Shown: in pieces, positions 1 to 50,819 of the stretch | Layout: each line of letters starts with the position of its first letter | How positions within the stretch are numbered: position 1 is the stretch's first letter | Assembly: GCA_003133625.1 (NCBI GenBank) | Contig: PKYH01000027.1 | Span: 15,266 to 66,084, forward strand | Source of the DNA: Candidatus Bathyarchaeota archaeon | GTDB lineage: Archaea; Thermoproteota; Bathyarchaeia; Bathyarchaeales; Bathycorpusculaceae | DNA length: 50,819 bases | Direction: 5' to 3' | Notes under the pieces: generated by a model | Told to the model about the DNA's origin: nothing | Databases searched by the model: none | The model's input: the letters and a program-made list of their open reading frames with translations, nothing else | Made by a program: the position numbers and the translations under genes

Positions 1-228
1 TGAAATGTTAGGGTTCTCCAAAACTTTGCCTGCCAAATACATGACGCCGACACAGTGTTCAAAGCGTGTATGGTTGGCGCCTGGATAAACGTATTCTGAA
101 CCTGCCAGTTGCCTCAATCGCCTTAGCCGCTGCATTGGGTGCGAATCAATAATGTTCTTTTCTGTTTCGGTAATGTACACGTACCCGTGTACGGGATCCT
201 TTATTTCTCCCCAGTAAGCCTTAGGCAC
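1..228 (-). CDS. HD-domain phosphohydrolase (dNTP triphosphohydrolase-like), N-terminal part only; the gene runs off the left edge
   Basis: Not in the ORF track because it is truncated. The reverse frame ending at nt 1 reads (M)PKAYWGEIKDPVHGYVYITETEKNIIDSHPMQRLRRLRQLAGSEYVYPGANHTRFEHCVGVMYLAGK. This is the QRLR..Q....YPGA.HTRFEH..GV pattern of HD-domain dNTPase-like proteins. Start is GTG at 226-228 or TTG at 232-234. Confidence 0.6.
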   Translation of the reverse strand, partial: MPKAYWGEIKDPVHGYVYITETEKNIIDSHPMQRLRRLRQLAGSEYVYPGANHTRFEHCVGVMYLAGKVLENPNIS

Positions 229-296
229 AAGCAAGCCTCGCAGTTGTAAGTTATATTTATGTGTCTCCCTATAATGTGTAACGCTAACCAGCCGAG

Positions 297-905
297 TTGA
301 AAAGCATGGGTAAGAAGGGCGTTTTCATCTGCATCGAAGGCTTAGACGGAAGCGGAAAAACCACACAGGCAGTTCTACTCACCGAAAGGCTTTACAAAAG
401 CCACAATGCAATTTACACTGCAGAGCCTAGCCACGGCAAAACGGGCACTTTCATCCGAGAATGCTGCCTTTATGAGAAAAAACGCTTGCCAACAGCCGCT
501 GAAGCACTACTTTTTGCCGCAGACCGCATCGAGCACATAGAAAACGAGATAAAACCCGCTTTAGCCGAGGGGAAAATGGTAATCTGCGACCGCTACATTT
601 ACTCGTCTTTAGCTTACCAAGGCAGTGCAGGCCTCAGCTTGGACTGGATTAAGACCATTAACTCTCATGCTTTGCAGCCAGATTTCGGCATATTTATCGA
701 TGTATCTCCAGAGCGGGTGCTGGAGCGTTTGCAAAGAAAGAAGTCTGTGATGGAAACCTTAGAAACACAGCAAAAAGTTCGAGAAATTTACATGAAGTTC
801 GTTGAGAAAGGTGAACTTATCAAGATTGATGGTGGCAAACCCAAGGATGTAGTAGCCGACGCATTGTATTCGAAAGTTTTGAGTTTACTTAAAACTGTCA
901 CATAA
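297..905 (+). CDS. tmk: thymidylate (dTMP) kinase
   Basis: P-loop IEGLDGSGKTTQ, a DR(Y) box (ICDRYIYSSLAYQG), about 200 aa. The ATG at 306 (MGKKG) is a plausible alternative start. Confidence 0.85.
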   Translation: MKSMGKKGVFICIEGLDGSGKTTQAVLLTERLYKSHNAIYTAEPSHGKTGTFIRECCLYEKKRLPTAAEALLFAADRIEHIENEIKPALAEGKMVICDRYIYSSLAYQGSAGLSLDWIKTINSHALQPDFGIFIDVSPERVLERLQRKKSVMETLETQQKVREIYMKFVEKGELIKIDGGKPKDVVADALYSKVLSLLKTVT

Positions 906-937
906 TCATTGAAAAAAGAAAAGTGAGGGTTTGCGGT

Positions 938-2071
938 TTAGTCTTCTCTCCACTTGAACAGTCTAACTGCCAGAACGAAGATTACGGCTGTTATCACTGC
1001 AACGACAGCAAGGTCAATTATTGCTCCCATGTAGTTTGCGTAAACCATGACGTTGTTTAAGCCCTCAACTATGTAGAATAGTGGCAGCACGTGTGCGATA
1101 CTTTGTAGGTAGGTTGGCATGATGCTAATGGGGAAGAAGGTGCCAGCAAGGAACATCATCGGAAACGTCACTATGTTGCCTATTACGCCTGCAGTTTCAG
1201 GGTTCTTTGTTACGGTTCCAACGAGCATGCCCAGTGAAGCGAAAAGCATTGGCCCCAGAACTAGGAAAGGTATAAGCCAAACGGTTAACGCCACATGAGC
1301 GCCGAATGCGAAGATTCCCACGCCGACCATGAGCAGAAAGCTTGCGATAGTCAAAACGATGTACCACAGCACTTTAGAGGCTAGCCACTCCATTTTTGTA
1401 AGCGGTGTAAGAGACAGTTGCTTGAACAGTTTCGTCTTCTTGTACTCCGAGGAAATGTTAACCAGAGAGAACATTGGGCTTACAAGTATGGAAAAACCAA
1501 TCAAGCCTGGAATCAGGAAGTCAATGTACTTTGTTTGCTGCGTATTGACAGTTGCCGATGTTATACCTATAATCGCTGGGGTAGTGTCATTGTATTTTCG
1601 CTGGAAATAGTTTAGGTTGAAATAGTTTGCATATCCATTAACTGTTCCACTTACGATGCCACTTGAGCTTGATGCCGGATTACCGTATACAGTCAAGTTT
1701 ACCGGATGGCCTGCCAAATAGTTAGCTGAGAAGTTTTCGGGAATAATAATACCGTCAGATGATGAATGATCCGCTAGGTACTTTGAAAAGTTCTCAGAAA
1801 CATCCACTGTTATGACTTTGATTGTGGTAGAACTGTTGAGAGCGTTCAAAAACTGTGAAGCAACATCCATTTGTGGTGCAGCGAACGGGCCAGTGTCTTG
1901 GTTTTGCGTATAAACATTGATTGTTCCAGAGCTGTTCCCAGAGAAAATTGCGCCAAAAATCAAGATTAGAATAACTGGGAATATTAATCCGAAGAATAGT
2001 CCAAACTTGTTTCTTAGGTATCCACGACTAAATACTTTGAAATCTGAAAAGATTCTTTTTCCACTAACCAT
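938..2071 (-). CDS. ABC-2 type transporter permease
   Basis: N-terminal TM helix, a long extracytoplasmic loop, then about 5 C-terminal TM helices. Lies directly downstream of the ABC ATPase gene on the same strand with a 22-nt gap. Confidence 0.8.
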   Translation of the reverse strand: MVSGKRIFSDFKVFSRGYLRNKFGLFFGLIFPVILILIFGAIFSGNSSGTINVYTQNQDTGPFAAPQMDVASQFLNALNSSTTIKVITVDVSENFSKYLADHSSSDGIIIPENFSANYLAGHPVNLTVYGNPASSSSGIVSGTVNGYANYFNLNYFQRKYNDTTPAIIGITSATVNTQQTKYIDFLIPGLIGFSILVSPMFSLVNISSEYKKTKLFKQLSLTPLTKMEWLASKVLWYIVLTIASFLLMVGVGIFAFGAHVALTVWLIPFLVLGPMLFASLGMLVGTVTKNPETAGVIGNIVTFPMMFLAGTFFPISIMPTYLQSIAHVLPLFYIVEGLNNVMVYANYMGAIIDLAVVAVITAVIFVLAVRLFKWRED

Positions 2072-2093
2072 TTTTTAGCGCCTCTGTTGATTA

Positions 2094-3053
2094 TTAGGTC
2101 TGTCTGCTTTTGCTTTCATCGTTCTCAATGGTGATTTCGCCATGCTCATCCACTCTTCCACTGACAAGCTTAACGAAAACGTCGTCTAAGCTGTCACGGC
2201 GTGTCTGGATTTCTCCCCAGTCCATTTTTGATTGTTCAGCAGCTGCCAAAGCTGCTAGTGCATCGATTTTCTGTTTGAGCGGTATACTAATTACGCTTCT
2301 ATGCCTGTCGTACTCAACTTGTAGTTCAGTGTTTGCTTTGATATAATGAGCTAATTGTTCGGTTCCGTGAATTTCAAGTCTTTCTCCTGAACCGTGCTGC
2401 GCAATGATTTCATCTGAGGTTCCCATAGCAACGATGTGTCCATGGTTCATGATGGCTACTCTGTCACATAATTGCTGCGCCTCGTCTAGGTAATGAGTGG
2501 TTAAAATTATCGTTTTACCCTTAGCCTTCAATCCCCTAATCACATCCCAGATTGCCCTTCGCGCGTTCGGATCCAATCCAGTGGTGGGCTCGTCAAGAAA
2601 GAGCAGTTCAGGAGTGTTCACAAGTGAGAGAGCAAGCCCTGTTTTCTGCTTTTGTCCTCCTGAAAGGTTGTCGAAGTTAACTTTAGCGGAATCCTCAAGC
2701 AAGACTTCCTTTAAAATCTCATCTGGATCAACTTTAACGTTGAAAAGGTCAGCGTAATATATTATTGCTTCCCTTGGGGTTGTTTTTTCAAAGAAAGTAA
2801 ACTCTTGAGGTATAACGCCAAATTTCTTGTGAAGTTCATAACCATTTTTCCAAGGGTCAAGACCAAGAACTTTTATGTCTCCGCCGTCCTTTTCTCGCAA
2901 GCCTTCCAAAATTTCTATAGTGGTGGTTTTTCCTGCGCCGTTTGGACCTAAAAGACCGAAAACTTCACCTTTGTTAACTGTGAAGGAGATTCCATCTACT
3001 GCTTTCAAATCTCCATAGCACTTTTTGAGGGAAGAAACTTCAATCGGAATCAA
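2094..3053 (-). CDS. ABC transporter ATP-binding protein
   Basis: Walker A GPNGAGKTT, ABC signature LSGGQKQK, Walker B LLFLDEPTTGLD, H-loop TTHYLDE. Confidence 0.92.
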   Translation of the reverse strand: MIPIEVSSLKKCYGDLKAVDGISFTVNKGEVFGLLGPNGAGKTTTIEILEGLREKDGGDIKVLGLDPWKNGYELHKKFGVIPQEFTFFEKTTPREAIIYYADLFNVKVDPDEILKEVLLEDSAKVNFDNLSGGQKQKTGLALSLVNTPELLFLDEPTTGLDPNARRAIWDVIRGLKAKGKTIILTTHYLDEAQQLCDRVAIMNHGHIVAMGTSDEIIAQHGSGERLEIHGTEQLAHYIKANTELQVEYDRHRSVISIPLKQKIDALAALAAAEQSKMDWGEIQTRRDSLDDVFVKLVSGRVDEHGEITIENDESKSRQT

Positions 3054-3194
3054 TTACATTTTGCTCCTGTTTTTTGTTTCTTTTATAAGGCTGCCTTGTC
3101 TTTTGCCTTTTCGCGTTTACGGAATTACGCTGTTAGAGATATAATTTTCGGCTATAAAATAAATATCTCTCGCTGCCTTTCCATTGCATGGAAA

Positions 3195-3704
3195 CTAGGG
3201 GTTTGATTTTTTCAAAACTTTCCTTTTCGCGGCTTCATTTATTTTGTTAAAAATAAATAGTGCCAAATCTTCAGGCGAAATGTATCTTGGGCCCCTTTCA
3301 TGGAAAACTTGAATTTCAAAAGCGTCTTTGCTAAAGATGGTTCGGAGCAGGTAATAATCAAACTTTAATGCAGTCTTCTTTTCTGCATTGCCCTTGTAGT
3401 AGCGTATGGCACAGAAGAAATCCATTGTATGTAAACGCTCTTTCTCAAGCAAATTAAGTGTTCTTCCAAGCTCTTCTTCATCTATGTAGTTGAAGCTTTT
3501 AGCCTCAGCCAAGCCTAACTCGAAAATTAATTTGCATTCTGGTATGGTTGGATTAGCGACTTCTTCAAAACTGAATTCCTTTCGGTTTACATCATAAAAA
3601 ACTTGGATTAGCTTTTGTTGAAGTTGCTTGCTCGAGAGAGTTGAATTAAAACTCTCAACCATGTGAATGTTTGAGGGGAAATTTTCATAAAAACCCAGCG
3701 TCAC
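3195..3704 (-). CDS. hypothetical protein
   Basis: 169-aa ORF with ordinary composition. No motif I can name. Sits 11 nt downstream of the next gene on the same strand. Confidence 0.5.
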   Translation of the reverse strand: MTLGFYENFPSNIHMVESFNSTLSSKQLQQKLIQVFYDVNRKEFSFEEVANPTIPECKLIFELGLAEAKSFNYIDEEELGRTLNLLEKERLHTMDFFCAIRYYKGNAEKKTALKFDYYLLRTIFSKDAFEIQVFHERGPRYISPEDLALFIFNKINEAAKRKVLKKSNP

Positions 3705-3715
3705 GACATTCCTGC

Positions 3716-4081
3716 TCAGGCTTTCTTAATTTTCTGTATTTTATCGAGGCTGTTTAGCAATTCAGATAGTGCACAGGTGAGTTTTTGAAGCTCTTCCACG
3801 TTTTCGGTTTTTTCAATTTTGCCTTGTATGTCCTCTACTTTCGTTAACAGTATTGCTTCAAGTTTATCGTAGGCTGTGCTGGTTGCGGCTTGTTTGGGTG
3901 GTTCTTCGCCTTCTTTAACTATTATTACTTTTTTTTCATCCTTTGCGCACCATAAAGTGCCATCTTTTAATCTGAAGAGTGGGGAAGCGCAGACTGGGCA
4001 TGACAGGTCGGTTAAAGTGGCGCCTTGCCGTAGCAGGTTTGCCATTCGTTTAATAGGTGTATCTTCTGTTTTTTGTTGCAT
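3716..4081 (-). CDS. zinc-ribbon protein, UPF0148 / autoantigen-p27-like
   Basis: CPVC...(x12)...WC zinc-ribbon-like segment (LSCPVCASPLFRLKDGTLWCAKDEKKV) followed by a coiled-coil tail. The family assignment is from memory of archaeal UPF0148 proteins. Confidence 0.6.
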   Translation of the reverse strand: MQQKTEDTPIKRMANLLRQGATLTDLSCPVCASPLFRLKDGTLWCAKDEKKVIIVKEGEEPPKQAATSTAYDKLEAILLTKVEDIQGKIEKTENVEELQKLTCALSELLNSLDKIQKIKKA

Positions 4082-4121
4082 TTAGAACCCCAAAGTAAAT
4101 ACGTATCAATACTTATATAAC

Positions 4122-4439
4122 TTGGTTACTGCGAAAATTGCAGGTAGGTCGTGCCCATTTATGGTTCGAAAGAAAAAAGCTGAAGAATATGAAGCCAAAA
4201 TTAAGCAAGCGTTAGCAGTGCTTGCAGAGGTTTCCGAGGACAGCACAACGCCAAGAAACATCAGGCGTTCCGCAAAAGACGCCTTGAATGCCCTGCAAAG
4301 CCATGAATATACGCCTGCAGTGAGAGCTTCAAACGCCGTGTCGCTTCTTGATGAGATTCTGCAGGACCCAAATATGCCGCCTTACACACGGGTTAAACTT
4401 TGGAACGTTATGAGTTTTATTGAAGCTATAAAAGACTAA
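4122..4439 (+). CDS. UPF0147-family small helical protein
   Basis: Contains TPRNIRRSAKDALNAL, reminiscent of archaeal UPF0147 proteins. The ATG at 4161 (MVRKKK, 92 aa) is the more likely start than the TTG at 4122. Confidence 0.6.
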   Translation: MVTAKIAGRSCPFMVRKKKAEEYEAKIKQALAVLAEVSEDSTTPRNIRRSAKDALNALQSHEYTPAVRASNAVSLLDEILQDPNMPPYTRVKLWNVMSFIEAIKD

Positions 4440-4512
4440 AAAGCCTTCAACAAGCTTTTGTTTAGTTATTTTTAGAGAAAGCGTTCGTATCGCTCACGCT
4501 TGCTTCTCAGTA

Positions 4513-4983
4513 TCATTTAGCTTGTTTAGCCAGCTTCTTTTCTTCCTTATACGAGTAAGCGCAATGTATACAGCAGAACGCTGTCTCCCTGCCATCGATG
4601 ATTTCTCGGTAGCCGCCTTCATAGACTTTGCACCCACAGTGGACGCAGACGTAGAGGCTTGGTTCAATAGCGATTGCTACTAGCTCGGCAAAGCGTTTGA
4701 AAAGACCAGTGCATAATTCTCTTCCTTCTTGTGTCAACTCATAAATTTTTCTTTCTTTTTCCCCTACTGGTTTTATTTTGTGTTTAACTAAGCCTTTTTC
4801 TTCTAGTTGCTGCAGGAACGGGTAAACTAGGCTTGGGCTCACTTCTTTTTTGACTCTTTTTTTGAATCTGCTTATTATGCTATAACCGTGTGTTGGTCCT
4901 TCGTAGAGTATTGTTAGTATATAGAAGCGTGAGAAGTCGGAGATTAATTCATCCATGTTTTCTGGTTTTGTATTGTTGGGCAT
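4513..4983 (-). CDS. PadR-family transcriptional regulator with a C-terminal Cys-rich (TRASH/YHS-like) metal-binding tail
   Basis: PadR winged-helix pattern YILTILYEGPTHGYSIISRFKK ... YPFLQQLEEKGLV. C-terminal CVHCGC...FCCIHC cysteine cluster. Confidence 0.8.
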   Translation of the reverse strand: MPNNTKPENMDELISDFSRFYILTILYEGPTHGYSIISRFKKRVKKEVSPSLVYPFLQQLEEKGLVKHKIKPVGEKERKIYELTQEGRELCTGLFKRFAELVAIAIEPSLYVCVHCGCKVYEGGYREIIDGRETAFCCIHCAYSYKEEKKLAKQAK

Positions 4984-5158
4984 GTTTTTGTTCTTGCATA
5001 ACTAGTGTCTTTATTATTATAAATGTTTTTTAGATATATCTCAAAAATACCTATGCAGTATGCAAAATAGCATCTTCAATCTGCTCCTATGCTACACGCA
5101 CTAACAAATATATGCCACCTGTTACATGTAACTCTGGGTTCCAAGGGGGACATGCCCT

Positions 5159-6541
5159 ATGAAATATGACGTAATAATCGTGGGTGCAGGACCGGCAGGC
5201 ATCTTCTCAGCGCTAGAACTAACAGAGAAAACAAACTTAAACGTCCTAATACTCGACAGAGGAACAGACATAGACAAACGCAAGTGCCCATCCAGCAGAG
5301 GGTTCGAATGTGTCCATTGTGAACCATGCTCAGTTCTTTCAGGCTGGGGTGGAGCAGGCGCTTACAGTGATGGAAAGCTAACTCTGTCAACAGAAGTTGG
5401 TGGTTGGCTAAACCAGTACGTTTCAACCAAAGAGCTCCAAGCCCTAGTAAAATACGTAGACAGCATCTACCTAAAATTCGGGGCAAGCGAGCAAGTTTAC
5501 GGAGGAGACGGCGAAAAAGTAGATGAAATCGACCGCCAAGCGTCACTTGCGGGTCTTAAACTTATCAGGCAAGAAGTTCGCCACATGGGCACAGAAAAAT
5601 GCCGAGAAACGCTACAGCGAATGCGCAAAGAACTCAACGGCAAAATCACATTCCGACCAAAAACAGACGTTAAAGGATTAATCGCTGAAAACCACCTCAT
5701 CCAAGGAGTAGAAACAGTTGACGGCGAAAAAATCCAAGGCAAATATGTTATAATTGCTCCTGGCAGAAGCGGAGCAGAATGGCTCAAAACAGAAGCCCAA
5801 GTCCGCGGATTAAAAACCGTAAACAACCCAGTTGACATAGGCGTTAGAGTTGAAGTTTTAGCTTCAGTCATGGAGAATCTAACCAAAGTGCTTTACGAGC
5901 CAAAACTGGTTTATTACTCTCGTCTCTTCGATGACCAAGTCCGCACCTTCTGTGTCTCACCATACGGCGAAGTAACGACGGAATCCTACGATGGCGTCTT
6001 AACAGTTAACGGTGGAAGCTATGCTGAAAGAAAAACCGATAACACAAACTTCGCCATCCTAGTCAGCACTTCTTTCACAGAACCTTTCAAAGAACCTATT
6101 GCTTACGGCAAATATGTTGCCCGCCTTTCAAACCTCTTAAGCGGAGGAGTAATGGTTCAGCGCTTAGGCGACTTAGTCACTGGACGACGCTCAACACCCG
6201 AACGCTTAGCAAGAAGCGTAGTTACACCGACATTGAAGAATGCTACGCCAGGAGACTTAAGTTTCGTTTTGCCCTATCGTTACCTATCAGACATACGTGA
6301 AATGCTTCAAGCCCTAGACGTGATAGCGCCAGGAATCCACTCAAGAGACACGCTGCTCTACGGCATAGAAGTCAAATTTTACTCTTCACACCTGCAACTA
6401 ACCAATGCGTTGGAAACCAAAATCCAAAACATGTTCACCATCGGCGACGGTGCAGGCGTAACCCGTGGCTTAATTCAAGCTTCATCTTCAGGCGTAATCG
6501 TTGCGCGGGAAATCTTGAAACGTGAACATTTGAAGGCGTAA
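5159..6541 (+). CDS. FAD-dependent oxidoreductase (COG2509-like)
   Basis: N-terminal dinucleotide-binding motif YDVIIVGAGPAGIFSALEL, C-terminal GDGAGVTRG, 460 aa. Architecture resembles uncharacterised FAD-dependent dehydrogenases. Confidence 0.8.
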   Translation: MKYDVIIVGAGPAGIFSALELTEKTNLNVLILDRGTDIDKRKCPSSRGFECVHCEPCSVLSGWGGAGAYSDGKLTLSTEVGGWLNQYVSTKELQALVKYVDSIYLKFGASEQVYGGDGEKVDEIDRQASLAGLKLIRQEVRHMGTEKCRETLQRMRKELNGKITFRPKTDVKGLIAENHLIQGVETVDGEKIQGKYVIIAPGRSGAEWLKTEAQVRGLKTVNNPVDIGVRVEVLASVMENLTKVLYEPKLVYYSRLFDDQVRTFCVSPYGEVTTESYDGVLTVNGGSYAERKTDNTNFAILVSTSFTEPFKEPIAYGKYVARLSNLLSGGVMVQRLGDLVTGRRSTPERLARSVVTPTLKNATPGDLSFVLPYRYLSDIREMLQALDVIAPGIHSRDTLLYGIEVKFYSSHLQLTNALETKIQNMFTIGDGAGVTRGLIQASSSGVIVAREILKREHLKA

Positions 6542-6543
6542 AC

Positions 6544-7290
6544 ATGGATACTGTAGCCCAAGAAATCAGGTGCAGCCATTGCGGCGCTCCAGTAGAATTT
6601 AAACCAGGAGAAATCATTGCTACCTGCAAATACTGCGGCTTCACAACCGTCATCGAGACAGGACAAACATTCACGTTTGAGCATTCGCTTATTCTGAACA
6701 AGTTTGATCAAAAAAGTATAGATGAGCCCATTCAAGCTTGGTTGCGCGGCGGATTCTTGAAACCAGGCGACCTCGCTAGGAAATCAAAGATTACCGAGAG
6801 GAACCTGGTTTATTTGCCGTTTTGGGTGGTTTCCGTAGAGGCTAAGAGCACTTACAAGGGCATATTCGAACGTATAGCCCCAGCCATAGTTAAAGAGGGC
6901 ACAATAGCCAAGGAATATGAATGGCTGGTTTTGGCACGGGAAGTTTCTGGTTTCCCCACGCATGAATACGAGGTTCCTTTGGAAGGCAAAATCCCCTTTG
7001 ACTTCCGCAAAATCGAGGGCTTTGCCAAACTACTTAACAGCGAAATCGACCGTGACGCCGCCTTGGAACTTGCCAAGCAACAAATCGAGGAGCACAATCG
7101 CTTCCTTCTCCAGCAGGATGTAGATAAAATAGTTGAGATGAAAACGGAAGTCACTCTGAAACAGATGGTCTATTTGCACGCGCCCATCTGGTTTATAAAA
7201 TACGAATACAAAGGCAAAGATTACCAACTGACGATCGAAGGAACTGCTGGAACAGCCTTAAAAGGCGACATACCATCTTCCAGATTCTAA
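6544..7290 (+). CDS. zinc-ribbon protein (YdjG-like architecture), function unknown
   Basis: N-terminal CSHCGAP...CKYCGF zinc ribbon. C-terminal APIWFIKYEYKGKDYQLTIEGTAGTALKGDIP motif. Start is 2 nt after the preceding stop. Confidence 0.6.
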   Translation: MDTVAQEIRCSHCGAPVEFKPGEIIATCKYCGFTTVIETGQTFTFEHSLILNKFDQKSIDEPIQAWLRGGFLKPGDLARKSKITERNLVYLPFWVVSVEAKSTYKGIFERIAPAIVKEGTIAKEYEWLVLAREVSGFPTHEYEVPLEGKIPFDFRKIEGFAKLLNSEIDRDAALELAKQQIEEHNRFLLQQDVDKIVEMKTEVTLKQMVYLHAPIWFIKYEYKGKDYQLTIEGTAGTALKGDIPSSRF

Positions 7291-7358
7291 GCTTGATTTG
7301 CTCCAACAAACTTTAAAAGCGACTTTTCATTATCAACGAATACTAAAAAGGCGGAGAA

Positions 7359-7901
7359 ATGAAAATGAGCGAGAAAAACGATGTATATTCAGACGTAAAA
7401 GGTCAAATGCGCCTTTCTGAGCGCATAGCCGCGTTCATTCCAGGTTTCCACGGCTACAAAGAAAAGGAACTGCGCCGAGAAAGCGACAAGCTAATCAGGA
7501 ATCACCTGTACCTGAAACTGTCCATTGAAAAGACCGATCTAAGGGAAATTTCGCAGAAGTTGGCTGACCGCCGCTACTTCGACGTCTTGACCGATATGGA
7601 TCGCCTATTAGCTAAGATGGATCGCGTCGTTGAGAAAGTTAATCATGCGTCTTACGGGTACAGCGGCTTTTTTGACGCTGTTAAAGTCAGAGAGGAAAAC
7701 CTTGACCGTATGATAGATTTCGATAATCAGCTTCTAGAAGGCATAAACGCATTGGCTACTGAAATCGACGCTTTTAAAGCGGAATTAGCCAGCGGCGTAA
7801 CTGCGAACCTGAAGACCCGGGTTCAGAATGTAACCGACAAGCTTGAAAGTTTAGAGGACACGTTTGATAAACGTGAAGAAGTAATCTTAGGAGCGAGTTA
7901 A
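7359..7901 (+). CDS. coiled-coil / helical hypothetical protein
   Basis: 180 aa, charged and helical-looking with heptad-like stretches. Its stop abuts the start of the SPFH gene (7903). Confidence 0.55.
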   Translation: MKMSEKNDVYSDVKGQMRLSERIAAFIPGFHGYKEKELRRESDKLIRNHLYLKLSIEKTDLREISQKLADRRYFDVLTDMDRLLAKMDRVVEKVNHASYGYSGFFDAVKVREENLDRMIDFDNQLLEGINALATEIDAFKAELASGVTANLKTRVQNVTDKLESLEDTFDKREEVILGAS

Positions 7902-7902
7902 C

Positions 7903-8889
7903 ATGCCACAAGTAATAGAATGGACAAACGCTGGCCCAGAGGACGTAATTTGGAGGTACCCAAACGAAGACATTACATGGGGCGCCCAACTTATCGTGCA
8001 TGAGTATGAAATGGCAGTGTTCTTCAGGGACGGCAAAGCCTACGACGTTTTCAATGCTGGCAGGCACACGCTGACAACGTTGAATTTGCCTTTGCTTACA
8101 GGTTTGCTGACGCGTCTGGCAGGGTTCGGTAGCAACAAGCCGTTTAAAGCGGCAGTCCTCTTCATCGCCACTAAAGTTTTCAATGGCAAATGGGGTACAA
8201 GTGCACAAACCACTGAGTTGGCTCCACTCAAAGTGTTTGGGCAATTCCTGTTCAAAATCGAAGATGCTTCGCTGTTTGTGAACGAAGTCGTCGGTGGACA
8301 AAACGCTTACACAACGGAAGACGTTAACAACTTCCTACGAGGTTTCCTTAACGAAAAGATAATTGGAGAACTTTCCCACTACGACTTGATCACGGTCTTC
8401 ACTAGGCTTCAAGAGACATCCGTGATCGTTAAAAACTCGGTCTTAGATTACTTCAAACGCGTGGGCATCGAGCTAACAGACTTACGTTTCGAAGGCATCG
8501 ACACCACACCTGAGTACCGTGAACGGCTGTTTTGGCTTAAAACTGGAAGCACCCCAGCAGACACAGTCTTGCGCATGGAAACGGTGAAGAGCGCAGCGCG
8601 GTCTCTAGGTCAATCAGGCGGTGGCGGCGGAGCAGGCTTAGGCACGGGCATGGTGCTCATACCTCAAATTATGAATCAGCAAGGTCAGGTTCAGGCACAA
8701 GCACCCACAGCTGCACTAGTGATTTGCCCCAAATGCAGCGCGCATGTTCCAGCTACATCAAAGTTCTGTCCAGAATGCGGAACTTCTCTTACGCCTCCCT
8801 CAGCCGCCACAATGAACTGTCCCAAATGCGGCCACTCAATTCCTGCGAGCTCCAAGTTCTGCCCCGAATGCGGTGCAACACTATCGTAG
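7903..8889 (+). CDS. SPFH/band-7 family protein with two C-terminal zinc ribbons (COG4260 / YdjI-like)
   Basis: N-terminal IEWTNAGPEDVIWRYPNEDITWGAQLIVHEYEMAVFFRDGK is typical of the YdjI-like SPFH branch. A Gly-rich linker follows, then two CPKC...CPECG ribbons. Confidence 0.8.
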   Translation: MPQVIEWTNAGPEDVIWRYPNEDITWGAQLIVHEYEMAVFFRDGKAYDVFNAGRHTLTTLNLPLLTGLLTRLAGFGSNKPFKAAVLFIATKVFNGKWGTSAQTTELAPLKVFGQFLFKIEDASLFVNEVVGGQNAYTTEDVNNFLRGFLNEKIIGELSHYDLITVFTRLQETSVIVKNSVLDYFKRVGIELTDLRFEGIDTTPEYRERLFWLKTGSTPADTVLRMETVKSAARSLGQSGGGGGAGLGTGMVLIPQIMNQQGQVQAQAPTAALVICPKCSAHVPATSKFCPECGTSLTPPSAATMNCPKCGHSIPASSKFCPECGATLS

Positions 8890-8901
8890 GATGGCATAGC
8901 A

Positions 8902-9249
8902 ATGTCTGAAAGCAGACGGCAACTGCTCTCAATAGGCGTTTTCTTCATAATCGCGGTAGTCGCCATACTTCTCTATGCGGCGAAGGTGTTCGCAGACTGG
9001 CTGAATATTTTCCCTTTAATCTTCGTTCTGTTTGGAGCATGGCTACTAATCCTCGCCGCCATCAGAGCTCAAAGCCCGCAGAAATACGAACGCGAGCCAT
9101 TCGGCACACTGGAAATGGGCGTGATTCTCATGGCTTTAGGCGGTGCTTGGTTCCTGTTCAGGACAAGCGCTCTTTACTCGTTAGCTTTGATACTGCTTGT
9201 GCTCGGCGCCATAGCCATCGTTGCAGCCCTGAGACGAAAGAAACCTTGA
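8902..9249 (+). CDS. small integral membrane protein (3-4 TM helices)
   Basis: 115 aa, almost entirely hydrophobic helices, basic C-terminus RRKKP. Lies 12 nt after the SPFH gene. Confidence 0.6.
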   Translation: MSESRRQLLSIGVFFIIAVVAILLYAAKVFADWLNIFPLIFVLFGAWLLILAAIRAQSPQKYEREPFGTLEMGVILMALGGAWFLFRTSALYSLALILLVLGAIAIVAALRRKKP

Positions 9250-9315
9250 GCCTTTTTTCTGCTCTAAACATTTTTTTATCTCAATGCACAGTCATGATGC
9301 AGAAGGCAAGCAGTT

Positions 9316-10917
9316 ATGAGTGAAGAGACTGTTGGACGCGGCACATGGTACGACATGATGGCCAAGAAAGTAATTGAAAGAGAGCGTCAGCTAGGCAGAA
9401 ACATGGATAAAATCAGGACTGAGATGGGTCTTGGCGCCTCAGGTTTCCCTCATATTGGAAGCTTGGGCGACGCCGCACGCTCGTACGCCGTTACGCTTGC
9501 TTTGAAGGGTTTAGGTTTTAATTCTGAGTTGGTTGCTTACTGCGACGACAAGGACGGCTTGCGAAAAGTTCCGGTTGGATTATCAAAGGATTTAGAGAAG
9601 TATCTTGGTTTTCCAGTGTCCAGTATTCCTGACCCGTTTGGTTGCCATGAAAGCTACGGCAAGCATATGAGCTTGCTTCTGCTTGAATCTCTAGATAAGT
9701 GCGGAATAGAATATCGCTACTTTTCAGCTAAGGAAGTCTACGAGAAAGGCTTGCTGCTAAACGAAATCAGAACAATACTCTTAAACGCAAAGAAAGTAGG
9801 CGAAATTGTCAAAGAAGAAGTCGGTCAAGAACGCTACACAGAAGTCCTGCCCTTTTTCCCAGTCTGCAGCAACTGCGGACGCATCTACACCACAAAAGCC
9901 TTCAAGTTCGAGCCAAAAACTGATAAAGTTCTCTACAAATGCGAAGGCCTAGAAATCCGAGGCAGATTAATCGAAGGCTGTGGGCACGAAGGCGAAACCG
10001 ACATAACTAAAGGTGAAGGAAAACTAACGTGGAAAGGCGAGTTTGCCGCGCGTTGGAAAGCCTTGGATATTCGGTTTGAAGCTTACGGAAAAGACATTGC
10101 TGACTCAGTAAAAATCAACGATAGAATATGCCGTGAAGTCCTGTGTTTTGAGTCGCCATCACACGCTAAGTACGAGATGTTTCTAGATAAGGGTGGAAAG
10201 AAAATTTCCAAATCAGCAGGCAACGTTTTCACTCCGCAAGTGTGGTTCCGTTATGGTTCTCCTCAATCGCTGCTTTTGCTGATGCTTAAGCGGTTTGTTG
10301 GCACACGCACTTTAGATGTGTCGGATATTCCAGCGTACATGAACGAGCTTGATTACTTAGAGGACGTTTACTTTGGCAAAAAACAAGTGGGCGACAAAGA
10401 AGCCACGAAGCTTAGAGGCTTGCTTGAGTACTGCTATGTCATGAAGCCACCAGCTAAACCAAGCATTCACGTGCCCTACAATTTAATGGCATTTCTGGTT
10501 AAGATGGCGCCAAAAGAGTGCCTAAACGATTATGTGACTGAGAAACTGCAAAGTTACGGTTACCTCCAGAAAAACCAAAACTTAGACGCCAGCTTAATGA
10601 AGCGTATTGACTACGCTTTGAATTGGACTAGGGACTTTGAAGAAATCAAAGAAACCGTCATAACTCTGACAGACGAAGAGAAAAAAGCAATCACCGAGTT
10701 AATCTCAAAATTGGAAGCTGAAAATGAGCCGGATAAAATCCAAAATGCCATCTTTAACGCTGCCAAAAACAACGGTTTACAGCCCAGCGGCTTCTTCAAA
10801 ATGCTCTATAATATTTTGATGGGTGCACCGCAGGGTCCACGTTTAGGTCCATACGTGCTTGCCATGGGCAAACAAAACGTCATCGCCGCACTGCAAAGAG
10901 TCTTAAGCAAAAGTTAG
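9316..10917 (+). CDS. lysK: lysyl-tRNA synthetase, class I
   Basis: HIGH-like FPHIGSLGD and KMSKS-like KISKSAGN motifs. 533 aa and overall class I LysRS layout, including a Cys cluster (CSNCG ... CEG ... GCGH). Confidence 0.9.
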   Translation: MSEETVGRGTWYDMMAKKVIERERQLGRNMDKIRTEMGLGASGFPHIGSLGDAARSYAVTLALKGLGFNSELVAYCDDKDGLRKVPVGLSKDLEKYLGFPVSSIPDPFGCHESYGKHMSLLLLESLDKCGIEYRYFSAKEVYEKGLLLNEIRTILLNAKKVGEIVKEEVGQERYTEVLPFFPVCSNCGRIYTTKAFKFEPKTDKVLYKCEGLEIRGRLIEGCGHEGETDITKGEGKLTWKGEFAARWKALDIRFEAYGKDIADSVKINDRICREVLCFESPSHAKYEMFLDKGGKKISKSAGNVFTPQVWFRYGSPQSLLLLMLKRFVGTRTLDVSDIPAYMNELDYLEDVYFGKKQVGDKEATKLRGLLEYCYVMKPPAKPSIHVPYNLMAFLVKMAPKECLNDYVTEKLQSYGYLQKNQNLDASLMKRIDYALNWTRDFEEIKETVITLTDEEKKAITELISKLEAENEPDKIQNAIFNAAKNNGLQPSGFFKMLYNILMGAPQGPRLGPYVLAMGKQNVIAALQRVLSKS

Positions 10918-11044
10918 CTGTTTTCAGCAATTCTTTTATTTTATAAAAAACGAAAAAAGAGTTTACAATACAGGGGGTTGGATTTGAACCCCATCCTCGG
11001 TGGCGGCGTCTCTCGCTCATTTTTTTGTTTTGCGAATAAATTAT

Positions 11045-11599
11045 TTAGCCTCGTAAGTTTAGAGGTTTTTTGAATATTTCTTCTCGCCACTTGTGTTCCC
11101 AACTTGCCCAACCGGTCTTCACGAGGCTTTCTCTCAAGCGCGGTCTTTCGGCTACCCACTCCAGAAACGTCCAGAAGCGTCTCTCATCTTGAAGTATTTC
11201 CTTCGGCACGCCTTTTTCAACGCACCATCTAATATAGCCGCTTTCAACCATCTGCTTAAGTTCGCCTGTGGATTCGACTTTTTGAACTTTGAACCCTCTG
11301 CTTTGCAAGTGCCCAATTACGCTGGATAAAACGTATTCTGAACAAACCTTAAAACAGGTTTCTGAGTCAGGCTGCATGACTGCGACGATTTCATCGGCAA
11401 TCTTTACCGCGTCATCTAAGTATTTCTTGTTTTTGAAGTTTGGCGGCTGGAAGGATGATGTGGGGATTCTGCGTTCCATCACCATGGGGTCTGGGGGTTT
11501 AAGCGCGCCTACTACCACGCCTAATAAGAGGTCGCTCCATCCTGAAGCATCTATTAAAATCGTTTTTCCAGAAAAGTAACCGTCCAATGCCAAGCTCAA
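11045..11599 (-). CDS. hypothetical protein
   Basis: 184-aa ORF with normal globular composition. No motif recognised. Confidence 0.5.
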   Translation of the reverse strand: MSLALDGYFSGKTILIDASGWSDLLLGVVVGALKPPDPMVMERRIPTSSFQPPNFKNKKYLDDAVKIADEIVAVMQPDSETCFKVCSEYVLSSVIGHLQSRGFKVQKVESTGELKQMVESGYIRWCVEKGVPKEILQDERRFWTFLEWVAERPRLRESLVKTGWASWEHKWREEIFKKPLNLRG

Positions 11600-11989
11600 T
11601 CACCACAGACTGTGAAATATTATGAGGCGTTTGTTTTTCTACTTTTTGTTTTGTACCCATTTTTCATTTCGAACAATAAGCTTTTTTGATGCTGTTTTGT
11701 GGAGCGATTGCGTTCTCGTTATTATGTGTTTTAGTGTTGTGAGAAGAAGTAGGGTAAGTAGGAGTAGGATAGTGGAAAAAGGTTTGGGTTTGAGGATATG
11801 GCTTTATGAGAGTACGAAGCCGATTATTAGACCTACTATGAACCCAATTCCGAGCGGCAATATACCTATGAGGATTCGCCAAATATGCGTAATGAAGGAC
11901 GATAAGCTTGGCAGCGGAACAACAGAAGCTTTTTCATGAAGCTTAAGTAGCAGAAGCAAGTGTAGTAAAATCCAGAAAAAAGCATGGAG

Positions 11990-12058
11990 CGGGGCTCGTC
12001 GTCTAGTACGGATTATGACACCGGCCTGCTTTTTTGGTTCGTTTTCTATTTCAGTCAT
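11990..12058 (-). pseudogene. Int(N) stub: first 23 codons of the element integrase, separated from the rest by integration
   Basis: MTEIENEPKK-QAGVIIRTRRRAP. The last 13 residues are att-encoded and identical to residues 9-21 of the 24009..24962 ORF. After the repeat the frame runs into unrelated flank sequence (ORF 11804..12058). Confidence 0.8.
11991..12029 (+). repeat. attL: orphan copy of the 5' half of tRNA-Arg(GCG)
   Basis: GGGGCTCGTCGTCTAGTACGGATTATGACACCGGCCTGC is identical to 24901-24939. Identity stops on both sides (11990 c vs 24900 g; 12030 t vs 24940 g). No tRNA 3' half follows. Confidence 0.9.
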
Positions 12059-12121
12059 TTTTCAAACCTCATTGGTAGAAGCAATGGCAATTTGGGCTTA
12101 AAAGGCTTGCTTATCTTGGTA

Positions 12122-12643
12122 TTACCAGTCTGAAGAAGAGATTTCAGCTATCTTTACTGAAAAAACTTCGCTCAATATTGAAAAGGCCAACTCAGTTAAT
12201 TTAATGTCTCTCGGTTCGTCAGGCGATTTTTCACCATGAAAAAAGTTGCAGCGTATTACGTAAATCGCCTCAAGAACCTCACCAAAGTTCACGAGGTTGG
12301 CGATTCTTACTTCTCTACTTCCATTATACGGCTTGTTTCTGTATATTGGACATAGGCTCTGAAGGGCTAAAACCTTCTCTTTGAACGTATTGTTATTGGC
12401 AATTAGCTCTGAGTACTTTTGTTTTAACGCTGGATTTTCCTTCGCCCATTCTATTTTGTCCCTGTCTGATTCTTCTTGTGACTCGTATGTCTCCCATGCA
12501 TTGAAAGAAATCCATAGTGAGGCAAATTTGTCGAATATATCAAACTCTCGAATATTTTCGCCTTGAGACCGACGATACCAGTCCGATATGAGCTTTCTTA
12601 AACGTGAATGGTACATCCAGTTTGCGATTATGGCAAGGGGCAT
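12122..12643 (-). CDS. HEPN-like protein (candidate RNase / abortive-infection-type effector)
   Basis: R-x4-H motif in IRCNFFHGEKSP near the C-terminus of an all-helical 173-aa protein. No adjacent nucleotidyltransferase partner. Confidence 0.55.
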   Translation of the reverse strand: MPLAIIANWMYHSRLRKLISDWYRRSQGENIREFDIFDKFASLWISFNAWETYESQEESDRDKIEWAKENPALKQKYSELIANNNTFKEKVLALQSLCPIYRNKPYNGSREVRIANLVNFGEVLEAIYVIRCNFFHGEKSPDEPRDIKLTELAFSILSEVFSVKIAEISSSDW

Positions 12644-12781
12644 ATCAACCGTTGGTATATTATTTAATCGTGCCTTATTAGAACTCTCTAATGAAAAGCG
12701 TATTCAGAGTAGCTTACCCTTTTTTTGGGTCAAATGAAAAAGTGGCACTTAGTTTTGTTAAACAACTTTACGAGTTGCTTG

Positions 12782-14476
12782 TCAACTTTGCTTCTTGTTC
12801 TTTCTTGTCATCACAATTAACGTAACAGCTATTATTGAGGCTACAATCGCAACAATTATCACATAAACTAACCACGGTTCAGAAAGTATTCCATTTGATG
12901 ACGAGCTCGACATTGCAGAGTTTAAATCTACAGCTATTTGATGAGTGCTATGGTGATAATAGAATGATATTGCCCATGAATCTGTTTGCTGTTGAACACT
13001 ATAGCTGAGTGGGGTTCCATCGAGAAATACTTGCAAGTTTGAGATGTCATTTATCAGACTTTTTGGAATGTAAACATTGACATAGCCTGTTGTCCCTGAA
13101 GGACCTGATACTGTGAAGCTTATCTGATTTGATGTTGAGTTAAAAGCGAAAGCTGAAACCGTCGAGTTTGATGCCACTGAGAAGACGTTTTGCTCTTCAA
13201 AAGGCAACACAGCAAAATTAACTATACTGCTGCTTTCAGAGTAATTGGAATTTCCTGCATACGTTGCTCTAAGAAGATAGTTTCCCGTTACAGACGGCAA
13301 CCAAACAGCAGAAAAACTTCCGCTGCTATCTGCACTCACAGTCGTAAGGTCATTCCAAGAATTGCCTTCGTTAACGCTGTAAGAAAGCAGAATTGAAACA
13401 CCAGACAAACTTACCCCATCAGAGGTTATATTTCCACTAATTTCTACGTTGAAGTTCGAGTAACTTGTAGAACTTAGGCAGGAAATGGCAATCGTAGGCG
13501 TTGGCAATAGACTTTGAATTGGTGTAGATGTGGGAGTTGGTGTTGGCGTTGGAAAAGGACTTGATACCGGGAACGTGGGTTGAGGAGTGAGCGGAATTAG
13601 ACTTGGCGACATGAACGGATAATTATCCTTGTTGTTAGAATTAATTATGTATGGCAAGTCACCTATCCCGTCGCCATTAGCATCTTTTCCTGTATAATCA
13701 CTCCAATAGTTTCCACCGATAGAAGTGCCGTTGTCCCACTTGTTACTATCTGAATAATTATAAAGCTGTGCTTGAACTCCATTTCCAAGAATAATGTTGT
13801 GGATAAACATGCTATCGTAGATGTCTATTAAGAATCCATGGCCGTTTCCGGAAATTGTGTTGTTTGCGAATATGTTGTCGTATGAAGGGTCGCCCCCTCC
13901 TGCTCCAATACCGATGTAGTTATTTGAAATCGTATTGTTGAAAATGGCATTGCCATGTGTCCAGTCGAATCCGAGAGACGTGTAAGGATTATTCTCAATC
14001 AAGTTGTTTTCGATTGTGTTACCATAGGAGTGCAGTATGCGGATTCCATCGCCATTATTCGTTATTATGTTGTTTGAAATTATTGTTCTATTGTAGCCGT
14101 CAACCCAAATTGCATTGCCTCCGCTTCTTGCATGTTGTATTGTAAGTCCACCAATTGTTACATCGTTAGCTGAAACAATAATAATGCTCCCAGGGTCTAC
14201 TCCACCAGCATCTATGACTGTCGTTTCTCTGTTTTCACCGAGTAAGGTCAAAGTTTTGTTAATTGTGAGATGCTCATTGTAAGTACCACTCATGACTTCA
14301 ACTGTATCACCGGAACTTGCAGCATTCAAAGCTGCTTGAATAGTCTGAAAATCCTTGTTGCCCTGAGTACTTACAATCCATGTTCTTGCCTGAGATTGAC
14401 CGAAGACATTGACACCACAAGTAATCATTCCCAAGAGCAACATTATGGTGAACAAAGCAAAAACCAATTTCTTCAA
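12782..14476 (-). CDS. secreted, C-terminally membrane-anchored right-handed beta-helix (NosD/PbH1-like) surface protein
   Basis: Signal peptide MKKLVFALFTIMLLLGMITCG. Repeated NN.I..N..GI beta-helix turns, a GGNYWSDYTGKDANGDGIGDLPY motif and a PTPTPTPTSTP linker. Ser-rich Ig-like region, then C-terminal TM helix plus KNKKQS. Confidence 0.8.
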   Translation of the reverse strand: MKKLVFALFTIMLLLGMITCGVNVFGQSQARTWIVSTQGNKDFQTIQAALNAASSGDTVEVMSGTYNEHLTINKTLTLLGENRETTVIDAGGVDPGSIIIVSANDVTIGGLTIQHARSGGNAIWVDGYNRTIISNNIITNNGDGIRILHSYGNTIENNLIENNPYTSLGFDWTHGNAIFNNTISNNYIGIGAGGGDPSYDNIFANNTISGNGHGFLIDIYDSMFIHNIILGNGVQAQLYNYSDSNKWDNGTSIGGNYWSDYTGKDANGDGIGDLPYIINSNNKDNYPFMSPSLIPLTPQPTFPVSSPFPTPTPTPTSTPIQSLLPTPTIAISCLSSTSYSNFNVEISGNITSDGVSLSGVSILLSYSVNEGNSWNDLTTVSADSSGSFSAVWLPSVTGNYLLRATYAGNSNYSESSSIVNFAVLPFEEQNVFSVASNSTVSAFAFNSTSNQISFTVSGPSGTTGYVNVYIPKSLINDISNLQVFLDGTPLSYSVQQQTDSWAISFYYHHSTHQIAVDLNSAMSSSSSNGILSEPWLVYVIIVAIVASIIAVTLIVMTRKNKKQS

Positions 14477-14806
14477 TTACCTCAATCTCCTCTTCACCAT
14501 TTAATTCATTTTGATAAGCTAATAAAACTTGCGTCAATTGTCAAGGAATAGCCCGAATTCTCGCATTAAAGCTGTGTTTGAGGAGGATTCCGCTTTTCTG
14601 GAGATAATACTGTCCATAATATGCAAATGTGGTTTGAAAACAGCAAAAATCCCCTATACTATCTATATGGGAAAAAATGATTTTGGCTTCGCTCCACCTA
14701 TGGGAAACGTTTGACGAATCTGCCCTTTGTATAAAGGTTGAACCCCCAAACCCAAATCAGAAGCATATGGGGTAAAGCGCTTAAAAAAGAACGCAAATAG
14801 AAACAA

Positions 14807-15580
14807 TTAGATTGTAACGCCGTTACTGTGTGCAAATGTTATGATGTCGGTTGATGGTATCCAAATTGAAATAGCGAATCTATCGGTTTGACGCTGTCCT
14901 GTTGTTGGGTGTTTTGCTTGTTGCTTTAGTTCATGTCTCAATCGTTGTCTTCTTTGTTGCCTTGTTTCCCCCATTGTCTGTTGTTGAGGTTGTGGGTTTT
15001 CCGTGATTGACCTATTATGAAGCCCAAAAACAGTGCCGTTTGCTAAGAATCCTGGGCATCCGCTTGAACCTTGGTACATTAAGGCATCAGTTTCATAAAA
15101 GGATAAAACTCTTCCCGAAGGTGTAAGGTCCGCATTGAAAGAAGAAACAAAAGCTCCCTGAAAGCGTATGAAAAGATGGAAACCAGAAGAATCGACCTTA
15201 GCAAGAGGGAAACCTAACGACCCGCAACTCGTTCCAATCTGAATAGTGTTAGTTGCAAGAGCAAGACTTTGAGTAGACCGTGGATTGGTTATTCTTAGAA
15301 GCGCTAAGTCTCTGTCAGCGTCTTCAGCTATTAATTGTGCTATCTCCAATTTTTGTCCAACATCAGGTGCCCTAATAACTCCGAATAGTTGATGTATGGG
15401 GTTGTTGAAGTTGCCTTCTTTATGTATTACGTGGGCTGCTGTTACCACAACACCTGGCGAAATCATAAAAGCGGTACCATTGCTACAAACACCGCCAGTC
15501 CCGACTTTAGTGTCACATCTTATTCCGTAAACACTTTCACGGACTGTTGAACAAGCTTGTTGAAACATAAATTTAACCAA
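14807..15580 (-). CDS. trypsin-like (S1/chymotrypsin fold) serine protease, no signal peptide, Q/R-rich C-terminal tail
   Basis: Triad in canonical order: VVTAAHV (His), RDLALLRI (Asp), QGSSGCPGF (Ser). The tail is NPQPQQQTMGETRQQRRQRLRHELKQQ. Confidence 0.75.
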   Translation of the reverse strand: MVKFMFQQACSTVRESVYGIRCDTKVGTGGVCSNGTAFMISPGVVVTAAHVIHKEGNFNNPIHQLFGVIRAPDVGQKLEIAQLIAEDADRDLALLRITNPRSTQSLALATNTIQIGTSCGSLGFPLAKVDSSGFHLFIRFQGAFVSSFNADLTPSGRVLSFYETDALMYQGSSGCPGFLANGTVFGLHNRSITENPQPQQQTMGETRQQRRQRLRHELKQQAKHPTTGQRQTDRFAISIWIPSTDIITFAHSNGVTI

Positions 15581-16596
15581 ATCAATCCGTTAGTTGAATT
15601 GTTTTTTAAATTTTTGCCTAATTACGTTTCTTTTAGGTTAAACCTATTCTCGATTGCCATTCTTTCTTTTCATCTCTTGATTGCTGACAAGTATGAGCAT
15701 CCTTGGAATCTCACATCCCCCAAAACACAAAAAATCCCCTATATACTATAAAGGGGAAAATACTGTTTTAAGTCGACTGATGACTTTAGCTTTGAACCCC
15801 TATCTTGGATATTATTAATTGGGTGCACAGAGTCCCCGTAAATCCATTTGCGTCCATTTGCTTGCTCTAATTCTTCAAATGCAAAATTTGAGAAAAGTTA
15901 TTGTTTTGCGTAAACTGTAGCCTATTTTTTTGCAAGCATTACTCAATTTTTAACATAAAAACCTCAATTGTGTAAAAAAGTTGCCCTTTTCAACGGTTTT
16001 CCATGAAAATCACGTAACATCCTTTCAGCCATAATGGTTATATCTCGAATCTTGAGTGTTCCATAACATTGCCCGTTCAAGAATGAATGGGACACATGTA
16101 AACGAGGGGACTGAACTTGGTGGCAGTTACACTATGATTAGCCTTGACTCCGCATGTTTCCAACTCGTTCTAATCGGTAAAGAAAAAATGGAGGGAGCAC
16201 AAAACGGAAATAAAATTAGCCGAGAAAAAAGGTCAAGCATATAGTAAATACTATGTTGTTTTAGACCGAAATGGCGACCTTAGTGTATTAGAAGTTAGTC
16301 AAGATGACTGGTCAATTCTAACAATGGTTGAAGTAATGTACAGCAGGCGATTAATTAAACTTGAAACTAAGAAGCAGGTCGTGCAAGAAATATTACACAC
16401 GTTCCTCAAGACCAACTACAGCTCAGATGCAGTAATACAATACAAACTTGAGTATTTAGGGGATTAAGCGCACTGAACATTTGCAATTTAACACAGATTC
16501 TATAGAGGGACTCCTAAACCGAGAAGAGTTTCACTGATGAAATGATGAAATCTCGATTTGCGAAGCACTCATAAAATCAAAAGGAGATATATAAAA

Positions 16597-16812
16597 ATGG
16601 AAAAATTGGATAAAAATGAAATAAACGTCGGCTTCATAGTCCAACTGGATGAGGATGACTGGCGAGAATTAGAATCTATTATAAAAAATAAAGTGAAACG
16701 GCTAATCTTCGTTAAGAAATGCCCAATCACTGTTAAACTGGAAATTAAAGAGAATTTTCCAACAAGGAAGGGAGAAAATGTCACAAAGTTTTGCAACTGG
16801 GAATCCGCTTGA
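16597..16812 (+). CDS. small hypothetical protein (71 aa from ATG 16597)
   Basis: AAGGAG lies 10-15 nt upstream of ATG 16597. Overlaps the start of the next ORF by 35 nt, consistent with coupling. No family recognised. Confidence 0.4.
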   Translation: MEKLDKNEINVGFIVQLDEDDWRELESIIKNKVKRLIFVKKCPITVKLEIKENFPTRKGENVTKFCNWESA

Positions 16813-18028
16813 ACTGGCTAAGCAAATCGGCTATGAACTCTATGATAATATTGGTAAAATTGCTTTTGAAGAACTTGAGCTGGCTTATGCAAGCAGATTA
16901 GCACCTAAATTTGAAAAAGTACCAGAATTGCGTAGTTTCACTAACCTGAATTTCTATTGGGCAAGAGGTTGTTTCAAAAACAGGAGTATAGAAGGATTTA
17001 AAGATTGCTTACCTGAAGATTTCAAACAGAGAAATATTTCAACCGCAACAATTGAGACAATGTTTGGCAGCATAAATGAAAAAGGTAATAAACTCTTTGC
17101 TCCGCTGTTCCATGGATATGAGACATGCTTTATGCCTGAACTGTTAGCATTCTTAGGTAGTTATGAAACCATGAAAGAGAAAGTCAATACTTTCAATGAA
17201 GTTTTAGAAGGCGACCCAACATCAAGAGATATGATAAAATTCAGCAGTGCAAGCGAAGAACTTATTGGAAAATATATGTTGGGTTATGATGGTTTAACTT
17301 TTGATGGCAGACATTTGAAATATGAACCAAACACATCATTTGTAGTTGGCACTCGACCAGTAGAAAATAAAATATACACTTACCTTGAGCAATCAGGATT
17401 CTGGAGCAGATTTCATACAATACAAATAAAGATTACTGATAAAGTTTCAGAGGATATCTTCACGGGCAGTTTCACACCAAACCCAGATGTTGATGTGCAA
17501 AGCCTTAAAAATGAGCTTAAGCTCTGCAATAAAAATCTTTTTGCGCATAGAGATGATATAAATTCTGAACTGCCAAGTTACGAAAAAATAATGATGCCTT
17601 TACTTCAAACAGCTAATGGTTTTTGCAAACAAGTTATGTTGAAAAATCCAATAATTGACAACGTGACCCTATTAAATGTGCGTATTAAAGATGACATACT
17701 TCGAGAAGTCAAAGCTTATCAAATTTTAAATCCTGAGTTAAGCGATGCTGAAATTCATGCGTGGGCTTATGCAAGACTGCCGCATTTCTTTGAATTTGCA
17801 ACTGAACCAATCATAGCCAGAGAAATCACATTTGTTAAAGTAAACTCATTGGAATCTTGCATTAAATCTCTTTGCGAACTCTGCAAGGGTTCACCAAAAG
17901 AACGCGATGAAATACAAGACATACTGCAAAAACAAAGCTTTTCAAGACCAACAATAGACCGAGCAATGGAAAAAATCAAAGAAAACGGACTTGAAAAAAC
18001 CCAAAAACGTGGAGTGTATGAAACATAG
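16778..18028 (+). CDS. orphan 416-aa protein with a C-terminal winged-helix-like segment; candidate replication/partition protein of the element
   Basis: GGGAG lies before the ATG. The long ORF has globular composition. The C-terminal stretch SRPTIDRAMEKIKENGLEKTQKRGVYE looks like a wHTH. Followed immediately by an iteron-like repeat cluster. The function is an inference only. Confidence 0.6.
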   Translation: MSQSFATGNPLELAKQIGYELYDNIGKIAFEELELAYASRLAPKFEKVPELRSFTNLNFYWARGCFKNRSIEGFKDCLPEDFKQRNISTATIETMFGSINEKGNKLFAPLFHGYETCFMPELLAFLGSYETMKEKVNTFNEVLEGDPTSRDMIKFSSASEELIGKYMLGYDGLTFDGRHLKYEPNTSFVVGTRPVENKIYTYLEQSGFWSRFHTIQIKITDKVSEDIFTGSFTPNPDVDVQSLKNELKLCNKNLFAHRDDINSELPSYEKIMMPLLQTANGFCKQVMLKNPIIDNVTLLNVRIKDDILREVKAYQILNPELSDAEIHAWAYARLPHFFEFATEPIIAREITFVKVNSLESCIKSLCELCKGSPKERDEIQDILQKQSFSRPTIDRAMEKIKENGLEKTQKRGVYET

Positions 18029-18031
18029 TTA

Positions 18032-18133
18032 TTCTCAATTCTCTTTTCTCATTTATCTCTTTTTTGAGAAATAGATATTATGGAAATTGAACTTCTCAAA
18101 AGAGGGTAGTTGAGAAATTGAGAAATTGAGAAA
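18032..18133. repeat. iteron-like cluster of six TTGAGAA heptamers (four direct, two inverted)
   Basis: TTGAGAA at 18064, 18110, 18118 and 18126. The last three form a tandem TTGAGAAA x3. TTCTCAA at 18032 and 18093. All lie within about 100 nt, directly after the 416-aa ORF stop. Confidence 0.6.
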
Positions 18134-18224
18134 GCTGAAGGGTTTAGGCTTAGGAGCTCTTGGTAGATTCAACAAATCTGCGGGAGACCCCCTTTTTTAT
18201 TAACATTTACAGAGGTGAAAGCAT

Positions 18225-18470
18225 TTGAAAAAACAAAAACTGTGTAAAATCTGCAACCATGAGCTTGCACCAGCAATTCTCTATCTGCATCTCTTTGAAG
18301 GTTATTCATATAAGAGAATCATCGCAGCCTACGGAAGCTTTATCCCAAATTTGAATTTGTACAATATTTCAAACCACTTAAATTATCATATTTCCATCAG
18401 AGATATCAAAGAGGCAGAAGCTACCAAAGCACGCTGGGAGAAATACAAAGCTCAAGAAGCAGCCGCTTGA
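18225..18470 (+). CDS. small Cys/His-containing hypothetical protein (81 aa)
   Basis: TTG start. CKIC ... HLNYH could form a zinc site. Basic C-terminal helix. A 6-bp hairpin (18481-18497) lies just past the stop. Confidence 0.45.
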   Translation: MKKQKLCKICNHELAPAILYLHLFEGYSYKRIIAAYGSFIPNLNLYNISNHLNYHISIRDIKEAEATKARWEKYKAQEAAA

Positions 18471-18721
18471 AAATTTGCAAAGCTCGACCAGCGAGCTCCC
18501 TTAAGTTAGCCTTTTAAACAAACGAGTCGAGTAATAAGCCAAAGTCTTTAAAGCTTATTCAAAATGGATTTGCATTTAAATTAGCTTTCAAAAAACAACT
18601 TTATTCGCCCATTTATTATTTTAATGCAATAAAATACTGATTATAAATATAGATTTAAAAAACAGATAACATTTATAATCCAACTTTAATATTTGTCTCG
18701 ACTCACCAAGAGGATAAAAAA

Positions 18722-18889
18722 ATGCCACAAAGAATCAGAAAAGAAAGGCACCTATCAAACTGCCAAATAGCCGCAGAAATCAATCCAACAGAATGCCCAG
18801 TTATCACAACAGAAATTAGCAGTTCAAACGGGCCTTCACAAAACAGAAAAGAAGAAGCTAAAAAAATAATCTACCTAAAAAGAATATAA
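18722..18889 (+). CDS. possible small HTH-like protein (55 aa), not in the ORF track
   Basis: ATG preceded by GAGGAT. Reads MPQRIRKERHLSNCQIAAEINPTECPV... The LSNCQIAAEI segment resembles an HTH recognition region. Short, so weakly supported. Confidence 0.3.
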   Translation: MPQRIRKERHLSNCQIAAEINPTECPVITTEISSSNGPSQNRKEEAKKIIYLKRI

Positions 18890-19361
18890 AACATTAGCTC
18901 ACGATTTGCTGTTCACTTGCAGCCATGCTTTTCTTCACTACGCTTCAATCTCTCTTCAAGTCTTCTATTTCGTTCTTTCTTCTCAAGCCCAACCAATGGA
19001 GCCATCGCAAGAGCAGTAAGACCTCGCCCAATTTTCCTGAATAAGTTCATAAAGCCTTCCCCTTTCTCCTCTGAGAAATCTGACGATTTCAAGTTCTTAA
19101 AGAAAGTTTCTAAAATTGAAATATATCTTGTATTGGAACATCCCGTTAAGCCCTCAAAGTTATATCAATCGATTAGTGCGAAATAACAAATGTCTACCCA
19201 CGTGCTCCCTTTAAGCTCCTAAACAACTTTAAAAAAACTAAAATTTCACTACCAAAGAAATTCCCTACCAGCGTTTTTCTGCTGGCGAATATCGATACCC
19301 CCACATGCTACTTAGTAGCAATAAGGCATTTGGTCAGATGGGTTAGACAATTAGAGGTTTC

Positions 19362-20228
19362 TCACGCTATCTTTTTCAATGAAAAGTGTCCTTTCGTTTT
19401 TTCATCAATAATATCGCCTGAAATTTCACTGGCACTTTTTGACAACATTCCTGAAAGTGCATCAAGATTATATTCATTAGCGGCTCCCTGCTTTACAAAA
19501 GTATATGAAACACCTTGTAACATCACGAAGAAGTCTTGTATTGTGCCCATCATTGATTCTTGCACGATAGCCATACCTTTATCCGTTGAATAACAGACTA
19601 TCATAGTTCCCGATATTTCAGAACCTTTTTGGGAAAGGTCAATCTTTATTTCGTATTTATCATCCTCCAAAATCATGTCTCCTTCCCAGATACCGGCTAT
19701 ATTTTGTATATTTTTTACAACTTTAGATGGAGTTGATTCTTTCTGTTTATAGGGGTTTATCCCTGTAACTGCAATACCCTCAAAGACTGTGCCATATTCG
19801 GTTTCTTTCAATACGCTTTGAATCATTTCTGTAAGATTGCTTTTTAGATTGTCGCCCCAAGCAGGATTATTAATGTCATAGTAGAGATACCTTAGAGCTT
19901 TCAGGTCAAACGGGACATCCTTCTCATTGCGGGTAATGATAATGGCGGGTTTACCAAGTGCATGGGCAAGTCCGAGTTCATAGAACACATTTATATTTTT
20001 GCCGGACAGTTCTGCAATAACCATCCTTGAAGACCTTAAGGCTTTCCAAATGTCGGCAGTAACTTGAGGTTTAGAATAAATCTCGTCAGCTCTTACACAC
20101 TTTAGTCCAGCCAATTCAATTGCTGGACGTATTATACTACTATATTCTGAATCAAAAACAGAACTAAACGGCATAATAACAAAACAAGTATCTTTTAAAT
20201 CTCCGAGCTCAATCTCTACCTTTGCCAT
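19362..20228 (-). CDS. nucleoside 2-deoxyribosyltransferase / TIR-like Rossmannoid domain protein with an unknown C-terminal domain
   Basis: N-terminal about 140 aa: CFVIMPF ... VRADEI ... VIAELSGKNINVFYELGLAHALGKPAIIIT. This matches the (D/N)xG/NxxxE-LG-xA-xAxGKP core of deoxyribosyltransferase/deoxyribohydrolase-like folds. The C-terminal about 130 aa looks beta-rich and is unassigned. Confidence 0.6.
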   Translation of the reverse strand: MAKVEIELGDLKDTCFVIMPFSSVFDSEYSSIIRPAIELAGLKCVRADEIYSKPQVTADIWKALRSSRMVIAELSGKNINVFYELGLAHALGKPAIIITRNEKDVPFDLKALRYLYYDINNPAWGDNLKSNLTEMIQSVLKETEYGTVFEGIAVTGINPYKQKESTPSKVVKNIQNIAGIWEGDMILEDDKYEIKIDLSQKGSEISGTMIVCYSTDKGMAIVQESMMGTIQDFFVMLQGVSYTFVKQGAANEYNLDALSGMLSKSASEISGDIIDEKTKGHFSLKKIA

Positions 20229-20398
20229 CTAAATCAATTCCCTCTCGAACGCATTGCTATCAATTGTAAGCAAATAGCAGAAAAGGCTTTCGATGACACT
20301 TGCAACAGCGAGCTTAAAAAATTGGGCAAGTCATCATGTTTTTCACCTTTAGCGTTATGACGTTTTCTTCGTTGTCAACATCTTGTATTAAGTTTTTA

Positions 20399-20462
20399 AA
20401 ATTGGTGCTCTACCAAATTGGTGCTCGGAAATCCACTTCTCTCTGAAAAGTAGCACCAAATT
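20399..20462. promoter_or_regulatory. candidate operator: three copies of the 11-mer AAATTGGTGCT (two direct, one inverted) next to a TTTTTAAAA TATA-like box
   Basis: AAATTGGTGCT at 20399-20409 and 20415-20425. AGCACCAAATT at 20452-20462. Ends 11 nt before the AbrB-like ATG (20474). Confidence 0.55.
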
Positions 20463-20473
20463 AGGTTCACAAC

Positions 20474-20659
20474 ATGATAGAGAGCGAAGGCAAATTCATT
20501 AATCGACCAACACAGACGGGCGGAAAAACCTATGATAAATTCTTCATTTATGTTCCAACGGAAGTTGCAAGAGACAGCTTGTTCCCTTTTAAGACAAACG
20601 ATAGAATCAAAGTCAAGATTGATGTTGAGAATAAAAAGCTCACAATAGAGAAGATATAG
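20474..20659 (+). CDS. AbrB/SpoVT-like small DNA-binding protein
   Basis: 61 aa. FIYVPTEVARDSLFPFKTNDRIKVKIDVENKKLTIEK resembles the swapped-hairpin AbrB/MazE pattern (IPKEIR..LGL..GD.V.I....G.I.I.K). Confidence 0.5.
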   Translation: MIESEGKFINRPTQTGGKTYDKFFIYVPTEVARDSLFPFKTNDRIKVKIDVENKKLTIEKI

Positions 20660-20722
20660 AGTAAGACGTTACTTGATAGTCAAGAATATAGTTTCTTTGG
20701 GCACATTAATGCAACAAAGCGT

Positions 20723-21577
20723 TTAACAGTTGCATTTTTCTATCCATTTTTTAATTTCCGCTTTTAGAGCATCCATTGATTCTTTAGGCCAATTTGGGTC
20801 ATTTTCGCAAATCCTAAGTGCTTGTTCAAAATTTTCTCTGGCAATTTCTTTTTTTCCAAGCTCCAAGTTAATTAGACCTAACCATAAAAAATGATTATAA
20901 TGCCCAGTTGAGTCAAACTGTGCTAAGAATTCACAATAACGTTTGGTAGTATCTACGTCTTTATGTTGGTCATAATAACGTATAAGCGAGTAAAGGCATT
21001 GTCTTACATTCTCTCGAATTAGTATTAATTCATGTTCGGTTCGTGGGCAATCAGGCAACTGTTTTACGTAACCATCGCCTTTGAATGTAGGTTGCCCTCT
21101 AAATAGCTCTATTGAAGCCTTGTCATCTTTGATTTTCGTGATAAAGCTTTCGTTCTTATCTTTTCCTTTTTCTAAAATATTTGACCTGTCAAATGTTAAA
21201 TAGAGTGAATCTGTATCCGTTTTAAATATTCTTTCCAAGAGCTCATATCTATGGTCTTCGATAGACATCCAATAACAATTTCCGCTTGGTTCATCATATA
21301 CGATAAGGTAGACAGGGTTTGGTTCCCATAACCAATATACCAATGTTGATTTCTTTATGCTTGCACTCCAATTGTCATCAAAATGTTCTGTTCCTTTTGC
21401 TTGTATGTAGAACTCATTTGTTGGAGAGCTATTCTCTAATAATTGGCAATAAAAATCAAGTCCTACGTCATCTTCAATTTTAGTTACCAAGGAAAAATAA
21501 GATAAGCGACCTTTTATTTCGCTTTCACCCACTTTGCCTAATCGTTGCTCCCACGTAAATCTCACATTACGCACCAT
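20723..21577 (-). CDS. DUF4365-like (PD-(D/E)xK nuclease fold) N-terminal domain fused to a TPR-like C-terminal domain
   Basis: GKVGESEIKGRLSYF...EDDVGLDFYCQL....EFYIQAKGT matches the G.xGE...D.GxD...(V/I)Q.K(G/A)T pattern of DUF4365. The C-terminus has TPR-like helices (WLGLINLELGKKEIARENFEQALRI). Confidence 0.6.
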   Translation of the reverse strand: MVRNVRFTWEQRLGKVGESEIKGRLSYFSLVTKIEDDVGLDFYCQLLENSSPTNEFYIQAKGTEHFDDNWSASIKKSTLVYWLWEPNPVYLIVYDEPSGNCYWMSIEDHRYELLERIFKTDTDSLYLTFDRSNILEKGKDKNESFITKIKDDKASIELFRGQPTFKGDGYVKQLPDCPRTEHELILIRENVRQCLYSLIRYYDQHKDVDTTKRYCEFLAQFDSTGHYNHFLWLGLINLELGKKEIARENFEQALRICENDPNWPKESMDALKAEIKKWIEKCNC

Positions 21578-21700
21578 TAGAAGTACCCACTGCAGAGATT
21601 ATTCGATTAATAGTTAAAAATTTATGGCAAAATAACCAGATACTCTAAGTTCTTTGGTCTACCAGCGAGCGTTGTCAAGGTATGCCTAATTCGCGCTCGT

Positions 21701-21925
21701 TTATTTTTTATTATTCGTTTTGTCTTTGGGGTAGACTATCTTCATTTTGTTTGGGTTATGATTGCGACAGAAATAAAGCCAAAAATCACCATGTTCCACA
21801 ATGAGTTCTGCTCTTTGTCCACATGTGGGTATGTCGCAAAAAGCTTTCGGTAAATCCCTTATAACCTCATCATAAGAACTTGTTTTAGGTCTAACCATTA
21901 ACACACTCTCAGTATTACCATACAA
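21701..21925 (-). CDS. small Cys/His-containing hypothetical protein
   Basis: 74 aa. CDIPTCGQ ... FCRNH may form a zinc-ribbon-type site. Same strand as the DUF4365-like gene and 123 nt upstream of it. Confidence 0.4.
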   Translation of the reverse strand: MYGNTESVLMVRPKTSSYDEVIRDLPKAFCDIPTCGQRAELIVEHGDFWLYFCRNHNPNKMKIVYPKDKTNNKK

Positions 21926-22050
21926 TTATTTTTAGATAAATAATTTATGATACTAACTCACATAGATGCGTTTGCTATAAAGAAAGGTTCCGTTTTTCAA
22001 AAATAAGTTAAAACGAGTCAAAAAGGTTCATTAAAGAAAAAAAGGTGAGA

Positions 22051-22122
22051 CTATTTGCGCTTTCTAAACAGCTTAATGCCTTCCATTTCTGTGACGTACT
22101 CGAAGCCTTGCTCAATGAGCTT
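22051..22122 (-). pseudogene. relic of a second integrase gene (last 23 codons only)
   Basis: The reverse strand reads KLIEQGFEYVTEMEGIKLFRKRK*. The intact integrase ends KLIEQGFEYVTEMDSIKLFRKRK*, so 21 of 23 residues are identical, with an estimated 70 percent nt identity. An in-frame TAA lies immediately upstream. Confidence 0.75.
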
Positions 22123-22194
22123 TTAGTATTTTCGGCGCTATGCGTATTCTTTTAATTTATTTTCTTTATAGGCAGGGTCTACTTAATCATCCCA

Positions 22195-22773
22195 ATGGAA
22201 TTTATAATAAAGAATAGTCGCATCGTTGAAGATATAATAGGAAAAAACACAGAATTTCCAAAATACACAACGCAAATCATGAATTTGGCTAACCAGAACG
22301 CTCAAGGAACGAGACCTAAAGTAGTAGGTCAAATGTCTGATTTAATTGAGGAATGCCCCAAAGGAACCTATGAACAGTGGGTCAACTGGTATTCCCAAAG
22401 GATGCCTCAAGCAGTGGATGAGGCAACCGAAAAAGTATTTGAAATGATTCGGAATCTTGCATCCGCAATCACACTAATCGATAAGGAACTTGTAAGGAAA
22501 TGGGTCGAAGACTTGGTCTTAACTAAAACTTTTACAGGTTTCTGTTTTCAAGAAAGCATTCTAAAAGCGGTCGCCAAAAGAAAATGGGTTCAATACCGAA
22601 GGTCTACTCCGGAAGAAGAATCAAAATTTATTGACGGATACATCGGCGATATTCCCGTCTCAATTAAGCCCGTCACATACAAGACCAAAGGTATGTTACA
22701 CGAAAACATCAATGTCAAACTTATCTATTATGAGAAACTAAAAGATGGAATTAGGGTCGAATACGACTTCTAA
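22195..22773 (+). CDS. putative type II restriction endonuclease (possibly MjaI-like family)
   Basis: Convergent with the methyltransferase, with overlapping stop codons. Possible PD-(D/E)xK-like segment IDGYIGDIPVSIKP. The N-terminal FPKYTTQIMNLANQNAQGTRPKVVGQ recalls small archaeal REases, but that is from memory and unverified. Confidence 0.55.
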   Translation: MEFIIKNSRIVEDIIGKNTEFPKYTTQIMNLANQNAQGTRPKVVGQMSDLIEECPKGTYEQWVNWYSQRMPQAVDEATEKVFEMIRNLASAITLIDKELVRKWVEDLVLTKTFTGFCFQESILKAVAKRKWVQYRRSTPEEESKFIDGYIGDIPVSIKPVTYKTKGMLHENINVKLIYYEKLKDGIRVEYDF

Positions 22774-23882
22774 TCTGAGTCTAACCAATCCTTGAGTGAT
22801 TTCCCCTTTTGAGTTAGACTTCCTCCATCAAATTTAAAGGAAGGCTTTTCCTCATATTCAGCTTCAATTGTATCATCCTTAGACAGTACTCTTCTAAGTT
22901 CATCAAACGTAATTTCTACTTCTTGACTTGTCATCACTGGAAAACCGTAAACTTTGCTCGCATATTTCAATTCACCTTTCACTTTAGTGCGTTCTTGAAC
23001 AAATTTTAGGTGATTTATCATTCTATTTCTTAACAAATTATTGGAAAAACTAACAATATCCTTGAACCTCTCAGAAAGATGCTCACTGAAGTTAGGGTCT
23101 ATCTCAATTCCCACACTGTTTCTTCCAGTAGCAATTGAAGCTAAGGTTGTGGTTCCTGTGCCAAGAAATGGGTCGAGTACTGTGTCTTCTCTGAGAGAAA
23201 ACATGTTAATCAAACGATAGGCAAGCTCGAACGGATAAGCTCCACTGCGCTCTCTAATCTTTTTGTCAAGGTCTGTCTGTCGGGTTCCCTTAAGACCTTC
23301 CCACACATCTGAAAACCAGACATTTCGCTCTTCCCAAAAGAATGAGCTTTTTTGTCTTCTCAGTTTATCTTCTATTTTGACAAACTCTCTTTTAGTTCCT
23401 TTTCGCAAAACCAGAATATACTCATGCTCTAAAGTAATGTATGCACCTGCGGGAAGCATACCCGACCCCATGAACTTGTTGGGAGCATTCGTTTGTTTTC
23501 TCCATAAAATTTCAGGCAAAGAACTAAAGCCCAAGTTCAAACAGCTTTGCAGTATTCTTGAGTGATTGGAATAGAGTTTGAACTCTTTTCCTATTTTTCG
23601 AGTTGCGTCACCAATGTTGATGCATGCAATTCCACCTTGGCGAAGGACCCTATAGACTTCTTTCCAGATTTTATCAAGCTCTTGGTTCATTAATTCGTAC
23701 GCTTGATTTCCATCTTCATTTCTTAATGCTTCGCCTATTCTGGGATTTTGTTTGGAGAAAATGTCATCCCACATTTCAATCATTGGATAAGGTGGCGAAG
23801 TAATCATCAAATCTATAGATTGGTCTTTAATCTGCTTCATTTCGTTGGAGTTGCTGAAAAATATCTTGTGAGTAGTTTTCAT
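22770..23882 (-). CDS. DNA methyltransferase, beta-class N4/N6 (SPPY motif suggests N4-cytosine)
   Basis: Motif IV DLMITSPPYP precedes motif I VLDPFLGTGTTTLAS (beta permutation). Also has the N6_N4_Mtase-like GGIACINIGD segment. Confidence 0.9.
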   Translation of the reverse strand: MKTTHKIFFSNSNEMKQIKDQSIDLMITSPPYPMIEMWDDIFSKQNPRIGEALRNEDGNQAYELMNQELDKIWKEVYRVLRQGGIACINIGDATRKIGKEFKLYSNHSRILQSCLNLGFSSLPEILWRKQTNAPNKFMGSGMLPAGAYITLEHEYILVLRKGTKREFVKIEDKLRRQKSSFFWEERNVWFSDVWEGLKGTRQTDLDKKIRERSGAYPFELAYRLINMFSLREDTVLDPFLGTGTTTLASIATGRNSVGIEIDPNFSEHLSERFKDIVSFSNNLLRNRMINHLKFVQERTKVKGELKYASKVYGFPVMTSQEVEITFDELRRVLSKDDTIEAEYEEKPSFKFDGGSLTQKGKSLKDWLDSD

Positions 23883-24008
23883 TGCAATCTTCTTCTGCGA
23901 CTCGGTTTAAAAAGCTCTTCGCTCGTGCTTCTTAGTATTTATTTTTAGAAAACCTCCGACTGTCTCAACTTGCTTTCCTCTCGACTTTTAATCGTGAATG
24001 GAAAAAAT

Positions 24009-24962
24009 TCATTTCCGTTTCCTAAATAGCTTGATTGAATCCATCTCAGTAACATATTCGAAACCTTGCTCTATGAGTTTCTGCGCTTCCTTGATATTTT
24101 GGGCTACTTTGCAGGTGTATTCTTCTTCGCTGTCGAAGTGTATTAGCTGTGCGTAGAATAGTGTAGTTTCGTATTTTGTGTGTCCCATTTGTTGCATAGT
24201 GAAAAACATATCTTTGGTTTTGTCATAGGTGAGGGTTGCGAATTTGTGTCTAAGATTTCTTAGCGGTATTTTTTTAAGTTCTGGTTGCTGTAGTTTGTCG
24301 GCTAATTCGTTTCTGGTTCTCATCCATATTTCGCTCATGTAGTGTGTTTCTGGGAATGGTTGATTATCGGTGTATTTGTTTAGGTAGTGTCTTAACATTT
24401 CTGCGGTTTCTGGTTTTAGTTTGAATGAACGTGATTTGTGTCCTTTGCATCCTTGAGCGTTAATTATTCCTTTTTCTATGTCTATGTCTTTTTGTGTTAT
24501 GTTTCTTAGTTCTTGTTCCTCTAATCCTGTTTCGTCTAAGATTCTAAAAATAGTTGCGTATTTTTTGGATGAGGCTGATATTATTTTATTGACGTTTTCG
24601 CTTGATGGTATTAGCGGGATTTTTCTTTGATATTTAAAGTGTGTTTCTAATCGTTGGAGTCCATTTACGTCTGTGAAATAATTGTATGCTTTTACCATTT
24701 GTTGCTTGTAGCTGTTGGCTTGTGTCATTGTTGCGATAAACGCTTTGACTTGTTCGGGTTTCATTAGGTCGGTGTTTTTGTCTAAGTATTTTAGTTGGTA
24801 GTTGACTGCTCGTAGTGTTCCTTGTTCTAATCCGTTGCTTTTCATTGTGAGTAAGGTTTTTATGATTTCAGGTTCGTATTTGTAGCATAATACGGTGCTG
24901 GGGGCTCGTCGTCTAGTACGGATTATGACACCGGCCTGCGGAGCCGGAGGTCCTGGGTTCAA
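24009..24962 (-). CDS. int: tyrosine recombinase / integrase, SSV-type, Int(C) part
   Basis: C-terminal catalytic region NLRHKFATLTY ... MGHTKYETTLFYAQL (R-H ... GH ... Y). Residues 9-21 (QAGVIIRTRRRAP) are encoded antisense to the att repeat. Residues 1-8 are encoded antisense to the tRNA 3' half, so they are fortuitous. Confidence 0.85.
   Translation of the reverse strand: MNPGPPAPQAGVIIRTRRRAPSTVLCYKYEPEIIKTLLTMKSNGLEQGTLRAVNYQLKYLDKNTDLMKPEQVKAFIATMTQANSYKQQMVKAYNYFTDVNGLQRLETHFKYQRKIPLIPSSENVNKIISASSKKYATIFRILDETGLEEQELRNITQKDIDIEKGIINAQGCKGHKSRSFKLKPETAEMLRHYLNKYTDNQPFPETHYMSEIWMRTRNELADKLQQPELKKIPLRNLRHKFATLTYDKTKDMFFTMQQMGHTKYETTLFYAQLIHFDSEEEYTCKVAQNIKEAQKLIEQGFEYVTEMDSIKLFRKRK
24901..24939 (+). 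repeat. attR: repeat copy embedded in the intact tRNA-Arg gene
   Basis: Identical to 11991-12029. Confidence 0.9.
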
Positions 24963-24980
24963 ATCCCAGCGGGCCCGCCA
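24902..24980 (+). tRNA. tRNA-Arg (anticodon GCG) with encoded CCA
   Basis: Folded by hand. Acceptor GGGCTCG/CGGGCCC with one G-U pair. Anticodon stem CCGGC/GCCGG, loop CTGCGGA (anticodon GCG at 24938-24940). Variable loop AGGTC. T arm CTGGG-TTCAAAT-CCCAG. Discriminator G plus CCA. The D arm is less regular. Confidence 0.85.
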
Positions 24981-25127
24981 TCCAAATTATTAAAAAATTG
25001 TTTTAACTTACGTTTTCCTAGAAAGAGTTCATCCAGCAATTTAGCCTTTAAAATAAGGGGGCTAAAGTTTTTTTCAAGCACTAGAGTTTTGTTGATTAAA
25101 AATATAGAAAGAATTGGTTAAGGTTGT

Positions 25128-25796
25128 TTATTCTCTGCTTGAGAGCACTATGATGTAGTCTGCTGTGTCGGCGCACATGTCTGCTGCTTGTTCGATGAAT
25201 TCTATTAGGTCGTCGAATATTACCATGGCTCCGCAGTTTATGTTTACGCCGTATTTCACGAATAAGCTTTTGGTTTTAAGGTATTCAATGTCTATTGCGT
25301 GTTCTATTTCACCGACTTTTTTTGCTTCATTTATGGCTTCTGTTGGGTTGGATGAGATTTTTTCTATGCTGCTTCTTAATGTTTGAGCTGTTTCCACAAG
25401 TTTTGAAGTCATAAAAACAGTTTTGTCACATAGTTCTTGTGGGATTTCTGCTTCAGAGAGCATTTCAAGGCATCTTGCAGCATCTTTAGTGTGATCTGCC
25501 AGCGTATCTAATCGTTTAACAAGGTGTAAGAGGTCTTCACGATAATCTGCCACGAGAGCTGCACCTTTGGATAACTCCATGAAGACATCTGTTCGAAGCT
25601 GGTCAACTCCTTCTTCGGTCTTATACAAGTTTTCAATGTACTTTTTTGTTTCTTTGAAGTTCTTCTCTGAAAAGCTTTTGGTTGCTTTATGCAGCCAAGT
25701 TACTGTGTCAAAAGCTTTCGTTATTTGATCGTGAGCGAGTTCTAATCCTCTGGTTTTGCGTCGTTGCTCAAACCAATCGTAACTTTTTCTTTCCAA
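25128..25796 (-). CDS. DUF47 / PhoU-like putative phosphate-transport regulator
   Basis: All-helical 222-aa protein with two similar halves. EEGVDQLRTDV and LDTLADHTKD segments resemble the TIGR00153/DUF47 family. No adjacent Pit transporter. Confidence 0.6.
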   Translation of the reverse strand: MERKSYDWFEQRRKTRGLELAHDQITKAFDTVTWLHKATKSFSEKNFKETKKYIENLYKTEEGVDQLRTDVFMELSKGAALVADYREDLLHLVKRLDTLADHTKDAARCLEMLSEAEIPQELCDKTVFMTSKLVETAQTLRSSIEKISSNPTEAINEAKKVGEIEHAIDIEYLKTKSLFVKYGVNINCGAMVIFDDLIEFIEQAADMCADTADYIIVLSSRE

Positions 25797-26217
25797 TGTC
25801 TTGTCACCGTTTAAACTATTGAATTGGTTTCAGATATAACCCTTCTCTTAATATGGCATTCACAGGTAACTTCAAACACATGTCTTTCTTCCAAATGCTT
25901 TCTTTTTGGATATGTCACGTCAAACATGCATCAATCGCCAAAAGCCAATCCGCAAGATCAGTCTTTTTAGCCTGTGCTTGCCTTTTTTCACTAATCTTTC
26001 CCTTCACAATTTACCCCCTCACTTAACCCTTAACATGCTTAACTATGCATTATACATGGATGAAGTACCATGGCGCTTTGAGTTTTGCATATAGCTTTTT
26101 TGCTTTCTTTATTTTGCATGGCACTCCTATGTTGAAACCTTTCCTTTTTCTGGCTTATTTAGACTATCCAAATAGTATATCGACAATTATGTAGTCTATA
26201 TATTTCCTGATTTTTAG

Positions 26218-27135
26218 CTAGTCTTCCAGAACAGTCTTCGCCAACCGAACCTTATCTTCCAAACTCTTCATTACAGTATTCGTAATTCTCACTCGAATTC
26301 CAAGACTCTCTATCCGACTTTTCTCAGCAGCATCCACATTATCAATGACAAAAGTGTCTAGAAAATCAGCATAAAGCTTAGCAACAGAAAACGCTGAAAC
26401 CTCGAAACCTAAACCGCGCAATAGTTTATCTGCAGGACCCTTAATCGGGGCACCAGCAACTATAGGACTAACTCCAACAACTTTGGCGCTTGTTCTTCTC
26501 AGTGCGTCTCTTATTCCATCAACCGTTAGAATGGTGCCAATGCTAACTATTGGATTGCTGGGACAAATAACAACCACTTCCGCATTCATAATTGAATCTG
26601 TAACTTTTGGTGAAGGTTTCGCGTTAACAGCGCCGACAAACTCAACGCCTAAAACCTTGTCTTTCGCTTGTCTTTTAACAAAATACTCTTCGAAATGAAC
26701 TGACCCTTCCTCAATTTTTATCCTGGTCTCAAACTTATCATTCGTCATTGGCAAAATGTTAACTTTAAGCCCTAAAACACGGCAAATTTCGTCGGTTACC
26801 TGCGAAAGCGTAAAACCTTTTTTTAACAAGTCAGTTCGAAAAATATGAGTTGCAAAATCCTTATCGCCCAAAGCAAACCATGTTTCTAAGCCGAATTTTT
26901 TGAGCATTTCGAGACATTGAAAAGTGTCGCCTTTTATTCCCCAACCTTTCTCATCATCAACAATACCTGCTAAAGTGTATGCCACAATGTCGATGTCTGG
27001 CGAAATGTGCAAACCGAACATTTCAATGTCATCGCCAGTATTCACAATTACTGATACGTCTTCCTGTTTTACAAGCCTTACTAAGCCAGTTAGAAATCTG
27101 GCTGCGCCAACGCCACCTGCTAAAGCCGTAATCAT
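26218..27135 (-). CDS. cofD: 2-phospho-L-lactate transferase (F420 biosynthesis)
   Basis: ITALAGGVGAARFLTGL at the N-terminus, NTGDD, and ICPSNPIVSIG motifs typical of CofD. Confidence 0.85.
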   Translation of the reverse strand: MITALAGGVGAARFLTGLVRLVKQEDVSVIVNTGDDIEMFGLHISPDIDIVAYTLAGIVDDEKGWGIKGDTFQCLEMLKKFGLETWFALGDKDFATHIFRTDLLKKGFTLSQVTDEICRVLGLKVNILPMTNDKFETRIKIEEGSVHFEEYFVKRQAKDKVLGVEFVGAVNAKPSPKVTDSIMNAEVVVICPSNPIVSIGTILTVDGIRDALRRTSAKVVGVSPIVAGAPIKGPADKLLRGLGFEVSAFSVAKLYADFLDTFVIDNVDAAEKSRIESLGIRVRITNTVMKSLEDKVRLAKTVLED

Positions 27136-27169
27136 AACCTTTCATGCCAATTGATGATTTAGGAAGCTG

Positions 27170-27628
27170 TTAATGGTTGTGTTTTTCTGAAACCCAATAT
27201 TCAGCTGCAGACCCCTTTGAATCAACTACGTGTTCTTTTTTGAAAACTGGTGCTTCGTTTTTGTATCTCTCTACAGCTTCCCGCAGGACTGGAAAAACAT
27301 CTGTTCGGTGAGAACCAGCAACTGCAACATAAACTAAATCGTCTCCAACGTTGAATTCGCCGAGTAAATGGTGGATTTGAACGTTAACTACTCCAGGTTT
27401 TTGGGATAAGTCATCGCATATTTTGCTGAGGACTTGGTTGGCTTTTTCTTCGTATGCTTCCAGTTTGAGCTTTTCGACTTTTTCTCCCTCTAAGGTTTCT
27501 CCTCTTACTACGCCGATAAAAAGTGCTATTGCGCCAGCTTTATGGTATTTGGCGTTATTTTTAATATTGTTTATGGCGTCTTGAACTGTGAAAGTTCCTT
27601 TTTCATGTATTCCTGCATTTGCCGACAA
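27170..27628 (-). CDS. moaE: molybdopterin synthase catalytic subunit
   Basis: HHLLGEFNVGDDLVYVAVAGSHRTDVFPVLREAVERYKNEAPVFKKEH matches the conserved MoaE core. Confidence 0.8.
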   Translation of the reverse strand: MSANAGIHEKGTFTVQDAINNIKNNAKYHKAGAIALFIGVVRGETLEGEKVEKLKLEAYEEKANQVLSKICDDLSQKPGVVNVQIHHLLGEFNVGDDLVYVAVAGSHRTDVFPVLREAVERYKNEAPVFKKEHVVDSKGSAAEYWVSEKHNH

Positions 27629-27725
27629 AACATGATGCTCCTTAGTTTTCAGTTTAAGAATTTTACTTTAGATTATCGTTTCTAAAGTATTTTGCCCTTA
27701 AGAAAAGGGTATGAAAATAAGTAAG

Positions 27726-28340
27726 TTATGCTTCAGCTTGGGCTTCTTGAATTGGCGCCTGCGGTTGCGCTATTAATTTGGATTTTCTTATGCCAACATG
27801 CCTTAGTGGTGCAACTTCTTTAGCTTGGTTGTAGATGTCTGAAGCGATTTTTCCAAGAACCATTTCTTGAACAAACTGGTCGAGTGATAATGCGTTGGCT
27901 TTTTCATGTACTATTTTTTCCATTATTTTGCGGATTATCTTTTCTTGTGATGTTTTTATTCTAGAAAGTGTCAGCGCTGAAACTGCAATTCTAAGCTTGA
28001 ATCCGTCTTTTGTAGTAAGGTTGATTAATGCATCAACTTTTGTTGTTCTTCTTCTAACTAAGCTTCGGAGGTAATCTCGTGAGTATTCATGACCCTTAAA
28101 GAGCGTTTTGGCTGTTTTTCCGTCAAGCTCGTTAACTTGGAAAAACATTTTCAAATAGTGATGAGAAAAGTCGCTTGTTATGTCATATAAGGTTGCTTCA
28201 ACAACTCTGCCGATGAGTTGTTCTGGTTCTTGCGCTGGTATGGAACCTAACTCAACGTTGCCAAAGAAGGACGGCGCAATCACCATGTACCATCCTTTTC
28301 CACGCCATTTATCTCGTACATGTTTTGTTTTTGAAGACAA
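27726..28340 (-). CDS. rps3ae: 30S ribosomal protein S3Ae (eS1)
   Basis: KDKWRGKGWYMVIAPSFFG near the N-terminus, about 200 aa, typical eS1. Confidence 0.9.
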   Translation of the reverse strand: MSSKTKHVRDKWRGKGWYMVIAPSFFGNVELGSIPAQEPEQLIGRVVEATLYDITSDFSHHYLKMFFQVNELDGKTAKTLFKGHEYSRDYLRSLVRRRTTKVDALINLTTKDGFKLRIAVSALTLSRIKTSQEKIIRKIMEKIVHEKANALSLDQFVQEMVLGKIASDIYNQAKEVAPLRHVGIRKSKLIAQPQAPIQEAQAEA

Positions 28341-28389
28341 ATTTATTTCTCCGAACGTGCCTCAACATTCTCAAGGAAATATTAAAAGG

Positions 28390-29679
28390 TTAGCGTTTTC
28401 TGTCTATTTTCTCGAGGTTACCCATGTATTTTCTTAAGGCTTTAGGTATGTTTATTGTGCCGTCTTGTTGTTGATTGTTTTCTAGTATGGCAACTATGGT
28501 TCTGCCTGTGGCTATGGCTGTCGAGTTTAATGTATGAACAAACCCTTTTGGCGGAGCCCCTTCTTTTTCACGGTAACGAATGCCTAAGCGTCTTGCTTGA
28601 TAATCGGTGCAGTTGCTGCATGAAACAACTTCGCGGTAACCGTTTTGCGCTGGCATCCAAGCTTCAATGTCGTATTTTTTTGCTGCTACGGTTCCAATGT
28701 CGCCTGTGCAAACGTTGACAACTCGGTGTGGCAATTCAAGCTTTTGAAGAAGTTCCTCGGCGTTCTGCAGTAGTTCCTCATGTAGCTTGGCTGAGTCTTC
28801 CGGCTTGCAAAAGATGAATTGTTCTACTTTGTTGAATTGGTGGGTACGGAATATTCCTCTTGTGTCTTTACCGTGTGCTCCAGCTTCTTTTCTAAAGCAA
28901 GTGCTTATTCCAGCGAGTTTTAGCGGCATGTCTTGTTCTTTTAAGACTTCGTTCATGAACATTGCAGCCATGGGGTGTTCGGAAGTGGCGATTAAGTATA
29001 GGTCTTCGTTTTCCGCTTTGTAGAGGACATCGGCGAAGTCGCCCAGTGCTGTTACGCCTTCGTATGCTTCACGCTTCATCAAGTATGGCGGTATGATTGG
29101 CGTGTAGCCTTTTTTTGTTAGTTCCTCAATTGCAAAGCTTATCAGTGCCATGTCTAATTGTGCGACTTGGTTTTTTAGGTAGAAGAATCTTGCGCCTGAT
29201 ATTTTTCCTGCTCTTTCGATGTCGATTTGGTCTAAATCTAAGGCTAAGTCGATGTGGTTTTTTATTGGAAAATTGAATTTTGGGATTGTTCCCCAAGTTT
29301 TTATTTGAACGTTGTCGTTAGCGTCTTTTCCGAGAGGAACACTTTCATCCAGCAGGTTTGGGAGTTGCATGAGGTAGTCGTGTGTTTTCTGTTCTTGCTC
29401 GGTTACCTGTTTTTCTAACAAAGTAATTTTTTCGTCGATGCCTTGCGCTCTTTCAACTTCGCTTGCGGCTTCCTTGCCCGCTTTTTTTAGTTTAGCGATT
29501 TCTATGGTTACCTGCTTTCGCTGATGACGCAGCTCATTTAGTTTAGTGAGATTCAATCGCCATTCCTTGTCAACAGCGATTAAATCCCCTAGCATTTGAA
29601 TGGCTTCAGGGATGCCACGCTTCGCCAAATTGTTCTTTACAAGTTCAGGGTTCTCACGAATAAGCTTGATATCTAACAT
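28390..29679 (-). CDS. serS: seryl-tRNA synthetase
   Basis: MLDIKLIRENPELV start, so ATG 29679 is preferred over the upstream ATG 29712. Long coiled-coil arm. Class II motifs (FRKEAGAHGKDTRGIFRTHQF, GDIG..AAKKYDIEAW, NSTAIATGR). Confidence 0.92.
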   Translation of the reverse strand: MLDIKLIRENPELVKNNLAKRGIPEAIQMLGDLIAVDKEWRLNLTKLNELRHQRKQVTIEIAKLKKAGKEAASEVERAQGIDEKITLLEKQVTEQEQKTHDYLMQLPNLLDESVPLGKDANDNVQIKTWGTIPKFNFPIKNHIDLALDLDQIDIERAGKISGARFFYLKNQVAQLDMALISFAIEELTKKGYTPIIPPYLMKREAYEGVTALGDFADVLYKAENEDLYLIATSEHPMAAMFMNEVLKEQDMPLKLAGISTCFRKEAGAHGKDTRGIFRTHQFNKVEQFIFCKPEDSAKLHEELLQNAEELLQKLELPHRVVNVCTGDIGTVAAKKYDIEAWMPAQNGYREVVSCSNCTDYQARRLGIRYREKEGAPPKGFVHTLNSTAIATGRTIVAILENNQQQDGTINIPKALRKYMGNLEKIDRKR

Positions 29680-29815
29680 TGCTCTCACACGGAGTAATTC
29701 TCTAACTAACAAAATCAGCTATTTAACCTTGCGATTGTTTGAATAACAATTGGTATTAAAAAATAAAAGAAAGTTTTGAAGTGGTTTCTTGCTATTGTTT
29801 TGCTCTGTTCCAGTT

Positions 29816-30103
29816 TTACTTTTTGCTTAGCGTTATCTCCATCGTTGAAACCATTCTGGACTTATTCTCTCCCTCACGTGGTGGCATCTCTGCTGTTCCA
29901 ATAGCGATATTGCTAACTTTAAGGTCTTTGACGAACCGGTTTCTTGTTATTTCAGCGGCGTCAACAGCGGTGGTTATGGCTTGGCCTCTTGCTTTCAAAG
30001 TGATTTCTTTTAGGGTTCCTGAGGAGAGGCTTGTTATGATTGCCAGAACATAGCTCATGGGGGGTTTGTTTCCGACGAAGATAACATCTGCGTTTTGAGT
30101 CAT
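29816..30103 (-). CDS. albA: Alba DNA/RNA-binding protein
   Basis: IFVGNKPPMSYVLAIIT ... ITLKARGQAITTAVDAAEITRNRF is typical of Alba (Sac10b). Confidence 0.9.
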   Translation of the reverse strand: MTQNADVIFVGNKPPMSYVLAIITSLSSGTLKEITLKARGQAITTAVDAAEITRNRFVKDLKVSNIAIGTAEMPPREGENKSRMVSTMEITLSKK

Positions 30104-30308
30104 TTTCTTTTACTCCTTTTTAGTTGTTTGCTTTGTGTAACGTTGCTGTTACTAGCATTTGCCTTGTAACGGAACGTTACTGCCCAATTAATACTATTTC
30201 TTCCTAATAAGTCCATTGAAAACCGCCGGTAACAAGGCTAAAGAATAAACCGTCCATCTGTTTCTGCAAGCGGGTTAACGGGAAAGGCTTTTCTACAGCC
30301 AATCTATA

Positions 30309-30947
30309 ATGAGCTTTAACAATTCCGAGCAGAGAGTTAACTTGCTTACTAAACTAAAGAAAAAAGTTCAACAAATGCTAACTTCCCAAGCAAGAGCCGC
30401 ACACAAAATAGGCTTAACTCCAAACAAAATAAGCATCATAGGGTTCATTCTTGCATTATCGTCAGCTGCAGTATACGCGTTTACTCCCAATCAACCCTCA
30501 TGGCTTCTTCTCCTAGCAACGTTTTTCCTTTTAGCCTCAGGATTCTGCGACACATTGGACGGAATTATAGCTAGAAACTATCAGCAAGCAACCGTACTTG
30601 GCGGCTTCCTGGATTCTCTGCTTGACAGGTACGCGGACGCATCCGTATACGCAGGAATAATAATCGCTGGATTGTGCAATCCATTTTGGGGATTAGCGGC
30701 TTTAGCAGGTTCCGTGCTGGTAAGTTACAGTCGAGCAAGAGGTGAAGCAGCAGGAATAAAAATGGAATCTGTAGGTTTGGCAGAAAGAGCCGAACGCATG
30801 CTTATCCTAGCCGCCGCCAGCATAATCGCGTTCTTTTGGCTTCCCGCGTTAAATTACGGAATAATCGTATTAGCGGTGCTTTCTAACCTTACAGTTATAC
30901 AAAGAGCACTTCACGTTTACAAAGAATTAAAGAAAAAAATAGTGTAG
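30309..30947 (+). CDS. CDP-alcohol phosphatidyltransferase family protein (archaetidyl-headgroup synthase type)
   Basis: Motif DTLDGIIAR ... GGFLDSLLDRYAD (D-x2-DG-x2-AR...G-x3-D-x3-D). Multiple TM helices. Confidence 0.8.
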   Translation: MSFNNSEQRVNLLTKLKKKVQQMLTSQARAAHKIGLTPNKISIIGFILALSSAAVYAFTPNQPSWLLLLATFFLLASGFCDTLDGIIARNYQQATVLGGFLDSLLDRYADASVYAGIIIAGLCNPFWGLAALAGSVLVSYSRARGEAAGIKMESVGLAERAERMLILAAASIIAFFWLPALNYGIIVLAVLSNLTVIQRALHVYKELKKKIV

Positions 30948-30951
30948 CCGC

Positions 30952-31242
30952 TTAGTATCTTCTTCGAGACCGTGAGTGGCGCTCGTTTTCAGCTCTGACT
31001 TTAACGATACCACGGTGCACGGCACATGAGATACAGTAATATTTAGTGTCCACCCAAGAGGCTAAGTACGTGCCTTTTTGCCTAAGCTCCTTAGCTAATT
31101 GCGGCTCAACAAATGAAACACGGCGAGTGTTTCTCTTTGCTTTATCCCGCGGCACCATTGCCCCACAGTTAGCGCATTGAACAAGGCTGCTACTGCCTTT
31201 GCTTCCTTTCGATCTTCCTCGGCTCTTTCGCTTAACGGGCAA
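30952..31242 (-). CDS. rps26e: 30S ribosomal protein S26e (eS26)
   Basis: PVKRKSRGRSKGSKG..VQCANCG..VPRDKA ... YCISCAVHRGIVKVR is typical of eS26. Confidence 0.85.
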   Translation of the reverse strand: MPVKRKSRGRSKGSKGSSSLVQCANCGAMVPRDKAKRNTRRVSFVEPQLAKELRQKGTYLASWVDTKYYCISCAVHRGIVKVRAENERHSRSRRRY

Positions 31243-31292
31243 TTATTTTAACCTCTTTTTCTCCTTATCTCCCAAATATGGAATAAACTTTC

Positions 31293-32201
31293 TTATATAT
31301 CTGCTCGTAACTTTAAGAGAGAAGCAATGTTTGCTTTCAAATTTATTTGAGGGATAATTTTTCCATCAGGCGACGTCATCAAAGTTGTAACTCCAGGCCC
31401 ATGTCCTGCCGTAACACAATTCGTATGGACTACTACGCCGACTGAAACAGCGCCTTGACGGTAAATTCTGCCAAACGAGTGGTCCGCATCAATAATAGCC
31501 ACTAAATCGCCAAGCCTCAAGCTTTCCAGTCCATACTGCTCAACGACTGCTTCATCGAACAATTGAATATCGTAATCCCCCGAATTAACCTGATTAGAAC
31601 CTAAACCTGAACCCATAATAGCCGCTGGAACAATATGCGTAACAGGCACCTCCAATTTATCACCTTTCGGTTTGGGATTCCACGCCTCAAGCAACATCGG
31701 ATCCATATTCAAGACTTTAATTTCTGGGAAATCAACCAGTTTTAAGCCTACGCCGAAAGCTTTCACAAGAATCCTATCTCCAAGCACAAGCTTCTCCAAA
31801 GCTTCCGCGGGAAAATCAACCAACACATGCTCGATTCCACCGTGCTTGCCAGTGACAGTTCCCTTAGCACCCTTCGCGTCACCATTCACTACTGTTGCTT
31901 CGTTTCCAACGCATGATAGCACGTTGAATGCTGTGTTAGCAGCCTGCCCTGAGCGGGCATCGTTTTCCTTGTTTTCCACGCTAACGCCTGGCTCCACATG
32001 GTCAGCTTCCCACCCGCATGCTGGATCGCCTACTCTTAGATTATAGGTTATGCCGCCTACTCCCGGAAGCACTAACGGTTTTCCTGTTGCCGAAACGTTG
32101 TAGACTGACCTGATTGTTGGACTGGCTATTTCACCCATGACCGATATTTTTATGAGTTTTTCAGCGTTTGTTCGAAACATAAGGTATTCCTCATTGGGCA
32201 T
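31293..32201 (-). CDS. conserved hypothetical protein (possibly DUF4438 family)
   Basis: 302-aa Gly/Val-rich, beta-looking protein. The family name is a recollection and is not verified. Confidence 0.45.
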   Translation of the reverse strand: MPNEEYLMFRTNAEKLIKISVMGEIASPTIRSVYNVSATGKPLVLPGVGGITYNLRVGDPACGWEADHVEPGVSVENKENDARSGQAANTAFNVLSCVGNEATVVNGDAKGAKGTVTGKHGGIEHVLVDFPAEALEKLVLGDRILVKAFGVGLKLVDFPEIKVLNMDPMLLEAWNPKPKGDKLEVPVTHIVPAAIMGSGLGSNQVNSGDYDIQLFDEAVVEQYGLESLRLGDLVAIIDADHSFGRIYRQGAVSVGVVVHTNCVTAGHGPGVTTLMTSPDGKIIPQINLKANIASLLKLRADI

Positions 32202-32333
32202 TGTGTCCTATCCGCAAGGAGTCTAATAAAACTTCATAGAATGCCTTTCCATTTAAGCAAATCTTAAATTATGCGTTTCTTTATTGTTGCAGTGAAGCTA
32301 AGCCTATCTAAATTGTTGGAAGTGAAATTTAGG

Positions 32334-32912
32334 ATGTCTGAAATTGGATTGAGAACAAGAATGCTGGTAAAAGACGTGATGAGCAGCCCAGTTGTAACCA
32401 TGAATGAAGATGAAACTTCAAACAAAGCAGCCGTTGTTATGGATAAGAACGATTTAGGCTGCGTAATAGTCACGAATAAAGCTGGAAAATCAATAGGCAT
32501 TATTACCGAGCGAGACTTGGTGATTAGGGTTTTAGCTAAAAACCTCAAGCCTGATACAGTTAATACCAAAGAAATCATGACAACCCCATTGGTAACAATT
32601 GAACCTGACGCAACAATAAGTGAAGCAGCTCGAAGAATGAACAGGCTGGACATTAGACGGCTCGGCGTGATTTACAAAGGCAACCTCGTCGGAATAATCT
32701 CAAGCAAAGACATCCTAGGCGTAATGCCTGAACTAATAGAGATAATGCAGGAAAAGTCACGCATCGAAGGCGCTGCCCGCACTGAAGAAACTGAAGAGGT
32801 TCCTCTCTCTGGATACTGCGACCGCTGCAACATGTACTCTGAAAACTTGAAGGAACGAAACGGACAAAACATCTGTGACGAATGCCGAATAGAACTAGAA
32901 CAAGAAAAATAA
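32334..32912 (+). CDS. CBS-domain pair protein with a C-terminal zinc ribbon
   Basis: Two CBS-like modules (VKDVMSSPVVTM...GCVIVTN; IMTTPLVTIEP...RRLGVIY) and CDRC...CDEC at the end. ATG 32334 is preferred over the upstream 32271 start of the ORF track. Confidence 0.75.
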   Translation: MSEIGLRTRMLVKDVMSSPVVTMNEDETSNKAAVVMDKNDLGCVIVTNKAGKSIGIITERDLVIRVLAKNLKPDTVNTKEIMTTPLVTIEPDATISEAARRMNRLDIRRLGVIYKGNLVGIISSKDILGVMPELIEIMQEKSRIEGAARTEETEEVPLSGYCDRCNMYSENLKERNGQNICDECRIELEQEK

Positions 32913-32934
32913 TATTTTCTTTTTTGCTTATCTT

Positions 32935-33237
32935 CTATAAATCGATAAACACGAAATTTTCTCTTTCCTCAACTGAATAAGTTTTAAGTGGCTTTTCCGC
33001 TGGTCCCCTAAGCGCCACGCCATTGGTTATGTTGAATTGGGAGTAGTGCCATGGGCAGGTGAGAACTTCCTCGTTTAATGTGCTTTCTGCAAGCGGCGCC
33101 CCTGCATGGGTGCATCTTGCATCTAAGCAAAAGATTTTGTCGCCAACATTAACAGCAATAACTTCGTGTCCTTTAACTTTGAATGCCTTTGGTTCTCCAA
33201 CCGTTAGAGTATTCTTATCGCACAATTTCACAAACAT
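32935..33237 (-). CDS. Rieske [2Fe-2S] domain protein
   Basis: CTHAGAPL ... CPWHYSQF (C-x-H ... C-x2-H), 100 aa. Confidence 0.8.
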   Translation of the reverse strand: MFVKLCDKNTLTVGEPKAFKVKGHEVIAVNVGDKIFCLDARCTHAGAPLAESTLNEEVLTCPWHYSQFNITNGVALRGPAEKPLKTYSVEERENFVFIDL

Positions 33238-33256
33238 AACTTTACACGACCAATCG

Positions 33257-35212
33257 TTAGGTTGAGATGTTAGCTGTTATTTCCTGATATTTACTTATGT
33301 ACTCGCACACTGCAATAACGAATTCGGCGTGGCTCCAAAGCAGGGGCGTCGCGGATATTGGTGTACCGGAATAAGGGTCAAGTTGCTCGGCTAATGCTCC
33401 CGAAGGCAACGCATTCTTGGCTGCCCATTTGAGAAGTTCCATTGAACGCGACAATTCATCCAATGAAGAGGCTACGGCAATATGCCATCTCGCGAGCCTA
33501 AGTGTGGAAATAAACCAAGGATTACCCGGAGTATCAAGAGACACTCTCCTGTACTGGTCGTTTTGGTACCGTGCGAGTCCTCCAACTTCGGTTTTAACCC
33601 AAAGCGCCTTGGCTAAAGTATCCATTGTGCTCTTGACCATGTTATCTTTGGCATCTAAGACTCCGTATGCAAAAACCGTTGAAACGCTACTGTCAATCGT
33701 TGTATCCTTCTCTCCGTTAGGGTAAATGCCTTTGATGAACCGTTTCAACTCTGGGTCATACAAGCGTTTTATCATGGCGTCCTTGATTTTAGCTGATGCT
33801 TCACCTAGAACTTCCTGCCTGTTGCTGTCATAAAATACCTTAGCGAACTTGGCTGCTGCATCCAGAGCAGCAACAACTGACGCTACAGTCGAGGTGAACA
33901 CGCCGACTTTTTCTTCCCACTCATCAAACGTTGGCTTAGGTAACAGGGTGGCGGGGTCTCTGTAGTTCATCATGAAGTCGGCAGCTTTTACCACAAGCTT
34001 GTCATAAACTTTAGTGACGAACTCTAAATTGCCATCCTTCTCATAATACTTCCAAAGCGCATACAGCACACTTGCCGTCTCATCCTCCTGAATAGGCAAT
34101 TGCAACCGACCTGCGGAATCTACGAGTGCATGCCAAGTACTTCCCAGCGAGCCATCTGGCAGATACTTATGCCTGAAAAATCCATCTTCCCCTATGACTT
34201 GATTGCAGAACCCAAAAAACATGGCTGCTACGTCAGTAAATCCTGCGTTAGTAAAAGCTAAAGCCGCCATTGCGCCATCGCGGGGCCAAATGTACGAGTA
34301 GGTATCCCTTTGAATTCCCATTATGTCTGAATCAAGCGATGCAAGAAAGCCGCCGTGACTATCAACATGTGCTCGCATAAGAAGCAGTGACCGTTTAAAG
34401 AGGCGAGCCACTTCGTGGGGCAAAAGGTTTAGGTCTATTTTTAATCTGCTAAGCCATGCGCTCCAATAGTTTTCCACTTCAAGAAGCATTTGTTCAACAC
34501 CTGTTTGTTTGACTTCTGAATCTAAAGCTGTGACTTGGGTTAAGCTGTTTCCGCAGGCAATCCAATAATGAATCACTCCATAGCCGTTAGGCGGAATTTC
34601 CAGCTTGAATGAGACAGCGGAATCTACTGCTCCTTGGGCAACAGGGTTGGCACTTAATTGCCCGTCTTCCGCGTCGCGCCAAGTGCCTTCTCTGCCTTCA
34701 ACCTCTTTGTGTCCAACTGCATACTGGTAGAATCCTTTGCCGCCAGTGGTTCCGCCCACCAGAAAATAGCGTTTCCCCTTATAGTGTACAATCGCGCTTA
34801 GGTTGGGTTCAAAAAACGCTGTATCTCCAGCTTCATAACCGTAAATGTGGAAATCTTGTGTGAAAAACAAGCGGACTTCTCGTTCATCATCTGATTCGTT
34901 TGAAACTTTTATCTTGCGCAAGAACACATCTTTGCCATTATGGACTGCGTCGTTGACTTCCATTTTGATGCCATACAGTTCCTTTTTCATGATATATCTA
35001 GTTGTGAGGGTTTCAGGCAAATAACTCATCACTATATCCCACTCTTTATCTAACCATTCAAATTTGCCGTCAACCCAAATGCCGAACCTGAACTGGTGAC
35101 CAACCGCGTGATTTTCAAGCCCAATGTAAGGAAAATAAACGTCTCTGATTCTGGCTTTGTCATCGAGGGCTATAGCAAACCGTCCATTACTTACCAAAAC
35201 TTGCCTAGGCAA
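33257..35212 (-). CDS. glycoside hydrolase family 15 (glucoamylase/glucodextranase-like)
   Basis: YSYIWPRDGAMAALAF, an (alpha/alpha)6-type C-terminal half ending LLWSHAEFV, and an N-terminal beta-sandwich domain. 651 aa. Confidence 0.85.
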   Translation of the reverse strand: MPRQVLVSNGRFAIALDDKARIRDVYFPYIGLENHAVGHQFRFGIWVDGKFEWLDKEWDIVMSYLPETLTTRYIMKKELYGIKMEVNDAVHNGKDVFLRKIKVSNESDDEREVRLFFTQDFHIYGYEAGDTAFFEPNLSAIVHYKGKRYFLVGGTTGGKGFYQYAVGHKEVEGREGTWRDAEDGQLSANPVAQGAVDSAVSFKLEIPPNGYGVIHYWIACGNSLTQVTALDSEVKQTGVEQMLLEVENYWSAWLSRLKIDLNLLPHEVARLFKRSLLLMRAHVDSHGGFLASLDSDIMGIQRDTYSYIWPRDGAMAALAFTNAGFTDVAAMFFGFCNQVIGEDGFFRHKYLPDGSLGSTWHALVDSAGRLQLPIQEDETASVLYALWKYYEKDGNLEFVTKVYDKLVVKAADFMMNYRDPATLLPKPTFDEWEEKVGVFTSTVASVVAALDAAAKFAKVFYDSNRQEVLGEASAKIKDAMIKRLYDPELKRFIKGIYPNGEKDTTIDSSVSTVFAYGVLDAKDNMVKSTMDTLAKALWVKTEVGGLARYQNDQYRRVSLDTPGNPWFISTLRLARWHIAVASSLDELSRSMELLKWAAKNALPSGALAEQLDPYSGTPISATPLLWSHAEFVIAVCEYISKYQEITANIST

Positions 35213-35321
35213 TAAAATCCGCTTCTAAAAACATTTAATCCTAATATAGTCATTGCATTCCACCATAAATAAACTTTAATTAAGCAAATCACTCGCTATT
35301 CACTATAGATTGTGAACTGAC

Positions 35322-36668
35322 TTGATTGTTGATTCTGTCCTCACAAACGCCAAAGCCTACATAAACGGGCAAATAGTCGATTGTAGCCTCGCCCTTGAAG
35401 AAGGCAAAATTTTCAAAATCGGCAAAGAAACCCAAATGCCAAATGCAGACCAAAAAACTAACCTAAAAAGCCTCCTAGTCCTGCCAGGCTTGATAGATGA
35501 GCATGTTCACTTGCGGGATGAGGGAAAAGCGTACAAAGAAGACTTCCAAACAGGAACCGCCGCTGCAGCCGCTGGGGGCTTCACCACCGTCTTGGACATG
35601 CCTAACAACGAGCCAGTTACAATGAGCATGGAAACTTTAAGGAACCGCATGAGAATTGCCGAAAGAAAAGTTCTCGTAAACGTTGGGTTCTACTCTGAAT
35701 TTCCAAAAAAATTGGCTGAAGTCAAAGACATCGTTTCCGAAGGGGCAGTAGGGTTCAAGCTTTTCATGGGTTGCCAAATTGGCGGATTGAACGTTGATGA
35801 TGACGAAGCCTTGCAGGATGCGTTCAAAGAGGTCGCCGAGTTGAATGTGCCAGTGGCGGTGCACGCCGAAGACAAGGCGTTATTGGTAGCTAACGAGGAA
35901 AAACTAAAACAAGCCAAAAAAAGTAACACCGCCGCCTTCCTAAAGGCGCATTCAGAAACAGTTGAACTAAAAGCCATTGAACGCCTACTAAAAATAAGTG
36001 CACCAACTAGTGTACGGTTGCATTTTTGCCATGTCTCAACTGAAGAGGGCTTAAACGCGATTTTAGAAGCTAAAAAATCAGGCAGAAAAGTAACATGCGA
36101 AGTTACCCCTAACCACCTATTGCTGTCACGTGATGATTTGGAACATTACGGGCAATTACTGATTATGGCGCCCCCGCTTCGCAACAAAAATCACATTGAA
36201 GCGTTATGGAAAGGCTTAGAAGCGGGTTGGGTTGATGCTTTAGGCTCAGACCATGCACCGCATGCTTTAAGTGAGAAGTTTGCAAGCAGCGTTTGGGATG
36301 TTAAAGTCGGCGTGCCAGGTCTAGAAACTACTTTACCTCTTATTTTGACGCTTGTAAAGAAGAATCGGTTATCCTTGGCCCAAGCGGTTCACCTTCTCGC
36401 AGAGAAACCAGCAGAAATTTACGGTTTGAATAATCGCGGTCGCTTGGAACAGGGAAAGAACGCAGATTTAACGGTGGTAGATTTTAACCATAAATTCAAA
36501 ATTGATGCTTCAAAATTCAAGTCCAAAGCAAAATATTCGCCCTACGATGGGTGGAACGTTCAGGGTAAACCAGTAAAAACCTTCGTTAACGGATTATTAG
36601 TTTTTGATGAAGGAGAAATAGTTGCTAAAGCGGGCAACGGCTCAATTGTTCGGAGAGGCAAAGCGTGA
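35322..36668 (+). CDS. pyrC: dihydroorotase (amidohydrolase superfamily)
   Basis: LPGLIDEHVHLRD metal-binding HxH, DMPNN, HAED and GSDHAPH motifs. Confidence 0.8.
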   Translation: MIVDSVLTNAKAYINGQIVDCSLALEEGKIFKIGKETQMPNADQKTNLKSLLVLPGLIDEHVHLRDEGKAYKEDFQTGTAAAAAGGFTTVLDMPNNEPVTMSMETLRNRMRIAERKVLVNVGFYSEFPKKLAEVKDIVSEGAVGFKLFMGCQIGGLNVDDDEALQDAFKEVAELNVPVAVHAEDKALLVANEEKLKQAKKSNTAAFLKAHSETVELKAIERLLKISAPTSVRLHFCHVSTEEGLNAILEAKKSGRKVTCEVTPNHLLLSRDDLEHYGQLLIMAPPLRNKNHIEALWKGLEAGWVDALGSDHAPHALSEKFASSVWDVKVGVPGLETTLPLILTLVKKNRLSLAQAVHLLAEKPAEIYGLNNRGRLEQGKNADLTVVDFNHKFKIDASKFKSKAKYSPYDGWNVQGKPVKTFVNGLLVFDEGEIVAKAGNGSIVRRGKA

Positions 36669-37150
36669 AGTTCCTAGCGGATGGTATGCTGGGAAAACTG
36701 ACACGTTGGCTACGCATGTTAGGACAAGACGTCATGTACTCCGTCCAGCTAAGTGATTCTGAACTTCTTGAACTAGCAAAAAAGGAAAACCGCGTTTTGT
36801 TAACTAAAGATTTGGAGCTCTACCAACGCGCCATCGCCAAGGGCGTAGACGCTTTCTACCTTGAAGGCAAGAAGGAATCTGAACGGCTGGCGGAACTTGG
36901 CAAGCGATATGGCTTAACGTTAGCGATAGATATGGAAAAGTCCCATTGCCCAATATGCAACACTAAACTTAAGGCAACGCCAAAAGAGCTGCTTTCAGGC
37001 GAATTAGAGAAAAATACATTCATTTATTATGATAAGTTTTGGAAGTGTCCAAATTGCGGTCAAGTCTATTGGCAAGGAGCGCACTGGAAGCAAATCAGCA
37101 ATATAATTAACGAAGCGCAAGCAAAATTGGAAAAATTAAAAGAAAATTGA
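36665..37150 (+). CDS. Mut7-C / DUF82 PIN-like RNase domain protein with a C-terminal zinc ribbon
   Basis: FLADGMLGKLTRWLRMLGQDV at the N-terminus. CPICN ... CPNCG near the C-terminus. The start overlaps the pyrC stop by 4 nt. Confidence 0.75.
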   Translation: MKFLADGMLGKLTRWLRMLGQDVMYSVQLSDSELLELAKKENRVLLTKDLELYQRAIAKGVDAFYLEGKKESERLAELGKRYGLTLAIDMEKSHCPICNTKLKATPKELLSGELEKNTFIYYDKFWKCPNCGQVYWQGAHWKQISNIINEAQAKLEKLKEN

Positions 37151-37153
37151 AGC

Positions 37154-37381
37154 TTAAATCAGCCATTTTAATGGAATATCTTGGAAGGTTCCATCTGGCA
37201 GGGTCCTTCTGATAGTTATCGGTAGTATTCCAGCCTCAAGTTCTTTTAGAGCGATGGCAATCGGGTTTGTATTTTCACTAGCATCCACCAAAATCGGTGC
37301 TCCCATCGAGATTTGAAGCGCTCTAGCTCCAACTATTCTTGCTTTCTCGAAGCGAGTAATTTTTGGTGGTCCTACAGTTAT
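37154..37381 (-). CDS. rpoK: DNA-directed RNA polymerase subunit K (Rpo6), start codon uncertain
   Basis: Absent from the ORF track. The reverse frame reads ...[65 protein letters not shown]...*. This contains the RpoK signature [19 protein letters not shown] and LPITIRR. There is no ATG/GTG/TTG upstream of the conserved core, so the 5' end given (ATA at 37379-37381) is a guess. Confidence 0.75.
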
Positions 37382-37399
37382 TTTTTGTTCTGACGTATT

Positions 37400-39064
37400 T
37401 TAGTACTCTCCAGCGCCTGGATATCCGCCCATTCCGCCTGGTGCTCCTCCTGGTGGCGTTGGAGGTGCCCTCATTTTGCCGGCGGCGATAATGTCGTCAA
37501 TTTTGAGAATCATGGATGCTGCTTCGCTTGCTGATTTGATTATTTGTTTTTTGACTGAGAGTGGTTCAAAGATGTTTACCTTTGTCATGTCTTGAACTTT
37601 TCCTTCTAGAACTTCTATGCCTGCCCATGTTTCTCCTTTTTCATGCCTTGACCGTAATTCTGAAAGTATATCAATTGGATCTAAGCCAGCGTTTTCAGCA
37701 AGCGTTACTGCTATGGCTTCAAGAGCTTCCGCGAATATTCTAACCGCAAGTTGCTCTCTTCCCGGCAGCGTTTCAGCATATTTTTTGAGTACACCTGCCA
37801 TTTCAAGCTCTGGAGCACTTCCTCCAGCAACGATCTTTGGCTCTTCAATTAAATCTCTGATAACGCAGAGTGCATCATGTATTGAGCGTTCTGCCTCTGC
37901 AGTCATACGTTGAGTTCCACCTCTAATCAAAATGGTGACTGCCTTCGGATGCTTGCAGCCTTCAATGAAAGTCATTTTGTCGTCGCCAATTCTGCGCTCT
38001 TCCACCAAAGCTGCATATCCAAGGTCTGATGGTTTTATGTCATCTAGGTTAGTTACTATTTTTCCGCCTGTGGCCTTTGCAAGTTTTTCAATGTCTGATT
38101 TTTTGGCTCTTCTAACCGCGATAATTCCTTTTCTTGCAAGGAAATGTTGAGCCATATCGTCTATGCCTTTTTGGCAGACGACTACGTTTGCGCCTGAAGC
38201 CAAAATTTTCTCAACCATGTCTTTTAGCATTGTTTCCTCTTGCTTGAGGAACGCTTCAATCTGCTCAGGGCTTTCAATGTTTATTTTTGCGTCTAACTCG
38301 GTTTTTTCAATCTCTAAGGAAGCGTCGATTAATGCAATTTTTGCTTTTTCTAAACGCTTGGGCATTCCTGAGTGAACAATTTCTTTGTCTAAAACTATGC
38401 CGTTTATTAGGCTGGTCTCCATGAGGGATTCGCCTGTTTTCTTTTCGACTTTTACGTCGTCGACATCTACCTTGTAGACGTCGTCTTTCTTTTCAGCGAC
38501 TGCCATCATTGCTTTAACCGCTAAATCAGCCAAGTATTCTTTGTATTCAGCTACGATTTTGCTTCCCATAGCGGTTGTTGCAGCTTTTTTCAGGTATTCC
38601 TGCGATTTCAGGTCTACGGGTATGGCTATTTTTTCAAGGGTTTCTAGCGCTATTTCAGCTGCCTTCCTATAACCCTCAATTATTATTGTGGGGTGAATGT
38701 TTTTGTCTATCAGTTCTTCTGCTTTGTTCAAAAGTTCACCTGCAATTATAACCGCAGATGTTGTTCCGTCTCCAGCTTCATTGTCTTGCGCTTTGGCAAC
38801 TTCAACTAGCATTTTGGCTGCTGGATGCTGAATATCCATCTCATCCAAGATAGTGCGCCCGTCACTTGTTATTGTAACGTCTCCGAAGCTATCAACTAAC
38901 ATTTTATCCATGCCTTTTGGGCCTAAAGCGCTTCGGACGCTTTCGGCTACCACTTTGGCGGCAGTTATGTTTCCGTGTTGTGCTTCTCTTCCACGGGACC
39001 TGTTTGAGCCTTCTCTTAATATGAGAACAGGCACTCCGCCAGCTTGTGTTGGAAATGATGACAA
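37400..39064 (-). CDS. ths: thermosome subunit (group II chaperonin)
   Basis: [44 protein letters not shown] and a GGM-like C-terminal tail. Confidence 0.95.
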
Positions 39065-39215
39065 ATCAAGTAATCTCCTTTAATGTGAACAACAACAGAA
39101 TATTACTAGCCATATAAGTTTTTCTAGGCAAGGCATAATGAATAAAGCTTAGGCAAGCGATTTTTGCATCATTAACTTGCTTTTACGGTTTCCTTCGTTT
39201 CATATTTGCCATGGC

Positions 39216-39719
39216 TTAGTAGACTGAAACTTTGGCTATTCCTGGTATCTTCAGCAGTTCTGGAATTAGTTCTCCTGGGATTTTTTTCTCAACAATCAAA
39301 GTAAGTTTTGGTTCTGGTGAGAGTTCCGGGTCATCTACGATTGCTTGCCTGATGCTTAATCCTGCCCTGTTGAGAATCATAGCTGCGTTGGATAAGATTC
39401 CGGGCGATTTTGCGTTTACAGGGGTTATTTCTAGAACTCCCAGGTTGATGTGTTTAGCGATTTCTTTTAGTGAATGTCCTGCTGGACGTATTTCTTCAAA
39501 AATTAGTTTGAGTTCAGGGCTCGCTTTGATGCTGTTTAATGTTTCGTTTACTGTTCGTCGGTCTACTCCGGCGACTCTAGCTATGCGTACTGGCGGAATT
39601 TCAATTTGATTTAGGTATATTTTGCCGTCTCTTGCGCTTAGTCCATTTTCTATGAGGACGCGTGCTACTTTGAGTCGTTCGGGGTATTCTTGCAGTTGGG
39701 TTTGTATTTTGTTCCACAT
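39216..39719 (-). CDS. ACT-domain regulator of amino-acid metabolism (COG2150-like)
   Basis: N-terminal HTH-like part (VRIARVAGVDRRTVNETL) plus a C-terminal ACT-like part (GVLEITPVNAKSPGILSNAAMILNRAGLSIRQ). ATG 39719 (167 aa) is preferred over the longer track ORF. Confidence 0.6.
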   Translation of the reverse strand: MWNKIQTQLQEYPERLKVARVLIENGLSARDGKIYLNQIEIPPVRIARVAGVDRRTVNETLNSIKASPELKLIFEEIRPAGHSLKEIAKHINLGVLEITPVNAKSPGILSNAAMILNRAGLSIRQAIVDDPELSPEPKLTLIVEKKIPGELIPELLKIPGIAKVSVY

Positions 39720-39869
39720 TAGGTTTCGCTGATGTGTATTTCTGTTCATTTGGGTATAAATGTGTTGTTTAACGTTGGCAGCATTTTCAATGAACAAAAC
39801 TGTACACAAAAGCCTTAAATAAAACTTAAACGTACGATTCATAACCCTAAATACATAAAGGCGAAAAAA

Positions 39870-41282
39870 ATGCCAACTAGAAAAATCCTATTAAACGAAG
39901 ACGAAATACCAAAACAATGGTACAACATAGTTCCCGACTTACCTAGGCCGCTTCCACCATTCATAGATGCAGCAACAAAACAGCCAGGAGTCGGAATCGT
40001 CCCACGAATATTTCCAAAAGCAATTATCGGCCAAGAAATAAGCCAAGAACGATGGATAGACATACCTGAAGAAGTCCGAGAAGTATATCGAATCTGGAGA
40101 CCAACACCACTCTTCAGAGCCATCGGTCTAGAAAAAGCACTGAAAACACCAGCAAAAATCTACTACAAATACGAAGGCGTAAGCCCCTCTGGAAGCCACA
40201 AACCAAACACAGCAGTACCCCAAGCATTCTACAACATGAAAGAAGGCACAAAACGCCTATCAACAGAAACAGGCGCAGGCCAATGGGGATCAGCCTTAGC
40301 GTTTGCAGCCATGATTTTCGGGCTCAAAGCCACAGTTTACATGGTACGTGCAAGCTACGACCAGAAACCCTACCGAAAAATGATGATGAACGCTTTCGGC
40401 GCAGAATGTTTTGCTAGCCCAAGTAACCGAACAGAAGCGGGAAGAAAAATCCTTGCTGAAGATCCAGATAGCACGGGCAGCCTCGGCATAGCTATCAGTG
40501 AAGCCGTCGAAGATGCCCTCGTCAACGAAGAAGAAACTAACTATACCATAGGTAGCGTCTTCAACCACGTCCTGCTACATCAAACAGTCATAGGCTTAGA
40601 AACAAAGAGACAACTAGAAATGGTTGATGACTATCCAGACGTTGTGTACGGTTGCATAGGCGGAGGAAGCAGCTACAGTGGTCTCATGTGGCCATTTTAC
40701 TACGATAAAGTCTCCAAAAAGGCACCAAAAGAAACAAAGTTCATAGCCACCGAAGCCACAGCATGCCCCAAAGTTACCAAAGGGCAATACCAATACGACC
40801 ATGGAGACACCGCCAGAATAACACCCTTGGTTCCCATGCACACCCTGGGGCACGACTTCATCCCGGCACCCATCCACGCTGGAGGACTCCGCTACCATGG
40901 AATTGCGCCCACCATAAGCCTCCTAACACAGGAGAAACAGATGACCACCGAAGCCTACAATCAGGTCGAAGTCTTCGACGCAGCCAAACAATTCATCCGA
41001 GCTGAAGGAATCATCCCTGCACCTGAGCCTGCCCACGCCATCAAAGGCGCTATCGACGAAGCCCTCCGATGCAAAAAAACTGGCGAAGCAAAAACCATTC
41101 TGTTCTTGCTTTGTGGTCACGGCTTCTTTGACATGGCGGCATACGATGAATACTTCAGCGGCAACCTGCAACCATATGAGTACCCAACTAAGAAAGTCGA
41201 GGAATCAATGAAGAAACTTCATACGCTGTATCCGTGGTTAGACGAGGTTAACAAGAAATACATAAGCTGCGAACCACTCTAA
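39870..41282 (+). CDS. trpB: TrpB2-type tryptophan synthase beta-like PLP enzyme
   Basis: PLP lysine context [19 protein letters not shown] loop, and the N-terminal extension typical of TrpB2. No trpA nearby. Confidence 0.85.
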
Positions 41283-41350
41283 ACCCCAATACCCTTCTTT
41301 TATTCTTCTTTTTATCTCAGCTAACCTAATACTAACTTAGGTTATTCATA

Positions 41351-42487
41351 TTGAATGTTCCTGAAAAAACTCTGCCAACAAAAACAATCGGATTCATCGT
41401 AAACCCTATTGCTGGAATGGGCGGAGCCGTCGGATTAAAAGGAACAGACGGCAAAACTATCCTAAACAAAGCCATATCCCTAGGAGCTAAACCCATAGCA
41501 TCGCAAAGAGCAGAAACCTTCCTCTCAGAACTTTATCTAGCAAAAAAAAGCTTAAAACTGATTGTTGGCGCTGGCTGCATGGGTGAGAACCAAGCAAAGA
41601 AATGCGGCTTCACCTGCCAAGTTATCGGCGAAAGAAAAAAAGAAACCACATCCGAAGACACGCAAAATATCGCTAAAGAAGTGGTGAAGGCTGGTGTTGA
41701 TTTGCTTGTTTTCTGCGGCGGCGACGGAACAACCCGTGACATACTAAAAGCTGTTGGCATGAAGGTTCCTGTGCTGGGTGTTCCAACAGGCGTCAAAATG
41801 CACAGCGCCTTATTCGCTGTAAGTCCTCAAGCTGCAGCAAGAGTTGCCATCAGTTATCTGTGGGATGGGTTGCCCCTTCGAGAAGCGGAGGTAATGGATG
41901 TGGACGAGCAAGCTTTCAGGGAAGGTCGCCTTTCTGCTGAACTTTACGGGTACATGTTGAGCCCTTATGAGCCTCACTTGATCCAAGGAAACAAACTTGC
42001 AAGCCCAATGACCGAGAGCGAAGTTCGCAACCAAGCAGCAATAGCAATTTACATTATTGAAGAAATGAAACCAGACATCGTTTACATAATTGGTCCGGGA
42101 ACAACCACCCGTACTATCGGTGACCTCTTGGACGCTAAAAAAACCCTTTTAGGCGTGGATCTTTTCCAGAACAAGAAAATAATTGCAAACGACGTAAACG
42201 AAAAACAAATACTAGATTTCATAAGTGGAAAAGCCGCATGGATAATTGTAACGCCGATTGGGGGGCAAGGCTTTATTTTTGGCAGAGGAAACCAGCAGAT
42301 AAGCCCCAAAGTAATCCGCCAAGTAGGTTTAGACAACATTGTTGTGATTGCGACTAAAAGCAAATTGGACAGGTTGAAAAGTTTAAGGGTTGACACTGGA
42401 GACACAGAACTGGAAAATGAGCTTAAAGCACATGAAATTAACGTTGTAACCGACTACAAAAGCATACAAAAAGTGGCTGTTGAATAA
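41351..42487 (+). CDS. ATP-NAD kinase family protein (COG3199-like)
   Basis: GGDGTTRDIL motif, NAD kinase/diacylglycerol kinase-like fold pattern, 378 aa. Confidence 0.7.
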   Translation: MNVPEKTLPTKTIGFIVNPIAGMGGAVGLKGTDGKTILNKAISLGAKPIASQRAETFLSELYLAKKSLKLIVGAGCMGENQAKKCGFTCQVIGERKKETTSEDTQNIAKEVVKAGVDLLVFCGGDGTTRDILKAVGMKVPVLGVPTGVKMHSALFAVSPQAAARVAISYLWDGLPLREAEVMDVDEQAFREGRLSAELYGYMLSPYEPHLIQGNKLASPMTESEVRNQAAIAIYIIEEMKPDIVYIIGPGTTTRTIGDLLDAKKTLLGVDLFQNKKIIANDVNEKQILDFISGKAAWIIVTPIGGQGFIFGRGNQQISPKVIRQVGLDNIVVIATKSKLDRLKSLRVDTGDTELENELKAHEINVVTDYKSIQKVAVE

Positions 42488-42561
42488 TGGAATTACTATT
42501 AATAATCGGAAAAATGAAATAGTAGCACGTGACCAGTATCCTAACAAAGCGAGGCTAAAAA

Positions 42562-43665
42562 ATGATACCGATTAACCTGCCAAAAATCGGCGAAGAGGAA
42601 GTGCAGGCAGTAGTTAAAGTTCTTCGAAGCGGAATGTTAACAAGTGGGCTTGGAGCTGGCCCAATGGTAACAGAGTTCGAGAAAAACTTTGCCAAATTCG
42701 CTGGCGTAAAACATGCTGTAGCCGTTAACACTGGCACTGCCGCCTTGCACTCTGCTGTTGTGTCTTCTGGTGTAAAGCAAGGTGATGAGGTTATTTTGCC
42801 CAGCTTCACTTTCGTAGCCACTGCAGAAGCAGTCGTACTGGCTGGCGGGAAACCGGCTTTCGCTGACATTGATGCTCAAACTTACAATCTATCGCCCAGT
42901 GCGGTTGAAAAATCAATAACAAAAAACACCAAGGCTATACTGCCCGTGGATCTGTATGGTTTTTCTGCCGACATGAAGCCCATGCGGGAAATCGCCGCTA
43001 AACATGGCTTAGCGTTGGTTGAGGATGCTGCTCAAGCGCATGGAACAACGTACGCTGGGAAACCGGCGGGAACGTTTGCTGATGCCGCCTGCTGGAGCTT
43101 ATACGCAAGCAAAAACATGACCACAGGCGAAGGCGGAATAATCACAACAGACAACGACCAAATAGCCGAGACGCTGCGGATGATTAGGACTCATGGGGAA
43201 AAAGCCAAGTACTCATCACTCATGCTTGGAACCAACTATCGCATGTCCGAGGTACAAGCGGCAATTGGTAACGTACAACTGCAAAAATTGCCATCTTTTG
43301 TGGCTAAACGCCGCCAAAACGCGCAACAACTAACAAAAATCCTAGAAAAAAGTAGCAGACTGATTTTGCCATGGGAGTCAAAAGACCGACAGCATAGCTG
43401 GTACCTGTACACCGCAAGACTGAAAGATGGCACGGAAACTGAACGCAACAAGATTGTGGAAGAGCTAAAGAAAAAAGGGATTGGCGCCGAAGTGTATTAC
43501 GTTAACCCAGTGCATCAAATGCCGTTTTACCGAGAAAACTTTGGAAGCACTAAACTGCCTGAGACTGATGAAGCGTCAAAACAGGTTTTCTCACTGCCAA
43601 TTCATCCGGGAGTCAAAGCGGAGCAGGTTGATTACATAGGAAAAACTGTTCTAAGCCTCTTATAG
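42562..43665 (+). CDS. DegT/DnrJ/EryC1/StrS-family PLP-dependent aminotransferase
   Basis: EFEKNFAKFAGVKHAVAVNTGTAALH, VEDAAQAHG, and the PLP lysine region SLYASKNMTTGEGG. Confidence 0.85.
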   Translation: MIPINLPKIGEEEVQAVVKVLRSGMLTSGLGAGPMVTEFEKNFAKFAGVKHAVAVNTGTAALHSAVVSSGVKQGDEVILPSFTFVATAEAVVLAGGKPAFADIDAQTYNLSPSAVEKSITKNTKAILPVDLYGFSADMKPMREIAAKHGLALVEDAAQAHGTTYAGKPAGTFADAACWSLYASKNMTTGEGGIITTDNDQIAETLRMIRTHGEKAKYSSLMLGTNYRMSEVQAAIGNVQLQKLPSFVAKRRQNAQQLTKILEKSSRLILPWESKDRQHSWYLYTARLKDGTETERNKIVEELKKKGIGAEVYYVNPVHQMPFYRENFGSTKLPETDEASKQVFSLPIHPGVKAEQVDYIGKTVLSLL

Positions 43666-43782
43666 CCAGATTAGCGACTGGTTTAAACGATTTTCACCAA
43701 TAACCGACTGTAAGAGTTAAATTGAACTTCGCATTATGAAATAGCTATCCTTTGAGATTTACTGGATTTTCTTTGAAGGAGC

Positions 43783-44178
43783 ATGGAACAGTTGAGTAAT
43801 GAAGCAGACGTTTCACGTGTAAAAGTCAAGTTTCTCATCAAAGGCTTAGGTGAAGCTGAAGGTGAATTAGTCAGGTTTTTAGCGCCAAGAACTATTGACG
43901 CTATCGTCAGGAAGCTTCCAGTTGAAGGAAGAGCTGCGTTGTGGAAAGAAGAGGTTTACTTTGAAATCCCAATTAAAATGGGCGAAGAAAAAGCAAAGCC
44001 AACCGTGGAAACTGGCACTATTGCTTTTTGGCCTATGGGCAGCGCCATATGCATATTCTACGGTAAGTCACAGCCCTATAGTCCCGTGAGCATACTTGGA
44101 AAAATAACAAGTAATTTGGAGATTTTTAAGCAAGTTAAAAGTGGAACAACAATTAAAGTTGAATTGTTAACAGCTTAA
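43783..44178 (+). CDS. cyclophilin-like superfamily protein (TM1367-like)
   Basis: GTIAFWPMGSAICIFYGKSQPYSPVSILGKI resembles the Cyclophil_like family core. Confidence 0.55.
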   Translation: MEQLSNEADVSRVKVKFLIKGLGEAEGELVRFLAPRTIDAIVRKLPVEGRAALWKEEVYFEIPIKMGEEKAKPTVETGTIAFWPMGSAICIFYGKSQPYSPVSILGKITSNLEIFKQVKSGTTIKVELLTA

Positions 44179-44675
44179 AAGGCTAATGAGCTCTCTTTCC
44201 ACATTTGGAGCAGCCGTTCGCATTCTTCTTTTACGTTTTTGTCGCCGCTTTTATCTCTAAGAACCTGCAGGAACTCGACGCGTTTTGCAACTGAGCGTTT
44301 TTCTGCGTTGCCGCCATAGTAGAGTTCGCCCTCTATGTACTCTTTCATGTGGTAGGCTTTTTGGATGAGTAGGCTGGCGGCGTCAACTGGGTTTTCTACA
44401 GCGAACTTGTTTGCCCAGATGGCTACTTCTGTTTCGCGCAATTGAGTTATGCCGTCGATTTCCATTATTTTCCTTATGTAGACTCTTAAAAACTCAAAAT
44501 AGCCTGCTGTTTTGATTAGTTCAAGGGCATGGTTGACTTTTTCTTTAAAATCTGGTGAGCCCTCAATTGTTAGGTTGTGTTTGTAGCCTTCATCGATTAG
44601 TGCTTTAGCGGTTTTTACTTCTTCAGTCGTGTAAACTCTTTCTGGAAACTCTTTCAAATGAAAACTAAACTCCAA
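44175..44675 (-). CDS. hypothetical protein
   Basis: 166-aa helical ORF. Convergent with the previous gene, overlapping it by 4 nt. No family recognised. Confidence 0.5.
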   Translation of the reverse strand: MEFSFHLKEFPERVYTTEEVKTAKALIDEGYKHNLTIEGSPDFKEKVNHALELIKTAGYFEFLRVYIRKIMEIDGITQLRETEVAIWANKFAVENPVDAASLLIQKAYHMKEYIEGELYYGGNAEKRSVAKRVEFLQVLRDKSGDKNVKEECERLLQMWKESSLAF

Positions 44676-44720
44676 ATCTATACAAGATTAGAATAAATAA
44701 ATAATTGGTCGTGGAGCAAT

Positions 44721-45062
44721 CTAGCTTGCTGTAGGCTTGTAGATTTTGATGTTGTGGCTTCCGGAGACAAGCTGCACTGCACCATTCGCTTCCAGTTGTT
44801 CTAAGAAGTCTTTTGCTGTGCTAATTCGAATGTTAAACCTTGTTGATACAGCGTACGGTGTAAGAACGTTCATTTTCTTTACTTCACTGACGATTTTTTC
44901 GTTCTTGGCGTCTGGAGGCATTATTCCGACAGTTCTTCTTTCTTTTGACATTCCAGCTTTCTCTTTCTTCTTCTCTTTCGATTTGTCTTCGTCTTCCTTA
45001 ACCTGCTGCTTTTCCATCTGCTTTATGCCGAGCTTCTTTTTCCCACCCATAATTTTTTTCAC
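44721..45062 (-). CDS. rps25e: 30S ribosomal protein S25e (eS25)
   Basis: Lys/Glu-rich N-terminus followed by a winged-helix part: VLTPYAVSTRFNIRISTAKDFLEQLEANGAV. Confidence 0.8.
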   Translation of the reverse strand: MKKIMGGKKKLGIKQMEKQQVKEDEDKSKEKKKEKAGMSKERRTVGIMPPDAKNEKIVSEVKKMNVLTPYAVSTRFNIRISTAKDFLEQLEANGAVQLVSGSHNIKIYKPTAS

Positions 45063-45088
45063 CTTGCTATTTTTTTTGTTCTCAACAC

Positions 45089-46597
45089 CTAGAATGGCTG
45101 GCTTATTTCAACTTTATGTTTGTCCTTCCACTCTTTGATTGGAACGCCAAGTTTCTTTTCAACTTCAGTCCTATGGATGGAGTTCATGGTGCAGAATGGA
45201 ATTATGCGTCCATCTGGAACGGCATAGTGAATTAGGCAGCGTTGTACTCTTTCAAGGTCAAAGTTGTATGGGTCCATGAAATGCATGGCTGAAAGCAGAA
45301 TTGCATGTCTTTGTAGGTCGCCGAGGGATTTGTAGTCGCCGCTTGTGATTACGCCTAGAACGTATTTTCTTAGGAAACCGAATTTTATGTGGCGCATTGA
45401 ACTGACTAAGCGTAGTTTAGCCTTAGTCTTGCTTCCTTTCGCTGCGTCCTCGTAGACTTTGTTCATTACGCTGATAAATTTGTCTATGTTTCCGTACTTT
45501 GTAATTGGAATAATTTTACCGTTTTCAACTAAAAGGTATGTTGCCATACCGCAGTGCGGATGCGCCGTGAATTCTAAATATCGCCTGTCTTTTAGTGCGC
45601 CGACGGCTTTTGAAACTGGCACCACCGTGGGCACTGGGTAGAAGTCTGATACTTTTATTGTTCCGTTTGTTTGTTCTTCAACTTTTTTCATGAAGTCTGG
45701 GATTGTAATGCGCATGTTTTCGCGTTGTTTTTGTGGCAATCTCCCACAGAGGCTGACTGGTTGAACGTTTATGCATCTCACCACATCGAAGTTTTTGACA
45801 GCAAAATTGATTATGTCGCCAAGTTGGTGATCATTGACACCTTTCACCAATGTTACAACTAGAACTACACTGTCTATTCCTGCTTGACGAAGGTTTTCGA
45901 TAGCCTTCATTTTTATGTCAAGTAGGTCTACTCCGCGAATGAACTTGTAAACATCAGGGGTTAACCCGTCGAACTGCAGGTAAACGGTGCTTACGCCTGC
46001 TGCTTTGAGGTCTCGGCAGTAATCTACGCTTTGCGAGAGTCGAAGACCATTCGTATTAATCTCCACGTGGCTGAAGCCAAGCTCTTTTGCCTTTCGAACA
46101 AAGTCGAAGAGGTCCTTGCGTATTGTTGGTTCTCCACCAGAAAACTGCAGAGCTGTGGCTGGCACTGGCTTGTTGGCTCGAAGGTTCTCTAGCATTCCAG
46201 TAATTTGCTCTTTAGTGGGTTCGTAAACGTATCCTGCAGCCGCAGCATTAGCAAAGCAAACCGGGCAAGTAAGGTTGCACCTGTTTGTGACGTCGATTAT
46301 TGCAAGGGCAGTGTGAGATTTGTGTTCTGGGCAAATGCCGCAGTCGTACGGGCAACCGTTCTTTTTCTCGGTTCGAGGGTTACTTATTCCCTCGCCATCA
46401 TAGCGGAATTTTTCTGCCCGCATGTATTGGTCGTAATCTGACCAGTAAATTTCCTGGAAAGCCCCATGCTCAGGGCACTCTTTTTTAATGAAGACTTTGC
46501 CTTCATCTTCAAAAATGGTTGCGTCTATAGCCTTTAGGCATTCAGGACAAATGCTTCTCGTGGTTTTGATATCCTTCATACTTTTGCCTTCTAACAT
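45089..46597 (-). CDS. radical SAM protein, tetraether lipid synthase (Tes / GDGT-MAS, MJ0619-like) candidate
   Basis: N-terminal zinc ribbon CPEC...CPEHG. Extra Cys cluster CPYDCGICPEH. Radical SAM CNLTCPVC (Cx3Cx2C). About 500 aa, the same architecture as MJ0619-type enzymes. Confidence 0.7.
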   Translation of the reverse strand: MLEGKSMKDIKTTRSICPECLKAIDATIFEDEGKVFIKKECPEHGAFQEIYWSDYDQYMRAEKFRYDGEGISNPRTEKKNGCPYDCGICPEHKSHTALAIIDVTNRCNLTCPVCFANAAAAGYVYEPTKEQITGMLENLRANKPVPATALQFSGGEPTIRKDLFDFVRKAKELGFSHVEINTNGLRLSQSVDYCRDLKAAGVSTVYLQFDGLTPDVYKFIRGVDLLDIKMKAIENLRQAGIDSVVLVVTLVKGVNDHQLGDIINFAVKNFDVVRCINVQPVSLCGRLPQKQRENMRITIPDFMKKVEEQTNGTIKVSDFYPVPTVVPVSKAVGALKDRRYLEFTAHPHCGMATYLLVENGKIIPITKYGNIDKFISVMNKVYEDAAKGSKTKAKLRLVSSMRHIKFGFLRKYVLGVITSGDYKSLGDLQRHAILLSAMHFMDPYNFDLERVQRCLIHYAVPDGRIIPFCTMNSIHRTEVEKKLGVPIKEWKDKHKVEISQPF

Positions 46598-46675
46598 CTA
46601 CGCTTTCGAAGTGCTTAAGAGCCATTGATGATAATAAGGTTTCCAAACGTTTCCTAAGGTGATTGAGGGGAAAGA

Positions 46676-47431
46676 GTGTCCATTAACGAGAACACGCGAA
46701 ATGCTTTGCGAGAAATGGGCTTGAACGCCTACGAAATTGACGCTTACATAGTGTTGCTGGAAGGTGGGCAAATGACGGCTATGGAGATAAGCCAGGAAGC
46801 TAAAGTGCCCTACAGCAAAATGTATGAGGTTCTCAACTCGCTTAAAGAAAAGGGCTGGATTAAAAGTAGCGAAAGTCGTCCATTCAAATATTACCCAGTG
46901 CCACCGCTCGAAGCAACAAGGTTCACGAAGCTGCGGTTGGAAGACAAATACTTGAACTGGGAAAACACTGTTGCCGAAGCGCTTCAGCCCTTGTACGAAA
47001 AACGCGAACTCGTTGAGCGACCAGACATGCTGATCTTGCGTGGTCAACAAGCCGTCTTAACTAAACTTGAAGAAGTCCTCAAAAAAGCCACAATGGAAAT
47101 CGTGATTGCAGCACCAGAATTCGCTAAACCAGTAATCGCCATGGCTGAACCGTTGCTGGGCAGCGGGGGCTTGAAGAAAACGGTCAAGGTTAAACTGATG
47201 GCGGCTGGAAAAAAGGAAGACTGGCTCTTCATAAAAAAATACCCTGGCTTAAACGAGCTGCGAATTAGAGACCACATGTTCGGTGGCGGCATAATTGCTG
47301 ACGGCAAAGAAGCCATGCTACTCCTAGGCGAGGACAAGCCAAGCCTCGTTATATGGAGCAACCACGTGGGCTTAGTCGGTTTTGCACGAGAGTACTTCCA
47401 ATTCCTATGGGACTCATCAGCAACCGCTTAA
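46676..47431 (+). CDS. TrmB-family transcriptional regulator
   Basis: N-terminal wHTH LREMGLNAYEIDAYIVLLEGGQMTAMEISQEAKVPYSKMYEVLNSLKEKGWI plus a C-terminal effector-type domain. Confidence 0.8.
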   Translation: MSINENTRNALREMGLNAYEIDAYIVLLEGGQMTAMEISQEAKVPYSKMYEVLNSLKEKGWIKSSESRPFKYYPVPPLEATRFTKLRLEDKYLNWENTVAEALQPLYEKRELVERPDMLILRGQQAVLTKLEEVLKKATMEIVIAAPEFAKPVIAMAEPLLGSGGLKKTVKVKLMAAGKKEDWLFIKKYPGLNELRIRDHMFGGGIIADGKEAMLLLGEDKPSLVIWSNHVGLVGFAREYFQFLWDSSATA

Positions 47432-47582
47432 AAAAAACCGTTCCATTTTCGACGCAAAAAGAACCTAAACTCTTATCATGCCAAAAATTGCTTCATATAA
47501 GAGAGGCAAGTTCCTTCCGAGCCATAGAACGCAAATAACTTTAACAAAAAAGAAGAAAGGGAGAACTTGAGTTATTAGGTTA

Positions 47583-47804
47583 CTATTTTCCCATGACTTT
47601 TCTAGCGGCGATCTCAATATCTTCCGCTTTGATTGTTTTTCTTCCAGCATGCATCGCAAAATCAAGTGCTTCTTTAGCAATCTTAACGCCAATGTCTTCA
47701 AGTGCCTTTGCAAGTTCCTTTGCTGCTGCCTCACTTACTCTGTCAGCGCCAGCTTTCTTACATAACCTGTGCATGGGAGCTACAGCTATTTCTAATTCAG
47801 TCAT
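47583..47804 (-). CDS. archaeal histone (HMf family)
   Basis: 73-aa histone fold: [62 protein letters not shown]. Confidence 0.9.
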   Translation of the reverse strand: [73 protein letters not shown]

Positions 47805-47933
47805 AACGACATCTCTATAGCTTCTTTTTCTTTTTAAAGCAATATTTAACCTTTGTTATCGCTTTTTCCTCTAAATTACCGTTAACATCAAACTTGCCAT
47901 GCTAAACAAAGAAAATTATAAAAACAATCAACC

Positions 47934-48728
47934 ATGAATATAGCGCTGAGAAAAATGAAACTAATAGACGCCCATATCCACCTCTCCGACGCAGAATACA
48001 CCGGCCACATTGATGAACTGATAGCGGACGCAAAAAACGCAGGCATAACAGCGCTTGTAACAAATTCAATGGACTTAAAAACATGCCAAAACGACATTAA
48101 ACTATCAGAAAAATACCCAGACTTAGTTTACCCCGCTTTAGGAATTCACCCATGGAACGTAAACGTTCTCAAAGAAAACGAACTTGAAGAAACAATCAAT
48201 TTCATTCAAAAACAAAAAAACATCGTCAAAGCAATAGGCGAAATCGGCTTAGACTACAAGTATGAAACCATATGGGAAAAGCAAACGATGGTTTTCGATA
48301 AAATGCTTCACCTTGCCGAAACGCTGGGTCTTCCCGTAATTATTCATTCGCGCGGAACAACAGACAAAATCGTAGAGATGCTTCCCTCATACACTCTCAA
48401 GCGAGTGCTGCTGCACTGGTTTAGTCACCCAATGAGCGCACTATACAAGGCAATAGACAACGGCTACTTTATCACTGAAGGCCCACCTGTAACTTACTCT
48501 AACGGCATCCGCGAAGTCGTGGAAAAAGTGCCACTGACAAACTTGTTAACAGAAACCGATGGCCCAGTAACATATTGGAAGCAACCCTATAATGGACAAT
48601 TAACCAAGCCATCGTTCATACGCAATGTAGTTGAAGCAGTGGCTGAAATCAAGAAAATGCAAGTTGACGACGTTGCACAACAAATAACCAAAAACTTCGA
48701 GGGCTTCTTTAACGTAAAACTAAACTAA
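47934..48728 (+). CDS. tatD: TatD-family metal-dependent hydrolase
   Basis: IDAHIHLSD, GEIGLDY, IIHSR, LHWFS and ETDGP motifs. Confidence 0.85.
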   Translation: MNIALRKMKLIDAHIHLSDAEYTGHIDELIADAKNAGITALVTNSMDLKTCQNDIKLSEKYPDLVYPALGIHPWNVNVLKENELEETINFIQKQKNIVKAIGEIGLDYKYETIWEKQTMVFDKMLHLAETLGLPVIIHSRGTTDKIVEMLPSYTLKRVLLHWFSHPMSALYKAIDNGYFITEGPPVTYSNGIREVVEKVPLTNLLTETDGPVTYWKQPYNGQLTKPSFIRNVVEAVAEIKKMQVDDVAQQITKNFEGFFNVKLN

Positions 48729-48887
48729 CCGTTTACTTTACCCTTAAAAGTTTACTTTACGATTCATCGGTCAGTTAATTCGCGCTATAAGGCGTAAACT
48801 TAAATTAAGCCTATCATCTATTGAGAGTTGCTCCTACGCTTCCAAGCGTCGGAGAACTAAAAACCGTTAATATCGAGGAATTTATAC

Positions 48888-49124
48888 TTGGGAAAAGTAA
48901 AGACTGAACAAATTAAACGAGTCGGCAAAGAACTAATGGCACGTTTTCCAAATAAATTCACCAGCAACTTTGACGAGAACAAGCGTTTAGTTGACTCTTT
49001 AACGCAAGGAACAACCACACGAGTAAGAAATCAGATTGCTGGATATATAACGCGTAAGCTATCATTAGCTCAAGACAGCTCTTCAACTGAACCTGATGTT
49101 AGCGAAGAAGAAGCATCAGAATAA
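48888..49124 (+). CDS. rps17e: 30S ribosomal protein S17e (eS17)
   Basis: (M)GKVKTEQIKRVGKELMARFPNKFTSNFDENK is typical of eS17. TTG start. Confidence 0.9.
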   Translation: MGKVKTEQIKRVGKELMARFPNKFTSNFDENKRLVDSLTQGTTTRVRNQIAGYITRKLSLAQDSSSTEPDVSEEEASE

Positions 49125-49152
49125 ACAAGTAATTTTAGGAAAAGAATCCCGC

Positions 49153-49530
49153 ATGATGGATGAGTACAGGAAAGGATGGGCACTAAGGTACCTTCGTGAG
49201 GCAAAAGCCGAATTGGAAGCAGCGCGAAAAATACCTTATATGGCACCTGGTTTAGTTTTGGAAGCAATCAGAAAAGCAAGAAACGCCATATATTACAGTC
49301 TGGGCGAGCCTGCGTTTATAGAAATACTTATACGAGAAGAAGTCATGAAAAACCCAACTACGAATGATTCACTTTTACGGTTTCTAATAGAAATCGAAAG
49401 CATCATACAACAAATATCACAATTAGAAGAAGTAAACGGCGAAGCAATGATGAAGCAGGCAGATTCAATCGTTGAAATAGCAACCGACATCGTCGAAACA
49501 TTAACAGAAGAAAGATTCCAAAACTTTTAA
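49153..49530 (+). CDS. hypothetical helical protein
   Basis: ATG 49153 (MMDEYRKGW...) avoids overlap with rps17e. 125 aa, helical, no named motif. Confidence 0.5.
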   Translation: MMDEYRKGWALRYLREAKAELEAARKIPYMAPGLVLEAIRKARNAIYYSLGEPAFIEILIREEVMKNPTTNDSLLRFLIEIESIIQQISQLEEVNGEAMMKQADSIVEIATDIVETLTEERFQNF

Positions 49531-49606
49531 GCTCGCAATCAAAAAAGTGCAAAACAATTTTAACATAAAGGAATAATTCTATAAATATAGTGAGCGCAGA
49601 AAACAA

Positions 49607-49891
49607 ATGACACTTACAATAAAATTCATCGGTGCACTACGCCACTTATCAGGCAAAACGCAATTGACCATTAACTTCCAAGAAGGAATGTCACTAAAAG
49701 AATTAGTAACAAAAATCAGCCAACAAATGCCGAAGTTAGAAAAAACCTTCAGCGACCAACAACTCAACGATTCACGATCAAATGCGCTGACACTCATAAA
49801 TGGCAGAGAAATCAGCGTTTTAAACGGTTTGGAAACTAAATTGAACGATGGAGACGAAATCGTCTTTGTCCCAGTTGTTCACGGCGGTTAA
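49607..49891 (+). CDS. MoaD/ThiS-family ubiquitin-like small protein (SAMP-like), C-terminal Gly-Gly
   Basis: 94 aa ending DGDEIVFVPVVHGG*. Beta-grasp-like pattern. Confidence 0.75.
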   Translation: MTLTIKFIGALRHLSGKTQLTINFQEGMSLKELVTKISQQMPKLEKTFSDQQLNDSRSNALTLINGREISVLNGLETKLNDGDEIVFVPVVHGG

Positions 49892-49897
49892 CCTAAA

Positions 49898-50674
49898 ATG
49901 ATAACTTTGACTAGTGACTTTGGGCTAAAAGACCCTTATGTAACAGAGATGAAAGGGGTGATTTTAACCATAAACCCAAAAGCCACATTAATCGACATAA
50001 CACATGATATTGAAAAATTTAACATTCGAATGGCCGCTTTCATGTTGGCTTCGGCTGCGCCATACTTTCCAGAAGGCACCGTTCACTTGGCTGTTGTGGA
50101 CCCAGGCGTCGGCACCCAAAGACGCGCTATATTAATACAGACTAAGAAGGGTTTTTTTGTTGGGCCTGATAACGGCATTTTGATTTTAGCCGCCCAAAGC
50201 CAAGGCATAGAACACGTATACCAACTTACAAATCCCAAGTTTATGCTGCCTAAAATTTCCAGCACATTTCACGGCAGAGACATTTTTGCGCCTGCAGCAG
50301 CCCACTTAGAGAAAGGAGTACAACCCATCGAATTTGGACCAGAAATAAACGACCCAATCAAACCTGAATTCGCCAAAGTCAAACGAGGAAACAACTCTCT
50401 AATCGGCGAAGTCATGCACATAGATGGCTTTGGCAACATAATCACAAACATAAACGAGAAAATGGTCCAAAACTACGCTAAAAAAGTCAACGTAGAATTG
50501 CCCAGCATTTCGCTAAAACTTACGTTCGGCAAAGCCTATGCCCAAGCGAAACCTAAAGAACCCATAGTCCTAATAGGAAGCCATGGTTTTATGGAAATAG
50601 CCCTAAATCAAGGCAGCGCAGCGGAAAAATTCCATGCGAAAGCTGGAGATAAAATCGCAGTTACAGTTGCTTAA
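49898..50674 (+). CDS. S-adenosyl-L-methionine hydrolase (adenosine-forming) / DUF62 family
   Basis: ITLTSDFGLKDPYVTEMKGVI at the N-terminus, VVDPGVG, HGRDIFAP and DGFGN motifs. Confidence 0.8.
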   Translation: MITLTSDFGLKDPYVTEMKGVILTINPKATLIDITHDIEKFNIRMAAFMLASAAPYFPEGTVHLAVVDPGVGTQRRAILIQTKKGFFVGPDNGILILAAQSQGIEHVYQLTNPKFMLPKISSTFHGRDIFAPAAAHLEKGVQPIEFGPEINDPIKPEFAKVKRGNNSLIGEVMHIDGFGNIITNINEKMVQNYAKKVNVELPSISLKLTFGKAYAQAKPKEPIVLIGSHGFMEIALNQGSAAEKFHAKAGDKIAVTVA

Positions 50675-50819
50675 CAGGCAAAGCGGCAAAGTGATAGTTT
50701 CTCAAACTATCTACAACTTTTTCTATCACATCAACGGGATTCTCTAATTCTGCAAGCTCGCTATGCACATCAAATCTCTTACCAAGATACTTCTTCGCAT
50801 ACCCCAGCACTCCTCGCTC
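50661..50819 (-). CDS. 3' end of an unidentified gene entering from the right edge
   Basis: The open reverse frame from the window edge reads ERGVLGYAKKYLGKRFDVHSELAELENPVDVIEKVVDSLRNYHFAALPVKQL*. It overlaps the previous gene's end by 14 nt. Product unknown. Confidence 0.3.
   Translation of the reverse strand, partial: ERGVLGYAKKYLGKRFDVHSELAELENPVDVIEKVVDSLRNYHFAALPVKQL

Follow-up and report, generated by a model that had tools for sequence, protein, structure and literature searches.

A stretch of approximately 12.9 kb in the genome of a Bathyarchaeia archaeon is probably a circular, plasmid-like cryptic element that was integrated by a tyrosine recombinase into the 5' half of tRNA-Arg(GCG). 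An earlier sequence-only reading had recognized the insertion and overlooked three of its features: the integrase gene is split by integration, the integrase lies outside the SSV sequence family, and targeting of the 5' half displaces the tRNA promoter. The element is of an ordinary kind; the variant of its integration module is new.

Element boundaries and the split integrase gene

The window analyzed here is a continuous stretch of 50,819 nucleotides, in which GGGGCTCGTCGTCTAGTACGGATTATGACACCGGCCTGC forms a perfect 39-bp repeat. Exactly two copies exist in the whole window, at 11991–12029 and 24901–24939. No further copy was found in the window when up to three mismatches were allowed (0 expected, 100 shuffles), and on re-check the identity of the two copies was again seen to end abruptly at either edge. 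The only tRNA that ARAGORN identified in the window is Arg(GCG), at 24902–24980 (plus strand), which scores 59 bits against Rfam model RF00005; the same Rfam search returned no tRNA at the left copy. The repeat spans the tRNA from position −1 to the second base of the anticodon (24938–24940). These data bear out the earlier description of the element as bounded by two unique copies of the 5' half of tRNA-Arg(GCG), the left one lacking a 3' half. The left copy (attL, 11991–12029, plus strand) is the host's own, and lies behind the original host upstream region. The right copy (attR, 24901–24939, plus strand) derives from the element, and the complete tRNA combines this 5' half with a 3' half from the host.

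Relatives provide evidence that the site was once vacant. In the closest of them, L001 (95–97% nucleotide identity), the sequence corresponding to the left flank (11874–11990) is joined straight to one intact tRNA, and in L004 and L062 the tRNA is directly joined to the right flank, PhoU through SerRS. Cargo genes were found at the tRNA-Arg site in none of 80 syntenic Bathyarchaeia loci, and the ancestral order across relatives is LysRS–tRNA-Arg–PhoU–CofD–MoaE–S3Ae–SerRS. Site-specific integration, as first proposed, is thus supported by empty sites, and the locus shows what is expected of a tRNA-targeting integrative element, namely part of a tRNA gene repeated directly at both ends, the intact tRNA restored at one of them, and relatives in which the site is empty. 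The right flank carries PhoU-like, CofD, MoaE, S3Ae and SerRS genes and the left flank LysRS. The description of both flanks as core genes holds for LysRS on the left and CofD, MoaE and S3Ae on the right; two unannotated ORFs (11045–11939) intervene between LysRS and attL. In independent assemblies, the ORF across the attR junction (P0001) is recorded on three contigs, and an identical interior fragment (L166) is also present.

Composition sets the element apart from its flanks, as had been anticipated. Its GC content is 0.374, compared to 0.432 for the host, and the tetranucleotide distance of 4-kb segments to the host profile is 0.0247 inside versus 0.0120 ± 0.0017 outside, without overlap (Mann–Whitney P = 2e-8). 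Low GC is also seen at 25–28 kb, where it belongs to housekeeping genes outside the element.

Joining the element ends in silico (24900|att|12030) yields one intact integrase ORF of 319 aa, starting at the ATG at 12058. Two homologs (P0023 and P0057) are likewise 319 aa and match the rejoined protein over its full length. The att sequence constitutes codons 10–23 and is read in the identical frame at both element ends, antisense to the tRNA. On the minus strand, int(N) (11991–12058) comprises the ATG, nine unique codons (MTEIENEPK) and the att-encoded codons 10–23, and in the integrated state reads on into host DNA (ORF 11804–12058). The other part, int(C) (24009–24939, minus strand), holds codons 10–319 and thus all folded parts; in the integrated state its ORF is extended to a TTG at 24962, within the tRNA. 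Because att occupies codons 10–23, in a disordered tail, int(C) keeps every folded domain. With attP inside the integrase ORF and the gene divided into int(N) and int(C), the arrangement has the architecture by which SSV-type, or suicidal, integrases are defined (She et al.). The same split is seen in three other elements of the integrase family, L087, L089 and L090, each of which retains both att copies and an Int(N) ORF, with att sequences of 35–36 nt that cover tRNA positions 0/1 to 34–36.

In the mechanism we propose, attP in the 5' end of the element's own integrase gene would recombine with the chromosomal tRNA-Arg(GCG) 5' half, the crossover falling in or near the anticodon loop. Integration severs the integrase gene from its promoter and start codon, at the cost of only nine unique residues of the disordered tail, and excision would depend on integrase supplied in trans or on the nearly full-length int(C) expressed from the flank.

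The alternative that the element is dead and has lost its mobility, so that what remains is a defence island from an old integration event with two pseudogene halves of the integrase, is rather unlikely. In its favor, the integrase is split and has no canonical Arg-I, and neither a free circular form nor an attP junction was found in IMG/VR. Moreover, decayed relics occupy the tRNA-Arg hotspot in L002, L003, L012 and L024, and a different, 4.4-kb element in the tRNA-Arg site of the L090 host has a truncated integrase. Against it, the att copies are identical at 39/39 positions, the integrase halves join at full length with no frameshift or stop, and the composition is still strongly foreign. 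The insertion must also be recent, since the closest relative, L001, is without the element.

Gene content and the nature of the element

The listed ORFs cover ∼73% of the element. At the left end, a 173-aa protein (12122–12643, minus strand) had been called HEPN-like; this assignment stands as far as an R-x4-H motif (RCNFFH) and finds no profile match. It is followed by a 564-aa right-handed β-helix (NosD/Beta_helix) protein (12782–14476, minus strand). This protein has a signal or anchor segment at its N-terminus and a transmembrane segment at its C-terminus, and it shares its C-terminal half with the L167 element (58%). A Trypsin_2 serine protease (14807–15580, minus strand; Pfam) resembles the protease domains of the defence proteins RT-Protease, LmuA and Avs1b.

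The central part begins with an 84-aa ORF (16558–16812, plus strand), 70% conserved in the L167/L170 element, which overlaps the start of a gene for a 416-aa MCM-like AAA+ protein with a C-terminal winged helix (16778–18028, plus strand), a candidate replication helicase. Downstream lie an 81-aa Cys/His-rich ORF (18225–18470, plus strand), conserved in L167 (45%) and L002 (42%), and a conserved segment of ∼400 bp (18904–19306) with 76–80% identity, found also in the same-hotspot relics L002, L003 and L024.

A 288-aa protein (19362–20228, minus strand) has an N-terminal domain like those of TIR proteins and nucleoside 2-deoxyribosyltransferases, and PADLOC matches it to a TIR effector (1.9e-12), in agreement with the first reading. 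Next to it are a 61-aa ORF (20474–20659, plus strand), 'AbrB-like' by eye, without a profile match and 69% identical to an ORF of L167; a 284-aa protein with a DUF4365 (restriction-endonuclease-like) domain and TPRs (20723–21577, minus strand; Pfam), whose homolog in L125 (40%) adjoins an integrase of the same family; and a 74-aa Cys-rich ORF (21701–21925, minus strand), also without a profile match. The MjaI-family type II restriction endonuclease (22195–22773, plus strand; RE_MjaI, 5e-66) is partnered by a type II N6/N4 DNA methyltransferase (22770–23882, minus strand; N6_N4_Mtase, 7e-41 by Pfam and 5e-151 by PADLOC). These two genes converge and overlap (22195–23882), and PADLOC labels them REase_II and MTase_II, as befits an MjaI-like type II restriction–modification (R-M) system. 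Pfam accordingly confirms the tyrosine recombinase, R-M pair, protease and nuclease-like genes named previously. Judging from gene content, the element or its host may benefit from the MjaI R-M pair and from the stand-alone TIR-like, protease, DUF4365-nuclease and HEPN-like proteins.

The MCM-like protein was modeled with AF2 (pLDDT 88). Foldseek gave 364 PDB matches at E ≤ 1e-3, and each of the 50 matches listed is either an MCM chain or a replisome complex that contains MCM, with TM scores of ∼0.5 to archaeal and eukaryotic MCM. An SRF (Arg-finger-like) motif and a Walker-B-like Glu are invariant. The AAA+ core and C-terminal winged helix resemble those of the MCM helicases that archaeal plasmids, viruses and integrated elements have recruited. 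Unlike those, the protein is only 416 aa long, has no Pfam MCM match and, by sequence, lacks a canonical Walker A (P-loop) and an N-terminal OB/zinc domain; the degenerate Walker A leaves its helicase activity uncertain. Together with the 84-aa and 81-aa ORFs, it forms a module conserved in the L167/L170 element, whose integrase differs. From its predicted structure, this protein could serve to replicate the free element.

An integrase and an MCM-like AAA+/winged-helix protein (by predicted structure), with no recognized virion genes, are what is expected of an integrative plasmid or cryptic integrated element; no conjugation genes were detected within it by Pfam. The element is unlikely to be a provirus, be it of a spindle-shaped virus or of another virus specific to archaea, in which the structural genes have diverged beyond recognition and the secreted β-helix protein acts as a virion-associated depolymerase or receptor-binding protein. 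A precedent is Huangdivirus, a spindle-shaped provirus of Bathyarchaeia, which reportedly encodes a tyrosine integrase along with a putative polysaccharide lyase (PMC10848311). The signal or anchor segment of the β-helix protein, the conservation of its C-terminal half in a related element, and the ∼27% of the element with no assigned ORF would also fit. However, capsid-like ORFs with two hydrophobic helices are absent outside overlaps with real genes, PHROG structural matches are absent from the element, and searches of IMG/VR and of GenBank phages found no relatives of either the integrase or the MCM-like protein. Other bounded elements of the integrase family are 2–7 kb, small for viruses. 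These findings, along with the MCM-like helicase, uphold the original leaning away from a virus and toward a plasmid-like or cryptic element.

One of the closest known systems is that of the cryptic integrated elements (CIE) of Thaumarchaeota: their median size is 17 kb, they lack viral hallmark genes, and they carry R-M systems and, in some cases, an MCM (Krupovic et al. 2019, PMC6563490). The present element is likewise an integrase-bounded island at a tRNA gene, within their common size range, with an R-M system and no viral hallmarks. Two of the CIE offer further parallels: the integrase of NitEve-E3 is SSV1-like and split, and CalSub-E1 targets the 5'-distal part of a tRNA (PMC6563490). 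Differences lie in the host class, the integrase family, the family-wide targeting of 5' halves and a promoter apparently built into the integrase gene.

The integrase family and its active site

The family to which the integrase belongs comprises at least 369 clusters at 50% identity and occurs chiefly in archaea of sediment and peat, Bathyarchaeia among them. All 26 of the members searched match PF00589; two match PF16795, with a best E value of 0.005, under the cut-off, compared to 1.5e-61 for the SSV1 Int control. Membership in the SSV-type sequence family (PF16795; 'Superfamily 25_02' in PMC8371274) was considered and rejected, hhalign of the family profile against SSV1 Int giving a probability of 0.35%. 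The SSV1 Int chain is also absent from the PDB sequence matches at E ≤ 10 and from the Foldseek top 50. The nearest solved relatives in sequence and fold are archaeal XerA proteins (PDB 4A8E and 5HXY; profile E = 3e-19, Foldseek E = 6e-12).

The tyrosine recombinase fold is present, and K175, R240, H263 and Y272 are invariant in the family. XerA resolves dif sites on the chromosome and has a canonical Arg-I. The integrase described here, by contrast, belongs to a mobile element and has Glu at the Arg-I position (≥90% of the close family) and Arg at the His-II position, together with an att-encoded, disordered tail at the N-terminus and an additional β-α-β module at the C-terminus. Among wider relatives, loss of Arg-I coincides with R or K at the His-II position (48/61 versus 11/98). 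The Glu raises the question of how the family integrase catalyzes recombination, although several elements have perfect att duplications, which speak for an active enzyme.

Many homologs carry tRNA-derived N-termini. Of the 87 database homologs with a length of 295 aa or more, 38 start with the peptide NPGxPxPQA, a tRNA read in antisense; several of the remainder start with similar peptides from tRNA 3' ends, such as GFEPR. The tRNAs adjoining family integrases are antisense in 33 of 33 cases.

SSV-type ('type I' or 'suicidal') integrases are known from Fuselloviridae, pTN3 and pT26-2 (She et al. 2002/2004; Badel et al. 2020, PMC7253208; PMC8371274); for pTN3, recombination with the 5'-distal portion of a tRNA has been cited (PMC6563490). 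The system described here shares with them an attP inside the integrase ORF, the partition of the gene into flanking int(N) and int(C) upon tRNA integration, and an att length (39 bp) near their typical 40–50 bp. It differs in that the protein is PF00589/XerA-like and lacks PF16795, the gene is antisense to the tRNA, and Glu occupies the Arg-I position. Also, att lies at codons 10–23, in the disordered tail, compared to roughly codons 64–78 in SSV1, and the host is a peat or bog archaeon, presumably mesophilic given the sample sources, rather than a hyperthermophile.

A proposed promoter for the re-formed tRNA

Because att is the 5' half of the tRNA, the host promoter is retained at attL. There it is left with the truncated copy, so that transcription of the complete tRNA at attR has to start within the element. 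Immediately upstream of this tRNA is the antisense strand of integrase codons 24–45. It contains a TATA-like box, GGTTTTTATGAT (24855–24866, plus strand), which is the antisense of codons I35-I36-K37-T38 and lies at −47 to −36 from the tRNA 5' end, a distance equal to that of the box in native upstream regions. As a TATA match, GGTTTTTATGAT is poorer than the family consensus TTTATTAT. Codon choice at integrase positions 36–38 is strongly skewed in 74 dereplicated family genes relative to the rest of the same genes (ATA 90% versus 51%, AAT 59% versus 15%, ACT 59% versus 7%), with P values, uncorrected for phylogeny, of 5e-11 to 6e-27. From the sequence, we infer that this antisense box is the promoter of the re-formed tRNA. 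The synonymous-site signal could instead stem from some other feature that overlaps these codons, for example an arm site of the integrase or an RNA structure.

Remnants of integrase codons ∼28–48 lie upstream of tRNA-Arg in L002, L012, L026 and ∼18 further genomes, the best control search giving E = 1.3. L002 keeps ∼100 collinear integrase codons (E = 2e-35) and L012 keeps 68 (E = 1.5e-14), forming a decay series, and other Bathyarchaeia have unrelated tRNA-Arg upstream regions, such as AGCGTTTATATTG. The opposite direction, in which the integrase 5' region (the attP arm) was captured from host tRNA-plus-promoter DNA and these 'fossils' are the original host promoter, is very unlikely: the fossil matches are short (∼14 residues, 13–20 bits) and mostly inherited from one ancestor, and attP obviously contains host-like tRNA sequence, but the motif IINTLLKxKxxGL is the first helix of the folded integrase and is also conserved in integrases that target other tRNAs, including Pro(GGG) and intron-containing tRNAs, and both the decay series and the unrelated upstream regions speak against capture.

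Collectively, these data lead us to suggest, tentatively and as a possibility that falls somewhat short of probable, that this integrase family targets tRNA 5' halves, carries a tRNA promoter antisense within int and has a rearranged active site, with Arg-I lost and a basic residue at the His-II position, and that a decayed int fragment has been fixed as the host promoter of tRNA-Arg(GCG) in a whole clade of Bathyarchaeia. If this is true, a decaying integrase gene fragment becomes the promoter of a host tRNA, the expression of which is maintained by sequence that the element brought in.

Integration into tRNA-Arg(GCG) and the nature of the element

The window holds exactly two copies of the 39-mer GGGGCTCGTCGTCTAGTACGGATTATGACACCGGCCTGC, at 11991–12029 (attL) and 24901–24939 (attR). 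No additional copy with three or fewer mismatches was found there, and shuffled sequence is expected to hold none. The bases adjoining the repeat differ between the two copies on both sides. In the 50.8-kb window, the only tRNA identified by ARAGORN was Arg(GCG), at 24902–24980, which Rfam scored at 59 bits; Rfam detected no tRNA at the left copy. In tRNA terms, the repeat begins at position –1 and ends with the second anticodon base. A repeat equal to half of this tRNA had been proposed by the sequence-only reading, and every particular of that observation was confirmed by exact search, ARAGORN, Rfam and the unequal flanking bases.

The LysRS gene (9316–10917) has orthologues of 76–97% identity in 80 Bathyarchaeia MAGs, for the most part of peat, bog and soil origin, and the host is a Bathyarchaeia archaeon. 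The usual gene order in relatives is LysRS – tRNA-Arg(GCG) – PhoU-like – CofD – MoaE – S3Ae – SerRS. Empty sites, as anticipated by the sequence-only reading, were found in three loci. The closest relative, L001 (95–97% nucleotide identity), aligns to the window at 11874–12029 and then continues into a complete tRNA, with one att copy. In L004 (87%) and L062 (93%), the tRNA is continuous with the right flank, aligned to window 24901/25100–29735. Cargo genes are absent from the tRNA-Arg site in the loci of all 80 relatives. Composition also sets the element apart from its flanks, again as had been expected: GC is 0.374, compared to 0.432 for the host, and the tetranucleotide distance to the host profile (4-kb windows) is 0.0247 inside versus 0.0120 ± 0.0017 outside, the two ranges not overlapping. 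Of the two measures, tetranucleotide distance gives the better resolution of the boundary; GC was rejected as a sole boundary marker, as low GC reaches ∼28 kb, though the genes there are housekeeping.

The ORF spanning attR (P0001) is on record in three contigs (NCBI, ENA), and a fragment from another JGI sample (L166) is identical to the element interior; hence, the attR junction is not a one-off assembly product. A separate look-up of contigs encoding P0001 found none on record, and the exact attP junction had no match in IMG/VR. Collectively, the repeat, the empty sites and the composition support site-specific integration into tRNA-Arg(GCG).

The cargo comprises an MjaI-type REase and MTase pair, a TIR-like/NDT-like protein, a Trypsin_2 protease, a DUF4365 nuclease-like protein with TPR repeats, a surface-anchored β-helix protein, and a 173-aa protein that is HEPN-like by its R-x4-H motif only. 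The R-M, protease, nuclease-like and TIR/NDT-like genes reported from the initial reading thus stand, while its HEPN gene has the motif without a profile match. The ORFs of 173, 84, 81, 74 and 61 aa have no match in PHROGs, PADLOC, NCBIfam or Pfam.

No profile matched the 416-aa protein encoded at 16778–18028. Its predicted model has an MCM-like AAA+ domain and a winged helix (pLDDT 88), and Foldseek returned 364 PDB matches for it at E ≤ 1e-3; among the matches listed, 50 of 50 were MCM chains or MCM-containing replisome complexes. The SRF motif is invariant in this protein, as is a Walker-B-like Glu; a canonical P-loop and the N-terminal domain of MCM are absent, and YWxRSYFKN occupies the P-loop position. 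Possibly, it is an ATPase whose nucleotide-binding loop is unusual, or a derivative that binds DNA without catalysis. This protein belongs to a backbone (84-aa ORF, MCM-like protein, 81-aa ORF, C-terminal half of the β-helix protein, 61-aa ORF) common to the present element and one seen in loci L167–L170, despite an integrase only 27% identical, indicating that the backbone is modular and the integrase module exchangeable. At L167 (1–3126 and 7781–14606), the element with the MCM-like backbone adjoins a second mobile-element-like block, which carries a D5_N/DUF5906 primase-helicase and a 377-aa zinc-ribbon integrase, so that the elements appear to be tandem or nested.

We found no capsid-like ORF, PHROG structural match or viral relative for the element, as the earlier preference for a plasmid-like or cryptic element would have it. 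An IMG/VR scan with the integrase gave no relatives, and GenBank phages searched in protein mode gave only integrases of ≤27% identity and nothing for the MCM-like protein. The element may be a highly divergent virus, but it is probably best labelled a plasmid-like cryptic integrated element, a category defined for Thaumarchaeota (PMC6563490).

The interval from LysRS through tRNA-Arg to PhoU is a hotspot, upstream of the tRNA as well as downstream. Locus L090 (Ga0187886_1012001), from another peat sample, has a left flank identical to that of the window and carries a different 4.4-kb element (540–4977), which encodes a truncated integrase (85% identical), a membrane protein, a DNA methylase and a 461-aa protein with a GARASEL box-I-like motif. 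Related hosts therefore carry different elements at the tRNA-Arg site. A ∼400-bp segment of the present element (18904–19306) is 76–80% conserved in relic elements at the same hotspot (L002, 15210–15606; L003, 11616–11928; L024, 12983–13321). It has no Rfam match and no codon-position bias in either candidate small ORF, and may act in cis, for instance as an origin. The gap from LysRS to the tRNA is 6–9 kb in L026, L027 and L070, and that from the tRNA to PhoU is 2.7–7.9 kb in L008, L015, L022 and L062; the several-kb inserts downstream of the tRNA are possibly elements using its 3' half. In the window, two ORFs without a family match, of 184 aa (minus strand) and 105 aa (plus strand), lie at 11045–11939, between LysRS and attL; they are common only to L001, which itself has additional DNA there, of ∼1 kb and 0.4 kb. 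This region may be the remnant of another insertion.

An integrase gene split by integration

The integrase gene lies on the minus strand, where the ORF at 24009–24962, int(C), passes through attR into the tRNA. At the other end, a short ORF starting at ATG 12058 passes through attL into host DNA. When the circle junction 24900|att|12030 is formed in silico, a single unbroken ORF of 319 aa results, starting MTEIENEPKKQAGVIIRTRRRAPSTVL. The att frame is equal at both ends, and residues 10–23 are att-encoded. The restored length equals that of the database homologs P0023 and P0057 (319 aa each, native N-termini), whose contigs, checked as possible free forms, are chromosomal-looking or too short to tell. 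We have little doubt that the integration and the split gene are real. Such an arrangement, in which integration splits the enzyme's own gene, is the defining trait of the SSV-type, 'type I' or 'suicidal' integrases (PMC8371274; PMC7253208).

In the integrated state, int(C) is open through the tRNA (24940–24962, minus strand) to a TTG at 24962, a codon read antisense from the T-loop (GATTTGAAC). LNPG or MNPG is likewise the start of many integrated homologs. A nearly full-length integrase might be translatable from this start. Residues 1–27 form a predicted disordered tail (pLDDT <50), the first helix starting at residue 32. Because att, at codons 10–23, falls inside this tail, int(C) retains all folded parts, and what is lost is the promoter, the start codon and 9 residues.

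Does the integrase belong to the SSV-type family? PF00589 is matched by all 26 aligned family members (Pfam). PF16795, the domain of the SSV, pTN3 and pT26-2 integrases, is touched by only two of the 26 (E about 0.005), compared to 1.5e-61 for the control, SSV1 integrase. Comparison of the family profile with SSV1 Int by hhalign gave a probability of 0.35%. The closest solved structures by sequence are of XerA (4A8E, 3e-19; 5HXY, 3e-15), and the closest folds are XerA, IntI4, Tn1549 Int, XerH and Cre, with no SSV1 Int chain among the best 50 fold matches. The position of att differs as well, at ∼codons 64–78 in SSV1 and within the disordered tail here. Judged by its sequence, then, the protein acts like a suicidal integrase and falls outside the SSV-type (PF16795) family. 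Self-splitting integrases have been described as archaea-only and monophyletic within PF16795, stemming from a single event in one superfamily and characteristic of hyperthermophiles (PMC8371274). No report of split or suicidal integrases in Bathyarchaeia was found in the literature searched.

The active site is unusual. Three independent alignments (to XerA, Pfam PF00589 and SSV1 Int) place Glu150 (24452–24454, minus strand) at the Arg-I position, and the His-II position is Arg237 (24191–24193, minus strand). Glu at Arg-I is ≥90% conserved in the close family (sometimes Ala), and the column is Arg in 98 of 150 wider representatives. Among these representatives, with kinship ignored, R or K occupies His-II in 48 of 61 sequences without Arg-I versus 11 of 98 with it. 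It is plausible that a relocated basic residue compensates for the lost Arg-I. Perfect att duplications in several elements argue that enzymes of the family are active. A conserved extra β-α-β module follows the catalytic Tyr272 (residues 284–318; 24009–24119, minus strand), with the motif EEEYTCKTA...GF.Y.TE.DG.KLFRKRK, seen as secondary structure in the predicted model.

The family is large, with at least 369 representatives of 50%-identity clusters (E ≤ 1e-30), and self-splitting is a property of the whole family. Both att copies and the Int(N) ORF are present in three further elements, two of which target tRNA-Pro(GGG), with att at tRNA positions 1–36 (L087, L089), and one tRNA-Arg(GCG) (L090). 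The N-terminal motif NPGxPxPQA, which is tRNA read antisense, occurs in 38 of 87 database homologs of ≥295 aa, and several others start with peptides from the tRNA 3' end, e.g. GFEPR. In a search of 80 metagenome loci, all 33 tRNAs found at an integrase 5' end were antisense. ARAGORN without intron mode missed most neighbouring tRNAs; intron mode recovers more, although isotype calls for intron-containing tRNAs are unreliable and at 37 loci ARAGORN detected no tRNA. Many family integrases (P0014, P0019, P0031, P0033, P0102; L093, L095, L099, L101, L124 and others) adjoin intron-containing tRNA genes, where the read-through peptides have extra sequence inserted between the segments that stem from the 3' and 5' ends of the tRNA.

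The upstream region of the re-formed tRNA

Integration into tRNA genes normally involves the 3' part, which leaves the gene with its promoter; the rarity of 5'-half integration is usually explained by the severing of the gene from its promoter. Use of the 5'-distal part as target has been described as 'considerably less frequent' (PMC6563490). In this integration, the host's upstream DNA has been left at attL, ahead of the half tRNA, and upstream of the complete tRNA at attR lies the antisense strand of integrase codons 24–45. Within this stretch lies GGTTTTTATGAT (24855–24866), the antisense of I35-I36-K37-T38, which occupies –47 to –36 relative to the tRNA 5' end. The T/A-rich box upstream of the relatives' native tRNA-Arg genes lies at an equal distance from the tRNA.

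Across 74 dereplicated family genes, the antisense consensus of the box codons is AGT(A/G)TTTATTAT. We compared these codons with those for the same residues elsewhere in the same genes, with Fisher P values that ignore kinship and are uncorrected for phylogeny. ATA encodes I36 in 90% of cases versus 51% elsewhere (P = 5e-11), AAT encodes N37 in 59% versus 15% (P = 2e-13), and ACT encodes T38 in 59% versus 7% (P = 6e-27). Since codon choice at 36–38 departs so sharply from that at the remaining codons, the bias points to a constraint at the nucleotide level. On balance, we lean towards a mechanism in which the element brings the promoter of the re-formed tRNA-Arg, the complete tRNA at attR being transcribed from the box carried antisense within the integrase gene.

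An HMM of integrase residues 24–110, from which the tRNA-encoded part was left out, was then run against the 330 nt preceding tRNA-Arg in 63 relatives, translated on the antisense strand. L002 (E = 2e-35) keeps ∼100 codons, L012 (E = 1.5e-14) keeps ∼68, and L026 matched at E = 2e-5. About 18 more genomes matched at E = 1e-4 to 3e-3, always collinearly, with HMM positions 5–25 lying 18–80 nt from the tRNA. In the controls (sense strand; downstream antisense), no match was better than E = 1.3. The fossil peptides read GRIVNTLLKLKNSGL, then stops, compared to a family consensus of IINTLLKxKxxGL, and were found in L004, L005, L006, L008–L010, L013–L015, L017, L019–L022, L024, L029, L049, L053 and L062. 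The upstream motif is thus apparently a fossil of the N-terminal helix of a family integrase, retained as the tRNA promoter region. The reverse direction, capture of host promoter DNA by an integrase, is less likely because the motif is kept in family members targeting other tRNAs and forms the first helix of the integrase fold. The fossil reading suggests a decay series, in which an earlier integration replaced the promoter and a fragment was then kept. Most short fossils were inherited from one ancestor and hence represent roughly a single event; the relics in L002, L012 and L026 are to be counted apart from it.

Novelty and meaning of the integration module

The element itself is of an ordinary kind, integrated elements in tRNA genes being routine. 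What is new lies in the integration module: the tRNA 5' half is targeted from the antisense strand, the self-splitting architecture occurs in a family that is by sequence unrelated to the SSV type, and the integrase gene appears to harbour a promoter, of which host genomes hold fossil copies. For recombinase enzymology, the change of Arg-I to Glu in the active site is also of interest.

Self-splitting integrases so far come mostly from hyperthermophiles (PMC8371274). If our interpretation is true, a second, unrelated self-splitting family exists in archaea of soil and sediment, making the architecture convergent and so probably adaptive rather than a historical accident. A promoter dual-coded in the integrase gene would be a concrete, testable answer to the loss of the promoter by 5'-half integration. 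If true, the fossils would clearly exemplify an essential host gene that has taken on mobile-element DNA as its promoter for good.

Follow-up and report, generated by a model that had tools for sequence, protein, structure and literature searches.

The four neighbouring ORFs at 19362–21925 of the window (the whole stretch of 50,819 nt that was analysed) are probably a mosaic of independent cargo and not a multi-gene system. Genes 1 and 3 each join an effector-type enzyme to a putative sensor within a single protein, and look like stand-alone immune effectors with a putative role in defence. The genes are regarded as independent because 84 loci of gene 1 relatives (80 from genomes, 4 inspected by hand) share no conserved neighbour, because no relatives of genes 1, 2 or 4 occur in the 84 gene 3-family loci examined, and because gene 4 relatives lie elsewhere. 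All four ORFs are present at the coordinates and on the strands given by the first-pass annotation, which had left undecided whether they form one system or two independent effectors; co-occurrence analysis answers this in favour of independence.

The block lies in the integrase-proximal half of a 12.9-kb element that has inserted into a tRNA-Arg gene of a Bathyarchaeia genome (Table 1). The mobile-element setting proposed earlier is borne out by the tyrosine integrase, by the tRNA-Arg(GCG) gene and by a 39-nt attachment-site repeat, which by repeat search is the 5' half of this tRNA gene. The remnant of the second integrase gene shows 91% amino-acid identity to the C-terminus of the intact integrase and points to layered assembly of the element. 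A restriction-modification pair of the MjaI type adjoins the block (profile searches), as had also been claimed. Its endonuclease and methyltransferase genes are adjacent, overlap by 4 bp and form a cognate pair of MjaI-family type II R-M.

Table 1. Features of the integrated element and of the four-gene block, in window coordinates.
Feature	Position	Strand	Basis and remarks
Left attachment-site copy (39-nt direct repeat)	11991..12029	.	Matches 24901-24939 exactly; left border of 12.9-kb element
Gene 1, NDT/DNPH1-like domain (DrHyd superfamily) + linker + beta-barrel, 288 aa	19362..20228	-	ORF, profiles, AF2, Foldseek
Repeat set upstream of gene 2, putative operator	20399..20462	.	AAATTGGTGCT, two direct and one inverted; adjoins TATA-like TTTTTAAAA
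Gene 2, small protein, 61 aa, putative autoregulator	20474..20659	+	Divergent from gene 1; weakly SpoVT/AbrB/MazE-like
Gene 3, DUF4365/DREN PD-(D/E)xK nuclease (about 1-160) + TPR-like helical domain (about 181-283), 284 aa	20723..21577	-	
Gene 4, orphan C2CH zinc-ribbon-like protein, 65 aa	21701..21898	-	Start at Met10 per gene callers and homologues; TTG-initiated ORF to 21925
Second integrase gene, remnant: last 23 codons	22054..22122	-	tblastn and blastn of integrase vs window
MjaI-family type II restriction endonuclease	22195..22773	+	PF09568 (RE_MjaI) E 5e-66; PADLOC REase_II E 2.5e-69
N6/N4 DNA methyltransferase, partner of restriction endonuclease	22770..23882	-	PF01555 E 7e-41; PADLOC MTase_II E 5e-151
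Tyrosine integrase of element	24009..24845	-	278 aa as called, ORF reaches 24962; PF00589, phrog_1, gene calls
tRNA-Arg(GCG), integration target	24902..24980	+	ARAGORN; first 38 bases inside right att copy 24901-24939

The N-terminal part of the gene 1 protein is a predicted N-glycosidase domain of the DrHyd/NDT type (about residues 13–144), in which the residues equivalent to the catalytic ones of DNPH1 are kept. In the AF2 model (pLDDT 85) a disordered linker connects a Rossmannoid N-domain (14–141) with a beta-barrel of eight strands (179–286). The protein carries CFVIMPF and NVFYELGLAHALGKPAIIIT. Its alignment with rat Rcl/DNPH1 spans the catalytic YELG motif and pairs D59, E73 and E84 with D69, E82 and the nucleophile E93, respectively. 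E84, E73 and W61 are invariant in 47 gene 1 relatives and D59 is kept in at least 90% of them; the YELG glutamate, for which a check had been advised, is intact. The gene 1 profile matches Rcl/DNPH1 at E 2e-5. PF05014 is matched weakly by 47/47 family members (best E 1e-5), with gene 1 itself at 19.3 bits, below the gathering threshold of 28.8. In Foldseek the N-domain matches DNPH1 (TM 0.6–0.74), NDT 6evs (TM 0.60) and the SARM1 TIR domain (about 0.6). The PADLOC model 'Effector, TIR' (PDLC00733) is matched at E 1.9e-12, residues 29–120 falling on profile positions 263–357 of 388. PHROG families with function unassigned are also matched.

The C-domain of the modelled gene 1 protein is an eight-stranded calycin/Cap15-like beta-barrel (AF2, Foldseek), a fold of the small-ligand-binding type. 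Cap15 (7n34) is the top Foldseek match (E 7e-5, TM 0.61) with a likeness at fold level only (11% identity), and nitrophorins, nitrobindin and lipocalins score nearly as high. Cap15 was not matched in the sequence-profile search of gene 1. A search of BFVD with the barrel returned a 'SMODS-associating 2TM beta-strand rich effector'. Together, AF2, Foldseek and the Rcl alignment uphold the original reading of gene 1 as an NDT/TIR-like fold with a beta-rich C-domain.

Relatives of gene 1 number 2,639 and are nearly all full length at 270–336 aa. The enzyme module is found in at least 570 species of bacteria and archaea with 46–52% identity across phyla. Gene 1 is always a solo gene, its relatives standing alone in Bathyarchaeota, Dehalococcoidia and two further assemblies. 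Around 19 full-length relatives, the directly adjacent genes serve mostly housekeeping or metabolism, and only a few are defence-like; genomic neighbourhood is therefore a weak argument for a defence role of gene 1, and the 'classic defence-island context' invoked in the first-pass annotation does not generalise to its family. No signal synthase was found near gene 1 or its relatives in 84 loci, nor in this element, and no CD-NTase or synthase among 25 of the 56 Pfam families of the remaining ORFs (100 aa or more) in the window.

It is possible, if unlikely, that gene 1 encodes a housekeeping or stress nucleotide sanitiser like DNPH1 (non-canonical dNMPs) or a CMP hydrolase of the MilA/MilB type, with the barrel binding the substrate or an allosteric metabolite. 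The nearest solved structures and the sequence-profile matches are indeed those of DNPH1/Rcl, one viral relative bears the annotation 'CMP/hydroxymethyl CMP hydrolase' (BFVD), and the housekeeping neighbours of full-length relatives include MutS, YbeY, MreB and LpxK. Such a role accords poorly with a patchy distribution in which identity stays high between phyla and between domains of life, with copies on integrated elements and, in one relative, as a moron within a prophage, and with promiscuous fusion of the enzyme module to at least five partners (beta-barrel, FGE-sulfatase, Tudor-like, helical and an N-terminal extension of roughly 200 aa). Moreover, the best library match of gene 1 is the CBASS TIR-like effector model, and the phosphate-binding GSIRGG loop of DNPH1 is replaced by IMPFSS (by-eye reading against the Rcl sequence).

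Gene 3 encodes a predicted nuclease domain of the DREN type with an intact catalytic D-Q-K triad, followed by putative TPR repeats, which stand where SPARDA has the APAZ/Argonaute apparatus. DUF4365 (PF14280) is matched at 49 bits (cut-off 24.3). TPR is matched by one motif only, at residues 232–260 (E 8e-4, below cut-off); the five-helix C-domain of the AF2 model (pLDDT 94.8) resembles TPR proteins as well as type III secretion chaperones in Foldseek. The DUF4365-like nuclease fused to TPR-like repeats of the earlier description fits these results, the first half by profile and the second tentatively by structure. SPARDA DREN-APAZ structures are on top of the Foldseek list (E 2e-6). The catalytic residues, which had been marked for checking, are present: D41, Q59 and K61 align with D41, Q60 and K62 of the NbaSPARDA DREN (PMC12205087), and the triad is kept in relatives. 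The family appears largely confined to Bathyarchaeia. No Argonaute gene was found in the window nor in the 84 gene 3-family loci.

Across these 84 loci, gene 3 relatives have one recurrent neighbour only, a tyrosine integrase homologous to that of the window and often directly adjacent (8 loci, window included); the order tRNA, integrase, DUF4365-TPR is seen again in L112, L119 and L168. This tight link could reflect a role in the biology of the element itself and not in host antiviral defence, for instance in excluding competitors, as an addiction module or in DNA processing, a reading also favoured by the integrase remnant just upstream of genes 4 and 3 and by the result that no gene 3 relative was found in IMG/VR viral contigs. 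It is nevertheless distinctly improbable: many relatives lie in loci without an integrase (between radical-SAM and OCD genes in L019, for example), cargo hotspots are also typically integrase-proximal, no role of the DREN domain other than that of an immune effector is known so far, and keeping rival elements out would itself count as a conflict function of identical mechanism.

Gene 2 most likely encodes a putative small DNA binder of the swapped-hairpin type. It has 154 representative relatives of 45–336 aa, mostly 60–100 aa. The AbrB/SpoVT-like assignment made initially is weakly backed: PF04014 is matched weakly by 13 of 51 relatives (best E 9e-5), but not by gene 2 itself at E up to 1. 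An hhalign comparison with one single MazE sequence was negative. Of the 'triple 11-mer' reported upstream, three repeats were found, namely two exact direct copies of AAATTGGTGCT (at 20399 and 20415) and one inverted copy with one mismatch (20452–20462). All three have the exact 8-mer core TTGGTGCT in common, and the first copy starts on the final base of TATA-like TTTTTAAAA. Through these TTGGTGCT-core repeats the gene 2 product may repress its own promoter.

Gene 4 agrees with the small Cys/His protein described on the gene 3 strand: the ORF at 21701–21925 exists, and C30, C35, C53 and H56 are retained in both homologues that were read. Homologues beyond the cluster of this element are only 5. 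Two other contexts of gene 4 relatives were examined, each different.

Co-occurrence was surveyed by profile searches in about 185 loci with gene 1 or gene 3 relatives. No locus other than copies of this element has all four genes. Gene 2 relatives are absent from all gene 1- and gene 3-family loci, and so are those of gene 4. Relatives of genes 1 and 3 are found together once, in L076 (Thermodesulfovibrionales). As expected in the first-pass annotation, PADLOC gave no match to a whole named system; the fusions of genes 1 and 3 are absent from PADLOC (2.0) and from the literature searched. That the four genes constitute one undescribed defence system (effector, regulator, nuclease-sensor and zinc-ribbon adaptor) is largely refuted by this analysis and highly improbable: their adjacency on one element is identical in 16 metagenomic contigs, yet all 16 are copies of that element; L076, an unrelated locus, sets an NDT-like gene, a DUF4365 gene and a type II R-M system side by side, yet with protein architectures that differ from those of the window and with no relatives of genes 2 and 4; the other three genes are missing from 84 gene 1 and 84 gene 3 loci outside the element; gene 4 relatives lie in other contexts; and the block genes occupy both strands, each with its own TATA-like sequences.

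For the two enzymes, taken as independent cargo, separate modes of action are proposed. In gene 1, the barrel would bind a small molecule, which may be a signal derived from a nucleotide or a metabolite that arises on infection, and would thereby turn on hydrolysis of the N-glycosidic bond in NAD(P)+ or a (deoxy)nucleotide; this would then arrest the cell. This scheme is drawn by analogy with the TIR/NDT-like effectors of CBASS, Pycsar and Retron-Eco1. In gene 3, the TPR domain would bind an invader or partner protein and thereby cause oligomerisation, upon which the DREN domain would cleave DNA or RNA non-specifically. The oligomerisation step is proposed because the SPARDA DREN is activated in this way: on its own DREN is a monomer without activity, and it becomes active on tetramerisation (PMC12205087). 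In its full extent the proposal is tentative and less likely than not. Members of the gene 1 family might be 'orphan' ligand-gated N-glycosidase immune effectors, which have no dedicated synthase gene, respond, through the Cap15-like barrel or another fused sensor, to a nucleotide signal or infection-derived metabolite that comes from the invader or from a host enzyme encoded elsewhere, and destroy NAD+ or nucleotides; gene 3 might be an Argonaute-independent switch of the SPARDA nuclease, operated by protein recognition through TPR repeats.

Bathyarchaeia are an uncultured, abundant sediment lineage. If true, the proposal for gene 3 shows control of DREN without Argonaute and enlarges a very small set of candidate Bathyarchaeia defence genes. 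The gene 1 family is large, spans the divide between bacteria and archaea, is absent from PADLOC 2.0 and raises the question of what ligand serves an effector without an adjacent synthase gene. If immune, either fusion is a further compact single-protein system made of known parts of immunity, the DREN nuclease, the NDT/TIR-type glycosidase and the Cap15-type barrel each being wired to a different sensor. The negative result is of use as well: neighbouring positions on one element, next to an R-M pair, were no evidence of a multi-gene system.

Gene 1 is nearest in fold (TM 0.6–0.74) to DNPH1/Rcl and nucleoside 2-deoxyribosyltransferases (PF05014, TIR-DrHyd-SLOG clade), with which it shares a GPF-like strand-1 motif (CFVIMPF) and the D59/E73/E84 equivalents. 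It differs from them in its score below the Pfam cut-off, the other phosphate-binding loop, the fused C-terminal beta-barrel and the distribution, which is that of a gene standing alone and spread horizontally. The CBASS/Pycsar TIR-like effector (PADLOC PDLC00733, PF10137) matches its enzyme domain (E 2e-12), in the TIR-like part of the profile only. In TIR- and NDT-like immune effectors an N-glycosidase effector domain is joined to a separate recognition domain, and the NDT-like N-glycosidase of Retron type II-A (Eco1) hydrolyses NAD(P)+ (PMC7736814, PMC12673091). Gene 1 follows the same logic of N-glycosidase plus recognition domain, but by protein-level searches is without a CD-NTase, cyclase, reverse transcriptase or ncRNA partner, and is joined to a beta-barrel instead of a SAVED, CNB or DNA-binding domain. 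With respect to Retron type II-A, no reverse transcriptase was found in the element and no conserved neighbour in the gene 1 loci. Cap15 (S-2TM-beta), the CBASS cyclic-dinucleotide receptor and nearest structural match of the gene 1 barrel, senses uracil-containing cyclic dinucleotides by its barrel (PMC10419184). Gene 1 differs from Cap15 by the absence of the two N-terminal transmembrane helices, of sequence similarity and of a CBASS operon, and by a soluble NDT-like domain at the N-terminus.

Gene 3 shares the DUF4365/DREN domain and D-Q-K triad with SPARDA (DREN-APAZ + short pAgo), and differs in the replacement of APAZ by TPR-like repeats, in having no Argonaute gene and in a distribution that appears largely limited to Bathyarchaeia. 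By description it is also likened to Divona, a DUF4365 fusion encoded by a single gene of Vibrio chromosomal integron cassettes, for which anti-phage activity is reported (bioRxiv 10.1101/2024.07.02.601686): both are stand-alone, with an N-terminal DUF4365 nuclease and a second domain. The partner domain is crr6 in Divona and TPR-like in gene 3; Divona is a bacterial integron cassette, whereas gene 3 is cargo of an archaeal element integrated into a tRNA gene.

All four open reading frames of the block proposed in the first-pass annotation were found where it had placed them (table). Their reading as one block and one system is unsupported, and a single four-gene system is rejected on the gene neighbourhoods and on profile searches for co-occurrence. 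What is left is a pair of separate genes, 1 and 3, each an undescribed variant of an effector kind already known. Both fusions are absent from PADLOC 2.0 and from the literature searched, and the proteins of genes 1–4 give no match in NCBIfam.

Table. Positions of the genes and repeats discussed, in window coordinates
Feature	Position	Strand	Length
Gene 1 (NDT/DNPH1-like domain and barrel)	19362–20228	minus	288 aa
Gene 2 (weakly AbrB-like)	20474–20659	plus	61 aa
Gene 3 (DUF4365/DREN and TPR-like domains)	20723–21577	minus	284 aa
Gene 4 (Cys/His protein)	start almost certainly 21898 (Met10)		65 aa
Direct repeat bounding the element	11991–12029; 24901–24939		39 nt
tRNA-Arg(GCG)	24902–24980		
Integrase remnant	22054–22122	minus	23 codons
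Trypsin-like protease gene	14807–15580		
Copies bracketing the protease gene	14637–14684; 15722–15769		48 nt
Element gene without database match	16778–18028		416 aa
Element gene without database match	18225–18470		81 aa
Spacer repeat, exact direct copies	20399; 20415		
Spacer repeat, inverted copy	20452–20462		

Contexts of gene 1 relatives were inspected by hand in four cases (Bathyarchaeota, Dehalococcoidia and two other assemblies). In each of the four, the relative stands solo among unrelated genes; one of these sites is a further island with an integrase, and in one the gene is placed between mutS and ybeY. Clustering 1,153 ORFs of 84 loci all against all gives no neighbour family shared by gene 1 relatives beyond the gene itself. 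For gene 3 relatives a separate set of 84 loci was examined, and their sole recurrent neighbour is a tyrosine integrase homologous to that of the window, at 8 loci including the window; tRNA, integrase and DUF4365-TPR gene are consecutive in 3 of these. As a cross-check, all loci outside the element (~185) were searched by tblastn and HMM with genes 1–3 and by tblastn with gene 4. Among these loci, gene 2 relatives are absent, gene 4 relatives are present only in their own two loci, and relatives of genes 1 and 3 are found together once only. This locus (L076, Thermodesulfovibrionales MAG, 7407–11576) has, consecutively after glyQ, genes for an NDT-like protein, a DUF4365 protein, a methyltransferase and a small endonuclease-like product. 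Three gene kinds are common to L076 and the window. The architectures differ: the NDT-like protein is of a type with a long N-terminal extension, and the DUF4365 protein is a different one, of 318 aa. L076 is taken to be a repeated encounter of two gene kinds that reside in islands, rather than a system.

The 39-nt direct repeat, found by a repeat search of the window, has the sequence of the 5' half of tRNA-Arg(GCG). It bounds an integrated element of 12.9 kb with a tyrosine integrase. Genes flanking the element are housekeeping genes: CofD, PhoU-like protein, thermosome, class I LysRS, ribosomal protein S3Ae and thymidylate kinase. By the source names in the CofD cluster, the host belongs to Candidatus Bathyarchaeia. 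Sixteen contigs from several metagenome samples carry the same element. A search for the empty integration site via the flanking PhoU-like gene recovered only contigs breaking at the att site; such breaks are expected from the 39-nt repeat and hence give no evidence of excision. The R-M pair consists of a MjaI-family endonuclease and an N6/N4 methyltransferase. The last codons of a second integrase gene persist in the stretch that separates gene 4 from the endonuclease gene, with 91% protein identity to the C-terminus of the intact integrase and 76% DNA identity to the 3' end of its gene. Judging from this remnant, an older order of integrase, gene 4 and gene 3 was probably overlaid later by the R-M pair and the integrase now present. 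The 416-aa and 81-aa genes are without match in Pfam, NCBIfam, PADLOC and PHROGs, and their relatives occur, among the loci examined, only in copies of the same element. They may serve replication or maintenance of the element. The trypsin-like protease matches the protease domains of the PADLOC defence models RT-Protease, LmuA and Avs1b. The 48-nt copies around its gene are 75% identical, and their layout resembles that of cassette boundaries or of regulatory elements held in common.

Gene 2 is divergent from gene 1 across a spacer of 245 bp, for which a triple 11-mer operator had been proposed. Three copies of AAATTGGTGCT (core TTGGTGCT) do lie upstream of gene 2; only two are exact, and the third is inverted with one mismatch. 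The first copy starts on the last base of the TATA-like TTTTTAAAA. Since the repeats are positioned on the promoter of gene 2 itself, gene 2 is likeliest an autoregulator. Its family comprises 154 representatives of 45–336 aa, mostly 60–100 aa, with the consensus FIYVPxxVAxDSxFPFKxGDxV, which resembles the swapped-hairpin pattern. PF04014 is matched weakly by 13 of 51 family members and not by gene 2 itself in the Pfam search; hhalign of the family against a single MazE sequence gives no match. That gene 2 is the antitoxin of either gene 1 or gene 3 is rejected on the lack of co-occurrence and on the divergent or convergent orientation.

The start of gene 4 is placed at Met10 because gene callers use it and all homologues begin MVRPK. 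Residues C30, C35, C53 and H56 form a C2CH pattern, kept in both homologues whose sequences were read, and the product is predicted to be a conserved zinc-ribbon protein. Five homologues are found beyond the element's own cluster. Two of their loci were inspected and differ in context: one homologue follows an SDH-protease gene, the other a CAP12/PycTIR-type TIR gene. At L025 (1998–4857) a gene 4 homologue has a CAP12/PycTIR-type TIR gene (219 aa) on one side and genes of two helical proteins (311 and 286 aa) on the other. A related archaeon may thus carry a further small cluster of defence-like character.

The core motif ascribed to gene 1 in the first-pass annotation is present (CFVIMPF and NVFYELGLAHALGKPAIIIT). 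The family counts 2,639 proteins at E ≤1e-3, and nearly all relatives listed are 270–336 aa long. Invariant residues of the N-terminal domain include C15, F16, M19, F21, R46, D48, W61, E73, N80, Y83, E84, G86, K93, D104 and D108. The family profile matches rat Rcl/DNPH1 (E 2e-5). D59, E73 and N78 correspond to D69, E82 and S87 of Rcl, and E84 to the nucleophile E93. PF05014 is matched weakly by all 47 aligned relatives; the top library match, at E 2e-12, is to a PADLOC model of a CBASS effector, in its TIR-like part. Assignment of the domain to DUF4062 ('Swarozyc') is ruled out, as Pfam gives no match at E up to 1. In the AlphaFold model (pLDDT 85), a disordered linker joins a Rossmannoid domain to an eight-strand barrel. 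The N-terminal domain structurally matches DNPH1 (TM up to 0.74), an NDT and the SARM1 TIR. The best PDB match of the barrel is the cyclic-dinucleotide receptor Cap15 (7n34; E 7e-5, TM 0.61), followed by nitrophorins, nitrobindin and lipocalins. BFVD yields a relative from a siphovirus, at 29% identity, and an entry of the Cap15 class named 'SMODS-associating 2TM beta-strand rich effector'.

The enzyme module (residues 13–144) is present in at least 570 species at 46–52% identity in the genome scan, joined to the C-terminal barrel, a ~200-aa N-terminal extension, a helical tail, an FGE-sulfatase domain or a Tudor-like domain. The module also matches four PHROG families that have no assigned function (best phrog_3634, E 1e-30). 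Shuffling of a conserved catalytic module and horizontal spread are hallmarks of conflict-system effectors, established for the TIR-DrHyd-SLOG clade (PMC9503650), and in Retron-Eco1 an NDT-like N-glycosidase destroys NAD(P)+ (PMC7736814, PMC12673091). Shuffled among sensor-like partners and horizontally spread, the gene 1 module appears to carry this signature. A DNPH1-like nucleotide-sanitising enzyme stays a live rival, because genes of metabolism or housekeeping predominate immediately next to 19 full-length relatives, and no signal synthase is linked to gene 1 in the 84 loci or among 25 of the 56 Pfam families matched by the other window ORFs of at least 100 aa. Membership in CBASS, Pycsar or retron systems is rejected, as no synthase or reverse transcriptase partner was found in these loci and families. 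For genes 1 and 3 alike, the architecture and the analogy to known effectors suggest a defence role. A full-length two-domain relative with 41% identity in the cultured bacterium Epilithonimonas lactis DSM 19921 (L033, 7992–8873) offers a tractable experimental entry to the family. On an IMG/VR prophage contig (L106, 5908–6819) a relative of the module with a helical tail looks like a moron, with terminase genes on one side and the gene of a cell-wall hydrolase on the other.

Gene 3 matches DUF4365 in Pfam with 49 bits (cut-off 24.3); a single, sub-threshold TPR motif is recognised by sequence. Its family comprises 137 full-length proteins at E ≤1e-3, and all members with a source name given are Bathyarchaeia. 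The IMG/VR search gave no relatives, and no PHROG is matched. The recurrent linkage to integrases agrees with gene 3 being carried as cargo by integrative elements, and is also compatible with a role in competition between elements. Residues C44, H226 and H229 are invariant, and C101 and H65 are kept in at least 90% of members. These residues span the nuclease and TPR domains (HYNHF motif) and could form a metal site joining the two. At L119 a 52-nt direct repeat with an internal palindrome (2268–2319 and 4600–4651, 85% identical) encloses a DUF4365-TPR homologue and an unrelated 407-aa gene, immediately after tRNA-Leu and an integrase.

The candidate catalytic residues of gene 3 are D41, kept in at least 90% of members, and the invariant Q59 and K61. 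They align with D41, Q60 and K62 of the NbaSPARDA DREN domain, identified as catalytic (PMC12205087). The top structural matches of the gene 3 model (pLDDT 94.8) are SPARDA DREN-APAZ proteins (E 2e-6); TPR proteins and type III secretion chaperones, matched by the modelled five-helix C-terminal domain, rank after them. Gene 3 as a part of SPARDA is rejected, with neither APAZ nor pAgo present. Divona, a single-gene DUF4365 fusion, is reported to be anti-phage (bioRxiv 10.1101/2024.07.02.601686). The SPARDA DREN domain alone is monomeric and inactive, and becomes a collateral nuclease upon tetramerisation by Argonaute filaments (PMC12205087). In gene 3, TPR repeats stand in place of APAZ and Argonaute; most economically, the TPR domain would provide target-induced oligomerisation and so activate the DREN domain.
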